64,000 bases of DNA, taken from positions 19,465-83,464 of the forward strand of contig DHFP01000251.1 in assembly GCA_002402315.1 (NCBI GenBank), given 5' to 3'. Numbering within the stretch: the stretch's first letter is position 1; every line of letters begins with the position of its first letter. A program made the translations under genes and the position numbers. The notes below the pieces were generated by a model. That model was not told the DNA's origin. It searched no databases and worked only from the letters and a program-made list of their open reading frames with translations. Shown piece after piece: positions 1 through 64,000 of this stretch. The DNA is from Clostridiales bacterium UBA4821. Lineage in GTDB: Bacteria; Bacillota; Clostridia; Acetivibrionales; UBA4821.

Positions 1-164
1 AAAGTACTATGCTTCTATTAAAGCAGCAGTATTTTGCTGAAACTCAATCAGATGAAGTAGTAGAAGATATAGAAAATACTATAAATGAAGCAACTGCTTT
101 AGATAATGCATTATATGAACATAAGAAGAACAAAAGGGGAATACAGAAGGGGAAGAAATTGTGA
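1..164 (+). CDS. 3' end of an unidentified CDS entering from upstream (partial)
   Basis: Frame 3 is open from the window edge to TGA at 162-164 (...YEHKKNKRGIQKGKKL*). It is too short to assign a family. Confidence 0.3.
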   Translation, partial: STMLLLKQQYFAETQSDEVVEDIENTINEATALDNALYEHKKNKRGIQKGKKL

Positions 165-174
165 GGAGATTGGT

Positions 175-1767
175 ATGGAACAAGTAATTTTTTCGTCAGA
201 CTTTGTGAAGATCGTGAGAAAAGATAATGACTTCCTTATTGAGTCATACAAGAGGGGTATCGACCTGGAGTCTATTAATAAGATTCTTTCCAAACACCCG
301 TATATCAAGGTTACTAATTTCCTCGCAGTAAGAAATATTATTCAGAATTCCCCCAGCACCTTGATAAAGTTCGGCGAATTAAAAGAGAGGGTTCATGTCG
401 AGCTAAGTGCGGACGAGCTTAAAGCTTATATTACTTTAAATGTTATGGATTTTGAACTGACAGGTGAGACACGGACACACACCATCAAAGAAATACTGGA
501 TGTCTTAAGAAATAACGGTATTGTCTACGGTGTAATGCAGTCTGGACTGCTGAATGAACTATGCAATGATAGGAAGATATTAATAGCGGAAGGTGAACCG
601 CCTGAAAACGGAAATGACTCAGAAACCAGAATATATGAGATAAGAGAAATTAAGCCGGAGATAAGGGAAGACGGAAATGTTGACCATTATGAGCTCAATC
701 TGATAAATAAGGTTGAGAAGGGAGACTGGCTTGGAGAGAGGATTAATGCTACTCCAGGTATACCTGGAAAATCGGTAAAAGGAAATGTAATTCTTCCCAT
801 GCCGGGAAAGAATTATCCACTTGCATACGATAAGGCTTCAGTGGAAGAGGTAGAAGAAAATGGGAAAGTAGTATTAAGAGCCTTAAGAAGTGGTGCTGTG
901 CATTTTGAGGGTGAGAAAATTTCAGTGTCAAATCACTTAGAGGTTGAAGGAGATGTAGATTTTAGTACAGGGAATATTAATTTTGATGGTTTTCTGACTG
1001 TAAAAGGTTCAGTTGCAGATAACTTTTCGATTTATGCTGATAAGGATATTGAAATAAGAGGGGATTATGGAATTGGAAGTGTTAAAGAAATTCAGAGCAA
1101 GGGAGGAAATATCTTTATCAGGGGAGGAATTGCAGGAAAGAATAAAGCTGTAATCCGTTCCAAGAAGAATATTTATACCAAGTTTATATCTGATGCCATA
1201 ATATTTTGTGAAGGTTCAATTCATGTGGGATTTTACTGTCTAAATAGTAATATAACTGCAAAAGAAGTTATTATTGATTCACCCAAGGGACAAATAATAG
1301 GGGGTAATATAAACGCGGAGATAAGGGTTGTATCGTCAACTATTGGTTCAGCGGCAGAGAAGAAAACTGTAATTTCTGTTGCAGGCTTTAACAGAACTGC
1401 ACTAAAAGATAGGCTTGATAGAACTGTAAACGAGGTAAATGTCGTAAAAGACCAGCTTTACAAGTTAAAACAAGAAGTATCAATCTATGCTAGTATTCCA
1501 ACCATAAGTTTAAGTAGAAAACAATTAGATGAGTATACGGTCTTAAAGGAAAAATACTCTAAGATGAAAGATGATATGGCTAATCTGGAAAATGAAAAGA
1601 AGGCTTTAGTGAGCTATTTACGTGCACATGGTGAAGGCGAGATAGCGATCTTGAAAAGAGCTTACCCTAATACGGTAATGGGTATAAAGAACATGTTTAA
1701 AGAACTTAATAAGATAATCCTAAGTACTACGTTTTATTATGCTGATGGCGAGATAAAACAACTTTAA
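175..1767 (+). CDS. FapA-family (DUF342) protein
   Basis: ORF 106-1767. The likely start is ATG 175, with GAGGAG at 163-168. A central beta-helix-like repeat region (GDVDFSTGNINFDGFLTVKGSVADNFSIYADKDIEIRG) and a C-terminal coiled coil match my recollection of DUF342/FapA proteins. Confidence 0.7.
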   Translation: MEQVIFSSDFVKIVRKDNDFLIESYKRGIDLESINKILSKHPYIKVTNFLAVRNIIQNSPSTLIKFGELKERVHVELSADELKAYITLNVMDFELTGETRTHTIKEILDVLRNNGIVYGVMQSGLLNELCNDRKILIAEGEPPENGNDSETRIYEIREIKPEIREDGNVDHYELNLINKVEKGDWLGERINATPGIPGKSVKGNVILPMPGKNYPLAYDKASVEEVEENGKVVLRALRSGAVHFEGEKISVSNHLEVEGDVDFSTGNINFDGFLTVKGSVADNFSIYADKDIEIRGDYGIGSVKEIQSKGGNIFIRGGIAGKNKAVIRSKKNIYTKFISDAIIFCEGSIHVGFYCLNSNITAKEVIIDSPKGQIIGGNINAEIRVVSSTIGSAAEKKTVISVAGFNRTALKDRLDRTVNEVNVVKDQLYKLKQEVSIYASIPTISLSRKQLDEYTVLKEKYSKMKDDMANLENEKKALVSYLRAHGEGEIAILKRAYPNTVMGIKNMFKELNKIILSTTFYYADGEIKQL

Positions 1768-1780
1768 GGAGGGGTTCGGA

Positions 1781-3709
1781 TTGGAATATAGAGAGATTTT
1801 AGATAGGGTTAGGAAGCAAAGAAATGCTGGAGAAGTTAATAGTAAATTATTTTGGTATGTAGGTCTAATCCAGGCAATAGAACTCTTTTCCCAGAAGTTG
1901 AATTTTGAGCAGGTAGTATACACATGTATGGATTGTATCAGTGAACTCCTGACGGTTGAGAAGTCGGCAATATATGTTCAACATGGAGATAAGTACATAC
2001 TTAAGAGGCATAAAGGATACTCCAAAAGTATAAGTGAGATAGACTATACGCAGCAGTTAAGCGATCTGCCCATATATCATGGCGGACTTCTTTACAATGA
2101 TACAAGCAAAAAGTACTTCGATGGAAAGATTATCGACCAAATGGGAGTAAAGATTGTTGTCCCCTTAATCATTGAAAATGATCTATTTGGGTTTATTTTT
2201 ATAGGCAGCAAGATTGAGGGAGACTATGATAGAGATAACTATACATTGGCCGAGGCCTTGATGAGGCTTTTTAATAATGCACTTGAGAATTATAAAACTT
2301 ATGAGGAAATCCAAAAGATTAATAGTGAACTTGACGAAAAGGTATTTAACTTATTTGCTATAAACCAGTCTTCAAAGGTGCTGTTAAGTGAACTTGATAT
2401 ATATAAGTTATATAGTCTTGCAGTTGATGTATTTTCTGAACTTACACAGAGTTCTGTAACAAGCTTTATCCTCTATGATAAACATAGTGCTTCATTTATC
2501 CTGAAGTCTTATAGAAATGTATTCGATGTAAATGAGAAGATAGGGATGGTTGTTAGATATAATAGCCGTGCCCAGATAGAGCCTTACAGAATTATTCTTA
2601 ATGTTGATAATGAAAGCGATATGGAGTACCTTAAAAGTATATTTCCTGATTTGGAAGAAATGAAAACAAAGCTTAAGGCAAAGTATTTTGTACTTCTGCT
2701 CAGAAAGAATGAATTATTAGGTGTTGTCACCCTGGGAACAAGTGTTACGGCGCAGGAGTATAAAAACAGCATATTCGAGCTTATTGAGAGCCTTGCAACA
2801 TCAACATATATAGCAATATCTAATGCAGAGCTTTTTGAAAAGGTAAATGAGCAAAGAGACCTGATAAACAGGAAGTTCGAGAAGTTGGTTATGCTGAATA
2901 ATTTGATGAAAAATATTAACAGTTCAAAGTCATTAAATATCATGATAGAACTTGTTCTAAAGACCCTGGGTATTGCCTTTAAGGCTGAAAAGGCTCTGGT
3001 GGCCAGGTATGATAGAGAAAATAACAGCTTTATCATCTTGGATACACTGGGATTTAAAACTAAGAAAAGGAAGTTAAAGGTTACAAAAGAGTGGAAAAGG
3101 GTATTAGAAGGAGATTTAATTTATGAAGGTGAAAGAAGAGCGGTAAAGGCGTACATTAAGGATGACTTATTACAAGATGTAGGGGATTTTTCCGGAATAG
3201 TAATATCACCTATCACTATCGAAGATTTAGATAGTAGTGAGACTTATGGTGCGGTTATTGTGTTTAAATATAAGGATACATTGATAACCGATGAGGAAAA
3301 CAGGGTTATAGTGCAGACAATCTCAAATCATATTGCACCAATAATGGCAAGCTTCGATAAGCTTGAGGAGCAGGCGAGGACATTGGTGCCCAATTATGTT
3401 GAGTACTTTAAGATGGATCTTAAAAAAGCAATTGAGGATGCAAGAAAATTTAAGCTGGATTTAGAAGTAATTGATATATTGTTGAATGAGAGGTTTCCAT
3501 TTACCCGGAGACCGTATTATGAAGTCTTGAGTAAAATTTATAAGAATTTATATCCTATTTCACCTAACAATATATTTATTATAAATAATAACCACAACGA
3601 TGACATTGAGAATGATATCAGGGAAAAGATCAGTGGTGAAATTGCCATACGCAGGTATAAAATAGATCGGGATTTTACATCGTATGAGGATTTCTTCAAG
3701 CTGTTCTAG
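1781..3709 (+). CDS. large cytoplasmic protein of unknown function, possibly tandem GAF-like sensor domains
   Basis: TTG 1781 is preceded by AAGGAGGGG. The ORF has 642 codons and no TM segments. Cores such as LFGFIFIGS and LLGVVTLGT resemble GAF folds. The function call is weak. Confidence 0.45.
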   Translation: MEYREILDRVRKQRNAGEVNSKLFWYVGLIQAIELFSQKLNFEQVVYTCMDCISELLTVEKSAIYVQHGDKYILKRHKGYSKSISEIDYTQQLSDLPIYHGGLLYNDTSKKYFDGKIIDQMGVKIVVPLIIENDLFGFIFIGSKIEGDYDRDNYTLAEALMRLFNNALENYKTYEEIQKINSELDEKVFNLFAINQSSKVLLSELDIYKLYSLAVDVFSELTQSSVTSFILYDKHSASFILKSYRNVFDVNEKIGMVVRYNSRAQIEPYRIILNVDNESDMEYLKSIFPDLEEMKTKLKAKYFVLLLRKNELLGVVTLGTSVTAQEYKNSIFELIESLATSTYIAISNAELFEKVNEQRDLINRKFEKLVMLNNLMKNINSSKSLNIMIELVLKTLGIAFKAEKALVARYDRENNSFIILDTLGFKTKKRKLKVTKEWKRVLEGDLIYEGERRAVKAYIKDDLLQDVGDFSGIVISPITIEDLDSSETYGAVIVFKYKDTLITDEENRVIVQTISNHIAPIMASFDKLEEQARTLVPNYVEYFKMDLKKAIEDARKFKLDLEVIDILLNERFPFTRRPYYEVLSKIYKNLYPISPNNIFIINNNHNDDIENDIREKISGEIAIRRYKIDRDFTSYEDFFKLF

Positions 3710-3731
3710 TATAATAGGGAGTTGAAAAAGT

Positions 3732-4121
3732 TTGGAATTATCCTGCGGCATCGACATTATTGAAATTATGAGGATAAAGAAAGCAATTGATGATAGTAAT
3801 GAGAAGTTTCTAAGCAAAGTATTTACCCCCGCCGAAATAGAATACTGCGAAGCAAGGTCAGCAGCCAAATTTCAGCATTATGCGGCAAGATTTGCTGCCA
3901 AAGAAGCAGCAGCTAAGGCATTAGGCTTAGGTTTTGCCAAAGGTGTGTGGTGGACCGACATAGAAGTTGTTAAAGATGATAATGGTAAACCTATGGTAAA
4001 ACTATACGGGCAGGCGAAGAAAACCGCTGAAGATTTAGGAATTAAAACATTGAATCTAAGCTTATCCCACTGTCATGAATATGCGGTAGCAAATGTAGTT
4101 TGTATTTTGCATAAACTCTAG
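3732..4121 (+). CDS. acpS: holo-[acyl-carrier-protein] synthase (4'-phosphopantetheinyl transferase)
   Basis: TTG start. GIDIIEI...ARFAAKEAAAKALG...LSLSH is the typical AcpS pattern. Confidence 0.85.
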   Translation: MELSCGIDIIEIMRIKKAIDDSNEKFLSKVFTPAEIEYCEARSAAKFQHYAARFAAKEAAAKALGLGFAKGVWWTDIEVVKDDNGKPMVKLYGQAKKTAEDLGIKTLNLSLSHCHEYAVANVVCILHKL

Positions 4122-4174
4122 ACACAATAAGCTTTAAAATAGTAAAATATACAAAAATAGAGAGGGTGTCCAAT

Positions 4175-5056
4175 ATGGAAGAAAGACTAATTTACATTGA
4201 TGGAGATTATTATAATAAATCCGAGGCTAAGGTTTCAGTTTTTGATCATGGTTTTCTTTATGGGGATGGTATATTTGAAGGCATACGGGCTTACAATGGC
4301 CGGATATTTAAATGCAAAGAGCATATTGATAGACTTTATCAAGGCGCCAAGGCTATTGACCTTAACATTCCTCTTAGCAAGACTGAAATGACCGAAGCTC
4401 TATTGGAAACATGCAGGAAGAATAATATAAAGGATGGGTATATAAGGCTCATTGTATCAAGAGGAATAGGTGATCTGGGCTTGAGTCCAGCCAAATGTCC
4501 CAAGGCAAGCGTGGTTATTATAGCAGATTCAATAGTATTATATCCTGCTGAAATGTATGAAAAGGGAATGAAGGTTATTACTGCTTCTACCAGAAGAAAT
4601 AATCCGGCGTCACTGGATCCGCAGATAAAATCGTTAAATTACCTGAATAATATACTGGCTAAGATTGAAGCCAACCGGGCCGGCGTCCCGGAAGCTATAA
4701 TGCTGAACACAATGGGAGTAGTTTGCGAATGTACCGGAGATAATATTTTTATAATAAAAGATAATGTAATTTATACCCCTCCGATATATGTAGGAGCTCT
4801 TGATGGAATAACAAGGGCAGTCGCAATTGAGCTTGCTGAGAAGATGGGATATAAGGTTATAGAGAAAGAATTTACCCTGTTTAACCTGTATAATGCTGAT
4901 GAATGTTTCTTTACCGGTACGGCAGCAGAGGTTATTGGTGTTACTGAGGTTGATGGAAGAGTAATTGGCGATGGGGTAGCAGGCAAGATTACCAGGAAAT
5001 TGATGGATGTGTTCAAGGAGTATGCAAGCGATCAAGGAGAGCCTATATATAGTTAA
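4175..5056 (+). CDS. ilvE: class IV aminotransferase, branched-chain amino acid aminotransferase type
   Basis: ORF 4166-5056. ATG 4175 is better spaced from AGAGGG. VFDHGFLYGDGIFEGIRAY and the overall class IV layout support the call. Confidence 0.8.
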   Translation: MEERLIYIDGDYYNKSEAKVSVFDHGFLYGDGIFEGIRAYNGRIFKCKEHIDRLYQGAKAIDLNIPLSKTEMTEALLETCRKNNIKDGYIRLIVSRGIGDLGLSPAKCPKASVVIIADSIVLYPAEMYEKGMKVITASTRRNNPASLDPQIKSLNYLNNILAKIEANRAGVPEAIMLNTMGVVCECTGDNIFIIKDNVIYTPPIYVGALDGITRAVAIELAEKMGYKVIEKEFTLFNLYNADECFFTGTAAEVIGVTEVDGRVIGDGVAGKITRKLMDVFKEYASDQGEPIYS

Positions 5057-5260
5057 AATTTGCAGAAAGATTATATATAAGTAAATATTATTCACGGATA
5101 AGCTCTTATACTATTTCCAGTAAAAATTAACCATACTTGGAGTTTGCTGCTGTTTTAAGTTGACTATTTACTCATAAGTGATAAAATAGAATTAAGGAAT
5201 GACGAAAAATAACCGATTTTAAAATGGGAATTTATTATTTTGTCATTCCTAAGTAAAATA

Positions 5261-7444
5261 ATGAATATAAAGGTTAAAAAGACTATGCGAATTCTGGAAA
5301 AGCTATCTCTTAATTTGCAAATTCCGCCATTAAATAAATATATATTAAGAATTGTCATAAGCTTATTAATTTTTCTATTTGGTTCGGCAATAGCAGTTAT
5401 CGGGTTTTATCAGAGTATGCCTATTTTAATGGTTATAGGTTTACTTATAATAGGGTTGCTTTTTATTTATATTTTTAAGAGGTTTAACCTCAAATTAATT
5501 GCCATGCTGCTTACATTCACTTATGTTCCGGCTGTTGCTTTACTCTGGCCCCTAGTTCATCATTTTCATTTTTTAATAATTGATAATTCAAAACAACGCC
5601 TGGAATCCATAGCACGAAGCCAGGCTGTTTTTGTTGATAGCTGGCTGGAGCAAAGAAAAAGTGACATTTTTTTTATTGAAAATAACATTCACATGCTAAA
5701 TAGTTTGCAAAATTCAAATGAAGAGGAAGAAAATATAAATAAATTGAGGAATATACTCTTAAAGGTAAAAAACTCGTCACCAGTATACAAAGAACTATTT
5801 ATCTTAGGAAAATTCAAAAGCGTGGTAGTATCTACCGACCAATCCAAAGAAGGTGGATTTGACTCTGGCATGGTTGACGTTAACCTAGGGCAGGAGCCTG
5901 TATTATCGAACCTTTCTTTGGAGCAGGGAGTGCCAGTGATTTTTCTCTCAAAATGTATAAAAATTAATAACGAACAGTATGTTATGGGAATAAAATACAG
6001 CTTGTCAGAACTACAAAAAGCTTATGGTTCAATCAGGAATCCTGACAGGCCTGAAAGAACTATAAAGATTTCACTGATAGATGAAAAAGGTTATTACATA
6101 TTTACTACCGATAATAGTATGACTAAACCGTTAAAGGATAAGATATATGAGAATTTTAACAAATACCTGCAGACCATTAAAAACATGGACCTGAAATATG
6201 AGAATGATAAAGGGGAGAATACTGTAGGCAGCTATACTCAGGTAGAATCAACCGGATGGTATGTAATCAGCGAGCAAACATTCAAAGAAATTATTTACAA
6301 TGTTGATAAAAATTTAATGGATGTATTTATTATTATGATTATTAACTTCATAGTAGTATTATTATTTGCTCCATTCTTTTCAAGAGGAGTTACCAAACCA
6401 ATTCGCAAGATTAGAGACTTGGCAGCCAGAGGGTCATCTGGTGACCTGTCTATCCAGATAGAGAAAGGAAAGCCAAATATTTTTGAGTACAAGGAAGCTG
6501 AAGAGACCATACTGGCATTCAATAAAATGATTACAACATTAAACATATTAAAAAATTCACTTGAGTCCAAGATAGCAGAAAAAACACAGATGGCTGAGCA
6601 GCTAAGGGAAACGAATGAGGAACTTAATGCACAGCAGGAAGAACTGACTTATTTAAATGAAATGCTGATAAAGACCAATGAACAGCTTAATTCTGCATAT
6701 AAAGATTTAAAGCAGACTCAGACCAAGCTTGTTCAGCATGAAAAAATGGCTTCTTTAGGAATGCTTGTTGCAGGAGTGGCACATGAGATTAATAATCCTC
6801 TAGGCGCAATATCCAGTAATTTAAGTATCTATGAATCAATAACTAGAAAGCTGGAGAAAAAAAGTAGTGAAGATAATGAAATTAAACAGATTATTCATAA
6901 TATCGAATCGGTTAACCATATTAATTCTATGGCTTGTGAGAGAATAGTGAAGATTGTGAGAAGCTTAAGAAGCTTCGCTAGACTGGACGAAGCTGACTTC
7001 AAGGAAGCGGATATTTATGAAGGAATTGAGGATACTCTAATAATCTTAAACCATAGACTCAAGAACAAGGTGGAATTGGTTAAAGAATTTAGTGATATAC
7101 CTAAAATCAAGTGCTATCCTAACCAGCTTAATCAGGTATTCATGAATATTTTCGCAAACGCAATTGATGCAATTAAAGAGAAGGGAACAATATGGATAAA
7201 AACATATTGTGAAAATAATAAGATTTATATAAAAATAAAGGACAATGGCACAGGTATAAAGCCTGAGCATGTAGATAAAATATTTGATCCGGGTTTTACA
7301 ACCAAAGGAGTAGGAGTTGGTACCGGACTAGGCCTTTCGATAGTTTATAACATTATAGAGGGACATAAGGGGAATATTAGTGTTACTTCTGAGGTAGGAA
7401 AAGGAACTGAGTTCATAATAGAGTTGACTGCAACTTCTGATTAA
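5261..7444 (+). CDS. membrane sensor histidine kinase (extracytoplasmic sensor, HAMP, coiled coil, HisKA, HATPase)
   Basis: Two TM regions flank a ~280-aa loop. H-box AHEINNPL, N-box QVFMNIFANAIDA and G-boxes DNGTGI / GTGLGLS are present. The start is uncertain (TTG 5240, ATG 5261 or ATG 5285). No adjacent response regulator. Confidence 0.8.
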   Translation: MNIKVKKTMRILEKLSLNLQIPPLNKYILRIVISLLIFLFGSAIAVIGFYQSMPILMVIGLLIIGLLFIYIFKRFNLKLIAMLLTFTYVPAVALLWPLVHHFHFLIIDNSKQRLESIARSQAVFVDSWLEQRKSDIFFIENNIHMLNSLQNSNEEEENINKLRNILLKVKNSSPVYKELFILGKFKSVVVSTDQSKEGGFDSGMVDVNLGQEPVLSNLSLEQGVPVIFLSKCIKINNEQYVMGIKYSLSELQKAYGSIRNPDRPERTIKISLIDEKGYYIFTTDNSMTKPLKDKIYENFNKYLQTIKNMDLKYENDKGENTVGSYTQVESTGWYVISEQTFKEIIYNVDKNLMDVFIIMIINFIVVLLFAPFFSRGVTKPIRKIRDLAARGSSGDLSIQIEKGKPNIFEYKEAEETILAFNKMITTLNILKNSLESKIAEKTQMAEQLRETNEELNAQQEELTYLNEMLIKTNEQLNSAYKDLKQTQTKLVQHEKMASLGMLVAGVAHEINNPLGAISSNLSIYESITRKLEKKSSEDNEIKQIIHNIESVNHINSMACERIVKIVRSLRSFARLDEADFKEADIYEGIEDTLIILNHRLKNKVELVKEFSDIPKIKCYPNQLNQVFMNIFANAIDAIKEKGTIWIKTYCENNKIYIKIKDNGTGIKPEHVDKIFDPGFTTKGVGVGTGLGLSIVYNIIEGHKGNISVTSEVGKGTEFIIELTATSD

Positions 7445-7610
7445 TTAGGAGAAACAGAATGAAGATTATTATAGTAATTTCAGGACTATTATCACTTCTA
7501 ATATTTGTATTATTTTTCATACAATTAATAAAGCGCAACAAGGGTTATAGAACTTATGCTGCGCTTTATTATACAACTCAAGTTTATTTAATAAATTACT
7601 GTGAATAAAT

Positions 7611-8261
7611 TTATAAAATCTCTTTACAGCTTGTATCATTCGGCATTTCATGACAATTATTTTCTTTGTTTATCATATGTTTAACATTAAAGAATTTAAT
7701 TGCTGAAGAAAACACCGTAATAAGGAGTAATCCATAATAAAGAATACTAAAGGTGCCAATGTCTATGAGTAGAAGATTAAAAACCAGGATTAAACATGGT
7801 AATGAGTAAAAAAATGTACTGGCAATTCTTCCGGGTATATCATAATAAAGAACCACATCACTTTTAGCACCGCATATAGCTAAGTGCTTCTTGATAATCT
7901 CGGATAATATGAGAAACTCAAAAAACTTATATATAGCCAATGCAGTTAACCAGAATGGTATAATGTTCAAAAAATTCAGCATTATGTAAGAGCATAGCAC
8001 GAATAAAAAGTCTGTCCATACGTCAAGATAGCTTCCCAAAGGTGTAACACTGTTTGTTAAACGTGCAATCCAGCCATCTAAAAAATCGGTTACTCTAATT
8101 AACACAAACACAAGCAGAGCTATGTTGATAGCAAAATATATGGCCGGAAAATCTGATGTTAGTCCCTTGTACGAAAATACTAAAAAAAACGGTATAAGGA
8201 ATACTCTCGACAAGGTTATCATGTTTGGTAATGTTGTATACTTAGTATAGCTAGTTATCAT
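7611..8261 (-). CDS. CDP-alcohol phosphatidyltransferase family protein
   Basis: Exact family motif DFLDGWIAR-x8-GSYLDVWTD (D-x2-DG-x2-AR-x8-G-x3-D-x3-D). Polytopic membrane protein. ATGA overlap with the upstream gene. Confidence 0.8.
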   Translation of the reverse strand: MITSYTKYTTLPNMITLSRVFLIPFFLVFSYKGLTSDFPAIYFAINIALLVFVLIRVTDFLDGWIARLTNSVTPLGSYLDVWTDFLFVLCSYIMLNFLNIIPFWLTALAIYKFFEFLILSEIIKKHLAICGAKSDVVLYYDIPGRIASTFFYSLPCLILVFNLLLIDIGTFSILYYGLLLITVFSSAIKFFNVKHMINKENNCHEMPNDTSCKEIL

Positions 8262-8845
8262 CTTTCTCCTATCTTTTTACCTAAATCTGAAGCATTTTTA
8301 AAAATAGCTTCGTGTTTCTCTTTTTCAACGTGAAACAATTCTCTACCTACAATATTTGCGCCTTCTAAGTGCTTAACCATTATCTCAAACATTTCTGGGT
8401 CATCCTGACCTCCACAGGTAATATATAACACCACTTTTTTACTAGTATAATCACCGGGCTTTTGCATAAAATCAATTAGCTTTTTTGAGGGTTGAAAGTA
8501 CCATGGGGTGCCAAAAACAATAATATCGAAGTCTTTTAAATCAATATTAGCATCATTTCCAGGCCTCATCAACTTGACTTCAGTTCCTTTTTCTAATGCT
8601 CCCTGAGCAATTTTATTTGCAACCTCTTCTGTAATGTTTGAATTTGATGAAGGCTGATATACAATTAACATTTTCTGACCGTTTGGTTGGGGTGGTAGCA
8701 TAACTTGTTCTTTCTGGGGAAACTCCTTTGAGGCCAAATAGTTCCCGTATAGTGGAAGACCAGCAGCAAAAATAATTACGAATCCAAGAATACCTAAGAC
8801 AATAAACAAAACAATTTTTTTCTTAGAAAGCCCTTTTTCTTTCAT
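8258..8845 (-). CDS. membrane-anchored flavodoxin-like protein
   Basis: N-terminal TM helix followed by a flavodoxin-like fold (MLIVYQPSSNSN...IVFGTPWYF). AGGAG RBS. Confidence 0.5.
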   Translation of the reverse strand: MKEKGLSKKKIVLFIVLGILGFVIIFAAGLPLYGNYLASKEFPQKEQVMLPPQPNGQKMLIVYQPSSNSNITEEVANKIAQGALEKGTEVKLMRPGNDANIDLKDFDIIVFGTPWYFQPSKKLIDFMQKPGDYTSKKVVLYITCGGQDDPEMFEIMVKHLEGANIVGRELFHVEKEKHEAIFKNASDLGKKIGER

Positions 8846-9015
8846 AACAGTGTATCTCCTTTTTAATATTTTCCTTCAATATAAAATTATAATATATTCT
8901 TATATTTTTTTCTACTTCATATAATTATTCAGATATCATAATGGAAAAATAAGTTGAAAAAAGGTTAAAATATGGGTATATTATGAATAATCAATTCAAT
9001 TCAGGAGGAATAAGA

Positions 9016-10965
9016 ATGGCAGACAATAAAAGTTTTTATATTACTACACCAATTTATTACCCAAGTGACAAGCTGCATATAGGGCACTCATATGCAACTG
9101 TTGCCACAGATGCAATGGCTAGATATAAAAGATTAAGAGGATATGATGTCATGTTTCTGACCGGTACGGATGAACATGGTCAGAAGATAGAACGCATAGC
9201 CAAAGAAAAGGGTATGAGCCCTAAACAGTATGTTGATAACATAGTAGCAGGAATCCTGGAACTGTGGAAACTTATGGATGTTTCTAATGATGACTTTATT
9301 CGTACTACTGAAGAGAGACACAAGAGTGCGGTGCAAAAAATTTTCAAGAAACTTTATGACCAAGGTGACATATACAAAGGTACATATGAAGGTTGGTACT
9401 GTACACCTTGCGAGGCGTTCTGGACAGAGAGACAGCTGGCTGACGGAAAGTGTCCGGACTGCAACAGGGATGTTGAACTGGTGAGAGAAGAAAGCTACTT
9501 TTTCAGACTTTCGAAGTATCAGGACAGGCTTATAAAGTATATTGAAGAGCATCCTGACTTTATTCAGCCTGTCTCAAGGCGGAATGAGATGCTGAATAAT
9601 TTTCTTAAACCCGGTCTGGAAGACCTCTGTGTTTCAAGAACTTCATTTTCATGGGGAATTCCAGTTACCTTCGATGAAGGGCATGTCATTTATGTTTGGA
9701 TAGATGCGTTGTCAAATTATATAACAGCCCTAGGTTACTTAAATGAAAATGATGATAAATTTAAAAAGTATTGGCCTGCTGATGTTCATATTGTCGGGAA
9801 AGAAATAATAAGATTCCATACTATTATATGGCCTGCAATGTTAATGGCTCTGGGACTTGAGCTTCCTAAACAGGTATATGGACATGGATGGCTGGTTATT
9901 GATGGCGGCAAGATGTCAAAGTCCAAGGGAAATGTCGTAGACCCCAGAATTTTGGTTGAAAAGTATGGATTGGATGCAATAAGATATTTTCTTCTGAGAG
10001 ATATCCCATTTGGTTCGGACGGTAACTTTAGTAACGAAGCATTGATAAACAGGATAAATTCAGACCTTGCCAATGACTTAGGGAACCTTGTAAGTAGAAC
10101 TGCTGCAATGATAGAGAAATATTTTGGCGGTCAACTTCCCAAGTCAACAGTAACCGGAGACTTTGATGGTGATTTGAAGCGTGTTGTTATGGAAACACCT
10201 CTGAAGGTTGAAGAGGCAATGGATAAAATGCTTTTCAGCGTCGCCTTGACAGAAATCTGGAAGGCTGTATCAAGGGTCAATAAGTATATAGATGAAACAA
10301 TGCCATGGGTTTTAGGCAAGAACCCGGATAAGAAGGAAAGACTGGCCGCAGTTTTATATAACCTTGCTGAGAGTGTGAGAATAATTTCAATACTGTTAAG
10401 GCCGTTTATGACCCAGACACCCGGCAAGATATGGGAGCAGTTAGGCATAAAGGATGGTGTCTTGACAGCGTGGGATTCGGTAAAGCAGTGGGGGTTACTG
10501 CCTTCAGGAATCAATGTTAAGAAGGCAGAAGCAATATTTCCACGTATAGAGTTAAAAGCAAAGCCGGAGAATAATACGGTACAGGTCAAACAGCCAGATA
10601 CCAGCACCTTGCAGGAGTCTGACAAAGAACTTACTCAAGAGCAGTATATAACAATTGAGGACTTTGCTAGGATGGATTTTAGGGTAGCAAGGGTAATTAA
10701 AGCAGAGAAGGTTGAGGGTGCGGATAAACTGCTTAAACTGGAATTGGATACCGGAGGAGAGACAAGGACAGTGGTTTCAGGTATAGCAAAACACTATTCC
10801 GCTCAAGACATGATTGGCAAGAACGTAATACTGATAGCCAATCTCAAGCCTGCAAAATTGAGAGGTATTGAATCCAGAGGAATGATTCTTGCAGCCAGCC
10901 AGGGCGAAAATCTGGTTTTGGCTGCGTTAGATGGGGAGATAGAACCCGGAGCAAGGGTTATGTAG
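9016..10965 (+). CDS. metG: methionine--tRNA ligase
   Basis: HIGH motif (LHIGHSY), KMSKS, a CxxC...CxxC zinc knuckle and a C-terminal tRNA-binding (EMAP/Trbp111-like) domain. ATG 9016 follows AGGAGGA. Confidence 0.95.
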   Translation: MADNKSFYITTPIYYPSDKLHIGHSYATVATDAMARYKRLRGYDVMFLTGTDEHGQKIERIAKEKGMSPKQYVDNIVAGILELWKLMDVSNDDFIRTTEERHKSAVQKIFKKLYDQGDIYKGTYEGWYCTPCEAFWTERQLADGKCPDCNRDVELVREESYFFRLSKYQDRLIKYIEEHPDFIQPVSRRNEMLNNFLKPGLEDLCVSRTSFSWGIPVTFDEGHVIYVWIDALSNYITALGYLNENDDKFKKYWPADVHIVGKEIIRFHTIIWPAMLMALGLELPKQVYGHGWLVIDGGKMSKSKGNVVDPRILVEKYGLDAIRYFLLRDIPFGSDGNFSNEALINRINSDLANDLGNLVSRTAAMIEKYFGGQLPKSTVTGDFDGDLKRVVMETPLKVEEAMDKMLFSVALTEIWKAVSRVNKYIDETMPWVLGKNPDKKERLAAVLYNLAESVRIISILLRPFMTQTPGKIWEQLGIKDGVLTAWDSVKQWGLLPSGINVKKAEAIFPRIELKAKPENNTVQVKQPDTSTLQESDKELTQEQYITIEDFARMDFRVARVIKAEKVEGADKLLKLELDTGGETRTVVSGIAKHYSAQDMIGKNVILIANLKPAKLRGIESRGMILAASQGENLVLAALDGEIEPGARVM

Positions 10966-11037
10966 GGGCGGGTTCTAAACCCGCCCCAAAAACGATACAA
11001 TGCATACAAAGCGGGCAGGTTACGAACCTGCCCCTAC
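10962..11037. repeat. two inverted copies of a ~26-nt GC-rich hairpin element (REP-like)
   Basis: GTAGGGGCGGGTTCTAAACCCGCCCC at 10962-10987. The reverse complement of 11011-11037 reads GTAGGGGCAGGTTCGTAACCTGCCCGC. Neither copy is followed by a U-tract. Confidence 0.6.
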
Positions 11038-11062
11038 ATATTATACATTAAAGGAGATACCA

Positions 11063-11851
11063 ATGGAACTCTTCGATTCACACGCACATTACGATGATAA
11101 CAGGTTTATAGACGATGCTGATGAGGTAATAACTAAAGCTTACGAGAGCGGGGTAAAGTATATCCTAAATGCAGGCTCGGATATTGAGACATCTGAAAAG
11201 AGTATTGAATTGGCCGAAAGGTTTGATTTTGTATATGCATCTGCCGGAGTGCATCCCCATGAGGTGGGAAAGCTGAAGGAAAATGATATGGAGAAAATAA
11301 GGGACCTTTGCAGGCATCCGAAGGTTGTTGCAATAGGTGAAATTGGACTGGACTATTACTATGACCATTCACCGAGGGAAGAGCAGAGACGTTGGCTTTC
11401 TAAACAGTTGAATTTGGCTAAAGAACTTGAGCTTCCGGTCATTATACATAATAGAGATGCACATGACGATACCATGGAGATAGTAAAACAAGAAGCTCCA
11501 TTTAAAGCGGGAGGGGTATTTCACTGCTTTTCCGGAAGTTGGGAAATGGCGAAAGAGTTACTTCAAATTGGATTTTATATTTCATTTGGGGGTCCGGTTA
11601 CTTTTAAAAATGCAAAGAAGACTGTTGAGGTTTTAAGGAATATGCCGATGGATAGAATATTGGTTGAAACTGACTGCCCATATTTGACACCTGAACCTTT
11701 CAGGGGCCGGAGAAATGACTCGTCATATGTCCGCATGGTAGTTGAAAAAGTAGCTGAAGTGAAGGGAATACATATTGATGAATCAGCAAGGGTAACTACC
11801 CAAAATGCAAAAAGGTTATTTCATCGTTCCTTAGAATTTAAAAAAATTTAA
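11063..11851 (+). CDS. tatD: TatD-family metal-dependent DNase/hydrolase
   Basis: DSHAHYDD at the N-terminus and a conserved HCFSG...ETDCPYL pattern. ATG 11063 follows AAGGAG. Confidence 0.9.
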   Translation: MELFDSHAHYDDNRFIDDADEVITKAYESGVKYILNAGSDIETSEKSIELAERFDFVYASAGVHPHEVGKLKENDMEKIRDLCRHPKVVAIGEIGLDYYYDHSPREEQRRWLSKQLNLAKELELPVIIHNRDAHDDTMEIVKQEAPFKAGGVFHCFSGSWEMAKELLQIGFYISFGGPVTFKNAKKTVEVLRNMPMDRILVETDCPYLTPEPFRGRRNDSSYVRMVVEKVAEVKGIHIDESARVTTQNAKRLFHRSLEFKKI

Positions 11852-12078
11852 CTTGCATATTATGTAAACATTGAGAAGGAAATGAATATACTATATCAGT
11901 ATATTTACGTTATGACAGGAGGGAAAAAAGTTTCTGTATATTTATGTTAATTTTCGATAAAAATATACTAGAGGCTAGAAAAATAGGGTAGCTAATCCAA
12001 AGATTTGACAAAATTTAAATTATGAATTAAAATTGACCTAGCCCCTTGATATTTAATTTAGGAGGTAAAGAGATTTAA

Positions 12079-13074
12079 ATGCTCCTTGAAAAGAATATTA
12101 AATGGCATTTGAGGCTAAGACATGTAGTTCTTATAGCTTTTACATTAATTATTGCCTTGCTTGCGAGCGTATTTGTTTATGCATCTCAAGTAAAAGAAGT
12201 TGAGATTGATAATAAAGGCAAGAAAGTTATAGTAAAGACTATGGGAAAGACGGTCGGTGACATTTTAAGGGAAAATGAAATAAAACTTGATAGTGATGAT
12301 ATTGTAGAACCAAAACTGGATCATATGTTAGGACCTTTAGATTCAATAGCTATAAGGGACGCAGCACTGGAAACAGCACACGTGGATAGTAAAAGTGCTA
12401 TCTCGGAAGCTGCTTATCTAGTTAACAATGAAGCAGATGTAACTAGTGCTGGGAGCGAAATACTTCGAGATAAAACCACACGTACTGAGAAAGTAATAGT
12501 TATTAAAGAAGAAGTGCCTTATAAGACGGTAAAGAAAGCTAACAGTAAAATGAAACAGGGGCAAACAAAGGTTGTAAAAGCAGGAAAGGATGGCTTGGCA
12601 GAGAAATCTTACCAAGTCGTGTACCGAGATGGTAAAGAGGTAAGCCGTAAGCAGCTAGGAAAGAAAGTTGTTTCAAAACCTGTTGATAAACTGGTTGAGT
12701 ATGGAACATCATCTATGCTCCTTACCTCAAGAGGAGACAACATTAGGTACAAAAAATGCCTTGTAATGAGTGCTACTGCTTATGATGCCGGTTATGAGAG
12801 TACCGGTAAAAGTCCTGGGCATCCTGGGTATGGAATAACAGCTACAGGCATAAGAGCAAAAAGAGGAGTAGTTGCTGTAGACACAAGAGTTATACCTTTA
12901 GGTACGAGATTATATATTGAAAGTATGCAAAAAGGAGTTTCTAGTTATGGTTATGCTGTAGCTGCAGATACAGGTGGAGCAATAAAAGGGAAAAAAATAG
13001 ACCTGTTTTTTGAAACAAGCAGAGAAGTTAATAACTGGGGACGGCGTAATGTGAAAGTATATATTCTCGAATAA
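12079..13074 (+). CDS. yabE: YabE/RpfB-like cell-wall protein (DUF348 repeats, G5 domain, C-terminal 3D domain)
   Basis: N-terminal TM, G5-like KVVKAGKDGL...VVSKPVDKLVEYGT, and 3D-domain ending VAVDTRVIPLGTRLYIE...AADTGGAIKGKKIDLFF. Position between tatD and rsmA as in Bacillus. Confidence 0.8.
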   Translation: MLLEKNIKWHLRLRHVVLIAFTLIIALLASVFVYASQVKEVEIDNKGKKVIVKTMGKTVGDILRENEIKLDSDDIVEPKLDHMLGPLDSIAIRDAALETAHVDSKSAISEAAYLVNNEADVTSAGSEILRDKTTRTEKVIVIKEEVPYKTVKKANSKMKQGQTKVVKAGKDGLAEKSYQVVYRDGKEVSRKQLGKKVVSKPVDKLVEYGTSSMLLTSRGDNIRYKKCLVMSATAYDAGYESTGKSPGHPGYGITATGIRAKRGVVAVDTRVIPLGTRLYIESMQKGVSSYGYAVAADTGGAIKGKKIDLFFETSREVNNWGRRNVKVYILE

Positions 13075-13116
13075 TACATAAGATAAACTGCGCTAAGGGG
13101 TTGCAGAAAGGATTTA

Positions 13117-13152
13117 AGCCGAAAATTTCTTTATCCAAAGAAATTTTCGGCT
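13117..13152 (+). terminator. intrinsic terminator after yabE
   Basis: 14-bp perfect stem AGCCGAAAATTTCT / AGAAATTTTCGGCT with an 8-nt loop, followed by a T-rich stretch. Confidence 0.7.
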
Positions 13153-13181
13153 CTGTTTATATAATAGTACTAGGAGAAATT

Positions 13182-14033
13182 ATGAATAAATTAGCTGTAA
13201 AGACAAAAGAATTGATGAGAAGATTTAATATCCATCCTAATAAAAGGTTAGGCCAAAATTTTTTAATTGAACAGAAAGTTTTAGACTCAATCATTGCAGC
13301 GGGAGATGTAGGACAAGATGACCTGGTAATTGAAATAGGTCCCGGTCTAGGTACTCTTACTGAAGAATTATGCCGAAAAGCAGGCAAAGTAATTGCAATC
13401 GAACTTGATAGACGATTTATTGGTATACTGGATGATGTTTTAAGCGAATACAATAACTATAAAGTAGTTCAAGGGGATATTCTAAGTCTAAATCTGAAGG
13501 AGCTGCTTGGAGAGATTAATTACCAGGGAGACGTCAAGGTTATTGCAAATCTCCCATACTATATAACTACACCGGTAATCATGAAGCTGCTCGAAGAGGG
13601 AACAGGAATAAAGTCTATCGTAGTAATGGTGCAGAAGGAAGTTGCTGAAAGAATTACTGCCGGTCCCGGAGGCAAAGAGTATGGGGCTCTTACAATAGCT
13701 GTGGCTTTTTATGGTTTACCCGGTATTGTATTAGATGTTCCGCCTCATTCTTTTATTCCGGAGCCTGAGGTCTATTCAAGCGTAATTAGGATAGAAGTAC
13801 AAAAAGAACCGCCAATCTATGTTAAGGATAGGGAAAATTTTTTTAAAATTGTTAGGGCTTCATTCAGCCAGAGACGGAAAACTATTCTAAATGCGCTGTC
13901 TAATTCGGGATTATTTGGATGGGATAAACCAGATTTAAAACAGAAGCTTAATTCCATCGGTATAGTTGAAACAAAACGGCCCGAGACACTATCAATTTCT
14001 GATTATGCCAGGATAGTTAATGAATTAATATAG
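13182..14033 (+). CDS. rsmA: 16S rRNA (adenine1518/1519-N6)-dimethyltransferase
   Basis: LGQNFL motif and SAM-binding VIEIGPGLGTLT. ATG 13182 follows AGGAG. Confidence 0.95.
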   Translation: MNKLAVKTKELMRRFNIHPNKRLGQNFLIEQKVLDSIIAAGDVGQDDLVIEIGPGLGTLTEELCRKAGKVIAIELDRRFIGILDDVLSEYNNYKVVQGDILSLNLKELLGEINYQGDVKVIANLPYYITTPVIMKLLEEGTGIKSIVVMVQKEVAERITAGPGGKEYGALTIAVAFYGLPGIVLDVPPHSFIPEPEVYSSVIRIEVQKEPPIYVKDRENFFKIVRASFSQRRKTILNALSNSGLFGWDKPDLKQKLNSIGIVETKRPETLSISDYARIVNELI

Positions 14034-14064
14034 TAAGCGGAGAGGATAAACCCTCTCCGCTTAC
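14033..14064. terminator. hairpin shared by convergent genes
   Basis: GTAAGCGGAGAGG-ATAAA-CCCTCTCCGCTTAC lies between rsmA and the minus-strand ORF. There is no clear U-tract on either side. Confidence 0.5.
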
Positions 14065-15080
14065 TATATAACCATATCAAACTTTATCAACCAATAGCCG
14101 AACTCACCATATAGTTCTCCGTTACTATTTTCAGGTTTCCACGTACAAGGTAGATTATGAGGGTTTGGGTCTATGCCATATAGAGATGGAATTCCAAAGG
14201 TGAACTGATAAGTATGGTCGAAGACATTTATACCTACTATATAGTATCCATAGATATAGTATGAGGTATTAAGATAGTTGCTCATAAGAATTAGGTTCGG
14301 ATATCCTATCGAATATAGTATTCTCTTTAGCAGTTGATGGTTTTGAATCTTCCACCATTTAGTCGAATTATCACTAATACTAAAGGGCTTACAAACTGAA
14401 AAAGACATAGAGAGCATATTATCAAGAGTTTTAATTCTATCCAGAGTGTATGTTGAATATGTGCATTCATTGAAACTGTCATTACAAACAGGTTGTTCTG
14501 TTGTTTTAATTTGAGAGTCTTTATTGTAGTACTCACTTAGACCATCGGACAGACAATCCAAATAAGGTTCATCCACGTCTGAATTGTGTACATCTAAATT
14601 ATCCCTTCCATCTAAAACTTCTTCAGATTCCTTTTTTCGCTGTAAATTCAAATTGAATCTATTCTTCCATGGTATTTTTTCGCCTCTGTAACCAACTAGA
14701 GGAAATAATATTTTTTCACCTGAGTAATTACTTTGGGGCTGATAAGTTAATGCAACTATATTGTACCTATCAAAACTAATTCCAGCATTATCAGCATTTA
14801 AACCTGAAAACGTTGTTTTCAGGTTGCTTTTTTCTTTGCTGACTTCAATATCGCCAATACAAGCAGTATGAAAGTTATTTTGGTCTGGACATATTAAAAA
14901 GCATTTATAAGAATACCCAGGAGCACACGGCTTTAAATTTATAACATTTAGGTCTATATTGCATTGTTCACCTTTTATTTCAAATCGGACTGAACCTTTT
15001 GGAGGTCCTGAAAGTCCAAAATCTTTATCTTCTTCCAGTAGAGTAATATAGTATTTATAATACTGTGCTTTTTCAGACAA
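14064..15080 (-). CDS. hypothetical Cys/Tyr/Asn-rich protein, no family recognised
   Basis: Long ORF 14064-15095. TTG 15080 lies 6 nt after GGGAGGG. No TM or signal peptide is evident. Confidence 0.55.
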   Translation of the reverse strand: MSEKAQYYKYYITLLEEDKDFGLSGPPKGSVRFEIKGEQCNIDLNVINLKPCAPGYSYKCFLICPDQNNFHTACIGDIEVSKEKSNLKTTFSGLNADNAGISFDRYNIVALTYQPQSNYSGEKILFPLVGYRGEKIPWKNRFNLNLQRKKESEEVLDGRDNLDVHNSDVDEPYLDCLSDGLSEYYNKDSQIKTTEQPVCNDSFNECTYSTYTLDRIKTLDNMLSMSFSVCKPFSISDNSTKWWKIQNHQLLKRILYSIGYPNLILMSNYLNTSYYIYGYYIVGINVFDHTYQFTFGIPSLYGIDPNPHNLPCTWKPENSNGELYGEFGYWLIKFDMVI

Positions 15081-15265
15081 GGGTATCCCTCCCAATGGCT
15101 ATATTATTATAAGATATGAACGTTAATGTTAAATGTTACCAAAAATTTTTATACTATTTTTATTATATTTTTAAAAAATTGATAAATAACATTTAATTTC
15201 TATTGAATTTATATTATAATGTTGTTATACAGGAGTTTTATTACCTTTTTTGGGGGGCTAAATAA

Positions 15266-16201
15266 ATGTTCAAGAAGAAGATTCTTGTTATAGATGATAC
15301 AGAACTAACAGTAAATCTGATTAAAGAGATACTTACCGATGCCGGATATGAGGTTATTATTGCAAATAACGGTAAGAAAGGCCTACAATCGGTTAGGGAA
15401 GAGAAGCCGGATCTTGTAATATTAGATGTAGTAATGCCTGAATTGGATGGCTTTGAAGTATGTAAAATCTTAAGGGAAGATGAGAGTAATAACCTTATGC
15501 CTATACTTATGCTCACATCTCAGGATAATGAAGACGACAAACTTGCAGGACTTGAGTTAGGAGTAGATGACTATATTGTTAAGCCATTTAACCATAGGGA
15601 GCTTTCAAGCAGGGTCAGAAATACATTAAAAAGGATAGACAGAAATAGATGGGCCAATCCACTAACGGGCTTGCAGGGAAATATTGAAATTCATGCTGAG
15701 GTAAATAAGAGAATAGCAAAGAATGAGCTGTTTGCTGTGCTTTATCTGGATTTGGACAACTTCAAAGCCTATAATGATGTTTATGGATTTACCAGTGGAG
15801 ACAGGGCTATTAAGCTTACAGCTGACATTATTGTATCCAATGTACATATGGTTAATAATCCGGGTGATTTTATTGGCCATATTGGTGGAGACGATTTTGT
15901 GGTGATAACCGTACCCGAGAAGATTGATGAATTGTGTGAAGGAATCATTCAAGATTTTGATAATAAGATTCAGGAATTATATTTAGAGGAAGACAGGGCA
16001 AAAGGGTATATATCTACAGTTAATAGGTTAGGCGAGGTTACGGAATTTCCCATAATGACTATTTCTATAGCAGTAGTTACCAATGAAACCCGTACACTGT
16101 ATAGTCCTGTTCAAATTGCAGAGATATCTGCTCAGGTTAAGAAAAAGGCTAAGATGTTATCAGGAAGTGTATATGTTAAAGATAAACGTAAGGATATATA
16201 A
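15266..16201 (+). CDS. response regulator: receiver domain plus GGDEF-type domain with a GGDDF variant motif
   Basis: REC signature (ILVIDD...DLVILDVVMPELDG...KP). GGDEF fold (NPLTGL...YLDLDNFKAYND...GGDDFVV). Confidence 0.8.
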   Translation: MFKKKILVIDDTELTVNLIKEILTDAGYEVIIANNGKKGLQSVREEKPDLVILDVVMPELDGFEVCKILREDESNNLMPILMLTSQDNEDDKLAGLELGVDDYIVKPFNHRELSSRVRNTLKRIDRNRWANPLTGLQGNIEIHAEVNKRIAKNELFAVLYLDLDNFKAYNDVYGFTSGDRAIKLTADIIVSNVHMVNNPGDFIGHIGGDDFVVITVPEKIDELCEGIIQDFDNKIQELYLEEDRAKGYISTVNRLGEVTEFPIMTISIAVVTNETRTLYSPVQIAEISAQVKKKAKMLSGSVYVKDKRKDI

Positions 16202-16206
16202 GTAAC

Positions 16207-16232
16207 AAAAAACTCCCGGTAGGGAGTTTTTT
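16207..16232 (+). terminator. intrinsic terminator
   Basis: AAAAAACTCCC-GGTA-GGGAGTTTTTT. Confidence 0.8.
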
Positions 16233-16303
16233 GTTATAGAGTAATAAAATCTCCATTTGCTAAATATCTATTATTAAACAGTGTAATCCGGGAGATTGAT
16301 AGA

Positions 16304-17011
16304 ATGGTATTGGTCATTAAAAAGCATAATATTTTAATGGCTTGTCTCATAATTACGGTATCATTAGTAATATACAGCTTTGCGGCGGAAGAAGTTACTC
16401 CAACAGTAGTGCTGCCTGTTACTAATAAGGTAATAGTGCTTGATCCTGGTCATGGAGGTCCTGACCCGGGCGCTATAGGAAAGTCCGGTATTTTTGAAAA
16501 AGATATTAATCTGGATATAGTTTTAAAACTGCAAGGTTTTTTGGAACAGAGCGGCTGCATAACCCAACTTACCAGAGCTATAGATGAGTCCATACATGAT
16601 AAGGACAAAAACTCAATCAGAAGAAAGAAAAATTCTGACCTCAAAAACAGAAAGAATATAATTGATACCAGCCAGGCAAATGCATATATATCAATTCACT
16701 TAAACAGTTTTCCCGAAGAGCAGTACAAAGGAGTGCAAAGCTTCTACCCGAGAGATTCTGAGGATAGCAAGAGGCTTGCTAAAAGCATTCAAAAAGAATT
16801 GAAGTCTACCTTGCAGATTAATGACAATAGAGAGGCCTTGCCAATAGGAGATGTTTATTTAATGAAGGATACAAAGATACCTTCAGTCATCGTTGAATGT
16901 GGGTTTCTATCAAACCCCGAGGAAGAAAAAAACCTCTCTACAGAGGAATATAGGAAAAAGATTGCCTGGGGGATATACCTGGGGATAATGAATTTCTTCG
17001 AGGGGTCCTGA
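16304..17011 (+). CDS. cwlD: N-acetylmuramoyl-L-alanine amidase, germination-specific CwlD type
   Basis: N-terminal TM, VIVLDPGHGGPDPGAIG, ISIHLNSF and VIVECGFLSNPEE, which is the Amidase_3/CwlD pattern. Confidence 0.85.
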   Translation: MVLVIKKHNILMACLIITVSLVIYSFAAEEVTPTVVLPVTNKVIVLDPGHGGPDPGAIGKSGIFEKDINLDIVLKLQGFLEQSGCITQLTRAIDESIHDKDKNSIRRKKNSDLKNRKNIIDTSQANAYISIHLNSFPEEQYKGVQSFYPRDSEDSKRLAKSIQKELKSTLQINDNREALPIGDVYLMKDTKIPSVIVECGFLSNPEEEKNLSTEEYRKKIAWGIYLGIMNFFEGS

Positions 17012-17044
17012 ACATCTTTCTTTTTCTACTTCATGGCCCAACCC

Positions 17045-17185
17045 ATGTCATTGCGAGCGAAAATAAATACTTGCGAACCTACTAAGCGTGGCAATCTCAG
17101 ACCTTTAAGGAATACCCTTGCAAATTAGTATTCCTCATTGGTCTGGAGATCCTCACGCTCCATTTTATTCCGCTCAGGATGACAT
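17045..17185. repeat. ~140-nt imperfect palindrome (MITE/REP-like element or structured RNA)
   Basis: Nested complementary arms: ATGTCATTGCGAGCG / CGCTCAGGATGACAT, GCGTGGCAATCTCAGACC / GGTCTGGAGATCCTCACGC, and apical AGGAATAC / GTATTCCT. Confidence 0.6.
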
Positions 17186-17250
17186 AAGCAGTACGATGTA
17201 GTCGTTGTAAGAGACATTAAATTGATAATAAATTCTTACTTAGCTGAGTA

Positions 17251-17796
17251 TCAGCTTGCTTCTTCCAAAAGTATACCTTCATTATAGATATTTTTACTAT
17301 CTTCTCTAAAGTGCTTCTTATTTAGCTTGTTTAAAACATTGATAGTCTTAAACTGAACCAATACAAAAGGTATTAAAATTGCATAGTAAGCCGGAGAGAA
17401 CATCTGGACAATACCTGTCTTAACAAGCCCCCAGGATATAAAGAACATACCAAGGACAAAGAATGCAACTCCGGGGCATATTAGAGCATAACTTCCGGGA
17501 CTCTTTTTCTCACCGCCGACATATTCATCGAAATACCCAACCTTCTTTAGCACTACATAGCCAACATAACCCGTAATTATTTGTAATGATATAAATATTG
17601 AAAGAACTACAAACATAACTACCGGTGAAGGAGAAGTATGGAGAAGGTTATGGGATATACCTGAAGTCAAGCGTACGAAAGTAATTCCAAGCAGAGTTAA
17701 GATGGGAATGGAAACCCAAAGGCTTGGATTATAATTGGAGTTTAAATTTAGATTTAGACTCTCGTATATAACTTTCACACCCCTTTCATTTAGCAT
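17251..17796 (-). CDS. polytopic membrane protein of unknown function
   Basis: ORF 17251-17838. ATG 17796 is preferred because 17838 falls inside the predicted -10/operator region. About 5 TM helices. Confidence 0.6.
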   Translation of the reverse strand: MLNERGVKVIYESLNLNLNSNYNPSLWVSIPILTLLGITFVRLTSGISHNLLHTSPSPVVMFVVLSIFISLQIITGYVGYVVLKKVGYFDEYVGGEKKSPGSYALICPGVAFFVLGMFFISWGLVKTGIVQMFSPAYYAILIPFVLVQFKTINVLNKLNKKHFREDSKNIYNEGILLEEAS

Positions 17797-17810
17797 ATTT
17801 AAAGCCCTAA

Positions 17811-17858
17811 ATACCCATAGGGGGTATTTGATAATCATATAATACCATAGGGGGGTAT
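17811..17858 (-). promoter_or_regulatory. tandem palindromic operators overlapping an extended -10 promoter
   Basis: ATACCCATAGGGGGTAT (17811-17827) and ATACCATAGGGGGGTAT (17842-17858). On the minus strand, TGGTATTAT (17847-17839) is an extended -10, with TTGACA upstream. Confidence 0.55.
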
Positions 17859-17973
17859 ATGATTGTCAAGTATAATTTGGAAATTTTAAAATAAATATTG
17901 TAAATTCAAGCATTGAACTTATAATCTGTATATATTAAAATAGACAAGATTAGAGTAACTTTATTGGAAGAGA

Positions 17974-20900
17974 ATGGTGGATACTATGAATTTTCTTGAG
18001 GGGTTAAATGAGCAACAGATGAAAGCAGTAGTGCACGGTGAGGGACCGCTGCTTATACTTGCAGGGGCAGGAAGCGGCAAGACAAGGGTTTTGACCCATA
18101 GAATCACTTACCTGATTTCGGAGTTAGGGGTTAAACCATGGAATATACTGGCTATTACATTTACAAACAAAGCAGCAAGGGAGATGAAGACCAGGGTATC
18201 CCATTTGCTTGGGACGGCCGGAGAGGATATGTGGATCAGCACATTTCACTCAGCTTGTGTGAGAATTTTGAGAAGAGATATAGATAAGCTGGGGTATGAT
18301 AAAAACTTTGTTATTTTTGATTCTTCCGACCAGCAGGTTGTAATTAAAGAGTGTTTAAAAGAATTAAACCTGAATGACAAGAATTTTCCTCCCAAATCAG
18401 TGCTGAGTGAAATAAGCAAGGCAAAGGATGAAATGATAGATTCAGCCGCCTATTCCAATATGTATGCCTCTGATTTCAGGTTGGGTAAAATTGCGAAGAT
18501 CTATGAGCTATACCAAAAAAAGATAAAGCTGAATAATGCCCTTGATTTTGATGATATTATCTTTAAAGCCGTAAATTTATTGCTAGAACATCCGGATGTT
18601 TTGGATTATTATCAGTCCAGGTTTAAATATTTACTTGTTGATGAGTATCAGGACACAAATAGCGCTCAGTTTACATTGATAAGTTTGCTTTCAGCCAGGT
18701 ACGGCAACATATGTGTTGTTGGCGATGATGACCAGTGTTTAATACAGGGCACACAAGTTCATACGCCTGAGGGTATTGTACCTATACAGGAAATTAGTGA
18801 AGGACAAAATGTACTATGCGCATCAGGTTTCGGAGAGGTAATGGCAGGAACGGTTAATAAAAAAATTACTAAGGATTATAAAGGGACTATTATTAGAATT
18901 AGAACAAGAACCGGAAAAGAAATAAAGGCAACACCTAACCATATTGGGTTTGCAAAAATAAATTACCAATCTGGAGTATATTACGTATATCTGATGTATA
19001 AAAGAGGTATTGGTTATAGAATTGGACAAACGCAAGGTGTAAGAAGTCGAAAAGGTGAATTTACTAACGGTTTATTTGTTAGGCTTAACCAGGAACATGG
19101 AGATAAAATGTGGATTTTAAGGGTATGCTTTGATAAGGAAGATGCGACATACTATGAGCAATTATACTCAATTAAGTATGGTATTCCTACAACTGTTTTC
19201 CATGGTTTAGGAAGGCGGATTTTACTATCAAAGGGTTATATTGAAAAAATATTTAAAGAAATAAATACTGAAAATGCTGCAAAAAAATTAATGGGAGACC
19301 TAATTCTCTTTGAAGAGTATCCGCATCATGTTTGCAATGCTGTTGTAAGAGGAGAATCAGTAAGGCGAATTATAAATATTACATCTTTTGGAGGGAGAAA
19401 AACCGGAACAGATTCTGGATGGCATAGTCACCGTATTTGCTTAAATACTTCAGGAGAGGAATTAAGGACAAAAGCCAAGCAGGATAATTTTCCTGTTAGA
19501 AATGGAAACCGGAGTACTTGGAGAATAGAGACAGAAAGAAAAGAATATGATCATGCAGATATGTACGCTGATGAAATTATAAAACTGGATGAGAGTCTGG
19601 ACATTGTAAAAAAAGCTAGATTAACAAAAAAATGTAGTTTTAATTATATGCCGTTATCTCATATGAAGCCCACCATGAGTATAGCAATATTAGATAATGG
19701 TGAAATTGTGGAAGATATAATAGAAGAAGTAGAGTTTGAGTATTACGAAGGGAAAGTATACGACTTATCTGTTCCTCATTTGAGGCAGTATATAAGTGAG
19801 GGAATTGTTGTTCATAATTCAATTTACGGATGGAGGGGCGCAAACATTAGAAATATCCTGGACTTTGAAAAGGAATTTCCAGGGACAAAGGTTGTCAAGC
19901 TTGAACAAAATTACAGGTCTACACAGAGTATCCTGGATGCTGCGAATAGTATTATTAAGAATAATCCGGGCCGTAAGAGCAAAAAACTGTGGACTCAAAA
20001 CGGCAAGGGTGAAAAGATAAGTTATTTTTGCGCGTCTAATGAGCATGAAGAGGCTGAATTTATTCTACATGAGATAAATAGTCAGCTTAAGGATGGCGAT
20101 AGAAAGTATTCCGACTTTGCGGTTCTATATAGAATGAACGCCCAATCACGTGTACTGGAAGAAGCGTTTATGAAATATGGAATACCGTATAAGCTGGTTG
20201 GAGCATTAAAATTCTATGATAGAAAGGAAACCAAGGACCTCCTGGCTTATCTTAGAGTAATTCACAATCCATCAGATTCTGTAAGCTTGAAGAGGATAAT
20301 CAACGTTCCCAAGAGAGGCATAGGTAAAGCTACAATTGAACTATTGGAACAGCAGGCAGCTGCCAGAGGGGTTTCAATATTTACCTTGATACAAGCTGTT
20401 GACAGCATACAGGGGATAAGCAGGGGTGCAGCAGCACTTCAGGATTTCTCTTCAATGATGTGTGGTCTTATGGCACTAAAAGAGAAGATGAAGGTGTCTG
20501 AATTTATTGGTGAAGTCCTTCAGAAATCCGGCTATCTTAAAGAACTGGAAGATGAAAACACCCTTGAAGCACAGGGGAGAATTGAAAACCTTAAGGAGTT
20601 CATATCTGTTGCAGTTGAGTTTGAAAGAGAAAATCAGGATGCAGACTTAGGTTCATTTTTAGAGAATGTTTCACTGGTTGCCGATATTGATACCATGGAT
20701 GAAAGCAACGATGCTGTGATTTTAATGACTTTTCATAGTGCCAAGGGACTTGAATTTCCTGTGGTATTCATGGTGGGTATGGAGGAAGGTGTTTTTCCCG
20801 GGTACCGCTCTATTGGTGAAGAGAGTGAAATGGAGGAAGAAAGAAGACTATGCTATGTGGGGATAACCAGGGCACGCAGACAGTTGTTTATGACAGGTGC

Positions 20901-21324
20901 ATACTCCCGGACCCTCTTTGGCAGTACAACTTATAATAAGGCTTCAAGATTTTTAAGGGAAATTCCCGGGGATTTGATAGATGGCTTTGAAAGTAGTGTC
21001 AGGGACAACCGGAGAGACAGGTTAATGTCCTGGGATTCAACCGGTAATGACTTTGGAGGAGGTTCGTTATATTCAAGGAAAGCTCAAGGTGCTTATAAGG
21101 AACCGGTAGAGCTGGATGCTTACAGACACAGTAGAACGGCACATGATACCCTGGATTTATCGGAATTTAAGGCTGGAGTTCAGGTTGAGCACAAGAAATT
21201 CGGAATTGGAGTAATAACCAAAGTGGAAGAGGAAGGCAGTGACCTAAAGCTGGATATAGCCTTTAAAGGTTTTGGCGTGAAAAGACTGATGGCACAGTTT
21301 GCAGGGTTGAAGATAATTGAATGA
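17974..21324 (+). CDS. pcrA: ATP-dependent DNA helicase PcrA/UvrD, intein-containing precursor
   Basis: Walker A AGAGSGKTRV and motifs DEYQDTN, VVGDDDQ|...|SIYGWRGA, QNYRS and TFHSAKGLEFPVVF. Motif III is interrupted by an insert. Confidence 0.95.
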   Translation: MVDTMNFLEGLNEQQMKAVVHGEGPLLILAGAGSGKTRVLTHRITYLISELGVKPWNILAITFTNKAAREMKTRVSHLLGTAGEDMWISTFHSACVRILRRDIDKLGYDKNFVIFDSSDQQVVIKECLKELNLNDKNFPPKSVLSEISKAKDEMIDSAAYSNMYASDFRLGKIAKIYELYQKKIKLNNALDFDDIIFKAVNLLLEHPDVLDYYQSRFKYLLVDEYQDTNSAQFTLISLLSARYGNICVVGDDDQCLIQGTQVHTPEGIVPIQEISEGQNVLCASGFGEVMAGTVNKKITKDYKGTIIRIRTRTGKEIKATPNHIGFAKINYQSGVYYVYLMYKRGIGYRIGQTQGVRSRKGEFTNGLFVRLNQEHGDKMWILRVCFDKEDATYYEQLYSIKYGIPTTVFHGLGRRILLSKGYIEKIFKEINTENAAKKLMGDLILFEEYPHHVCNAVVRGESVRRIINITSFGGRKTGTDSGWHSHRICLNTSGEELRTKAKQDNFPVRNGNRSTWRIETERKEYDHADMYADEIIKLDESLDIVKKARLTKKCSFNYMPLSHMKPTMSIAILDNGEIVEDIIEEVEFEYYEGKVYDLSVPHLRQYISEGIVVHNSIYGWRGANIRNILDFEKEFPGTKVVKLEQNYRSTQSILDAANSIIKNNPGRKSKKLWTQNGKGEKISYFCASNEHEEAEFILHEINSQLKDGDRKYSDFAVLYRMNAQSRVLEEAFMKYGIPYKLVGALKFYDRKETKDLLAYLRVIHNPSDSVSLKRIINVPKRGIGKATIELLEQQAAARGVSIFTLIQAVDSIQGISRGAAALQDFSSMMCGLMALKEKMKVSEFIGEVLQKSGYLKELEDENTLEAQGRIENLKEFISVAVEFERENQDADLGSFLENVSLVADIDTMDESNDAVILMTFHSAKGLEFPVVFMVGMEEGVFPGYRSIGEESEMEEERRLCYVGITRARRQLFMTGAYSRTLFGSTTYNKASRFLREIPGDLIDGFESSVRDNRRDRLMSWDSTGNDFGGGSLYSRKAQGAYKEPVELDAYRHSRTAHDTLDLSEFKAGVQVEHKKFGIGVITKVEEEGSDLKLDIAFKGFGVKRLMAQFAGLKIIE
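18736..19818 (+). mobile_element. intein (361 codons) inside pcrA
   Basis: Starts with Cys (CLIQGTQVHTPEG), contains a TPNH block-B motif, and ends ...GIVVHN followed by Ser+1. Excision restores GDDDQSIYGWRGA. Confidence 0.85.
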
Positions 21325-21529
21325 TAAATTAAATAAACAAAATAAAGTTGAGAAATATTTATTATTAGAAAAAGGCATACATGATATAATTCAATCTAAA
21401 TATGTCGACTAATGTAATAGTTTCCTGGTTAACTGGGAAAGAGAAGAATAAGTAAAACTCCTGATTATTAAAAGGAGGGTAGAGACGAGGAAAGTATTTT
21501 CAAGTTTAAAAAAGGAGGTTGAACAGTCA

Positions 21530-21820
21530 ATGACGGATGAAAAAAACAAATGCGCTACCCAGGATCATGATCATGATGAAATCCTCACTCTCGTTGATGA
21601 AGACGGCAATGAGAAGAATTTTATGGTGCTCGACATCTTGGAGGTGGACGGTTCTGAGTATGCAGTTCTCCTTTCGGAGGACGAAGATGATGAAGCGATA
21701 ATTTTGAAGTTTTCTGGTAAAGATGATGAAGGTCACGAACTCCTCGTCGACATCGAAGATGACGATGAGTGGGAGAAAGTTGCCGATGTCTGGGAGGAAA
21801 TGGTGGCCCAGGAAGAATAG
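21530..21820 (+). CDS. DUF1292-family small acidic protein
   Basis: ILTLVDEDGNEKNFMVLDILEVDGSEYAVLL...DDEAIILKF pattern. Strong AGGAGG RBS. Confidence 0.7.
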   Translation: MTDEKNKCATQDHDHDEILTLVDEDGNEKNFMVLDILEVDGSEYAVLLSEDEDDEAIILKFSGKDDEGHELLVDIEDDDEWEKVADVWEEMVAQEE

Positions 21821-21840
21821 GAATAACAGCTACATTTGTG

Positions 21841-21870
21841 ACTGCCGGTCTTTTGCCGGGCAGTTTTACT
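21841..21870 (+). terminator. intrinsic terminator
   Basis: ACTGCCGG...CCGGGCAGT stem followed by TTTTACTTTT. Confidence 0.65.
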
Positions 21871-21950
21871 TTTACTTTGATGGATAAGTTCAAGTTGACG
21901 GAATCTATTATCTCATATATAATTTTGAGTAAATCTTATAAATAAGTAAT

Positions 21951-22027
21951 GCGCCCATAGCTCAGTTGGATAGAGCATCTGACTTCGGATCAGAGGGCCG
22001 GGGGTTCGAATCCTCCTGGGCGCGCCA
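21951..22027 (+). tRNA. tRNA-Arg (anticodon TCG)
   Basis: Cloverleaf by hand: acceptor GCGCCCA/TGGGCGC, D-arm GCTC/GAGC, anticodon stem TCTGA/TCAGA with loop CTTCGGA, T-arm GGGGG-TTCGAAT-CCTCC, encoded CCA. Confidence 0.9.
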
Positions 22028-22034
22028 TGTTAAA
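21980..22034 (+). repeat. attL: 55-bp direct repeat (3' two-thirds of tRNA-Arg plus 7 nt)
   Basis: Identical to 36179-36233 (TGACTTCGGATCAGAGGGCCGGGGGTTCGAATCCTCCTGGGCGCGCCATGTTAAA). Confidence 0.9.
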
Positions 22035-22152
22035 AACCGCTTGAGAATTACTCTTGAGCGGTTTTATATATATAATTCAAAGTGGATTTCCATGCCCAAA
22101 AGTTGTGATTTTTGGACGCAAAAGTTGTGAAAAGGTTGTGAAAAAAGAGCCC

Positions 22153-22734
22153 TTAATTGGACTCTTTTTTAAGATCAACTACATTTGATTTTTGGGGTTC
22201 TTTATAAAGCGTTTCTAATTTTGCTATGGTCTTTTTCTTTCGCTCATTTGATAAGTGCGTATATACTTTTCTCATTATATTTATATCGTGTCCCATAAGT
22301 TCTGCAGCAGATACTTCATCAATTCCAGCGTCATAAAGTCCTGTACAATAAGTATGCCTTAATAATCTAAAAGTAAGAATAAATTTATGATCAATCATTT
22401 TTTCATTATCCTTATGCTTGAACCAATTTTTAATTCTTTTATTAGCACTTCTCCATATCCTATTGAGTTCCGATAATCCCATTGGATCGCCTGCATGTCC
22501 AGGGAATAAATATAAGCTATTTTTTGCTGTTTTTTGATATTGCTTAAGATAATTTAAAAGTTCTTCAGGTATAGGAATATCTCTTATACCTCTATATGTT
22601 TTAGTAGTTTTAGTCTTAGGCTTAGATTTATAAAACTCAGTTGCTTTTGTTACTTTGATTATTCCTTCTTCTAAATCAATATCATTTCTTAATAACGCAA
22701 GAGCTTCTCCCATTCTCATTCCACGAAACTTCAT
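22153..22734 (-). pseudogene. tyrosine recombinase/integrase, N-terminally truncated (catalytic domain only)
   Basis: 193 codons starting within the ...GMRMGEALAL... box I region. LLRHTYCT, GH and VYTHL (catalytic Tyr) are present. The arm-binding and core-binding domains are missing. Confidence 0.8.
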
Positions 22735-22794
22735 ATATCAGAAGGCCGGTAAGAATACTGCAGTTTAAGACTACGAGATAGAGGGGGTATATAC

Positions 22795-24635
22795 ATGGCT
22801 TATATGCCCGTAAAAATAAAATTTAAAGATAATACACAGGAAAAACGCTTAGAGCGCATGGATGGTGGTATCAATACTAAATTCCATGAAGCTTTAATAG
22901 GCGATATACAAGCCGCTGAAATGCTCAATCTAAATGCAAATGACAGAGGGGCATTGACGAAAAGAAAAGGACAAGAGGTATTCAGGCAGTTTGCGAGCGG
23001 TCCCGTGCACGCAGCAGCCTACTACAAGGATAAATGGGTAGCAGCTCACAGCACAAAGATAAGCACCTGGAACGGCACAACAGAAACTGAAATAGCAAGC
23101 GGGCTTACCTCACAAAAGGGTAAGTTTGTTTTTTTAGTGATGTTCTGCTCTACTGGAATGGAGCTCAGCTAAAGCAAATAGACAGTACATTTACTTGTAC
23201 TGATGTAGAAGCCAGCGCATATGAACCTACCCTGACATTAGGCCGTGGTCCATCTGGCGGCGGAACTCCATACGAGGAATGGAACCTGTTAACTCCTAGA
23301 TTTAAAGATAGCTTTAGTCCTGATGGAACATCAACTGCATATCCTATGAGTTTGACTAATTTAGATGCAGCTGCTGTTATCGCCTGGATAAACGGGGTAC
23401 AGAAAACAGAAGGCGTGGACTTCACTGTAAACCGTACTACTGGAATTGTAACATTCACCGCTGCTCCTGCATCCGGTACCAACACACTTGTAATTCAAGC
23501 AGAGAAAACACAAGCTGGATTCGCAGACAGGATAAAGAAATGCATATACGTTGAACTGTATGGCGGTGGCAGTAATGATACAAGGCTGTTTATTGCTGGA
23601 AATGAGGATTACAAGAATGTTTACAGGTACAGTGGATTAACCGGTAATACTGCATATGACTTCAAATACTTCCCTGAAAACAGTTTTAATAGAATAGGCT
23701 CAGATGCAAAGCTGATAACCGGATTCTCTAAATACTATGGAAAGCTGATAGCTTTTAAGGAAGACCAGATTTTTTCTATCAGCTACAGTTACACTAATGG
23801 TACATCCACATTCCCGGTACAATCATTGAATAGTAAGATGGGCTGTAACATGCCTGGAAGTATACAGATAATAGGTGATGCGCCTGTATTCGCACATAGT
23901 CAATATGGAGTATACACAATAGTATCAACCCTACTGGAAAATGAAAAGAATGTAAAGACTCTATCAGCGAATATAGAAGGTTCTACATTCAGGCCGGGAT
24001 TACTTGATGAGACAGAAGAGGACTTAAAGAATTGCTCCAGTGTAGATGCAGACGGCAAGTATTGGCTGTGCGTTGGTTCAAAAGTATGGGTATGGGATTA
24101 TAAGCTGTCTCCATATCCGAATGGACTAACAGATGACAGCCTGAAATGGTTTCCATATGACAATATAAATGCTAATTGCTTTTTGGTTATTGAAAGGGAA
24201 CTGTATTACGGTGATAGGTCAACAGGTAGGTTGGTGAAGTTTATAGACAACTACAACGATTTAAGCCAGCCAATAAATGCATACATGGTTACTAAGTCCT
24301 TCAATTTTGATTTACCGGATTGGGAGAAAACTGTACCGGAACTATGGATTGTTACGAGGTCGGGTACTAATACAACTCTCGAAATTACCTATTATGACGA
24401 CTATAATGTAACCTCTGACCCAGTAACAGTGAAATCAGCAAGTTTTTCAGCAGCAAGTCTTAACCTAGCCAATTTTAGTGTAGCGGTTTATAGGTTCCCG
24501 ATAACGGTTAAACGTAAGCCAAAGCTGAAGAAAATACGAAACGTTCAGTTTAAGATAGCTAATAATGAACTGAATAGGAATCTATCAATAATGAGTATGG
24601 TTATTTCATTTGAACCAGAACAGAAAGTAAAATAA
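22795..24635 (+). pseudogene. tail tubular protein B (nozzle)-like structural protein, split into two frames at a T7 run
   Basis: ORFs 22795-23172 and 23124/23346-24635 overlap. They join through TTTTTTT at 23129-23135. N-terminal MDGGINTKF... and C-terminal ...YRFPI... recall T7 gp12-type proteins, from memory only. Confidence 0.5.
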
Positions 24636-24654
24636 CCAAAGCGAGGTGATATTT

Positions 24655-26355
24655 ATGCCATTCAAATTTGACAATAGCAGTCCGTCAACTATACCAAATC
24701 AAGGCTGGAATGATACAGTTAATTGGCCAACTGAGGCGGCAGATGAACCAGAAGCAAGAGATTTATTGCAAAAGCAGCATGACCAGACAAGGGACTATAT
24801 AAACAAGTATGTTAATACCGGAGTAGATACAGGCGCAGCTAATGCTCTTGCAGTAACATTCGACCCCGCTCCTGCAAGCTATATTGATGGGTATGAGCTT
24901 GTTGTAAAGGCTGTTAATGCAAATACAGGAGCTTGTACGATAAATGTAAATGCACTAGGAGCAAAAGCAATAAAGAAGAATTACAATGAGGATTTGGTCG
25001 CAGGTGATATAAAGGCAGGACAAGAGATACACCTGAAGTATGATGGTGCTAATTTTCAGTTATTGTCATCAACTGCTTATAATGCTGAAACTGTGGCACA
25101 ACGTGACAGAGGCTTCTCTCTCGACCTGCCCTATTACTATCAGTGTAATGTGAAGCAGATACTTACATTTGACAGTGGCGGAGATGCTGGGGTTACTTTT
25201 ACTTACGGTGCTTATAATACATCAATATATAAGACCGGAGATGCTTCGAGAGGTTTTACAAATGCAGCTGGTATACAAACTATGTGTATTTCATGGAGTA
25301 ATAATATAGATTTATCTGTATTTAATAATGGTTCGGCTAGCACTGCAAATGATTATATAACTCTTTGCGTATACATTGGCGGTACACTACCTAGTAAAAT
25401 TTGTATTGAATTTTCAACATCGAATACCGGCTCAGATATTGATTCGAAGGAGTTTTTTTATGACATTTCATCATTGTCTGCGGGATGGAATTTTATAAAA
25501 ATCCCTAAATCCGGATTTATTAAGACAGGATTACCGGATTGGAGTAGTCTTGGTTATCTGAGGCTATTTTATGAAGGTGGAGACGCGACTACTGATGTTT
25601 ATTTTGATAATCTGCAATTGGTTCGTAAAGACCCAAGCGAAGCGAAGCCTAACCCATTCCAACGTCAAATCAATGGGGTGTGGACTAGAGAAGCAAATCC
25701 TGCTGATGGCGAATGGACAGTAGTTCAAGAGTTCGGTAAAACAGTATTGCGAGAATTAACGGTAACAGAAACAGTTGTTAATCTAATAGGAACAACTGTG
25801 TATGGAGATTTTGAGTCTCAATTGACTATATCGCTAAAAGTTGATAACTATAGCGGTGCAGCATTATGTTACTATATAAATGCCGCCACCAAAGAACGTG
25901 TCTATTGTACGATTTTTCAAAACGAGCTCCACCTGAGTTATTTCGATGGCGCGGGCTATACTTCTTTAAACACCAAATCCTTTATTGCGGTGGCCGGAGA
26001 TGTAATTACTATGAAATTAATTAAAAAAGGCAGTACATTTACTGTAATTATAATAAAAAATGGTGATGACTATAATGCGGTGATCCTGACGGGGACGAAT
26101 AATGCAGCAACTGGGTATTTTGGGATGTCTAGTTGCTATGCTTTGGCAAGTGTTTTGAGTGCAGGAATAACCACAACAGAATATGCAAGTGAGGCGGGGA
26201 ATAGCCAAGCTACACAAAATAATGCTGTACTATATAAAGCAGGTGCGTTTACAGCGAATGAATTGCCAGTAAATAAGTATGGCATAGACACTACAAACAA
26301 CAGGTTGTATGTTAAGTACCCAAATGGGACAATAAAGTATGTAGCCTTGACTTAA
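24655..26355 (+). CDS. phage tail fibre / receptor-binding protein
   Basis: ATG 24655 follows GAGGTG. The N-terminus (NALAVTFDPAPASY...GACTINVNALGAKAIKK...G...L.YDGANFQLL) is typical of phage tail-fibre shoulder domains. Confidence 0.6.
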   Translation: MPFKFDNSSPSTIPNQGWNDTVNWPTEAADEPEARDLLQKQHDQTRDYINKYVNTGVDTGAANALAVTFDPAPASYIDGYELVVKAVNANTGACTINVNALGAKAIKKNYNEDLVAGDIKAGQEIHLKYDGANFQLLSSTAYNAETVAQRDRGFSLDLPYYYQCNVKQILTFDSGGDAGVTFTYGAYNTSIYKTGDASRGFTNAAGIQTMCISWSNNIDLSVFNNGSASTANDYITLCVYIGGTLPSKICIEFSTSNTGSDIDSKEFFYDISSLSAGWNFIKIPKSGFIKTGLPDWSSLGYLRLFYEGGDATTDVYFDNLQLVRKDPSEAKPNPFQRQINGVWTREANPADGEWTVVQEFGKTVLRELTVTETVVNLIGTTVYGDFESQLTISLKVDNYSGAALCYYINAATKERVYCTIFQNELHLSYFDGAGYTSLNTKSFIAVAGDVITMKLIKKGSTFTVIIIKNGDDYNAVILTGTNNAATGYFGMSSCYALASVLSAGITTTEYASEAGNSQATQNNAVLYKAGAFTANELPVNKYGIDTTNNRLYVKYPNGTIKYVALT

Positions 26356-26374
26356 TTGTAAAAGCCCCCAAATA

Positions 26375-26383
26375 TGGTATAAT
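26375..26383 (+). promoter_or_regulatory. extended -10 promoter (TGGTATAAT)
   Basis: Part of the 14-nt AATATGGTATAATA at 26371-26384, which is repeated at 27194-27207. It lies 20 nt upstream of ATG 26403. Confidence 0.5.
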
Positions 26384-26402
26384 AGAAGTAGGAGGAGATT
26401 GT

Positions 26403-27185
26403 ATGAAGCGCATAATCACATTAATCTTAATAACCTTACTAATTGCCGTCCCGGTATTCGCCGGAACGGTAATATACAAACTTACACAAGCCCAATATCC
26501 AGTTTTAGTTGATGGTCAAGCGATTAAGTCTAATTTACCTGTAATGACGTACAGGACTGCCCAGGGCGATAATACATACGTGCCTATGAGGGTAGTGCTT
26601 GAAATGATGGGCGCTAAAGTGTTGTGGAATGGGTCTGCGAATATCACAACTCCGCAGGCTGACCCTACAAAAGTAGCGAATAGTGTTGTAGAGATATACG
26701 TCAGTAAGAATGGTATGGACGTAAAACAAGGCTCCGGTGTAATAATTGGATATGATGAAATAGTAACGTGCTCCCATGTAGCCGATAAAGGAGATTCATA
26801 CAGGATAATATATAACGATGGCACTACTACAACTGCAAAGTTGGTCAAGGATAATCCTGCTGTCGATATTGCAGTGCTTGACCCTGTAAAAGAAGATGTA
26901 AAGCCTACAAAGATTGGTGACAGTGATGAAGTAAAGGTGGGCGACAAGGTATTTGTGATTAGTTCACCGGATGAGAAAAGAAACGTTGTTTCGGAAGGTA
27001 AAGTGTTAAGTATTGACGATAAATCCATATATGTTACGGCAACAGGCAATAACGGAAGTTCAGGTGGTGGATTATTTCTAGCAAAGAACGGAGAAATTGT
27101 TGGTATGGTTGACTCTGGAAATGACATCACCAAATATTGTGATGCAATACCGATTAATGATGTTAGAAAAGCAATGTCAAACTAA
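26403..27185 (+). CDS. secreted trypsin/V8-like serine protease with an N-terminal copper-amine-oxidase-like stalk domain
   Basis: Signal peptide, stalk-domain pattern (VLVDGQAIKS...YVPMRVVLEMMGAKVLWNG), and candidate triad TCSHV / DIAVL / GSSGGGLF. Confidence 0.7.
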   Translation: MKRIITLILITLLIAVPVFAGTVIYKLTQAQYPVLVDGQAIKSNLPVMTYRTAQGDNTYVPMRVVLEMMGAKVLWNGSANITTPQADPTKVANSVVEIYVSKNGMDVKQGSGVIIGYDEIVTCSHVADKGDSYRIIYNDGTTTTAKLVKDNPAVDIAVLDPVKEDVKPTKIGDSDEVKVGDKVFVISSPDEKRNVVSEGKVLSIDDKSIYVTATGNNGSSGGGLFLAKNGEIVGMVDSGNDITKYCDAIPINDVRKAMSN

Positions 27186-27197
27186 AATCGTTTAATA

Positions 27198-27206
27198 TGG
27201 TATAAT
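27198..27206 (+). promoter_or_regulatory. extended -10 promoter (TGGTATAAT), second copy
   Basis: Same 14-mer as at 26371-26384. It lies 20 nt upstream of ATG 27226. Confidence 0.5.
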
Positions 27207-27225
27207 ATGGCGTGGAGGTGAAGGT

Positions 27226-27507
27226 ATGTTGACAAAATTATTTAATGCCATATTATACTGTCTTAATTGGATTATTAACATGTTTATAGCATTTTCAGTT
27301 TATATTTTCTATATTTTTAATGCTCCTGCCGTGATAGCTTTTTGGTTGTTAGAAACACATGGAGCTGAGCTAAAAATACCCGAGAGAAATAAGCGGACTT
27401 GCAGAATATTGTTAGTAATAGTGGCTAATATATTTTCAATAGGGGTGTACTTAATTATGTATTTTTTAGGAATATTTAAAATACTTGCTAACAACATACC
27501 TGATTGA
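27226..27507 (+). CDS. small three-TM membrane protein (prophage cargo)
   Basis: 93 codons, GGAGGTG RBS, three hydrophobic helices. No family recognised. Confidence 0.6.
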   Translation: MLTKLFNAILYCLNWIINMFIAFSVYIFYIFNAPAVIAFWLLETHGAELKIPERNKRTCRILLVIVANIFSIGVYLIMYFLGIFKILANNIPD

Positions 27508-27521
27508 CAATTACAAAATAT

Positions 27522-27545
27522 AAAAGGGCTTCGGCTCTTTTTTTA
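27522..27545 (+). terminator. intrinsic terminator closing the protease/membrane-protein insert
   Basis: AAAAGGGC-TTCG-GCTCTTTT followed by a T run. Confidence 0.65.
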
Positions 27546-27567
27546 TTCCAAAAAGGAGGTTGATGTT

Positions 27568-29109
27568 ATGGCAATATCTTCATCCATAGTAAACGAAATA
27601 AAAAGAAAGGCTAGTTTAGGTATTAAACTTACCAACCCAACAGCAGAAAAGCAAAAAATGTATGATTCATATCGGAGCTCTCCCTCTCCAGCTGCTCCGA
27701 GTACGCCAAGTGCTCCTAAGCCTGTTTCTTCACCAAGATCCAATAATACCGTATCATATGCTAATTATGTAAAAGGCATAAATGATGTTAACCAATTGAA
27801 GGATATCTATGATAAGGCGAAAGTGGCAAGAGCTTCGCAGTCTAGTTTGGATGCAATACACAACAGAGCAGATGCGATAAGAGGGTACAAGACCGATCCG
27901 TCAGGGACGTATCCGGTTAATGGTACATCTAAGTGGGATAATAGCCTTACAGATTCTGTTGACCCTACGCCTACGCCCCAGCCTCAACAACAATATGAGC
28001 GGCCAGGATTAAAATACAAGCCTCCTGCTTATACGAGGCCTGACTATACACCACTCATAAAAAACAGATTCTCAAACCTAAGAAACAGCACTCTTGCTAA
28101 ACTAAAAGCCAGCAAAGAGTCAGCATTAAATCAGTATGCAGGAGCTGAGGACATTGCACAGCAGACAGGTAGAGAAGCACTAGACCAGAATGATGTTGAA
28201 CGTGCTAAGGCATTGCAGTCACTTAGGGCAGCCATGGAAGCGTCTGGCCAGTATGGCGGCGGTGAAAATGTGACCGGAAATATCGGCATAAATACTACAG
28301 CCCAGCAAAATGCAAACCTTATTAATCAGGATGTGCTAAACCGGATTAACAAGGTAAAGGCGGCCAAAGATTTAATCAATAAGCAGGCTGCAGATAATGA
28401 AGTTGCAATGCAGGGTGATTTGAACGCTCAGGAAACCGATGCACTTTTGAATGCCAACCAGTATGCGGACGGCATGGACTTCCAGAACAACCAGTTTCAG
28501 TACAAAATAAGCAAGGATGCACAGGACAGGCTTGATAAGTTAACACAGGTAGATACTCAGAATAGCCAATGGCAGCAGACCTTTGACACTAACGAGAAAT
28601 GGCGGGAATATGAAGCAAAGTTTCAGGAGCAAGATGCACTCTGGAATAAGAATCTTGAGAATCCTGCTGTACAATCTCAGATATTGGCCAACAAAGCATC
28701 TCTTCTGTCTAACCAACTTGCTGAACTTGAGCTGAAGAACTACCCACAGGAACAGAAGCTGATGCTTGATAAGATAAAGAAGGAAATAGCCCGGATAGGC
28801 GCTCAGCCTACCATGACGCAGTATGATATCGATTACAAGAAGGCTCAGCTTGATAAGATAAGAGCTGAAACAGAAAAAATTAGAAGCGGAAGCTCCGATT
28901 CAGGTGATCCGAATACCCTTGCAGTAGCTGAAGCAATGTCACAAGGCAATAATATCGTTACTTGGTTTGATCAGAATAAACTTCAACTAGCTAATGACCT
29001 AAACCAGTCAACGTATAGTAAAATTGCAAAAATGGCTGAGGATAAGAGAAATAGTGGCGGTGCAAATGATTTGCTCAATCAATTAGGGTTAGATAATTTA
29101 TTTAGATAA
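27568..29109 (+). CDS. phage structural/internal protein, Q/N-rich coiled coil
   Basis: 513 codons, AGGAGG RBS. P/S-rich linker followed by long coiled-coil segments. No enzymatic motif seen. Confidence 0.5.
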   Translation: MAISSSIVNEIKRKASLGIKLTNPTAEKQKMYDSYRSSPSPAAPSTPSAPKPVSSPRSNNTVSYANYVKGINDVNQLKDIYDKAKVARASQSSLDAIHNRADAIRGYKTDPSGTYPVNGTSKWDNSLTDSVDPTPTPQPQQQYERPGLKYKPPAYTRPDYTPLIKNRFSNLRNSTLAKLKASKESALNQYAGAEDIAQQTGREALDQNDVERAKALQSLRAAMEASGQYGGGENVTGNIGINTTAQQNANLINQDVLNRINKVKAAKDLINKQAADNEVAMQGDLNAQETDALLNANQYADGMDFQNNQFQYKISKDAQDRLDKLTQVDTQNSQWQQTFDTNEKWREYEAKFQEQDALWNKNLENPAVQSQILANKASLLSNQLAELELKNYPQEQKLMLDKIKKEIARIGAQPTMTQYDIDYKKAQLDKIRAETEKIRSGSSDSGDPNTLAVAEAMSQGNNIVTWFDQNKLQLANDLNQSTYSKIAKMAEDKRNSGGANDLLNQLGLDNLFR

Positions 29110-29122
29110 GGCGGTGATATAG

Positions 29123-32100
29123 ATGCCTTACAATTGGCAGGATAAAACTCTACAACAGTCCAATGCAACAGCTCCCGGCAGTGCAAATAAGTACTCCTGG
29201 CAAGAGAAAACTGCACCGTCTATTGAACCGAAGCCCAGTACGGTAAACCCTGCTGGGCCTTCTTCTTCCCTTGCGGAGAAAATAGCAGGTGGGATGAATA
29301 ATGCCGTAGGGAAAGTCTCAAAAGGTATATATGACGTATCATCTAAAGTAGATTGGGATAAAGCTAAAAAGTTTGTAGATTCATTACCTGATAAAACAGT
29401 CGAGTATGAGCTATCAAAGAAGGGTATTGATGTAAATAAATATCAGTCACCTAAAGAAGTATTAGATGCAATTAAGGGTGGTAAGAAGTCAGCAGGGCAA
29501 AACGCTTCAACAGTAAGCTACTATATTGATAGCATTCCCAACCTATCTGATTATGAGAAGAGAAGACTATACGGCTATGGCCTTACGGGTGATGAATGGA
29601 CTGCTGAAGATGAAGCATGGTTTCAAAAACGGCAGTCTAATAGGAATGAGGATCTAGTAAGTAAAGATAGCGTACCAGGTAAAGCCTTGACAGCAGTACA
29701 GAACTTCGGGCCGACTAAGACAGTAGGTAAGATGATAGACCGGTCAAAGGTTAGTTTTACTAATGTATATGGAGGCCAAGAACCAGTTGAAGCACTCGAT
29801 ACAGGAAATGCAGTAACCAATTTTATTGCTGACTTAATACCTTATGCAACTCCAGCAGGTGCAGCCGGAGGTTCAGGCTCATTAATGGGTTTGTCGACCA
29901 AAGCAGGATTAAAGGCAGAGCAATTGGCAGCCAAGAAATTACCTGACGCATTGAACAAAACTGTTTCTAAGGCTATTTCAGCAGGTGCTGGCGGTGCTGC
30001 AGCTATGGCACCATTTACTGCTGTTGAATTGGCTACTAAGGATATGCCAGCAGGTGATGCCGGAAAAAGAATTGCTACTGATATAGCACTGGGTGCTGGG
30101 CTGGGTGTTGCAGGTTATGGAGTAGTAAAAGGCGTACAAAAAGGATTCAACAAGCTAAACAATAAAGTGGAGGATGTTATAGGTGACAGCGTATTTGAAA
30201 CGGTTGAGAATGTTGCTCCTGTATCACCGAAAGTAATAAGAGACGCAGGATATACAGTAAGCCCACCTAAACAGATTAATATAGGTATAGGTCAGCAATT
30301 AAAGTATATGCTGCCTGAAGGCAGAGACGCTTTAAAGCGACAAGGCATAGGACTAAAGCAACAACCCAATGCAACAGCTCCGGAAGTTATTAATCTCCCT
30401 GATAACGTAAGAGTCAAACCCGGTACATTGGAGGGCAGTTACAAATTAAAGCCAGAATTTACAGGAAAATATTCAATAGTAGACAAACCAAGAGGAGCAC
30501 CTTTTAGTGAGTCGGAAACCGTTAAAGCATTAGAGCCTGTATACGAAACTAAATTGCCTCAATCAGCTTCCATAATAAAACAGCAAGCCGTATTTAATGT
30601 TCCTGCACTGAAAGGTAAATTTTCAAGCACAAAGCCAATGAAAGAAAAACCAATACTCCAACAACTAGAGCAAAACAGGCTTAGAAATGAGCAGGTGGCA
30701 AATAGAATTAAAAACAGCTACAAACCTGATTGGATAAAGAACATGGAAACTCAAATGAAAAAGAATATTATCCAGGGGAAAAAGGACGTTATAAACCTAA
30801 TGAAACAGTATAACAACTATGATGACTTTGTTGGAGCTTACCTTAGCAAACTGCCTTATACTGATGAAATGAAACAGGTGCTGAAAAAGAATAACTTCAT
30901 GAAGGATGTATTTGATAAGGTTAACCCCCAGACAGGCAAACCTCTTACTGGTGCTATGGGTGAAGCTGCAGCTGCAGTGGAAAAACTAGGACATAAAGAT
31001 GTAATCAAGCAAACTGCTGATGACCTGGTAAAAAACAGTGACCAGTGGAAGGACAAGTATCCTTTTCTCCTGCAACGTGAAACATGGGATAGAAACATTG
31101 TAGATATAGCCGGAAAAGAAGACGGCCCAAAAATCAAGAAGTATCTATTTGAACCTATCCACAACAACGAAGCTCAAAGTACAAGGTACAAGAACATCTG
31201 GAGAGATAAGATCAAAAGCCTTAATCTCACCAAGAAAGAAAGGGAACTTACTCAGAGATTTGGTGAGGGAAAAATCACGCAAGAGGATCTGTTGAACACT
31301 AATCTTGTATCCGACGAATCAGCTAAGAAGATACAAAATGCGGTAAATGTGTTTAGAGAGTTTTATGACGATGCACTAAATAAGGCTAATGAAGTACTGG
31401 TGAGGAACGGATATAAGCCAGTACCCAAGCTTCCTAATTATTTTCCTCATTTTGAAGGTGAGGATCCAATAATGAAGGCATTAGGTATCAGAATAGATCT
31501 TGTTGATCTGCCTACGGATATTAACGGGTTAACTCATCAGTTTAAACCAGGCAAGAATTGGTTTGGAAACTTCCAAAAGAGAACAGGCGATAAGACAACT
31601 TTTGACGCTGTAGAAGGCTTTGACAGGTATATTGAAGGTATTAGCAGAGTAATACATCATACTGATGATATACAAAGGCTGAGAGGATTTTCGCGTACAC
31701 TCAGGACCAAATATTCACCACCTGAAATAAGCACGCAGATCCAAAAAATAATCGATAGTGACCTGCCAAAGGAATTAAAGAACAGTGTAATTGATGATCT
31801 GATTGGAAGGGAAACAACTCACCTGAGCAATGCTGTCGCTGATCTGGATGAGTTTACTAATGTGCTTGCCGGGAAAAAGGACCTGGCTGATAGAGCAATG
31901 GAAAGAGTGCTGGGGAGAGGAGCCTATAATCTTGCAGCATTTTTCGAAAACCGTATAGCCACGAACATGGTTGCAATTAATCCTGCATCTTGGCTTACTA
32001 ACTTTATACCAATAACTCAATCCTTAGCATCTACTGATAAAATGTCAGCCTTGAGGGCTTTGAATGACACCATGAGAAACATAGTTAAGGATGATGGATT

Positions 32101-33355
32101 TATTGATAAATCTACCTTCTTAACAAACAGAGTGAGAAGCGACATATTAAGCAAAGGCATGGTTGAAAAAACAGGTGATGTATTATCAGCTCCGTTCAAA
32201 TGGATTGACCAATTTACTTCTCAGGTAGTTGCAAGGTCCAAATACTATGAAGGATTAAAAAAGGGGTTGAATCCACAGGATGCAATGAGCCGAGCCGATG
32301 AGTGGACTGCTAAGGTAATAGGTGACAGGTCGCTTGGATCCATGCCAACTGTATTTAATCACCACAATCCGCTGACAAGACTTTTCACACAATTCCAGCT
32401 CGAGGTAAATAACCAGCTGTCGCATATTTTTAAGGATCTGCCGAGAGAATATCTGAAAAATGGTGCAATTACAGGAAATATAGCCAGGCTGTCATCAGCC
32501 CTGGGACAGGTGGCCGTATACAGCTATATATACAACAATATTTATGAAAAGCTGGTAGGAAGACGGCCGGCAATAGATCCAATAGGTATAGCCTTTGATT
32601 TTAAAGATGACTTAAGCAATCCCAATATTAGAAAAAGCGAGGCGTTTTCAAGGCTAGGTAAAAATGCCGTTCGGCAGCTGCCTTTTGTAGGTGGTGTGAT
32701 AGGTGGCGGTAGGATACCGATAGATGCAGTGACAAAACCTTTATTTGTTGATGCTCCCAGCGACGCGCTAAAGGCTTTTACAGGAGAGGGAGAATGGTCA
32801 GACGCAGGAAAGGATCTATTTAATGCCGGTGTCTATGTAATACCTCCTTTTGGCGGTGGACAGATAAAGAAAACTGCTGAAGGTCTTGATCCATTCAAAC
32901 ATCCTGTCCCCGGAGTCTATAATGAAACAAAGGATGGAAAAGAATTAAAGTTCCCGGTTGATCCATCAATGGGTAATAAGGTTAAGAGTGCTGTGTTCGG
33001 TAAGTACAGTACCAAAGAAGCCAGGGACTATTACAAGAATAACAGGCGTGAGCTGGGCGCAAAACAAACTGAAGCTTTTGAGAAACTGGTTACTGAACAA
33101 GGAGTGGACCAGGGGAAATTGTATGATGCTTTCATATTAAACCGGGAATTGGATTCACTGGGGAGAAAAATAAAGGAAGCGTATAACAGTAAGAACCTTT
33201 CGGAAGAAGCTAAATTGAATAACATTAAAGATTTAATCCTCAGGAAGTATAACAGCATCAACAATGATAAGAATCTGACACCTGAGAAGAAAGAAACAAT
33301 GCTGAAGCTGCTGGGGGAGAAAATAAAGACTATTAAGCTTGAAGCGGAAGAATAG
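29123..33355 (+). CDS. very large phage protein (ejection/internal-virion or tape-measure-like)
   Basis: 1410 codons. A Gly/Ala-rich hydrophobic block (AGAAGGSGSL...AGAGGAAAMAPF...LGAGLGVAGYGVV) is typical of membrane-inserting ejection or tape-measure proteins. The function is inferred. Confidence 0.45.
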   Translation: MPYNWQDKTLQQSNATAPGSANKYSWQEKTAPSIEPKPSTVNPAGPSSSLAEKIAGGMNNAVGKVSKGIYDVSSKVDWDKAKKFVDSLPDKTVEYELSKKGIDVNKYQSPKEVLDAIKGGKKSAGQNASTVSYYIDSIPNLSDYEKRRLYGYGLTGDEWTAEDEAWFQKRQSNRNEDLVSKDSVPGKALTAVQNFGPTKTVGKMIDRSKVSFTNVYGGQEPVEALDTGNAVTNFIADLIPYATPAGAAGGSGSLMGLSTKAGLKAEQLAAKKLPDALNKTVSKAISAGAGGAAAMAPFTAVELATKDMPAGDAGKRIATDIALGAGLGVAGYGVVKGVQKGFNKLNNKVEDVIGDSVFETVENVAPVSPKVIRDAGYTVSPPKQINIGIGQQLKYMLPEGRDALKRQGIGLKQQPNATAPEVINLPDNVRVKPGTLEGSYKLKPEFTGKYSIVDKPRGAPFSESETVKALEPVYETKLPQSASIIKQQAVFNVPALKGKFSSTKPMKEKPILQQLEQNRLRNEQVANRIKNSYKPDWIKNMETQMKKNIIQGKKDVINLMKQYNNYDDFVGAYLSKLPYTDEMKQVLKKNNFMKDVFDKVNPQTGKPLTGAMGEAAAAVEKLGHKDVIKQTADDLVKNSDQWKDKYPFLLQRETWDRNIVDIAGKEDGPKIKKYLFEPIHNNEAQSTRYKNIWRDKIKSLNLTKKERELTQRFGEGKITQEDLLNTNLVSDESAKKIQNAVNVFREFYDDALNKANEVLVRNGYKPVPKLPNYFPHFEGEDPIMKALGIRIDLVDLPTDINGLTHQFKPGKNWFGNFQKRTGDKTTFDAVEGFDRYIEGISRVIHHTDDIQRLRGFSRTLRTKYSPPEISTQIQKIIDSDLPKELKNSVIDDLIGRETTHLSNAVADLDEFTNVLAGKKDLADRAMERVLGRGAYNLAAFFENRIATNMVAINPASWLTNFIPITQSLASTDKMSALRALNDTMRNIVKDDGFIDKSTFLTNRVRSDILSKGMVEKTGDVLSAPFKWIDQFTSQVVARSKYYEGLKKGLNPQDAMSRADEWTAKVIGDRSLGSMPTVFNHHNPLTRLFTQFQLEVNNQLSHIFKDLPREYLKNGAITGNIARLSSALGQVAVYSYIYNNIYEKLVGRRPAIDPIGIAFDFKDDLSNPNIRKSEAFSRLGKNAVRQLPFVGGVIGGGRIPIDAVTKPLFVDAPSDALKAFTGEGEWSDAGKDLFNAGVYVIPPFGGGQIKKTAEGLDPFKHPVPGVYNETKDGKELKFPVDPSMGNKVKSAVFGKYSTKEARDYYKNNRRELGAKQTEAFEKLVTEQGVDQGKLYDAFILNRELDSLGRKIKEAYNSKNLSEEAKLNNIKDLILRKYNSINNDKNLTPEKKETMLKLLGEKIKTIKLEAEE

Positions 33356-33360
33356 GTCAA

Positions 33361-33405
33361 GAGCAGGGAGTACAAACAATACTACCCTGCTTCTTATTAT
33401 TTTTA
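33361..33405 (+). terminator. intrinsic terminator between structural and lysis modules
   Basis: GAGCAGGG...CCCTGCTT stem followed by CTTATTATTTTT. Confidence 0.65.
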
Positions 33406-33422
33406 GAGAGGGCGTGAGAGCA

Positions 33423-33680
33423 GTGGATTGCAAATGCACTCAGGAAGAAAGAATCAGAAATCTTGAAACCGGCCAGGCCGAAACCAAGGTATATGTAAAA
33501 CAAATACTAGATGACATCAAAGATATAAAAGATAGCGTAAAAGTGCTTGCCCAAGTACAGCCTCAAAAAAACGAGAACAAACTAATGCAAATAGTAATAA
33601 CGGAATTATTTAAGTTAGCCGGAATGTGCATCACGATTCTTGGGGCAATTGTCGGCGCCATGAAAATAATGGGGAAGTGA
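33423..33680 (+). CDS. XhlA-like lysis-associated protein (N-terminal coiled coil, C-terminal TM)
   Basis: GTG 33423 lies downstream of the terminator. The architecture (RIRNLETGQAETKVYVKQILDDIKDIK... then LAGMCITILGAIVGAM) matches B. subtilis PBSX XhlA-type proteins. It sits directly upstream of the amidase. Confidence 0.55.
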   Translation: MDCKCTQEERIRNLETGQAETKVYVKQILDDIKDIKDSVKVLAQVQPQKNENKLMQIVITELFKLAGMCITILGAIVGAMKIMGK

Positions 33681-33690
33681 GGAGATGTTG

Positions 33691-34434
33691 ATGCCTTTTC
33701 AAATGAAATATAAAATAACGCCTCTATATATGCCAATCAAAACAAAGAGACGGTCCGGTATATTGATGCCGAAAGTAGGCTTTCAGGTTGCACATGATAC
33801 CGGTAATCCAGGCTCAACAGCCAGACAGAATGTGAAGTACTTTATAAACTCTGCTAATGAGATGTCAGCATCAACTCACATCTTCGTGGATGATAAAGAA
33901 ATTATTGAATGCATACCTGCCCTAACTGGTAAACCGGAAAAAGCCTGGCACGTTCTTTATGACAAGCCTCTGGATAATCAATTATATGGTGATGATGCCA
34001 ATGATATAGCAATAGGTATTGAATATTGCTATGGCAAAAACATTAATGCCGATGAAGCGTACAAACGTTATGTGTGGCTGTTGGCTTATATTGCTTATAA
34101 ATTTAACCTTAACCCGGCCAATACGGTTATAGGTCATTTTAAGTTGGACCCGCAAAGGAAAACAGATCCGCAAAGTGGACTGCATGCATCCGGGAGAAGC
34201 TACGAGCAGTTGCTGAAAGATGTTGTAAAAGAATATAACGATTGCTTAAAGGAGGAACAAGTCATGCCAGAGGAAAAGAAAATTCCTGAATGGAAAACCG
34301 CGCCGATTGATGAATTGGCAAAGGACGGACTGCTAAGTGATCCGGATTATTGGAAAGCAAAGCTTGATGATGCAATGCCTGTATGGGCGGTAATGGCAAT
34401 GATAAACAGAATTAGAAAGGAGAGTTCAAAATGA
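33691..34434 (+). CDS. phage endolysin, N-acetylmuramoyl-L-alanine amidase (Amidase_2/PGRP type) with a C-terminal wall-binding region
   Basis: VAHDTGNPGSTA, IGIEYC and IGHFKLDPQRKTDP motifs. ATG 33691 lies 6 nt after GAGGAG. Confidence 0.8.
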   Translation: MPFQMKYKITPLYMPIKTKRRSGILMPKVGFQVAHDTGNPGSTARQNVKYFINSANEMSASTHIFVDDKEIIECIPALTGKPEKAWHVLYDKPLDNQLYGDDANDIAIGIEYCYGKNINADEAYKRYVWLLAYIAYKFNLNPANTVIGHFKLDPQRKTDPQSGLHASGRSYEQLLKDVVKEYNDCLKEEQVMPEEKKIPEWKTAPIDELAKDGLLSDPDYWKAKLDDAMPVWAVMAMINRIRKESSK

Positions 34435-34745
34435 GATATATTTTATGGGAATATCGGTACATAATAATATTTCTCCTGGGCGCAATACTGTATTTAGCCT
34501 TTGAATGGCAGAGGGCTAAGACTATTCTTTATGCACTGATGCTTCAAGCTAAGAGCATGGCCAAAGACTATATCCTTAAGTCCGGCCAGGAACAGGAGAA
34601 TTGGGTGGTAAATAAAGCTATGATTTATCTTCCATTACCGGTTAGAAGTGTATTGAATGAAAACATTATTAGAAAAATAGTAAGATGGCTGTTTCATACC
34701 GCAAAAGACTATATTGATGATGGCAAGATAGATAGTAGCGTATAA
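34431..34745 (+). CDS. small N-terminal-TM protein, possible holin or lysis accessory
   Basis: ATGA overlap with the amidase gene. One TM (IIIFLLGAILYLAF). No family recognised. Confidence 0.45.
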   Translation: MRYILWEYRYIIIFLLGAILYLAFEWQRAKTILYALMLQAKSMAKDYILKSGQEQENWVVNKAMIYLPLPVRSVLNENIIRKIVRWLFHTAKDYIDDGKIDSSV

Positions 34746-35086
34746 CAAGTACATATATAATGGAAGTAAAATCATACTTTTAGTGTTTTGGTTACTTGTG
34801 GAGACGTGAACATACTACAAAAAAAGGAGGTATAGTTTGTGGACAAGTATACATTTTCTGGTACTTTATCACTTATAGGAACATTCTTTATAACGATACT
34901 AGGAGGTTTGACTATGAATTCAATAACATTAGTAGTATTATGGTCATATAGGCGTATACATAGGAAATGGACAAGTTAAAGGAATAGTGTTTCTGTGTGA
35001 AAGGCTTAATGTTTGATGTAAACGGCATTTTGAAGTTGTTTGGAATAAAAAAAGAACTGGCATGAGTTACACCAGTTCTTAAATGA

Positions 35087-35611
35087 TTAATAAATATTAT
35101 CTACCTGTATTTTATAACTATCATAATTTGAATAGTCACCGCTTCCAATTGCTTCAAAGGTTTTTATTTCTCCTGATTTTAAGCCAGTCATAAAACCATC
35201 TGCAGTTCCGAGTAACTTTTTATTACTATCGTAAAAACTCACTTTAAATGAGAAACTAGCGTCTGTTAATAAATTGTTTTTCGCTTCACCTTCAACTGTT
35301 GTAAAACTTGAACTTTTCTTAATAATTATGTTCGTAAATTCGATATCTGGCTTTGTTTCTCCTATTTCAACTCTCTTTAATTTTGAGTTCCAAGCTACAT
35401 TTACACCTAATGCTTTTCCTATCTCCGATAATGGCAAGTATGTGGTTCCATTTATCGTTACTATTGGTTTACTTGACTTTAATTCATGACCATTTACAAG
35501 CACCTTGAAATTAGCTTTTAAAGCGTTTATGCCTCCAGCAGCAAAAGAAGCTCCTGTAATACATAACATAATTCCTAACACTAATCCTAATAATATCTTT
35601 TTCACTTTCAT
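35087..35611 (-). CDS. secreted protein: copper-amine-oxidase-like stalk domain plus FxLYD-like beta domain
   Basis: Signal peptide, VLVNGHELKSSKPIVTINGTTYLPLSEIGKALGVNVAWN, and C-terminal ...FKVSFYDSNKKLLG... GGAGG RBS. Confidence 0.65.
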   Translation of the reverse strand: MKVKKILLGLVLGIMLCITGASFAAGGINALKANFKVLVNGHELKSSKPIVTINGTTYLPLSEIGKALGVNVAWNSKLKRVEIGETKPDIEFTNIIIKKSSSFTTVEGEAKNNLLTDASFSFKVSFYDSNKKLLGTADGFMTGLKSGEIKTFEAIGSGDYSNYDSYKIQVDNIY

Positions 35612-35917
35612 TCCTCCAATATATAGATTTATCCCGATAAATATTTTCTACAGAATACCATAATAATACAAAATAATCAATATAATCAATACTAAGAAAT
35701 AATTGTTGAACTTTGTTGAAATAGTGAATATAATAGTGCCATTATAAATAAAAAAAATAAGAAGCTATCTTTGCAGGAGGGCTTCTTATTTTAAAACACT
35801 ATGCATGTTCTCAAAAGAGAACTATATTTCGTTAAGATATTAACAGAAATATTCCTCATTGTAAAGTGTTTTAAAATTTTTAATTATTGGGATTAATATT
35901 TTACTGGAGGAATGTTT

Positions 35918-36088
35918 ATGGAAGTAAATGAATGTATTATTCTTGTAGAAGATAATTTGTTTAAACCACGTATTTCAATTTCATTAGATACTGAAGAAGT
36001 AGTTTTGTATGTAAATAAAAATGATTTAGATAGAAAAGATTTATTGATTAAAAACATTTTTAAAAAGCTAGAAGAGTGTTACAAATGA
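35918..36088 (+). CDS. 56-codon hypothetical protein (below the ORF-track cutoff)
   Basis: ATG 35918 follows GGAGG. MEVNECIILVEDNLFKPRISISLDTEEVVLYVNKNDLDRKDLLIKNIFKKLEECYK. No family recognised. Confidence 0.35.
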   Translation: MEVNECIILVEDNLFKPRISISLDTEEVVLYVNKNDLDRKDLLIKNIFKKLEECYK

Positions 36089-36178
36089 TACTTAAAGTTG
36101 TGAAAATGAGTTGTGAAAAAATATACAAATAACTTATGGTAGTATATATAGCAATACTTACAAGTATTGCTTGTTTTT

Positions 36179-36233
36179 TGACTTCGGATCAGAGGGCCGG
36201 GGGTTCGAATCCTCCTGGGCGCGCCATGTTAAA
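36179..36233 (+). repeat. attR: displaced 3' fragment of tRNA-Arg (55-bp direct repeat)
   Basis: Identical to 21980-22034. It lacks the 5' half of the tRNA. Confidence 0.9.
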
Positions 36234-36237
36234 CTAC

Positions 36238-36268
36238 AAAGCCTTGAGGAATCAAGGCTTTAATTTTT
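36238..36268 (+). terminator. original tRNA-Arg terminator
   Basis: AAAGCCTTGA-GGAA-TCAAGGCTTT followed by AATTTTT. Confidence 0.75.
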
Positions 36269-36510
36269 CCTTAAGTAAACTGCTTGAGTTGTATGAGGCT
36301 CAAGTATGCTGTCAACTGGTAAATATTATTCATATACTTTTTAAAACAATCTACACAAAACCTCATACATTTTTGGTATACTTAGTATTAAATATTCAAT
36401 TATTTAGATATTATGTTTGTCAATTTATGAGTGGATTTTTTACACCAGTTATAGTATTGTCATATTGGAAGCCTTATTGAGTACTTTTGGTAAGAGAGGT
36501 GAATTGTAAT

Positions 36511-37215
36511 TTGGACAATGTGTCGTTTGTATTAGCATTTTCGGCAGGCCTGCTATCTTTTTTATCTCCATGCGTTTTGCCGCTTGTCCCGGCATATGTG
36601 AGTTACTTGACCGGCTCAGCTGTGGCCGAAATAAATACTGATAAGGCCAAGTTGAATCTTTTATATAAGTCCATCGGATTTGTCATTGGATTTTCAATTA
36701 TCTTTATTATTATGGGCGCTTCGGTCAGCTCCATTGGAAAGTTTCTAATTACAAACCAGGTCATATTAAAAAAAATCGGCGGAATTTTAATAATAATCTT
36801 TGGCCTTCATACAACCGGATTACTTAAAATTAAAATGTTGTATGCCGAAAAACGGCTTCTTCCATTCGGAGGTGATAAAAAGAACATTAGCTCAGTATTT
36901 CTGGGAATGGCATTTGCAACCGGATGGACGCCGTGCATCGGCCCGATTCTTGCTTCAATACTTATTTACGCAGGAAGCATGGAAACCATAAGCAAGGGCA
37001 TTCTGCTGCTTGGTGTTTATTCGTTAGGGCTTGCCATACCGTTTATTTTGACAGCTCTTGCTATTGGAAACTTCTCGGAGTACTTTAAAAGGTTTTCAAA
37101 ATATCTTCCGGTAGTATCTTTAGTAAGCGGTATTCTAATGATTGTAATGGGGATTCTGATTTTTACTAACAAATTAACAATAATAAGCGGCTATTTGAAC
37201 TTTATTAACTTTTGA
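36511..37215 (+). CDS. ccdA: cytochrome c biogenesis / thiol-disulfide electron transporter CcdA (DsbD family)
   Basis: FLSPCVLPLVPAYVSYL and TPCIGPIL motifs, six TM helices. TTG 36511 lies 8 nt after GAGAGGTG. Confidence 0.85.
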   Translation: MDNVSFVLAFSAGLLSFLSPCVLPLVPAYVSYLTGSAVAEINTDKAKLNLLYKSIGFVIGFSIIFIIMGASVSSIGKFLITNQVILKKIGGILIIIFGLHTTGLLKIKMLYAEKRLLPFGGDKKNISSVFLGMAFATGWTPCIGPILASILIYAGSMETISKGILLLGVYSLGLAIPFILTALAIGNFSEYFKRFSKYLPVVSLVSGILMIVMGILIFTNKLTIISGYLNFINF

Positions 37216-37228
37216 ATGGAGGCCATTT

Positions 37229-37813
37229 ATGAAGAAAAATTTATTAATAGGGGGACTTGTCTTGGTCCTTTTCATTGGAGCATACTTTGTTACTGAAAAC
37301 TATAATGGTTCTAATGTTAATTTACCTACATCAAATAATACTGCTGCAACAGCAGAATCGCCATTACCTCAAACAAATACAGCCCCAAAAGATGCTGAAT
37401 CTACCGAAAAAGCAGCCGATTTCACTCTTACGGACTTAAATGGTAATAAGGTATCCCTAAAGGATTTCAGAGGCAAGAAGGTTTATTTGAATTTCTGGGC
37501 CAGTTGGTGTCCGCCTTGCAGGCTTGAAATGTCTGATATACAAAAGGTTTACGAGAAATATCAGGATAAGGATTTGGTGGTTCTTACAGTAAACTTGGGT
37601 GAAGACAAGAACACTGTGGAAAACTTTATTCACAGGAATAACTATAGTTTCAGGGTATTACTTGACTCAGACCAAAGTGCAGCTCAAGCATATGATATAA
37701 CTTCAATTCCTGTGTCATATTTTATTGACAGTGAAGGAAATGTTATGTCTGAAAGAATCGGAGCCATGACGTTGGAACAAATGGAATCAAATATAGAATT
37801 GCTCGGCAAGTAA
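37229..37813 (+). CDS. membrane-anchored thioredoxin-fold thiol-disulfide oxidoreductase (ResA/TlpA type)
   Basis: N-terminal anchor. FWASWCPPCRLEM active site. Adjacent to ccdA. Confidence 0.85.
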   Translation: MKKNLLIGGLVLVLFIGAYFVTENYNGSNVNLPTSNNTAATAESPLPQTNTAPKDAESTEKAADFTLTDLNGNKVSLKDFRGKKVYLNFWASWCPPCRLEMSDIQKVYEKYQDKDLVVLTVNLGEDKNTVENFIHRNNYSFRVLLDSDQSAAQAYDITSIPVSYFIDSEGNVMSERIGAMTLEQMESNIELLGK

Positions 37814-37857
37814 AAAGTGTCTGTATAAAAAAGCTGACCTAAAAGTTTGATTTTCTA

Positions 37858-37887
37858 AACTGACTTCAGGTCAGTTCTTTTTTTATC
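37858..37887 (+). terminator. intrinsic terminator
   Basis: ACTGAC-TTCAG-GTCAGT followed by TCTTTTTTT. A larger CTGACCT/AGGTCAG pairing is also possible. Confidence 0.7.
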
Positions 37888-38084
37888 CTCGAAAAAATAA
37901 AGAGAAATTTTGTCTAGAAAAATTTCTGAACAGCATCTTTTTATGTGCAAACAACATTTCCATTTCCGTTTAGGTGTCAAAACATGCTTTTCGATAAACA
38001 ATCACGAAATATGACAAAAAAATTAGTAAAATATCAGTAACACTTAATTGGACTTCAATAATTTCATGGAATGGAGGAACTATA

Positions 38085-39188
38085 ATGGCAAAGTTACACT
38101 TAGTGATTGCTGATTCGGATGAATCTTATGTAGAAAGTCTGATTAGCTATTTGACAGACAGTTATCCCCAGAAATTCCAGGTAAGTTATTTCACAAAAGA
38201 GGATTATCTGGTTAAACATCTATCTGATACCAGCAAAAAGGTAGATATTTTACTGGTGGGGCCTGAACTGTCCGAGTACATACCTAAGGATAAGATTAAT
38301 ACAATGATAATACTGTCGGATGGCAGACTGCCGGAGAAGTACAGAAGTTGTGCAATGGTTAACAAATATCAGACCGGAGATAAACTGGTAAGCAGTATAT
38401 TGAACATATTCTCTGAAAGAAATGCTGATGAAGTATATATCCAAAGCAGTAACAAACCTACAAGAGTAATTGGGGTTTACTCACCTACCGGTGGAACCGG
38501 GAAAACTTCTATAGCCATAGGTTCAGCTATGCAGTCCGCGCTCAGAGATATGCCGGTATTTTATCTCAATCTGGAGAATGCCCAGTCAACACCGCTTTTC
38601 TTTGATTGCAAAGGAGAACAGAACCTTTCACATATCTTTTATTTTCTAAAAGAAAAAAGTAAGAATATTAATCTAAAGATAGAAGGGGTTAGAATTGTTG
38701 ACCCGAAGTACAACATACATTATTTTGCTCCACCCGAAAGCGTACTCGAGTTTGAAGAGATTTCACCGGACGAATTACAATACCTGATTAACCAACTTAA
38801 AGAATTAGGCTGCTATGATGTAATTTTTATAGATATGTCTTCAAACTTCGACAACAGAAATTTAGCCGTACTTCAGGCGTGTGATGAAATATTTCTGGTA
38901 CTTACGCAGGATGATATATCAGGCATCAAGCTGAAAACATTAATTAGTGAGATGGATATAGCATCCCCCAAAAGCAACGCTAACCTAAATGATAAATTAA
39001 CTTTGATAATCAACAAGTTTAATCCTATGGGACCAACTCAGATTGAGGGCCTTGATATATTAGGCAAGCCTATATCACTGAGGATACCGAAAGTATCGTC
39101 TCTATTAACCCGACAATCAGATAAGTACGTTATAAATCTTAATAACAATTTTGGAGAGGCATTAAAGGGATTGGTTAACAAATATTAA
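38085..39188 (+). CDS. TadZ/CpaE-like pilus assembly ATPase (pseudo-receiver plus ParA/MinD-type domain)
   Basis: N-terminal REC-like fold without an obvious acceptor Asp. Walker A VIGVYSPTGGTGKTSIA. First gene of the Tad operon. Confidence 0.75.
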   Translation: MAKLHLVIADSDESYVESLISYLTDSYPQKFQVSYFTKEDYLVKHLSDTSKKVDILLVGPELSEYIPKDKINTMIILSDGRLPEKYRSCAMVNKYQTGDKLVSSILNIFSERNADEVYIQSSNKPTRVIGVYSPTGGTGKTSIAIGSAMQSALRDMPVFYLNLENAQSTPLFFDCKGEQNLSHIFYFLKEKSKNINLKIEGVRIVDPKYNIHYFAPPESVLEFEEISPDELQYLINQLKELGCYDVIFIDMSSNFDNRNLAVLQACDEIFLVLTQDDISGIKLKTLISEMDIASPKSNANLNDKLTLIINKFNPMGPTQIEGLDILGKPISLRIPKVSSLLTRQSDKYVINLNNNFGEALKGLVNKY

Positions 39189-39207
39189 AGGTTAGAAGGG
39201 AAAGAGT

Positions 39208-40446
39208 ATGAATTCTGCTGAAAGAACGGCATTGCAAAGCGAAATTAGACAGGCAGCCAGAGACAATATTGACCTTAGGAGGGAGTTAACCGATGAAGAG
39301 ATTCAGGACTTGATAACCAGAATTGTTTTTGACAGATCCAAGCAGCATTACATGAGTGTTACTGAGAAACAAGAGATAATAAATACTGTGTTCAATTCTA
39401 TCCGGAGACTGGACATACTCCAGCCGCTAATCGAGGATAAAGCCATTACAGAGGTAATGGTAAATGGTCCGGATGACATCTTTATAGAGAAAGATGGCAA
39501 GGTGGGAAAGCTGGAAATAAGATTTGACTCCCAGGAAAAACTTGAGGATGTTATTCAGACCATAGTATCAAGGGTAAACAGAATAGTAAACGAGTCTTCT
39601 CCAATAGTGGATGCCCGTCTTAAGGATGGTTCAAGGGTTAGTGTAGTTTTACCTCCAATTGCATTAAACGGTCCTATACTAACCATAAGAAAGTTCCCGG
39701 AAAAACCAATGAGCATAAAACAGTTGGTTAAGATGGGATCAATAACTGATCAGGCTGCAGAAGTTTTGCAGAGAATGGTCATTTCAAAGTACAATATTTT
39801 CATTTGCGGGGGAACAGGTTCAGGTAAGACTACTTTCTTAAATGCACTTTCCAATTTTATTCCTGAAGATGAAAGAATTATAACCATAGAAGACTCAGCA
39901 GAATTGCAGATATCAAGCGTTGATAATATTGTCAAGATGGAAACAAGGAATGCAAATACAGAGGGCAAGGGCGAGGTAACAATTAGAGACCTCATAAAAA
40001 CTTCGCTTAGAATGAGGCCGGAAAGAATAGTGGTTGGAGAAGTTAGGGGAGCTGAAGCCTTGGATATGCTGCAAGCCATGAATACAGGACATGACGGTTC
40101 CCTTTCTACCGGCCACGCAAATTCTACTAAAGACATGCTAAGCAGGCTGGAAACCATGGTCTTATGTGGAGCGTCTTTACCATTAGAGGCTATCAGACAG
40201 CAAATAGCTTCGGCCATTGATATAGTTATACACCTTTCAAGAATCAGGGATAAATCAAGAAGAACAATGGAGATAGTAGAGGTGCCCGGTTATAAGGACG
40301 GGGAGATACAACTGAATCCGTTGTTTGTATTTGAAGAAGAGGGTGAAACTGAAGATAAAAAGGTTATTGGTACACTTAAGCGTACAGAAAATAAAATGCA
40401 TAATTTATTAAAATTTAAAATGGCCGGTATTTCTGTGGAAGTGTGA
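39208..40446 (+). CDS. tadA: CpaF/TadA secretion ATPase (T2SS-E family)
   Basis: GGTGSGKTTFLNAL, ITIEDSAEL and RMRPERIVVGEVRGAEALDMLQAMNTGHDGSLSTGHANS. Confidence 0.9.
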   Translation: MNSAERTALQSEIRQAARDNIDLRRELTDEEIQDLITRIVFDRSKQHYMSVTEKQEIINTVFNSIRRLDILQPLIEDKAITEVMVNGPDDIFIEKDGKVGKLEIRFDSQEKLEDVIQTIVSRVNRIVNESSPIVDARLKDGSRVSVVLPPIALNGPILTIRKFPEKPMSIKQLVKMGSITDQAAEVLQRMVISKYNIFICGGTGSGKTTFLNALSNFIPEDERIITIEDSAELQISSVDNIVKMETRNANTEGKGEVTIRDLIKTSLRMRPERIVVGEVRGAEALDMLQAMNTGHDGSLSTGHANSTKDMLSRLETMVLCGASLPLEAIRQQIASAIDIVIHLSRIRDKSRRTMEIVEVPGYKDGEIQLNPLFVFEEEGETEDKKVIGTLKRTENKMHNLLKFKMAGISVEV

Positions 40447-40455
40447 GGTGAAGTG

Positions 40456-41205
40456 ATGTCTAAAATTGATTATAACACTTATATAATGACTCAAAAGGAG
40501 AAGACACTATATATAATAATTGCAGCTATAGCAATTTTTATTGTAGGATATGTCTTCTACCAAAGCTTCGTCTTTTCAGCATTACTCACTCCAGCTGCAT
40601 TATTTTACCCCAAAATTAAAACTAAAGATATCATAAAAAAGAGGAAAGAAGAGCTTAACCTTCAATTCAAGGAAGCTTTATATTCGCTTTCATCATCTCT
40701 CACAGCAGGTAAATCAATAGAAATGGCTTTCAAGGATGCATTGAAGGATATTGTAATTCTTTATCCCGACCCCGATACTTTTATAATTAAAGAATTCCAA
40801 TACATAATAAGAAAGCTGGAAATGAATGAAACAGTAGAGTCAGCGCTGGAGGACCTTGCTAACAGATCTCATGCTGAAGATATACGGAACTTTGTTGATG
40901 TGTTTAAAACATGCAAGAGAACCGGAGGCAACCTGGTACAGGTTATGAAAAATACATCCGACATAATAAACGATAAAATTGTAATAAAGCAGGAAATATC
41001 TACATTACTTTCTCAACGTAAGTTTGAACAAAAAGTTCTTAATCTTGTACCCATAGGCATGATATTTCTATTGTCAACCAGTTCGGCTGATTTCATGAAA
41101 CCTATATTCACGCAAGTTTCGGGCAGGGTTGTAATGACTATTGCTATTGTTTTGCTGGTTACAGCTTACTTTATCTCAAAAAAAATTATGGATATTGAGG
41201 TGTGA
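40456..41205 (+). CDS. tadB: TadB-like platform protein (T2SS-F domain)
   Basis: N-terminal TM, cytoplasmic helical T2SS-F-like domain, C-terminal TM pair. Position after tadA. Confidence 0.7.
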   Translation: MSKIDYNTYIMTQKEKTLYIIIAAIAIFIVGYVFYQSFVFSALLTPAALFYPKIKTKDIIKKRKEELNLQFKEALYSLSSSLTAGKSIEMAFKDALKDIVILYPDPDTFIIKEFQYIIRKLEMNETVESALEDLANRSHAEDIRNFVDVFKTCKRTGGNLVQVMKNTSDIINDKIVIKQEISTLLSQRKFEQKVLNLVPIGMIFLLSTSSADFMKPIFTQVSGRVVMTIAIVLLVTAYFISKKIMDIEV

Positions 41206-41209
41206 TTAC

Positions 41210-42088
41210 GTGTTAGCGGTTTTCATTATTGTACTTATATTGCTGGGAATTCTATTCATACTTTCAAAGAATAAATATGACAGGTTCTTAGCTCTCATAG
41301 ATAAGAAGGCTTATTCCTTAAAAGATTTCATGCCTATGTCCCTTTATATTCTGGATAGTGTGAAGTACAAATTCAACACTAAATATGACCATGGATTACA
41401 ACTTAAATTAGGAGAATTATATGAGCATAAAAATTCGAGGTATTTCCTCCAGATTCACTGGGCTAATAAGATTGCCCTGATGCTGCTTATGATACTGGTC
41501 ATTGCATTTCTCGGCACGGCTATGGGAAATCCGGACACTTCTTTTGTATTCTTTAGCGTAATTGCATTAGCGGGAGCTTTTTATCTGACAGATAAGGAAG
41601 TAGAGGATAAACTCAAAAAAAGGCATCTCTTAATGCAAATTGATTTTCCTGATTTCCTCAATAAGCTGATCTTGTTGGTGAACGCGGGAATGACCGTACC
41701 CAAGGCAATGGAGAAGATAGTATTGGAGAGACATATTGAAGACAAAGAAAAGGATAGGCCTTTATACTATGAGCTTTATACTGCTTTGATGGAAATTCAG
41801 GCGGGAAAACCGGATACCAAAGCATATGAAGACTTTGCCAAGAGGTGTAAGATACCAGAGATAACAAAATTTACGTCGGTAATCATTCAAAATATAAGAA
41901 AAGGAAATGCGGAATTGGTTTCCATACTAAGACTTCAAGCTGTTGAATGCTGGGAAATACGTAAAAATGTTGCCAAGAGATTAGGGGAAGAGGCTTCTAC
42001 CAAGCTGCTTTTTCCTATGATGATAATGTTTGCTGCTATTTTGCTTATTGTTGTTACGCCGTCTGTGATGCAGCTTCAAGGGTTTTAA
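41210..42088 (+). CDS. tadC: TadC-like platform protein (T2SS-F domain)
   Basis: GTG 41210 lies 8 nt after GAGGTG. Same architecture as the preceding gene. Confidence 0.7.
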   Translation: MLAVFIIVLILLGILFILSKNKYDRFLALIDKKAYSLKDFMPMSLYILDSVKYKFNTKYDHGLQLKLGELYEHKNSRYFLQIHWANKIALMLLMILVIAFLGTAMGNPDTSFVFFSVIALAGAFYLTDKEVEDKLKKRHLLMQIDFPDFLNKLILLVNAGMTVPKAMEKIVLERHIEDKEKDRPLYYELYTALMEIQAGKPDTKAYEDFAKRCKIPEITKFTSVIIQNIRKGNAELVSILRLQAVECWEIRKNVAKRLGEEASTKLLFPMMIMFAAILLIVVTPSVMQLQGF

Positions 42089-42117
42089 AAAACACATTTG
42101 AAAGGGGGTGGACAAGT

Positions 42118-42327
42118 ATGACGAAGTTAATAAAAGATTTTATAAAAGAAGAAGACGGGTTGGGGACTGTAGAAATTGTACTGATTATTGCTATATTAGT
42201 AGGTCTTGCTTTACTTTTTAAGAAGCAAATTGTAGGATTTGTAGCGAAAATATTGGGTGGATTTGTTGGCGCTGAAGTGAACTCAAACAGCATTGAGAAT
42301 ACGCCTGTAAATGGTGGTGTCCAGTGA
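42118..42327 (+). CDS. flp: Flp-family type IVb prepilin
   Basis: 69 codons. Leader ...KEEDGLG followed by TVEIVLIIAILVGLALLF. Classic Flp processing site and hydrophobic helix. Confidence 0.85.
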   Translation: MTKLIKDFIKEEDGLGTVEIVLIIAILVGLALLFKKQIVGFVAKILGGFVGAEVNSNSIENTPVNGGVQ

Positions 42328-42335
42328 TATTTGTT

Positions 42336-42364
42336 GGAAGCATATGCACAAGCTATATGCTTCC
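42336..42364 (+). other. 10-bp perfect hairpin immediately after flp (attenuator or RNA-stability element)
   Basis: GGAAGCATAT-GCACAAGCT-ATATGCTTCC, with no U-tract. Confidence 0.55.
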
Positions 42365-42386
42365 CTCCCTAAGGAGGTGGGATTTA

Positions 42387-43049
42387 TTGAAAACAAATAA
42401 AGGAAGTATTGTGGTAGAAGCTTCATTAGTATTTCCTGTTGTTTTTCTAGCCATTATAGCAGTTATGTATATGTGTATGCTGTTATACCAGAAGGTATAT
42501 ATTCAGTCTATTGCAGACCTGGGGGTCGAGAGAGGAGCTGCAACGTGGAGTAACCCTGCAAAAGATACAGCATTAGGCAGTTTAACTCAAGAAGACTTGA
42601 AGTCGGGTGGACTATATTGGAGGCTGTTCGACCTTGAAAGGGACAAAAGGAGAAGTAATTTAAAAAATTACATTGAAAAGAGATTAGGTGCATTTAACAT
42701 ATTGGAATCTATCATGGACCCTGGCCAAAGGGTTAGTGTTGAGATAGTTGATTACATTATTTATAAAAAGCTGGTAGTTTCAGTCAATGAGAGGTATAAG
42801 ATTCCCGTTGGGAAAACTTTAAGGATGTTTGGTCTGGATGAAAATTATGCTGTATCAGTCAGGTCGGAGGCAGTTTTGAATGAACCTGTAGAGTTTATTA
42901 GAAATACCGACTTTATACTGGATGTGGAAAAGGAATTTGAGAAGACTTATAAAGAATATGGAGAACTAATTTCAAAAATCCGTTCAAGTATGGATGACAT
43001 ACAAGCCAGGATTGCAAAGTTTTTTGAGGAGAAAGAGGGGAGTCAATGA
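42387..43049 (+). CDS. TadE-like minor pilin/pseudopilin
   Basis: TTG 42387 follows AAGGAGGTG. N-terminus KGSIVVEASLVFPVVFLAIIAV is the TadE-type class III signal. Confidence 0.7.
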   Translation: MKTNKGSIVVEASLVFPVVFLAIIAVMYMCMLLYQKVYIQSIADLGVERGAATWSNPAKDTALGSLTQEDLKSGGLYWRLFDLERDKRRSNLKNYIEKRLGAFNILESIMDPGQRVSVEIVDYIIYKKLVVSVNERYKIPVGKTLRMFGLDENYAVSVRSEAVLNEPVEFIRNTDFILDVEKEFEKTYKEYGELISKIRSSMDDIQARIAKFFEEKEGSQ

Positions 43050-45469
43050 GGCAGGATAATCAACGCGGTGCAATAACTGTTTTCTTAAGTATTATTATAC
43101 TGGTAATCATAATTTTTGCCGGTGTATTGGTTGATGGAGCCAGAATAAGAACCGGGGAAACACAGGTCAAAAGAGCTGTTGAAAGTGCTGTAAAGTCAAC
43201 CCTTGCCGGCTATGACAACCCATTAAAACAGCGCTATGGCATATTTGCCCTGCATGAAAATAGTCCGGAGAAGTTGGAAAACACTATAAAGGAGTATATA
43301 AACTTAAATCTGACAAGTGACCTGGGTAAAAATAAAACAGATATGTTTGATGAGACTTACGATTATTTAAAAGGTCTTATTACTAATGACGGACAATTCA
43401 AAGAAGCCAGATTTCTAAACCTTTATGACTACAAAATTGAAGAGGTCAAGGTCACACCTATATTCAACCTTACCGAAAATCAGGTTGCGAGAAATCAGAT
43501 TGTTGAATTTATGAAGTATAGAGCACCCAAACAAGTCTTGGAAGGTTTCTGGGATAAAGTGCAGGCAATGGGAGACACGGGAAAGGTAGCTGAGATTTCA
43601 GAACTCAAGATGCAAATCGACAAACTATATATAGATATTATTAAAGACCAGGAGACACTAAAAAAAACAGTTGATGAAATAAATACTTTCAGTTATAGCA
43701 CATTGGATAGCTATTTTAAGCCTTATCTAACTGCAGTTAATACTGTCAGAAGGTGCAAGAAAGCAATAGAAGAGATAAATGAAGCAATTGAAGCAGCAAG
43801 TAAAAAGGATCCTCCTGATGAAGACTCATTAGAATCGCTTTATGAAACCAAGAGCAGGTTGGAAGAAAAAGAGGCAAAAGCGTCTAAGGAGAGAGACCAA
43901 TATTATAACCTTCTAAAACCATACCTGGAAAAATACAGGATACTTAACTTGGAAGCGGTGCCTGTAGTAATTCGTTTGAAATATAGTGTCATAGAAATAA
44001 AACAGAAAATCATTATGCTGAAGGAATATACAAAGAACCAGGTCAATGCGTCTTCAAGCAGTTATCTTAAAGACTTGTCACAAGACATTTTAAGGGGTGC
44101 GACCGATGATAGCAAGTCTCACAGCATTGAAGCCATAGAAAAGAACTTACCTGATGAAGCTGACGTAAATAAAGCAGTTACTGATCTTGAATTTAATAAA
44201 AGAATAACATCGTACGTTGCCGGGGAGGTCAAATCCTTTCACGATATGTACGCAGACTCAATACGACATGGTGATCCGGAGGCGGATGTAAGTCCATTTA
44301 TCCTGCGAAAGGTGGAACAATTAAAGGAATATAAGAACAAAGTATACATAGGCAGGCTTATTCAAGAAAAGTGGACTGGAGGCAGTGCGGTTGGACAAGA
44401 TTCCAGAGATGACGCAGCGAAAGAGGCAAAAGACATCTTGGAACAGAAGGAGGATGAGAAAGAAAGCCTGCTGAAGCTGCATAAAAAAGAACTGCCTTCA
44501 TATAAGACAGATAACACATATCCTAATAAGGAAATCAGCAAAGACTTCTCTAAAGAAGATGAGGACTTCAGGAAAAGGTATGAGACATTCAGCAGTGGAG
44601 GTAAAGCCGGAAATAAAGAACAACCGGGAGATACAAGCGAGGATATGCTGAATAACCTGAATAATGAAATAGACCTCGATAATAACAACTTTTTCACTAA
44701 AGCGTTTGATACTGTTAAGAAGATGGGAAATGCCGTTAAGGATTTTGCCTATAACGGTATGCTGAGTTGTAGGGACGAACTTTACGTAAATGAGTATATA
44801 ATAGGCACGTTTAATAATGCTGTACCGGAACTGAAGGATAAGACCAGTACTGCAAACGATTTGAGAGGCAGCCCAAAGGATAAGACAATTAAGTATGAGG
44901 TTGAATATATTTTGTGCGGAAGCACCTCGGAAAATTTCAATCTGAACTTTGTAAAAGGCCAGATACTGCTTATAAGGTTTGCAGTTGATACTATTAATAT
45001 TTATAGAGACCCTGCCAAGGTTAGAACGGCACTTGCAATGGCTACTGCCATAAGCGGCTCGTGGTCGTTTGGACTGGCGGTGCCAATTGTTCATAATCTG
45101 ATAATATGCGGTTGGGGAATGAAAGATGCTGTAACCGATCTGAATAAATTGATGACGGGTGAGCATGTTCCTCTATTTAAGAAGTATAACCCGGTTAATA
45201 CTGCTAAAAATGAAATAACCTTTTCCTATCATGATTACCTTAGAATTTTTTTGCTGATAGAACCGAAGGAACAAAAAATGAACAGAATTGAAGACCTGAT
45301 TCAGGTTAAGACTGGAAAAAAACTTTCAGGTGTTAATACATACCTGAGAATAGAAGCTATTGTGTCCATGAGATATTTGTTTATGACTCAGGCATTTATG
45401 CCTGGTGAATATAAAACACCCGACGGTGCGAGGCATAAATTTAAGGTTATCATGTACCAGGGATATTAG
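43046..45469 (+). CDS. TadG-like large pilus-associated protein (Tad N-terminal domain)
   Basis: QRGAITVFLSIIILVIIIFAGVLVDGARI N-terminus. 807 codons with coiled-coil and acidic segments. Confidence 0.65.
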   Translation: MRQDNQRGAITVFLSIIILVIIIFAGVLVDGARIRTGETQVKRAVESAVKSTLAGYDNPLKQRYGIFALHENSPEKLENTIKEYINLNLTSDLGKNKTDMFDETYDYLKGLITNDGQFKEARFLNLYDYKIEEVKVTPIFNLTENQVARNQIVEFMKYRAPKQVLEGFWDKVQAMGDTGKVAEISELKMQIDKLYIDIIKDQETLKKTVDEINTFSYSTLDSYFKPYLTAVNTVRRCKKAIEEINEAIEAASKKDPPDEDSLESLYETKSRLEEKEAKASKERDQYYNLLKPYLEKYRILNLEAVPVVIRLKYSVIEIKQKIIMLKEYTKNQVNASSSSYLKDLSQDILRGATDDSKSHSIEAIEKNLPDEADVNKAVTDLEFNKRITSYVAGEVKSFHDMYADSIRHGDPEADVSPFILRKVEQLKEYKNKVYIGRLIQEKWTGGSAVGQDSRDDAAKEAKDILEQKEDEKESLLKLHKKELPSYKTDNTYPNKEISKDFSKEDEDFRKRYETFSSGGKAGNKEQPGDTSEDMLNNLNNEIDLDNNNFFTKAFDTVKKMGNAVKDFAYNGMLSCRDELYVNEYIIGTFNNAVPELKDKTSTANDLRGSPKDKTIKYEVEYILCGSTSENFNLNFVKGQILLIRFAVDTINIYRDPAKVRTALAMATAISGSWSFGLAVPIVHNLIICGWGMKDAVTDLNKLMTGEHVPLFKKYNPVNTAKNEITFSYHDYLRIFLLIEPKEQKMNRIEDLIQVKTGKKLSGVNTYLRIEAIVSMRYLFMTQAFMPGEYKTPDGARHKFKVIMYQGY

Positions 45470-45477
45470 GGGTTATT

Positions 45478-46701
45478 ATGAGTAGATTTGAGAGTAGCAG
45501 GGGTTCGTTGACGGTTGAAGCTTCTATAGCATTACCTGTATTTATCTGTGTAATTATAAGCATAGCTTTCTTTATGAAAGTTTTTTATGTACATGAAATT
45601 ATTCAACATGCAATTTCAGATACAGCAAGCGAAATATCTACGTACAGCTACATTTATTCAGTAAGCGGTATTCAGAAGCTGCATGATGAAACCGCCGATG
45701 GGCTTGAAAAAGAGAAAGAAGTAGCCCAGAGGCAGGTGAAGACTGTAGTTAATTCAGTTAATGCTTTCAGGGAGGTTAATGACGAAATAAATGACACTGC
45801 TGAAAGTGTAAAAACCGGAGACGTGGGTGAAACAATAGAAAACCTTGATGAGTTGTACCAATCAACCGAGGAATTGGAAAATAGGTATAAAGACCTTGAA
45901 ACGGTTGTCAAGGAAATTGCAAATAATCCAAAGCAAGAGTTAAAAAGCCTTGCTAGTGCATTTGCCAGAACCGGATTTGAAGATATGAAAGCAGAATTGA
46001 TATTAAAGCCAATGACTAAAGCATTTATGGTCAAACACCTTAAAGGCGGAAATGTTAATGATGCAGACAAGAGATTGATAAGCCTGAATGTGGTTGGTGG
46101 GTTTGATGGGCTGGATTTTAGTCAATCCAGGCTGTTTGAAGATAAAAAGCATATAGATATAATTGTGAGGTATAGGGTAAAACTTAACCTGCCTGTAAAT
46201 GTGTTGCCCGAACTGAATCTGGTTCAGCGTGCAACTGTAAGAGCATGGCTGGATGGAGAGGGAGCGCCCGGGGGAGCAATTTCAAATAAAGAAGATATAT
46301 GGGCATTGAGTGATTGGGAAAGAGGAAGAAGGATTCAGGAGATGTACGGTAGGAATCTACCGGAAAATTTCGAGACATTAACCAAATTTGATAATGGAGC
46401 TGCTGCAGTAGTTACAAGCATCAATTTAAACAATAAAACCTACCAGGATAATAAACGTGCCGTAGCATACAGAGTGAACAGCGTTATTAACAGTTTCATA
46501 AATTTTAAGGAAGACCGGAAGAAAGTTGTAGAGAATGGGAAAACGGTTGAATACTATGTAAACGTAAACCAGATTAAAGAGAAGCGGATAATAGTGGTTA
46601 TTCCAAAAGGGTCACAGACCAAAGAATTTGAACAGGTGTTAAAAGAGTGCCGGGAAAATGCACAGGTGAACGGCATAAATCTGGTGTTTGAAGAACTATG
46701 A
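45478..46701 (+). CDS. TadE/TadF-like pseudopilin with a large C-terminal domain
   Basis: SRGSLTVEASIALPVFICVIISIAFF N-terminus. Confidence 0.65.
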   Translation: MSRFESSRGSLTVEASIALPVFICVIISIAFFMKVFYVHEIIQHAISDTASEISTYSYIYSVSGIQKLHDETADGLEKEKEVAQRQVKTVVNSVNAFREVNDEINDTAESVKTGDVGETIENLDELYQSTEELENRYKDLETVVKEIANNPKQELKSLASAFARTGFEDMKAELILKPMTKAFMVKHLKGGNVNDADKRLISLNVVGGFDGLDFSQSRLFEDKKHIDIIVRYRVKLNLPVNVLPELNLVQRATVRAWLDGEGAPGGAISNKEDIWALSDWERGRRIQEMYGRNLPENFETLTKFDNGAAAVVTSINLNNKTYQDNKRAVAYRVNSVINSFINFKEDRKKVVENGKTVEYYVNVNQIKEKRIIVVIPKGSQTKEFEQVLKECRENAQVNGINLVFEEL

Positions 46702-46714
46702 CAAGGAGCATGTT

Positions 46715-47335
46715 ATGAATTTTATTTTGATAATCATTATTGGTGTAATGCTTGCGGGTATAATCAACTTCTTTGCATATTCCGGGAAAAAGGAGCAATC
46801 TCTAATACAACGGTATCTTGATTCTCTTTATGGAGATAATAAATGTTTACTCACGCAAGCAGTGCTGATTACAATATCCATATTACTTTACAGGTCTTAT
46901 GGATTAAGTATTCAGTATGCAAGCTATATTTTATTAAGCGCCATACTGACTGCTGCAGCAATAGTTGATGTGCAAAAACAGGTCATTCCTGATATTTTAG
47001 TTATTATCAGTCTTGTGATAGGGACATTAATGATATTTCTTAATCCTGAATTATCATTATTAAGGTCTGTTCTTGGTGCACTGCTGGCAGGTGGAATTTT
47101 ACTATTTATATCAGTTATTTCAAAAGGCAGTTTGGAAATTGGAGATGTCAAGTTATTTACCGGCGCAGGGCTATTCCTGGGGATAGAAAATGGTTTATCG
47201 GCACTGCTGATTTCTGCAGTATTAAGCGGGTTGGCGGGACTGGTACTGATAGTAAAAAGTGTTTCTGACAGGAAGAAGACTATGCCTTTTGCACCGTTTA
47301 TTTTGGCTGGAGTTCTAATTACCATATTAATGTAA
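46715..47335 (+). CDS. A24-family prepilin peptidase (TadV/CpaA type, no methyltransferase domain)
   Basis: ATG 46715 follows AAGGAG. Candidate catalytic Asp residues in IVDVQKQVIPD and GDVKLF. Polytopic. Confidence 0.8.
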   Translation: MNFILIIIIGVMLAGIINFFAYSGKKEQSLIQRYLDSLYGDNKCLLTQAVLITISILLYRSYGLSIQYASYILLSAILTAAAIVDVQKQVIPDILVIISLVIGTLMIFLNPELSLLRSVLGALLAGGILLFISVISKGSLEIGDVKLFTGAGLFLGIENGLSALLISAVLSGLAGLVLIVKSVSDRKKTMPFAPFILAGVLITILM

Positions 47336-47347
47336 GGGGGACTTTAT

Positions 47348-48805
47348 ATGTTGGATTTGATTAAGGAGCGTTTTAACTTTAGCTATGAGACTGATGCAGC
47401 ATCAAGTTACCTGGTGATAAGTCTGAGTCACAGTGAGAAAATAATTAACTACCAGGTTGAAATGATAGCGAATAATTCTGCTGATTCAATACTTCCGCTT
47501 AGTGTCACGCAAAAGGATGACAGGATAAATCTACACTATAATATTACTTCAAAACAGTCCTTATCTCAGTTTCTAAAGAGGAAAAAACTGAAGAGAGACG
47601 AGTTTATAGAATTATTAAAAAATATCACAAGGACTTTCTTAGATAGTAAAAACTACTTTCTATCTGATAAAAACTTTCTTCTGGCAGAAGAATATGTATA
47701 TGTAAATCCTGTGACATTAGAAGCTTCATTGGCTTACTTACCTATATCATTAGAAATAGATTTCTTAATAGTATTCAAGGATTTTATAACCAACTTGATA
47801 ATCAATTCAGCTCATATTGATGAGAATTGTAGTGATAATTTTCTTCAAAGGATTTTAAATCACCTTAAAGCTAATACATTTAACGTAGGGAGCTTTGATA
47901 AGCTCTTAATAGAATTAAGAACAGGAACTGTACCGGAGGCACCTGAGAGGAGTGGTTTCGACCAGAAGCAGGTACAGACAATAAAAAATGCTTCGGAGGA
48001 TTTGAAGATACGGATACCCCGGCAAGTAGGTCAAAAGCCTGGCAAGCAAGAAGAAGTACGGTATAAGTCAAATATCATTCTGATTGCCGCATTATCTCAA
48101 ATATTAATTGTTATAGCAATGGTTATACTGTATCAGACTGTCCTAGTAAAAGAAGGAACAGATTCTTCTTCCGTCTTTGGATTAATTCTAATAGCCGGTG
48201 CAATAGACTTTGTGATATTAAAGAACCTGCTTGATAAAAAAAATATGGAGGTTATTGAGGCAACAGCCATACAAAAGAATAATAAGCTGCCATTAGATTT
48301 TGAAGATAATAGTCCAACACCTGAAGAGATAAGAATTTTTAGTACCGAAGCTCATAATCGGCAAACTAAGCAGGACAAGCTTCTGAATGTCAAAGATTCA
48401 AATTCAGAAAGTTTTAGCGAAACTGCATCAACATTTCAGAACACGGAGGTTATTTGTACCGGTAGGGAAGATGAAACGGCTATTTTAGGCCGTTCTCAGG
48501 AAAGGCATCCATATCTAAAGAGTGTCAAAGATGGTGTTGTGGAGATAATATCCATTACCAAGCCCAGTTTTGTGATAGGAAGGCTAAAAGACCAGGTTGA
48601 TTTTGTATCAAAGAACAATGCCGTAGGTAAGGTTCATGCCGAGATTATCATCCGGGATGGATTATTCTACATCAAAGACTTGAATTCAAGGAACGGAACC
48701 TACATAAATGGTGAAAGGATAAACAGCAATACCGAGTACCGGATAAAGAACCAGGATAAAATCACGTTGGCTAACTGTGAATATATATTTTACGAGGAGG
48801 TATAG
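47348..48805 (+). CDS. membrane protein with a C-terminal FHA domain
   Basis: Two central TM helices. C-terminal FVIGRLKDQVDF...VGKVHAEIIIRDGLFYIKDLNSRNGTYINGERI is an FHA signature (G-R...S-x-x-H...N-G). Confidence 0.8.
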   Translation: MLDLIKERFNFSYETDAASSYLVISLSHSEKIINYQVEMIANNSADSILPLSVTQKDDRINLHYNITSKQSLSQFLKRKKLKRDEFIELLKNITRTFLDSKNYFLSDKNFLLAEEYVYVNPVTLEASLAYLPISLEIDFLIVFKDFITNLIINSAHIDENCSDNFLQRILNHLKANTFNVGSFDKLLIELRTGTVPEAPERSGFDQKQVQTIKNASEDLKIRIPRQVGQKPGKQEEVRYKSNIILIAALSQILIVIAMVILYQTVLVKEGTDSSSVFGLILIAGAIDFVILKNLLDKKNMEVIEATAIQKNNKLPLDFEDNSPTPEEIRIFSTEAHNRQTKQDKLLNVKDSNSESFSETASTFQNTEVICTGREDETAILGRSQERHPYLKSVKDGVVEIISITKPSFVIGRLKDQVDFVSKNNAVGKVHAEIIIRDGLFYIKDLNSRNGTYINGERINSNTEYRIKNQDKITLANCEYIFYEEV

Positions 48806-48807
48806 CA

Positions 48808-49050
48808 GTGGAGCTGGAACACATATTTTTGGCTATAGCAATCCTTACCCTGGCATGTAACATAGTGCTGGTGATCTTCCTGATTAGGAATAGCAGGTTA
48901 AGAAAAACTGAATGTAGAAACATCAGTACTCAGTCAAAACAATTTCCGCCTCGAGTAAATCAGCCTAATAATAGGCGCAATGCCGTAAGTATGGGTAATC
49001 AAGGGATGGAAGAAGTCCCTCCTACAGAAATATTGAGTGGTCAGGATTAA
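48808..49050 (+). CDS. 80-codon single-TM protein
   Basis: GTG 48808 follows GAGGAGG. N-terminal TM. Translationally coupled between the FHA and kinase genes. Confidence 0.5.
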   Translation: MELEHIFLAIAILTLACNIVLVIFLIRNSRLRKTECRNISTQSKQFPPRVNQPNNRRNAVSMGNQGMEEVPPTEILSGQD

Positions 49051-49076
49051 ATAAATAGAGAGTAGTACGGAGGGAT

Positions 49077-51212
49077 ATGTTGTTGGTAGGGAAAATACTT
49101 AACGGGAAATATAGAATAGAAAAGCAGCTTGGCAGAGGCGGCATGGGCTGTGTTTATCTATCTGCAAATATTGAGCTGGGTAACCTATGGGCTATAAAAC
49201 ATATAAGCAGACAGGAGAGCAATTCCAGTTTTCTACTGGCTGAAGAAGAAATTTTAAAGAAGCTGAACCATATAAGCCTGCCTAAAATTATAGATGTATT
49301 TTATGATGAAATGGGAACGTATATAGTTGAAAGTTATATAGAAGGTACAACCCTGGAGGAAAAGTTAAAAGCGGAAGGGTACTTTGCTGAGGATACCGTC
49401 ATAGAATGGGCAAAGCAGTTATGCGAGGTTTTAATATATCTTCATGGTATGGAGCCGCATCCTGTCATATATAGGGATATGAAGCCGTCCAATATAATTA
49501 TAACAAGGGATAACAGGGCGGCAATAATTGATTTCGGCATATCCAGGGAATACAAGGGAGAAACCGCAAAGGACACATTTATTGCCGGTACGTGTACCTA
49601 TGCAGCACCCGAACAGCTTACTGCAGTAGGATATACCGACCAAAGAACAGATATATACAGTCTGGGGGTTACCCTTTACCATTTGTTAACCGGAATGGTC
49701 CCGGAATATAATGTTGTAGGCCTTAGGGTTTGCAACCCGGATATTTCTCCGGAGATGGACTACATTGTCCAGAAATGTATACAGAAGAACCTGGAAGACC
49801 GATATCAGAGTGCAGAAGAACTGAAAGCAGACTTGGATAATATCAGAGAGTTAAAGATTCAAAATAGAAAGGAAGCTTTGCTCAATAAATTCTTAATTGC
49901 AGGTATAGTGGTATCGTCACTTATATCATACTCAATGTCATTTTTGGGGCTTCAGCAAATCAGCAGGGAGAAAACGGTTATTCTTGATATCAACCCCAAG
50001 ATGCTTGTAATGACCGAACAGCAGATCGGCCAAATACTGGTGGAGAAAATATTCAATGATGGTGACAGACAGGGTTTGGATAATGAAAGGGTAACCTGGA
50101 CTTCTTCAAATGAAAAGGTAGCAAAAGTAGAAAATGGTAAGGTTCTGGCAATGAATGCAGGCAAGGCACAGATTACAGGAAGGTTCAAGAATAAAATTGT
50201 TCAGCTGGATGTCAGTGTTAGCGAAAGACTTAATGACTATGTAAACGTAAATCTGAAGTATAATAAGGACTATTATGTAGAAACTTTTGCAGGAAGCGGC
50301 GAGAGGGATACTAAGGATGGAAATCTTCAACAGGCAGGTTTTCTCGAACCAACAAGTATGACTATGACTTCGGATGGCGCCATCTATGTTGTAGACAGCA
50401 GCATAAGAAAGATTCATGGCGGCAGGGTTGAAACCATTAGTATTGAACCTGGCTACATAGAGCCCAAAATTATCAGAAGCAGCCGCAGGGATGGACTGTT
50501 TATAGCCAGCAAGGAATGGATTACTGAGAACGAAGAGTACAAAATAGGCATTTTTAAGCTTGGCAGGAATAGTGTGGAATCAATATATGAAGACAATGGA
50601 GAGATGTTTTCATTCGAAGATTTTGCATTTGACAGCTCGGGCAGCGCATATGTATTGGAGAGGGATTTAATTAATGAAGTATTCAGATTAATAAAAATAG
50701 ACCCCGGCAACAGAACAAACGAGGTATTAAAGGAGGACCTGGATGGAGTGGACTGTATTACAATAAATAAGGACAATGAGATTTATTTGTCAAACGGCAA
50801 GTACGGAACCATCTATAGATGGGAAAATAATAAGAAGAATGTTGTGTATATTGCCGGACTATACAATCAAAAACACTTCATTGACGGAAAAGATAACAGG
50901 TTTTTTTCACCAGGCAGGATATATGCAAGTGAATCAAGTATATATGTGATTGACCATGATGTAATCCGCAAGTTAAATATAATTCAGGGAAGGGTGGTAG
51001 AGACAGAAACAATTGCCGGACAAGTCTCTGACCGGAATCAGGGTATTTTAGACGGGACAGGGATTGAAGCTGCTTTTGGAGCAGATGCCAATAACGATAT
51101 TATCGTAGACGGCAATGGAAATATCTATATCTCAGACACGGATAATAGTGTCATTAGAAAGATTTACAGGAAAGAGAACGAGCCAACCCTTATCAGAACA
51201 GGAGGAAGATGA
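49077..51212 (+). CDS. Hanks-type Ser/Thr protein kinase with an extracytoplasmic Big_2-like plus NHL/beta-propeller-like sensor
   Basis: GRGGMGCVY, AIK, YRDMKPSNIII, DFGISRE and YAAPEQ. TM near residue 275. VTWTSSNEKVAKVENGKV...AGKAQITG is Big_2-like. Repeats of the ...IYVVDS..IRKI... type follow. Confidence 0.85.
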   Translation: MLLVGKILNGKYRIEKQLGRGGMGCVYLSANIELGNLWAIKHISRQESNSSFLLAEEEILKKLNHISLPKIIDVFYDEMGTYIVESYIEGTTLEEKLKAEGYFAEDTVIEWAKQLCEVLIYLHGMEPHPVIYRDMKPSNIIITRDNRAAIIDFGISREYKGETAKDTFIAGTCTYAAPEQLTAVGYTDQRTDIYSLGVTLYHLLTGMVPEYNVVGLRVCNPDISPEMDYIVQKCIQKNLEDRYQSAEELKADLDNIRELKIQNRKEALLNKFLIAGIVVSSLISYSMSFLGLQQISREKTVILDINPKMLVMTEQQIGQILVEKIFNDGDRQGLDNERVTWTSSNEKVAKVENGKVLAMNAGKAQITGRFKNKIVQLDVSVSERLNDYVNVNLKYNKDYYVETFAGSGERDTKDGNLQQAGFLEPTSMTMTSDGAIYVVDSSIRKIHGGRVETISIEPGYIEPKIIRSSRRDGLFIASKEWITENEEYKIGIFKLGRNSVESIYEDNGEMFSFEDFAFDSSGSAYVLERDLINEVFRLIKIDPGNRTNEVLKEDLDGVDCITINKDNEIYLSNGKYGTIYRWENNKKNVVYIAGLYNQKHFIDGKDNRFFSPGRIYASESSIYVIDHDVIRKLNIIQGRVVETETIAGQVSDRNQGILDGTGIEAAFGADANNDIIVDGNGNIYISDTDNSVIRKIYRKENEPTLIRTGGR

Positions 51213-51739
51213 AAATAGATATTAAGTTTATTGAAGTTATCGTACTGGTGCTGTTAGCTTTAATTAGTGATATCAAGACATTTAAAATAAAAAACATAAT
51301 TATCCTTCCGTTTATTCTAATAGGGCTAATAACTAATACAGTTATGGATGGGATGGCAGGACTGGTTCTCTCCTTGCAAGGTATTTTTGTACCAATACTT
51401 CTGCTTGGATTGTTTTTTATACTGAGAATGCTTGGGGCAGGTGATATAAAGCTGTTTAGCGCCATTGGAGCTATAACTGGAATGGAGTCAGTGGCGTATA
51501 CCATTATCTATTCATTTCTGGCCGGAGGTGTAATTGCGCTGACTATTATGATTATGAATAAGAATGGCAGAAAGAGGTTTGCTTACTTGCTGAACTATTT
51601 TAAGAGCTGTATCTTAACGCTGTCACTGCTTCCCTACACTGATTTTCAAGACAAAAGTGATGGTGCGAAGTTCCGTTTCACTTATGCTATAGCCTGCGGA
51701 GTTATACTTCAATTGCTTTGGATGCCGCCCTTCTGGTAA
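51209..51739 (+). CDS. second A24-family prepilin peptidase
   Basis: ATGA overlap with the kinase gene. ISDIKTFKIKN and GAGDIKLFSAIG motifs. Polytopic. Confidence 0.75.
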   Translation: MKIDIKFIEVIVLVLLALISDIKTFKIKNIIILPFILIGLITNTVMDGMAGLVLSLQGIFVPILLLGLFFILRMLGAGDIKLFSAIGAITGMESVAYTIIYSFLAGGVIALTIMIMNKNGRKRFAYLLNYFKSCILTLSLLPYTDFQDKSDGAKFRFTYAIACGVILQLLWMPPFW

Positions 51740-51746
51740 TACTTTG

Positions 51747-51902
51747 TTACTCAGGAAAATAATATCTTCCGGCTAGTTTCAAATAGCACCGGAAAAGTGC
51801 CTTAAGGGGAAACATCTCTAAGGTAGTCTAACGGCATTTTCCTCAGATGTATTCCTTGAGGGTCAAATGAAACTATCCTCCAGAAATTATTTTCTTTGGT
51901 AA
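51747..51902 (+). promoter_or_regulatory. structured leader RNA candidate upstream of the SLH-protein gene
   Basis: A ~21-bp closing helix (51747-51767 with 51882-902) encloses GGAAAAGTGCC/GGCATTTTCC, CCTTA/TAAGG and CCTCA/TGAGG helices. Confidence 0.4.
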
Positions 51903-51945
51903 ACTCGTACATTCTAATAAAGTTTCGTCTAAAGGAGTGAAAATC

Positions 51946-54288
51946 TTGAAAAAATTAATTGCAACATTTATTTTTACATTGCTTGCATTCAATTTCATAA
52001 TTGTATGCCATGCCCAGAATATAACCATCAGTTTAAGTGCCGGAGAGAGCTATGAATTTACGAATACTGGCCGGATTGAAAGTACAATCCAGACAAGTAA
52101 TCCTTATTTATCAAATTCAGTATACGACTATGCAATTTATAACCAGGATGGTTCGGTACATGAAACCGGTATGCTTAAAAGTCAATTAGGTATTTACAAA
52201 GTTCCGGCTGGAGGCCGTATGGTAATAACGGTAATTTCATCCTCAAAACCTATGGAATTCTGGGGTTCAGACCAGTCCTTAACCGGCAAGCCGGCTGATG
52301 AACCGGCATTGCATAGGATAACCCTGAAACCTGGAGAGAACTATGAGTTTTCGAACAATGGAACAGCGGAAGACTCACTTGAAGTTGTAGGAGATGATAA
52401 CAACCTCATTAGTTATGATTATGCTGTTTATAACAAAGATGGCACGGTATACCACAGCAGTATTTCAGTCAGCTATAACACAAGTATTAAAGTACCGGCT
52501 GGCGGACGGGTGGTTATAACGGCTGCCTTAACATCAAAGCCTGTCAGCTTTGGCGGAGCCGGTCAATTTTTTTCCGGGAGTTTTAGCGTAAATCTGGCGC
52601 TGTACAGGGTAACGATGAAGGCCGGAGAAAGCTGCGAATTTCTGAACAGCGGCCTTCAGAAAAACACTATTGAGACGTATACGGCCAACCCTAGTCTAGC
52701 AGAATATAGTTTTAAAGTTTATGACCAAGATGGAAAGCTTTATTATGATAGCAATGTACCGATTAATTACGAGACAAGCATTAAAGTCCCACCGGGGGGA
52801 AGATTGGCAGCAGCAGTATCATCATCCTCAAGCCCGGTAGAATTTGGGGGATGTTTTGAATTTTTTAACCCGGCAGGAACAATGGTAGATTCAAATGAGT
52901 TAAAGCAGATTTTTCAGTATGAGAATATTGAAAAGGCAGATAGCACTACTGATGTTTTAAGTGCAGTATCGGAAGCCTATTCAAAGTTATCCGGACAGTT
53001 GAAACAGAATGATGATGTAAAGGAAAAAAGCCTGCAGTTTGGAGAATATGCAATTGAGAAAATAGCAACAAGAGAAATAGCCGGACAGGATGAAATTTTA
53101 CAAATAAACTACGATACAATTAAAGAACAGCTTAAAGAGGCAGAAACAGCAGCCGGGAAGGTTGAAGAACTTTTGAAACAGAATAAAATCGATACTAACA
53201 GAGAACTGGAGTTAAGTATAAAACTCAAAGCAGTTGGGGTGGAGAAAGACTTTGCGGCAGCAGTACAAAAGGATTTGGTAAAGGGTTTGGGTATCTTACA
53301 CAATATAAGAGTTGATAACGGAGAAGTGATAGTAACACTGCCGGTTAAAAATATTGAGAAGGAAATAGGTACCAGCAGCGGCCTGACCATTGAGGTAAAT
53401 AAGGAGACCAGAGCAGTTAAAAGTATTATCAGCCATAGAGGAGCTTCAGGGATAAGTATGAAGAATATGGCTTACTCGGATATTTCTTCTGTTGAATCAC
53501 CGGTTTACCGGATTGGGCTAAAACAAGGTGAAAAAACGGTTAGCAAGCTTAACAGCAATATCAAGCTTGCGTTTCCCATAGCAGAAGAAGATCCGGAGTA
53601 TAACTGCGTATTCATTGTTGAGGGAGAAGGCAGTCAGATTGCAGAACCTGTTGGTGGAAAATATGTTCAGGTAACCGGAAAAATTGAGATTGAGTCAAAA
53701 AGTGCCGGGAGATACTACGTTAAGGAAAACAGGAAGACTTTTAAAGATATAGGCTCAAAGGATGCAATGATGAAAAAAGCCATAGAGGTAATGGCTTCAA
53801 AGGGGATAATCAGTGGAAAAGATGAGAACAATTTTGACCCTGACGGAGTGGTTAGCCGTGCTGAGCTTGTAAAACTGATAGTGCGAACTCTTTATTCCAT
53901 GGATAAGGATGCAAAAGCTGATTTTAAGGATGTACCCGATAAAGCCTGGTATTATCCATATGTCGCATCTTCTAAAAAGGAGGGTCTGGTTAACGGGTAT
54001 CCGGATAATACTTTCAGGGGTAAAAATACTATAACTAAAGAGGAAATTATAAAGGTTTGTGCAGCTTCCCTGCAAGGAAAGAAAAGATATAAGCATCCGG
54101 AGAATGAAGGTAAGTATATAGTTTTTAAGGACAATACCTCAGTACCTGATTGGGTAAGGAAATACCTGGCATTAGCTGTCAGGGAGGGCTTGATTATTAG
54201 AAGGGCAGACGGCAACTTTCAAGGTAGTAAGCCTATGACCAGGGGAGAAACCGCACTTATCTTATACAGGTTATTTGAAAAAATGTAG
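51946..54288 (+). CDS. S-layer-homology (SLH) anchored surface protein with three N-terminal tandem repeats
   Basis: Signal peptide. Three ~97-aa repeats (52021-52878). Three C-terminal SLH motifs (FKDIGSKDAMMKKAIEVMASKGIISG, FKDVPDKAWYYPYVASSKKEGLVNGY, FKDNTSVPDWVRKYLALAVREGLI). TTG 51946 lies 8 nt after AAAGGAG. Confidence 0.85.
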   Translation: MKKLIATFIFTLLAFNFIIVCHAQNITISLSAGESYEFTNTGRIESTIQTSNPYLSNSVYDYAIYNQDGSVHETGMLKSQLGIYKVPAGGRMVITVISSSKPMEFWGSDQSLTGKPADEPALHRITLKPGENYEFSNNGTAEDSLEVVGDDNNLISYDYAVYNKDGTVYHSSISVSYNTSIKVPAGGRVVITAALTSKPVSFGGAGQFFSGSFSVNLALYRVTMKAGESCEFLNSGLQKNTIETYTANPSLAEYSFKVYDQDGKLYYDSNVPINYETSIKVPPGGRLAAAVSSSSSPVEFGGCFEFFNPAGTMVDSNELKQIFQYENIEKADSTTDVLSAVSEAYSKLSGQLKQNDDVKEKSLQFGEYAIEKIATREIAGQDEILQINYDTIKEQLKEAETAAGKVEELLKQNKIDTNRELELSIKLKAVGVEKDFAAAVQKDLVKGLGILHNIRVDNGEVIVTLPVKNIEKEIGTSSGLTIEVNKETRAVKSIISHRGASGISMKNMAYSDISSVESPVYRIGLKQGEKTVSKLNSNIKLAFPIAEEDPEYNCVFIVEGEGSQIAEPVGGKYVQVTGKIEIESKSAGRYYVKENRKTFKDIGSKDAMMKKAIEVMASKGIISGKDENNFDPDGVVSRAELVKLIVRTLYSMDKDAKADFKDVPDKAWYYPYVASSKKEGLVNGYPDNTFRGKNTITKEEIIKVCAASLQGKKRYKHPENEGKYIVFKDNTSVPDWVRKYLALAVREGLIIRRADGNFQGSKPMTRGETALILYRLFEKM

Positions 54289-54315
54289 GCAATCTTATAT
54301 TCTTTATGTTACGCT

Positions 54316-55205
54316 TCAGGGGCTTAGGCCTGAAATGGCGAACTTCTCAAAAGATAAAGCATCATGATAAAAGATTTTATCCTTATTTTTAAAGAACCTG
54401 AAAAACCGCAGTTTTTCATCTTCCTTTTCCTGATTTTTCTTACCGTCATGATAGTTAATGATATGTATTTCGGGTGTAGTTCCCTGAAACATTTCAGCCC
54501 TTTTTAACAAATACTTTATATGCATGTCGGCGTCAGGTAAGGAATAACCGCAAACCAATATCTTCGGCACATTTCTAAGAAGCTTGTCAGCTTTCAAAAA
54601 TATCTTTTTGAACAGTATAACCAATTTAGAGAACCATGTATTTTTAATAGTAAAATTGAACTTTTATCTGAGCTATTGATATCATCCATTGTTTTATTAA
54701 AGTAGTTAATAAAATCTATTCCATAATCAATATATTCATAGCCGTACTGGTTAATAAAAACATTATCAATAACAATATCATAATTTAAACTCACAAAGGC
54801 AGTTTTATCAAGTTTATTTTCAGTCCTTAATCTTTCTGCCAGATTTGCATGATGGGAGACCTTATTTTTTAGACTTTCATCCAGGACTTTTGCTATGAGA
54901 AAGACCAAACCGTCCCGGATTTTATTTATTTTTTCATCAGAGTAACCTTTTAGAGTTTCTCCGCGGGAGTAAGCCCAATCTAATGTTCCAAGACATTCTT
55001 CAAATGTAGGAAAGTTAATGCCCGGGATTTGGTAATTGCTTTCGTCCATTCCCCAGAAGTCTTTAAAGAAATCTATTATCAATTTGTCGCGATCCTTCAT
55101 TAAATAATATTTAAAGAACTTTTTAAACAGTTCATTTTGCAAAGGCATTCCTTCGCTTTTTGATGCACCGGCACCCAGTATAATTATCTGCTCAACTTGG
55201 TTCAT
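54316..55205 (-). pseudogene. SIR2-like (SIR2_2 type) protein, frameshifted
   Basis: ORF 54594-55205 (IILGAGASKSEGMP...LLKIHGSLNW) and ORF 54316-54624 (...ILVCGYSLPDADMHIKYLL) together make one SIR2_2-type protein. The frames overlap around CAAAAAG/ATATTTTT at 54596-54620. Confidence 0.65.
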
Positions 55206-55406
55206 TTAATTACCCCGGTTCTGTAATAATTTTTCTAGAACAACTAAAGAGTATCCAGTTAATCTTTAATATGATTATTTCAAGTATATATAGGAATATG
55301 CATTAAAAGTTGAAAAAAAGATAAGGGTAATCTATACTTGAGATAGTGCGCTGAATGGGGACGCGCCTCTTTCACTGTCCCCAAGTCTTGAGAATAGGAG
55401 ATGCTT

Positions 55407-55865
55407 ATGAAGATTTTAGTTGATGCCGATGCATGCCCTGTTAAAGGCATAATCGTTAATGTGGCCAAAGAGTACGGCATACCGGTCATGATGTTCATAG
55501 ATACAAGCCATATCCTTAATGATGACTATTCTGAAGTAATAGTGGTAGATAAGGCAAGAGATTCTGTAGATATTGCACTGGTGAACAGAGTTAAAAGTGG
55601 AGATATAGTAGTTACACAGGATTATGGACTTGCAGCAATGGTACTTGCCAAGGGGGCTGTTGCCATAAATCAAAATGGTCTGATATATAGTAAAGACAAT
55701 ATTGACAGGCTTTTATTCGAGAGACATTTATCACAGAAGATAAGACGAGATGGAGGAAAGGCTTCATATATAGGCAAACGGTTAAAAGAATATGATGAAA
55801 AATTTGAAAAGACTCTGAGAAGATTATGTTCAGACGAAGTTATTGATGACAATGGAAAAATATGA
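55407..55865 (+). CDS. yaiI: YaiI/YqxD family protein (UPF0178/DUF188)
   Basis: MKILVDADACPV N-terminus is characteristic. ATG 55407 lies 7 nt after AGGAG. Confidence 0.8.
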   Translation: MKILVDADACPVKGIIVNVAKEYGIPVMMFIDTSHILNDDYSEVIVVDKARDSVDIALVNRVKSGDIVVTQDYGLAAMVLAKGAVAINQNGLIYSKDNIDRLLFERHLSQKIRRDGGKASYIGKRLKEYDEKFEKTLRRLCSDEVIDDNGKI

Positions 55866-55916
55866 TATAATAAAATAGGTAGCAGTACAAAATTTATATG
55901 AAGAAGGTGGTTCCAG

Positions 55917-56375
55917 ATGGCTTTTAACCAAATTATAATTTTTAAAGTTCAAAACAGCCTACTGGGTCTCGACATAAGGGATGTAAATGAAATAATCCGA
56001 TACCAACCGCCATCAGAAGTACCTGATGTACCTGACTATTGGGAAGGGATTATTAATCTTAGAAGCAGTGTTATTGCTATAGCCAATTTGGCGAAACGTC
56101 TAAAATTGAGTTGCTCTGAGGTAAATGATCATACAAAGATTATAGTAGTTAAGCTGTCCAGCGGCCAATCACTTGGTCTAGTAGTTGATGAAGTTGTAGG
56201 AATATATAATGCCAAAGAAGAAGAAATTGAAGAAGTGCCCAAATACCTGAAAGGTAACAGCTCAGGGTGCTATAAATGTGTATTGAAGAATGAAAATAGA
56301 CTTGTTATTGTACTGGATTATACTAACATTCTATCAGAGAAAGAGCATAAAAAAATCAAAGAAATAGCTGCATAA
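55917..56375 (+). CDS. cheW: CheW-like chemotaxis coupling protein
   Basis: Single CheW domain (...LLGLDIRDVNEIIR...PDYWEGIINLRSSVIAIANLAKRL...). Confidence 0.8.
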   Translation: MAFNQIIIFKVQNSLLGLDIRDVNEIIRYQPPSEVPDVPDYWEGIINLRSSVIAIANLAKRLKLSCSEVNDHTKIIVVKLSSGQSLGLVVDEVVGIYNAKEEEIEEVPKYLKGNSSGCYKCVLKNENRLVIVLDYTNILSEKEHKKIKEIAA

Positions 56376-56400
56376 GAAGTTGCAGGTAAAATAGAGCAAG

Positions 56401-56444
56401 AAGACCTTAAGTCTTTACTGACATAAGGTCTTTAATTATTTTAT
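56401..56444 (+). terminator. intrinsic terminator after cheW
   Basis: AAGACCTTA...TAAGGTCTT stem followed by TAATTATTTTAT. Confidence 0.65.
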
Positions 56445-56513
56445 ATATGATTAAATGCTAAGTATAATATTTAATACTCTGAGAAGAATAACAATAAAAT
56501 CAAAAACAAAGGA

Positions 56514-56903
56514 ATGATATTTGTGGAAACCAGAGAAAATGTAGTAGTACCTCTCGGATATGGCAAATTTGTGCGTTCAGATAAGATTATTGCACTTGAG
56601 CCTATAGAAGATGAACGCGGACCTGGAAGAAGGACCCGTGTTTATATTGAACAAATGGGAAATCCTATTATTGCATCTAGAACTGAAAACTCGATTTTGG
56701 CTAATATGGTTGAAACGCCGAAGGAAATAATGGAGGCAACAGCTGCTCTCGAACTTCTCCAGGATATTTCAGATGACTTACAGCAGGTTGGCCCAATGCT
56801 TCGGAAGAGTATTAAGAAAGAAGCACAACTTGATTTGGACAAAATAGAAAAGCGCATTGATGAGATACTTAAGCATGAGATTGAATTTGAACCCAGACAT
56901 TAA
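56514..56903 (+). CDS. RemA/DUF370-like protein with a C-terminal helical extension
   Basis: VVPLGYGKFVRSDKIIALEPI...GRRTRVYIE...IIASRTENSILANMV parallels the RemA pattern (INIGFGN.V.A.RII.IV...GRRTRAV...ILSA..PETV), from memory. Confidence 0.5.
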   Translation: MIFVETRENVVVPLGYGKFVRSDKIIALEPIEDERGPGRRTRVYIEQMGNPIIASRTENSILANMVETPKEIMEATAALELLQDISDDLQQVGPMLRKSIKKEAQLDLDKIEKRIDEILKHEIEFEPRH

Positions 56904-56921
56904 TAATTAAGGAGGCTAAGG

Positions 56922-57140
56922 TTGAAAAATATTTCACAGAAAGAGCTCAACTGCGTCAAAGATTTTTTATCATAGGAATTGCTCACGGCAAAGAAGTGTT
57001 ATCAGTATGGACATCAGGAACCCAACTCAACAACCCAGCAGACATTTTTTGACGCTGCACACGTGCACGAGCAAAACTATTTGAACCTTCTAAACTACGT
57101 TGACCAATTAAATAAGTTTCAAGGAGGGCAAGTACACTAA
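56922..57140 (+). pseudogene. small spore-coat-associated (coat-F-like) protein with an in-frame TAG
   Basis: TTG 56922 lies 6 nt after AAGGAGG. MKNISQKELNCVKDFLS-TAG(56973-56975)-ELLTAKKCYQYG...AAHVHEQNYLNLLNYV. The same frame continues to TAA 57138-57140. Confidence 0.45.
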
Positions 57141-57445
57141 TGAACAATCAATCAGTTATTACCTCAAAAAACGAAGTACAGCAGATTGGCATCAACAAAG
57201 CATATACTTCGCCTCAATTGCCGCAAAACAAGGATGCAACGATAAATGTACGGGATAGGGCAAATGATATACTGGAGACGGAAAAACATAATCTGGTAAG
57301 CTACCAGATAGGCATTAACGAAATAATTGATGATGATTTGCGCAATGTTGTGATTAACAACCGGAATAATATTCAGGGTCTTCAGGTAAAGCTCTTTATT
57401 TGTTTAAGTAATTTAATTTTATATGGAGAAATCTTTTTGCAATAG
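57140..57445 (+). CDS. coat-F-domain spore coat protein
   Basis: ...VRDRANDILETEKHNLVSYQIGINEIIDDDLRNVV... matches the coat-F pattern (D..IA.D.L..EK.....Y...). Confidence 0.6.
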   Translation: MNNQSVITSKNEVQQIGINKAYTSPQLPQNKDATINVRDRANDILETEKHNLVSYQIGINEIIDDDLRNVVINNRNNIQGLQVKLFICLSNLILYGEIFLQ

Positions 57446-57555
57446 TGTTTCCAAGAAATTCTTAAAATCCGCCAGGATAATCCTTGTGCGGAAAAATATT
57501 GTATATGAATCAGAATAGTAAAGCTTGTCAGTCATACTATTATCTCCTCTGTAAA

Positions 57556-57975
57556 TTATATTTTATAAATATTCAGACCTACATCCTCATCAAATTGCCT
57601 ATCCAGAACTCCATCTATCAAATCGATAACTATTTCGCATGTACCGCTTATTACGGCCGAATTGAGGTGACCGCCGAAGGCAGAGCAGTTTGAGCCGGAG
57701 AGGGTTATATGCAGGTGAAGATAGACTTCACCGTTCATTGAAGAGACATTTCCCGAAAGGTTGGTAATTTCAAAATTGCCGGTCAGCTGCCTTGAGTGGT
57801 ATTGTTTTGTGCTCGTATTAAAAAGTCCTATGGTTGCATGATTTGTTGCTCCAATACCACTAACAGCTGCTAGCTTAATATCAAATTCCCTGCAAAACTT
57901 CTTTAGAGTTTCAACAATCTCTTCACCTTTATCAATCCTTAACACATACTTGGTTCCGAATTTCCTATATTTCAT
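57556..57975 (-). CDS. PPC-domain (DUF296) protein
   Basis: YVLRIDKGEEIVETLKKFCREFDIKLAAVSGIGA...EITNLSGNVS...LHLHITL is the typical DUF296 layout. Confidence 0.75.
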   Translation of the reverse strand: MKYRKFGTKYVLRIDKGEEIVETLKKFCREFDIKLAAVSGIGATNHATIGLFNTSTKQYHSRQLTGNFEITNLSGNVSSMNGEVYLHLHITLSGSNCSAFGGHLNSAVISGTCEIVIDLIDGVLDRQFDEDVGLNIYKI

Positions 57976-58005
57976 TTTGCACCTCTTTTTATAATATATT
58001 CCTTC

Positions 58006-58677
58006 CTACTTGTCGTCGTCGGCAGCCCTTCCATCACCTGATATAGGAATTGCTTCACCGAGGTACTTAGGCTTTGAGCGGAGAATATCAACCTGTAAAA
58101 AAGCCTTACACCTCGCAGCAATCTCACGCATCTCGTAATAACTCATCTTATAGTATATATGCTTATCTGATGTAACGCCACAGGCTTCAATCCCGAGCTT
58201 TCTTGCAGTATACAGTGCACGGGCAAGGTGGTACTCTTGTGTAACTATGATTGCTTTATTCACACTAAATATATCCCGTGTCCTGTATAGGCTGTCGTAG
58301 GTACTGAATCCGGCATGGTCCATAAAAATATTTTCCCTTGGTACACCCTTTGACTGCAAGTATCTTCTCATAGCGTTCACTTCGTCATATGAAACACTTC
58401 CGTGGTCACCACTTACAAGGAGTTTTTCAGCTTTATTGGCCTTATAAAGATCAACCGCAACGTTGAGTCTGTCGGCAAGGATGCCGGATACTCTGCCGCT
58501 TGGGAAGACAAATGCGCCGGGGACAATGATGGCCTCTACTTGAGGAGAATCTTCAAAATCTACTATATACTTTGAACCATAGTTTCGAACATAAAGGTCT
58601 ACAAAAAATATTGGTATAATACCTAACAGAAACATTGAAATAACAGGAATTGCGATTTTTCTTAAAGCTGCTCTCAT
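58006..58677 (-). CDS. SanA/YdcF (DUF218) family membrane-anchored protein
   Basis: N-terminal TM, AIIVPGAFVFPSGRVSGILADRLNVAVDLYKANKAEKLLVSGDHG... ATG 58677 follows GGAGAG. Confidence 0.75.
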   Translation of the reverse strand: MRAALRKIAIPVISMFLLGIIPIFFVDLYVRNYGSKYIVDFEDSPQVEAIIVPGAFVFPSGRVSGILADRLNVAVDLYKANKAEKLLVSGDHGSVSYDEVNAMRRYLQSKGVPRENIFMDHAGFSTYDSLYRTRDIFSVNKAIIVTQEYHLARALYTARKLGIEACGVTSDKHIYYKMSYYEMREIAARCKAFLQVDILRSKPKYLGEAIPISGDGRAADDDK

Positions 58678-58835
58678 TGACACTTCTCTCCAAGTTTCAT
58701 ATTATTTTTTACTAATGTAACTCTTTAAGTAGATTATAGTTAAGAAAGGTTGTTAAGGTCAAGCTTTAAGTCACAATGCATATTTTCCCTTCTGATGGAC
58801 AACCTAGCTAGGATCGAAGTACAAAAGGGGATTAT

Positions 58836-59000
58836 ATGATGCAGCAAGATTTAAATAATTTACTAATGAAAATTCATGAAGGCCGGCAAGACCTTGAAAA
58901 CATAATTACTATCAGAGGAATTAACGATCCAAAAGTAATAACCGCCAGTCAAAAGGTAGATAAACTATTGGATAAATATTATAAAAAGCATAGGAAATAA
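58836..59000 (+). CDS. Spo0E-family aspartyl-phosphate phosphatase (54 codons, not in the ORF track)
   Basis: MMQQDLNNLLMKIHEGRQDLENIITIRGINDPKVITASQKVDKLLDKYYKKHRK. The SQ-x-(L/V)D-x-L(I/L)-x-x-Y signature is present. RBS AAAGGGG. Confidence 0.6.
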   Translation: MMQQDLNNLLMKIHEGRQDLENIITIRGINDPKVITASQKVDKLLDKYYKKHRK

Positions 59001-59144
59001 GCTTGTTAATGGACTTTATATCATTTTAAACTGTCATCAAAACATTAAGCAATAATAAATTGTTTTCTCATACTCCATCTTTTCTAAGTCTCCTAACTGT
59101 GTTAATATTATCTAGTAAAAATGTCGAACCAGTGGAGAGAAAGT

Positions 59145-59798
59145 ATGACCAGCTTCTTATTGAAGTTACTAGCCATAGCATCCATGTTTATTGATCATGT
59201 CGGGGTGATTTTCTTTCCGGATGAGATATTCTTCAGGATGGTTGGAAGGATAGCTTTTCCAATTTTTGCATGGCAGATTACAGTTGGGTATAAAAATTCA
59301 ACCAATATTAAAAATTACTTTTTAAGACTGCTATTTTTTGCCTTGATTTGTCAGGTACCGTTTTCTATTGCATTTCAAACTCTGAGTTTAAATATCTTTT
59401 TTACTCTACTAATGGGTTTGTTATCTATAAAATTTTACAATCATGCAAAGAATAAATATTTAGGCTTCTTATTCAGTATGTTTATGATTATGCTTGGTCA
59501 GGCAATAGATGTTGATTATGGCGCATATGGAGTGGCGGTTATTTTCTTATTGCATGTTTTTCAGAATAAGCGAATATGGCTGGTAGCAAGCTTCGCTGTT
59601 ATTACATTAATATTCAGCGCAGTTTATTTCGTACCCGTACAGATATTTTCCCTCTTAGCGCTGCTGCCTATTTTTATATATAATGGAAGACAGGGTCCCA
59701 GGTTTAAATACCTGTTTTATATATTTTATCCCGGCCATTTGCTATTGCTGTACCTTTTGAAGCTAATAATAGATCCTTCTGCAAATATAATTCGATAA
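59145..59798 (+). CDS. TraX-family membrane protein
   Basis: LKLLAIASMFIDHVGVIFF N-terminus is typical of the TraX family. ATG 59145 follows GGAGAGAAAG. Confidence 0.7.
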   Translation: MTSFLLKLLAIASMFIDHVGVIFFPDEIFFRMVGRIAFPIFAWQITVGYKNSTNIKNYFLRLLFFALICQVPFSIAFQTLSLNIFFTLLMGLLSIKFYNHAKNKYLGFLFSMFMIMLGQAIDVDYGAYGVAVIFLLHVFQNKRIWLVASFAVITLIFSAVYFVPVQIFSLLALLPIFIYNGRQGPRFKYLFYIFYPGHLLLLYLLKLIIDPSANIIR

Positions 59799-59826
59799 TA
59801 TTACAAAACCTTACATTTTTCATTGA

Positions 59827-59851
59827 AGGGAAATTAACATAATTATAGAAT
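59827..59851 (+). promoter_or_regulatory. candidate sigma-H-type promoter of the spoIIA operon
   Basis: AGGGAAAT (59827-34), a 13-nt spacer, then GAAT (59848-51), about 30 nt upstream of spoIIAA. This resembles the RNAGGAWWW / RNNGAAT consensus as I recall it. Confidence 0.3.
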
Positions 59852-59880
59852 ATATTCCTCAAAAGGGGGTATGTTTATAA

Positions 59881-60216
59881 ATGGATTTGGAATTTTTACC
59901 GGAAAACCGGACCTTGATTGTAAGGATAAATTGTGAGATGGATCATCACACGTCTGAGGCCATAAGAAGAAGAGTGGACGGTGAAATCCAGAGATTAAGG
60001 CCGCAAAAGTTGGTGTTTGATTTTTCAGGGGTTAGTTTTATGGATAGTTCAGGGATAGGAGTGATTATGGGCAGGTATAAAAATATTCAGAGGACAAACG
60101 GAACTGCCGTTATGGTTAATGTTAAGCCCGAAGTGAGAAAGGTATTTGAGATATCGGGTGTTACCAAACTGATACCCCAGTATGATAATATTAAACAAGC
60201 TCTTCAGAATATGTAG
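59881..60216 (+). CDS. spoIIAA: anti-sigma F factor antagonist (STAS domain)
   Basis: ...[22 protein letters not shown]... with the phosphorylatable Ser. Operon context. Confidence 0.9.
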
Positions 60217-60230
60217 GGAGGGGAAGAAAG

Positions 60231-60677
60231 ATGCAATACGACAATGAAATGAGGTTGGAATTTTTGAGTAAGTCAAGTAATGAAGCTTTTGCGAGAGTTG
60301 CTGTTGCAGCATTCGCTTCTCAACTGGACCCTACTATAGAAGAGATAGCTGATATTAAGACTGCGGTTTCAGAAGCAGTGACAAATTCAATAATACATGG
60401 TTATGAAAATAAGGTGGGGTATGTAAAGATCTTTGCCGGCATTAGAAATAATACAGTAGAGATTGAAATCAGTGATGTGGGAAAAGGAATTGAAGACATA
60501 CAACAGGCAATGCAGCCTCTATATACATCTAAACCTGAATTAGAGAGGTCAGGTATGGGGTTTACTATAATGGAGAACTTTATGGACCATTTAGAGGTTG
60601 AATCCATTCCAGGTCAAGGTACCAGAATCAAAATGATAAAGACCATTGGAGATAAAGAGAATATAGAAAACCAATAA
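60231..60677 (+). CDS. spoIIAB: anti-sigma F factor (serine kinase)
   Basis: [20 protein letters not shown] and SGMGFTIM (GHKL ATPase boxes). Confidence 0.9.
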
Positions 60678-60797
60678 AACCAGTATGGGCATACCCGGAG
60701 ACTTAACCATTTCTTTAGGGTCTTGCTGGCTAGCTGGTTAATATTTTTGCTTATTAATGTAAGAATATAACAAAAATGTTAATAAGGGGTAGACCTA

Positions 60798-61532
60798 ATG
60801 GAAAATGGACTCGATAAAGATATACTTGATCTAATAAAAAAAGCTAAGGCCGGAGATAATCTGGCCCAATCGAAAATAGTAGAGAATAATCTGGGGTTGG
60901 TTTGGAGTATCGTAAAGAGGTTTTCTAATAGAGGATACGAAAATGAGGACTTGTTTCAGATTGGGTGTATTGGACTGATTAAATCAATTAAGAAGTTTGA
61001 TACTACTTACGATGTCAGGTTTTCTACGTATGCTGTTCCCATGATAATGGGAGAAATTAAAAGGTTTATAAGAGATGATGGAATTATTAAGGTTAGCAGG
61101 GGGCTAAAGGAGATTTCCAATAAAGTCAAGATAACCAAAGAGATAATGGCAAAGGAAATGGGAAGAGAACCATCGCTTGGAGAGGTTGCTGACAGGATAC
61201 ACATGAGTTTGGAAGATATTGTAATGGCGATGGAAGCTGTCAACATGCCTGAGTCCCTACACAGTACCATGTATGAAGGGGATAGCAGTAATATAAGATT
61301 AATTGACAAAATTGAAGACCAGTCAGCGCGAGTAGAACTTGAGGACAGGATTGCTCTTAAGCAAGTGCTTCAAATTATGGAACCAAGGGAACGGCAGATT
61401 ATTGTATTGAGATATTTTAAAGACAAAACCCAGTCCCAGGTAGCCGCAATGCTTGGAATTTCTCAGGTGCAGGTATCAAGGATAGAAAAAAAGGTTTTAC
61501 TCAATATGAGGAAAAAGATACTCGAGGGATAA
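60798..61532 (+). CDS. sigF: sporulation sigma factor SigF
   Basis: Sigma-70 regions 2-4 (DLFQIGCIGLIKSIKKFD, YAVPMIMGEIKRFIRDDG, QSQVAAMLGISQVQVSRIEKK). Follows spoIIAB. Confidence 0.9.
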   Translation: MENGLDKDILDLIKKAKAGDNLAQSKIVENNLGLVWSIVKRFSNRGYENEDLFQIGCIGLIKSIKKFDTTYDVRFSTYAVPMIMGEIKRFIRDDGIIKVSRGLKEISNKVKITKEIMAKEMGREPSLGEVADRIHMSLEDIVMAMEAVNMPESLHSTMYEGDSSNIRLIDKIEDQSARVELEDRIALKQVLQIMEPRERQIIVLRYFKDKTQSQVAAMLGISQVQVSRIEKKVLLNMRKKILEG

Positions 61533-61605
61533 ACTTGAATATATAGAACATTCTTCTTCAAATAATATACTTAGCGAGGGAAATTTATGTGTAAGAGGTG
61601 GAATA

Positions 61606-61764
61606 ATGTTCAATTCATCTAAGCCCAAAAAGCATATAATTGCTATAGTTGTTTTGATATCTATTGCCTTGGTTATTGCATTATTTTATTATTTCTTTTT
61701 TGCTAAAATAAATAATAAAATCCCTACCAGAGGCTTTTTTGTGAGCCAGGGAATGGTGACCTGA
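61606..61764 (+). CDS. 52-codon single-TM protein (not in the ORF track)
   Basis: ATG 61606 follows AGAGGTGG. MFNSSKPKKHIIAIVVLISIALVIALFYYFFFAK... Confidence 0.3.
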   Translation: MFNSSKPKKHIIAIVVLISIALVIALFYYFFFAKINNKIPTRGFFVSQGMVT

Positions 61765-61838
61765 CTTGCCCTTTTATTCTTGAGTTTATTTTGTTATAAT
61801 TTACTTCCGAACGTTAGAAGGAAGTAGGATGTGATCTA

Positions 61839-63146
61839 ATGAAGAAAGTTGGATTTCATACACTGGGTTGTAAAGTAAATCAATATGAGACCCAGGCAAT
61901 GATAGAAATGTTTAAAAAAGCCGGCTATGAAGTTGTTGATTTTGAACAGTTTGCTGATATCTATCTAATAAATACCTGTACCGTCACAAGTTTTGGGGAC
62001 AAAAAATCCAGACAGGTAATAAGAAGGGCTCAGAGAAGCAATCCTGAAGCCATTATAGCAGTTGTCGGCTGCTATTCTCAAATATCTCCTGAAGAAGTTG
62101 AAAAGATAGAAGGAGTAGATGTTATAGCCGGAACCGGAGAACGGGCAAAAATCGTACAGATGATAGAATCGGCAGACAAGGCAAAGAAGGTAAGGTCAGT
62201 AACAGACATAATGAAGCAAAGGGAATTTGAGGAAACAGGATTTATTACATACAATGAAAGAACACGGGCATTTATAAAGATACAAGAAGGATGTGACAGC
62301 TTTTGTTCATACTGTATAATTCCTTATGCACGCGGACCGGTAAGAAGCCGGAGTAAGGAAGGTATAGTAAGTGAAGTTGAATCATTGGGAGATAACGGTT
62401 TTAAAGAAATAGTACTCACGGGAATACATTTGACCTCATACGGAAAGGATATTAGGAATACATCTCTAATTGAAATAGTGGAAGAAATTAATCAGATACC
62501 ATCAATCCAAAGGATACGTCTAGGGTCCCTGGAGCCTAATTTCGTGACTGAAGAATCTATCGCAAAAATTAAAAAAATTCAAAAGCTATGTCCGCATTTT
62601 CATATTTCTTTACAAAGCGGTTCAGATAGTGTACTCAAGAGAATGAACAGGAAATACAGTGCGGAGGAATATAGGGATAAAGTTAAGATGCTGAGGGCGC
62701 ACATTCCGGATGTATCGGTAACAACAGATATAATGGCAGGCTTCCCAGCGGAAACCAAAGAAGAATTTGAGGAAACATATAATTTCTTAGAAAGCCTGTC
62801 CTTAAGTAAAACACATGTATTCAAATATTCACCCAGGAAAGGTACACCGGCAGCATCATATCCTAATCAGGTTGATATTAAAACCAAGGAGGAAAGAAGC
62901 AACCTTCTCTTGGAGCTTTCAGACAGGAAAGAATTTGAATTTAATTCCAGGTTTATTGGAAGGACTATGGAGGTTCTTTTTGAGCAGGAATCAGATTTTC
63001 AGAAAGGTTACCTGGAAGGGCACACCGATAATTTTATCCGCATTGCTGCGAAGGCGGAGAAGGATTATATAGGGGAATTTGGACAGGTGAAATTGCAGGC
63101 AATTGAGAAAGGCTTGGTTATAGGCGAGAACACTAGACTTTTTTAA
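61839..63146 (+). CDS. mtaB: tRNA t6A37 methylthiotransferase MtaB (radical SAM, MiaB-like)
   Basis: FHTLGCKVNQYE N-terminus, radical-SAM CDSFCSYCIIP, C-terminal TRAM-like domain. Confidence 0.85.
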   Translation: MKKVGFHTLGCKVNQYETQAMIEMFKKAGYEVVDFEQFADIYLINTCTVTSFGDKKSRQVIRRAQRSNPEAIIAVVGCYSQISPEEVEKIEGVDVIAGTGERAKIVQMIESADKAKKVRSVTDIMKQREFEETGFITYNERTRAFIKIQEGCDSFCSYCIIPYARGPVRSRSKEGIVSEVESLGDNGFKEIVLTGIHLTSYGKDIRNTSLIEIVEEINQIPSIQRIRLGSLEPNFVTEESIAKIKKIQKLCPHFHISLQSGSDSVLKRMNRKYSAEEYRDKVKMLRAHIPDVSVTTDIMAGFPAETKEEFEETYNFLESLSLSKTHVFKYSPRKGTPAASYPNQVDIKTKEERSNLLLELSDRKEFEFNSRFIGRTMEVLFEQESDFQKGYLEGHTDNFIRIAAKAEKDYIGEFGQVKLQAIEKGLVIGENTRLF

Positions 63147-63356
63147 AGCATTTTACTTATAATCGGTTAAATAAGTTGCTTTCAATCCAAAACCTTAATA
63201 ATGAATTTGTTTAAGTAAATTGGAAAAGATAGATTAAGCAGATGGAGATAAAATTTGGTTAAAATTTTCCTTGGTTATTATTGAAAAAAGGCACATAATA
63301 ATATAAAATACTAGTTGTTCAAGGAATAAATTAACTCAAATGGGAGGTAATTTTAG

Positions 63357-64000
<644 letters not shown>

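Follow-up and report, generated by a model that had tools for sequence, protein, structure and literature searches.

Tad/Flp loci such as tad of Aggregatibacter, cpa of Caulobacter and the TadZ locus of Eubacterium rectale encode TadZ, the ATPase TadA/CpaF, the platform proteins TadB and TadC, Flp, TadE/F/G-type pseudopilins and a TadV-like A24 peptidase without a methyltransferase domain. Such pili are nowadays mostly assigned to type IVc rather than to type IVb, the label given to this locus earlier. In diderms, genetic links between FHA domains and the Tad machinery are known from class III CpaF, whose N-terminus carries FHA, from Myxococcus Kil and from the Bdellovibrio tad neighbourhood, and a role in phospho-signalling has been suggested for them; for the Tad-like Kil system, gating similar to that of T6SS was raised previously (PMC8460266). 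Garrett et al. (2024, PMC11217815) described for T7SSe and T7SSf a set comprising TseJ/TsfJ (DUF6382-FHA), the single-TM protein TseK, the membrane Ser/Thr kinase TseD, the PPM phosphatase TseF/TsfF and the TadZ-like ATPase TsfV, with no mention of a Tad association or a pseudokinase fold of DUF6382-FHA. The T7SSb pseudokinase YukC, which binds FHA domains of YukB/EssC, serves as an assembly hub (PMC13037476; PMC11217815).

The window, meaning the whole 64,000-nt stretch of DNA that was analysed, carried at 38085-51739 a genuine monoderm (Bacillota-type) Tad/Flp pilus operon of 13 densely packed plus-strand genes. It differed from canonical loci in having no secretin or pilotin, two A24 peptidases, a DUF5702 pseudopilin, a conserved extra DUF6382-FHA gene and, added in the window lineage, a receptor kinase with a small partner. 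It shared with T7SSe/f the DUF6382-FHA protein, in a two-TM form like TsfJ, and neighbours of the same kind (a small single-pass protein, a membrane Hanks kinase and/or PPM phosphatase, a TadZ-like ATPase), whereas the machine served here was a Tad pilus, the kinase ectodomain was of Ig and NHL type, and neither EssC nor WXG100 was found in the window. In [Ruminococcus] torques (L028), a set of DUF6382-FHA, TadZ-like ATPase and kinase flanks EssC/WXG100.

The T7SSe/f sets and the FHA-Tad links in Proteobacteria are known precedents. For the present locus, the analysis shows gene content, synteny, intact catalytic residues, topology, predicted folds and motif conservation, whereas each phosphorylation and binding step and any effect on piliation is inferred. 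Since both the set and the Kil gating proposal had been described, novelty was narrower than the earlier note claimed. The new points are the predicted pseudokinase fold of DUF6382, the two-TM topology, an invariant T-x-x-L threonine and the TEIL tail of the small partner. Taken as a whole explanation, a pilus operon with a scaffold and a recruited kinase that controls assembly by a phosphothreonine (pThr) switch is, in our judgement, rather likely.

Organisation of the pilus operon

All thirteen ORFs proposed by the earlier note were recovered where it had placed them, as were the motifs GGTGSGKTT, EEDGLG/TVEIV (cleavage at the slash), YRDMKPSNII and DFGISRE. Its Tad/Flp reading was borne out. 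Pfam gave matches to T2SSE, T2SSF (twice), Flp1_like, TadE, Tad, Peptidase_A24 (twice), FHA and Pkinase. The reported 4-nt overlaps (43046/43049 and 51209/51212) were genuine, but an independent gene call on the identical contig placed later starts for tadC (41210), tadE (42387), a pilin (45508) and an A24 gene (46715), so that some of the supposedly short gaps widened to 38-59 nt.

The 5' limit of the unit was a terminator-like hairpin on the plus strand (37858..37876; an 8-bp stem, then CTTTTTTTAT as the T-run), which ends an upstream thioredoxin/DsbD unit and is followed by a 208-nt leader. No terminator-like site was detected by the terminator scan between 51739 and a gene for an SLH protein at 51937, the promoter and terminator scans performing no better than on shuffles. 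Because that gene is also syntenic in relatives, the transcription unit may be 14 genes long. From spacing, its sole basis, we infer co-transcription of the tad unit.

All genes described here lie on the plus strand. The first (38085..39188) encodes a TadZ/CpaE-like protein, an atypical receiver domain followed by a ParA/MinD-type ATPase (TadZ-like_ARD, AAA_31 and CbiA in Pfam), of which the TadZ-like_ARD and AAA_31 assignments were at or below threshold, the former scoring 27.4 bits, equal to its cut-off; orthologues occupied the same position in about 25 loci. The TadA/CpaF secretion ATPase (39208..40446; T2SSE, 1e-60) reached 304 bits against a TadA-family model, under that model's equivalog cut-off. 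The platform proteins TadB (40453..41205) and TadC (41210..42088, with the gene call's start; the longest ORF starts at 41141) both matched T2SSF. A 69-aa Flp-type prepilin followed (42118..42327; Flp1_like, 7e-17), with predicted cleavage between G and TVEIV, then a TadE-like pseudopilin (42324..43049, or from the alternative start 42387) and a large TadG-like pseudopilin (43046..45469) with a Tad N-terminus and DUF5702 (2e-36), which was syntenic in every surveyed locus. A further TadE-like pseudopilin (45478..46701) preceded the TadV-like prepilin peptidase (46688..47335; candidate catalytic Asp D94 and D153). The second A24 peptidase (51209..51739; candidate D21 and D79) starts within the last 4 nt of the kinase gene.

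The receptor kinase and its distribution among Tad loci

The receptor Hanks-type Ser/Thr kinase (49077..51212) consists of a kinase domain (12-246; Pkinase, 2e-46), a TM helix (267-285) and an extracellular portion with an Ig-like (Big_2) domain and an NHL beta-propeller. As judged by its residues, the kinase is catalytically intact, with K41, E56, D134, K136, N139, D152 and the APE motif invariant in 34 orthologues. The ectodomain, proposed earlier as Big_2 plus NHL repeats, was marginal in Pfam, and the NHL and Ig assignments were confirmed by a profile search against the PDB, which matched NHL propellers including the PknD sensor 1rwi (1e-8). Mycobacterium tuberculosis PknD has the same kinase-TM-NHL architecture, to which the window kinase adds the Ig-like domain; a PknD equivalog was rejected (63 bits against 839).

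Directly before it lies the gene for an 80-aa single-pass partner (48808..49050), with a TM helix at 8-26, a basic stretch and a disordered tail ending PTEILSGQD. Of the 12 orthologue loci checked, 11 had a small homologous gene before that of the kinase, with encoded tails ending in TEIL, TVLL or TQVL; TEIL resembles the T-x-x-L motif of the scaffold. A probable associated gene (51937..54288) encodes a cell-wall-anchored protein in which three repeats at the N-terminus, each of about 100 aa, are combined with three SLH domains (Pfam). In L088, L089 and L102 the kinase had a full-length orthologue of this protein as its neighbour (E 5e-148 to 6e-157), and L087 gave a weak SLH match at the contig end.

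At least 27 species-level Tad loci, from Clostridia and Lachnospiraceae, carried the DUF6382-FHA gene together with two A24 genes, and most DUF6382-FHA Tad loci had neither kinase nor phosphatase nearby. The earlier note had read kinase and FHA as a pair inserted between the peptidases. The kinase, FHA and A24 genes were indeed packed as a single unit, with a Shine-Dalgarno sequence before each, but by gene content the FHA protein and the two peptidases are standard parts in this class of Bacillota Tad loci and the receptor kinase is a rare add-on. Absence from orthologous Tad loci, which that note had set against its own reading, was found for the kinase in most such loci (present in 0 of 27 within 10 kb on either side) and not for FHA.

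No PP2C gene was present in the whole window, as noted earlier. Six relatives (L005, L007, L082, L083, L093, L099) carried one after the FHA gene, in the exact slot of the window's kinase, which suggests threonine phosphorylation as a control of pilus assembly. Only in the window's clade was this slot filled by the small TM protein and the kinase (the window/L001, L085 and L102, with L087 showing the kinase-A24 end of the block); the order FHA, small TM, kinase, A24 (and SLH) recurred in L085, L087 and L102 at a protein identity of only 49-62%. In L086, L088, L089 and L093 the kinase lay directly upstream of tadZ, giving at least two independent kinase-Tad arrangements, and L093 held kinase, Tad, DUF6382-FHA and PP2C all together.

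About half of the kinase orthologues were away from tad genes, beside short FHA proteins (L090-92, L094, L096-98), and the kinase may therefore have other or additional targets. In another reading, the small TM protein and kinase would sense the envelope as a module of general use that properly pairs with other FHA proteins, either short ones or Rv1747-like FHA-ABC transporters. It would have come to lie within or beside the tad operon but not regulate it, the Tad scaffold acting independently. In six or seven orthologue loci, Pseudobacteroides cellulosolvens and Acetivibrio cellulolyticus among them, the pair adjoined a 243- or 360-aa FHA protein with no tad genes within 10 kb, and FHA-ABC transporters flanked the kinase in L086, L088 and L089; the lack of the kinase from the 27 species-level loci points the same way. 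We consider this unlikely, as kinase orthologues adjoined tad genes in 8 of about 15 loci in two different arrangements, the window kinase overlaps a Tad peptidase gene and fills the relatives' PP2C slot, and the FHA domains of the short kinase-adjacent proteins were closely related to that of the Tad scaffold (E 6e-23).

The DUF6382-FHA scaffold and a proposed phosphothreonine switch

Pfam, TM prediction and predicted structure assigned to the membrane scaffold (47348..48805) a DUF6382 domain (aa 1-195), a disordered linker, a TM hairpin (243-291), a second disordered linker and an FHA domain (aa about 389-482). The two predicted helices (243-261 and 273-291) place both terminal domains on the same, cytoplasmic, side, ruling out the bitopic topology assumed earlier. 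The DUF6382 model (pLDDT 92) matched TraF-N, bona fide kinases and YukC/EssB, and the domain is predicted to adopt an EssB/YukC/TraF-like pseudokinase fold; it had no conserved catalytic Lys or Asp, and no sequence similarity to EssB/TraF was detectable. Like EssB/YukC of T7SSb and TraF of the pIP501 T4SS, the scaffold would thus be a membrane-anchored cytoplasmic pseudokinase of a monoderm envelope-spanning machine, and YukC shares the functional pairing with FHA domains (those of YukB). However, EssB and TraF have a single TM helix, and their C-terminal domain lies outside the cell, whereas the hairpin here returns to the cytoplasm and FHA is fused in-chain. In the diderm Tad systems FHA is fused to the ATPase or borne by soluble proteins; here TadA has none.

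The FHA domain superposed on pThr-binding FHA structures, with GarA and DgcB among the best structural matches, and kept G411, R/K412, K/R428, H430, S447 and N449. T377, in the motif DETAIL (T-x-x-L) of the second linker just N-terminal to it, was invariant in 34 of 34 aligned sequences. In 182 of 189 family members a T-x-x-[LIMV] motif lay no more than 40 aa before the FHA domain, compared with 46% of composition-matched shuffles of the linkers, although T-x-x-hydrophobic is a brief pattern. The GarA/OdhI switches likewise place a conserved Thr on a flexible stretch ahead of FHA, but intramolecular pThr binding is hypothetical in this scaffold.

For the recruited-kinase switch we propose the following course. 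The window lineage would have recruited the receptor kinase and its obligate single-pass partner into the slot that separates the FHA gene from the second peptidase gene. The kinase ectodomain may sense an envelope or surface cue, possibly with the co-conserved SLH wall protein, whereupon the kinase would phosphorylate T377 and/or the TEIL threonine in the partner's tail. The FHA domain could bind the resulting pThr in cis, as in GarA/OdhI, or in trans, leading to recruitment or oligomerisation. Binding would alter how the pseudokinase hub engages TadZ/TadA, licensing or blocking pilus assembly, and the switch would be reset by a PP2C whose gene lies elsewhere in the genome. T6SS-like gating of the pilus is plausible by analogy: PpkA/Fha1/PppA of the Pseudomonas aeruginosa H1-T6SS likewise encodes, within the operon of an envelope nanomachine, a membrane Hanks kinase whose sensor is extracytoplasmic, together with an FHA scaffold and PP2C (here in relatives). 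Machine, FHA protein architecture and sensor domain all differ, and the scaffold scored 32 bits against the T6SS FHA model (cut-off 120).

In the window protein and 27 of 34 relatives, Gly replaces the canonical Ser of the S-x-x-H motif in FHA, so that pThr binding could be weak or absent. The scaffold might then be purely structural, its FHA domain binding the pseudokinase domain or TadZ/TadA without pThr, much as the interaction of the EssC FHA domain with EssB in T7SSb is presumed to be phosphorylation-independent (PMC11217815), and any kinase or PP2C would act elsewhere, for example on TadZ or the pilins. The predicted EssB/YukC fold and the many loci with neither enzyme agree with this. 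We find it somewhat less probable still than a kinase unconnected to the pilus, since the other pThr-contacting positions (R412, S447, N449, H430) were conserved or nearly so, an invariant Thr in canonical pT-x-x-L context adjoins the FHA domain, and PP2C or kinase genes recurrently adjoin the scaffold gene.

The 407-aa pseudopilin (45478..46701) joins TadE to a restriction-endonuclease-like (CdiA-CT EC869-like) C-terminal domain. That the machine is a Tad-like weapon which displays or delivers this nuclease-like domain, fired on contact through kinase/FHA as in T6SS or Myxococcus Kil, is very improbable: the match to CDI_toxin_EC869_like (29.9 bits, cut-off 27), an RHS toxin gene adjoining tad pseudopilins in L082 and the FHA-rich, Tad-like nature of the Kil killing system favour it, but no immunity-like gene follows the pseudopilin, the toxin's VVSAKSLD reads VVTSINLN with its Lys lost (in the sole, weak CdiA-CT structure alignment, E 0.07), and the domain is a fixed pilin part in several loci, unlike polymorphic toxins. 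It is probably non-catalytic, and was kept in the pilins of L002, L005 and L085.

Composition and conservation of the tad operon

The 13 forward-strand ORFs that an earlier note had placed at 38085-51739 were all recovered in the ORF listing, including the 4-nt overlaps at 43046/43049 and 51209/51212, which were real, and every motif quoted there was found in the sequence. The ORFs themselves stood, but some start codons probably lie later than those of the longest ORFs. The label "type IVb" was replaced, as Tad pili are now usually classed as type IVc. In many Firmicutes of the gut, and in many cellulolytic ones, these pili drive adhesion and colonisation, and to our knowledge the assembly and regulation of Gram-positive Tad machines are essentially unstudied.

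Pfam matches named most of the products. The first gene encoded a TadZ-like receiver and ParA/MinD ATPase (AAA_31, with a weak TadZ-like_ARD match of 27.4 bits, exactly the cut-off), and its syntenic position was kept across the loci of relatives. It was followed by a TadA/CpaF-type secretion ATPase (T2SSE, 1e-60), whose top NCBIfam match was a TadA-family ATPase model at a score under the equivalog cut-off, by the platform proteins TadB and TadC (T2SSF, 2.5e-7 and 1.7e-10), and by a 69-aa Flp prepilin (Flp1_like, 7e-17) with the sequence EEDGLG/TVEIVLIIAIL, the slash marking the cleavage site before a hydrophobic mature N-terminus. Three pseudopilins came next, matching TadE, a Tad N-terminus with DUF5702, and TadE with a CDI_toxin_EC869_like C-terminal domain. 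ORFs 9 and 13 were A24 peptidases of 215 and 176 aa without a methyltransferase domain, each with two predicted candidate catalytic Asp residues. Between them lay the gene of a DUF6382-FHA membrane protein (47348-48805; DUF6382 1e-28, FHA 2e-16), here called the scaffold, that of an 80-aa protein of no family (48808-49050), here the small partner, and that of a Hanks Ser/Thr kinase (49077-51212; Pkinase 2e-46, with marginal Big_2 and NHL matches). Ten of the proteins were compared with NCBIfam, and as none scored above the cut-off of a model, no equivalog names were assigned. No RcpA/CpaC secretin was found among the ORFs scanned, as expected of a spore-forming monoderm; a secretin is not a defining part of Gram-positive Tad loci. 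In the third pseudopilin (45478-46701), residues 291-403 matched the CdiA-CT EC869-like domain, of restriction-endonuclease fold, at 29.9 bits against a cut-off of 27, and this domain was kept in the corresponding pilins of three other loci (L002, L005 and L085).

Spacing and synteny are the grounds for treating the genes as an operon, because promoter and terminator counts in the region equalled those of shuffled sequence and were without weight. The sole useful signal was a terminator-like hairpin at 37858-37876, which ends the upstream thioredoxin unit. The promoter and terminator scan gave no terminator-like site between 51739 and the next gene, and no conspicuous terminator within the operon. 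Each of the junctions at the FHA, small-protein and kinase genes carried a Shine-Dalgarno sequence of its own. Rfam returned tRNA alone over the whole window, and the 208-nt leader matched no riboswitch, for c-di-GMP or otherwise.

Genomes, one per species, were queried with a DUF6382-FHA alignment, and the 80 loci returned were annotated with the window proteins. The search pattern was keyed on the FHA motif, and 53 of the 80 loci held unrelated FHA proteins, which were used as background alone. The FHA gene stood together with tad genes in 27/80 loci, from Lachnospiraceae, Blautia, Hungatella, Lachnoanaerobaculum, Vallitalea, Acetivibrio and unclassified Clostridia. As the order A24 - tadZ - tadA - tadB - tadC - flp - DUF5702 pilin - ... 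- A24 - (tadE) - DUF6382-FHA recurred in these 27 loci, two A24 peptidases and a terminal DUF6382-FHA gene are standard for such Tad loci. Clostridial Tad loci, and not T7SS variants alone, thus regularly encode DUF6382-FHA proteins. The earlier note had named absence of the kinase and FHA genes from orthologous Tad loci as a refutation; the FHA gene passed this test, while the kinase was missing from most such loci: no Hanks kinase lay within 10 kb in any of the 27.

The set of DUF6382-FHA, kinase and phosphatase genes is already published for T7SS variants. Garrett et al. 2024 (PMC11217815) described among the parts of T7SSe/f the DUF6382-FHA proteins TseJ/TsfJ, the single-TM TseK, the membrane kinase TseD, the PPM phosphatases TseF/TsfF and the TadZ-like ATPase TsfV, and reported Tad genes adjoining T7SSg/h. 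Our scan included such an arrangement in [Ruminococcus] torques (kinase - TPR protein - DUF6382-FHA - TadZ-like ATPase - EssC - WXG100). The window shares the DUF6382-FHA protein with this accessory set, whereas neither an EssC-type FtsK ATPase nor WXG100 was found among its scanned ORFs of at least 140 aa, and a reading of the window as a T7SSe/f locus was dropped, as no T7SS genes were found there.

Kinase and phosphatase genes beside the FHA gene

The position after the FHA gene and before the second A24 gene was compared in the closest relatives of the window FHA protein (42-49% identity). In L082, L083 and L099, and also in L005, L007 and L093, a PP2C phosphatase gene filled it, with the second A24 gene next. 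In L085, L102 and L001, the last an identical copy of the window locus from a public assembly, it held the gene of a small single-pass protein and then that of the kinase. L102 kept the order FHA - small TM - kinase - A24 - SLH, with the SLH gene ca. 8 nt past the peptidase, although its kinase was only 62% identical, while L087 showed the kinase-A24 end of the block alone. The window itself contained no PP2C, as the earlier note had remarked, and no second kinase or second FHA protein. The alternation of a kinase and its antagonist PP2C in one slot beside the FHA gene is the strongest comparative argument on the scaffold, and it points to a protein wired to Ser/Thr phosphorylation. It amounts to a natural experiment, in which threonine phosphorylation is indicated as the control input.

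Several of the phosphatase loci were rearranged. In L082 the pseudopilin genes directly adjoin an RHS/YD toxin gene (2314-7143, reverse strand); in L099 two GH9-CBM3-dockerin cellulase genes (5110-9641) separate the A24 gene from the FHA-PP2C-A24 block; and in L083 tadB and tadC are parted by an IS110 element (7139-8395, reverse strand). The FHA-PP2C-A24 trio was intact in this set even apart from other tad genes.

About 35 full-length orthologues of the kinase, of ca. 700 aa (38-88% identity), had the order kinase - TM - Ig - NHL, and the Gly-loop, VAIK Lys, alphaC Glu, [H/Y]RD...K..N, DFG and APE motifs were present in the window kinase and invariant across 34 orthologues. The TM helix was predicted at residues 267-285, with the ectodomain beyond it. 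An ectodomain profile built from eight orthologues and run against the PDB strongly matched NHL beta-propellers (teneurin-like 5e-33, SOQ1, and the PknD sensor 1rwi at 1e-8) and an Ig-like domain. The kinase - TM - extracellular NHL beta-propeller layout is thus common to PknD-type receptor kinases and the window kinase, although NCBIfam did not make the latter a PknD equivalog. Of 12 orthologue loci checked, 11 had a homologous small gene (68-117 aa) directly 5' of the kinase. In its predicted products a TM helix at the N-terminus leads into a basic stretch and then into a disordered, acidic tail.

The kinase may be a passenger at the tad operon, with other FHA targets. At other loci of its orthologues, including those of Pseudobacteroides cellulosolvens and Acetivibrio cellulolyticus, no tad genes were found within 10 kb; there the kinase and small-protein pair adjoined a short FHA protein whose FHA domain closely resembled that of the scaffold (E 6e-23), often with an SLH protein beside it. 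Against these stand the loci, about 8/15, in which a kinase orthologue touched tad genes, in two arrangements. Besides the position after the FHA gene, orthologues lay directly upstream of tadZ in L086, L088, L089 and L093, and L093 combined the kinase, tad genes, DUF6382-FHA and PP2C.

A metagenome scan with the kinase ectodomain returned 10 loci. Beside kinase orthologues away from tad genes, short FHA proteins in two loci (L097, 12150-12881, and L098, 5089-6171, both reverse strand) had an N-terminus that looked by eye like an XRE-type HTH, undetected by Pfam, and a T-x-x-hydrophobic motif of their own before the FHA domain; such proteins may be transcriptional outputs of the kinase family. 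ORFs with FHA matches also adjoined the kinase and small partner upstream of tadZ in L086 (17165-18673), L088 (1027-3378) and L089 (6312-8696). The one in L086 was precomputed as an Rv1747-like FHA-FHA-ABC transporter, and the arrangement recalls the PknF-Rv1747 pairing of M. tuberculosis.

The SLH protein encoded past the second peptidase (51937-54288) had full-length orthologues flanking the kinase in L088, L089 and L102, and a weak SLH match at the end of the contig followed the peptidase in L087. Its gene may be the 14th of the tad unit, or the kinase ectodomain may have this SLH protein as its ligand or partner. The N-terminal part of the protein consisted of three repeats of ca. 100 aa each, matching no family.

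The DUF6382-FHA scaffold and a candidate phospho-site

The scaffold had been described as bitopic. Instead of one TM helix, two were predicted, as in TsfJ, with a cytoplasmic FHA domain, and the same two-helix topology was predicted for 159/189 FHA-bearing members of the DUF6382 family, which comprised 9,011 clusters at 50% identity (E <= 1e-3). In an AF2 model from 34 homologues, two domains were predicted with confidence, along with a TM hairpin and a pair of disordered linkers. The C-terminal domain superposed on pThr-binding FHA domains, namely those of DgcB with its own phosphorylated tail, EmbR, GarA and FhaA. Binding of a phosphopeptide by this domain is plausible but not assured, as the pocket residues G411, R412 (R in 27/34, K in 7/34), H430, S447 and N449 were kept, but the Ser of the S-x-x-H motif was Gly427 in the window and Gly in 27/34 homologues (Ser in 7/34).

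Modelled alone, the DUF6382 domain gave a pLDDT of 92 and a pTM of 0.87, and Foldseek matched it to the N-terminal pseudokinase of pIP501 TraF (3e-6), PknA (5e-5) and YukC/EssB (1.7e-4), and also to Mnk1, like PknA a genuine kinase, and to the T7SSb core unit. Its only invariant residues were S68, Y103 and P132. With a predicted kinase-like fold and no conserved Lys or Asp catalytic set, DUF6382 is predicted to be a pseudokinase. Fold comparison alone gave this result; the best match of a DUF6382 profile to PDB sequences was an unrelated hypothetical protein (E 0.31). EssB, YukC and TraF are alike in predicted fold and show no detectable sequence homology to DUF6382, and they differ in having one TM helix and an extracellular C-terminal domain, whereas in the scaffold there is a second TM helix and the FHA domain is cytoplasmic. 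The YukC pseudokinase of T7SSb is an interaction hub, binding YukB/EssC by way of the FHA domains of the latter, and such a role is also proposed for TraF in Gram-positive T4SS (PMC13037476; PMC11217815); neither paper links DUF6382 to a pseudokinase fold or to Tad.

One Thr in the linker, ca. 12 residues before the first FHA strand, was invariant in 34/34 aligned homologues, in a linker that was otherwise unconserved and modelled at low confidence. It lay in the motif [E/D/N]-T-x-x-[L/I/M], which is DETAIL in the window, with the Thr at position 377. Across the family, T-x-x-[LIMV], the classical FHA ligand motif, occurred in the 40 residues preceding the FHA domain in 182/189 FHA-bearing members, against 46% in composition-matched shuffles; several of those listed among the seven exceptions had T-x-x-W. 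Members of T7SS type carried several T-x-L-L repeats at this position. Similar motifs were found in the tails of the small partners: PTEILSGQD in the window, MTEIL at the C-terminus in L102, DTVLL at the C-terminus in L085, and DTEIL twice in L086. T377 is a candidate, on motif conservation, for the site of a kinase-dependent pThr that would gate assembly. The scaffold may alternatively be phospho-independent, as in the EssC-EssB interaction; the mostly missing S-x-x-H Ser is compatible with this, while the invariant Thr and the other, retained FHA pocket residues speak for control by phosphorylation.

The analysis shows gene content, synteny, the kinase/PP2C alternation, an intact set of catalytic residues in the kinase, topology, predicted protein folds and conserved motifs; beyond these we infer a phosphorylation route in which an envelope or surface cue would be sensed, T377 and/or the TEIL threonine would be phosphorylated, the FHA domain would bind the pThr in cis or in trans, and TadZ/TadA and piliation would be affected. 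The TadZ-like protein would most likely be the direct partner of the scaffold, as DUF6382-FHA and a TadZ-like ATPase, with kinase and/or phosphatase, are what the Tad and T7SS settings share. A broader model is tentative, and we regard it as doubtful: DUF6382-FHA would be a so far unrecognised assembly hub of monoderm Tad pili, an EssB/YukC/TraF-type membrane pseudokinase joined to FHA, and part of a portable Tad/T7SSe/f cassette with a TadZ-like ATPase and a PP2C or Hanks kinase, in which the invariant T-x-x-L Thr is a phospho-switch and the surface-sensing NHL-propeller kinase, its TEIL-tailed partner and the SLH protein turn pilus assembly on or off. Least likely among the rival readings is a Tad-like weapon using the nuclease-like domain kept in the 407-aa pseudopilin, a toxin role judged unlikely because the putative catalytic Lys was apparently lost in a weak alignment to 4zqu.

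FHA-Tad links were already known from diderms, as FHA-CpaF fusions, Myxococcus Kil and Bdellovibrio, and the T6SS analogy was drawn by Seef et al. for Myxococcus Kil (PMC8460266). Compared with the T6SS PpkA/Fha1/PppA system, the scaffold falls outside the TagH/Fha1 family (TIGR03354, 32 bits vs. a cut-off of 120). In the literature we found no account of DUF6382-FHA as a regular clostridial Tad component, of its pseudokinase fold or T-x-x-L site, of the slot alternation, or of the kinase, small partner and SLH block, and nothing on DUF5702 or on the regulation of Tad by kinases or phosphatases in Firmicutes. Members of the DUF6382 family are now assigned a predicted pseudokinase fold, a topology and a candidate phospho-site. 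If the broader model were confirmed, Tad, T7SS and the conjugative T4SS of Gram-positive bacteria, three unrelated envelope machines, would be joined by a common pseudokinase-FHA hub logic.

Surroundings of the operon

The window is chromosomal and from a spore-former, with spoIIAB/sigF-like genes, MetRS and PcrA, and the named organisms closest by protein were Acetivibrio and Pseudobacteroides species. The PcrA/UvrD helicase gene (17974-21324) is split by an intein (Intein_splicing match, aa 537-615). A 14.2-kb prophage remnant (22035-36178) was integrated in tRNA-Arg, bordered at 21980-22034 and 36179-36233 by a perfect 55-nt direct repeat, the 3' part of tRNA-Arg(TCG). The tad operon is not part of this element and starts 1.85 kb downstream of its end. 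The remnant carries a truncated integrase (22153-22734, reverse strand), virion/tail-like ORFs, an endolysin (33685-34434) and an ORF of 1410 aa (29123-33355) without a family match in Pfam or PHROG. A 35-nt direct repeat (74% identity) at 26371-26405 and 27194-27228 covers promoter/RBS-like sequence 5' of two consecutive ORFs in the remnant.
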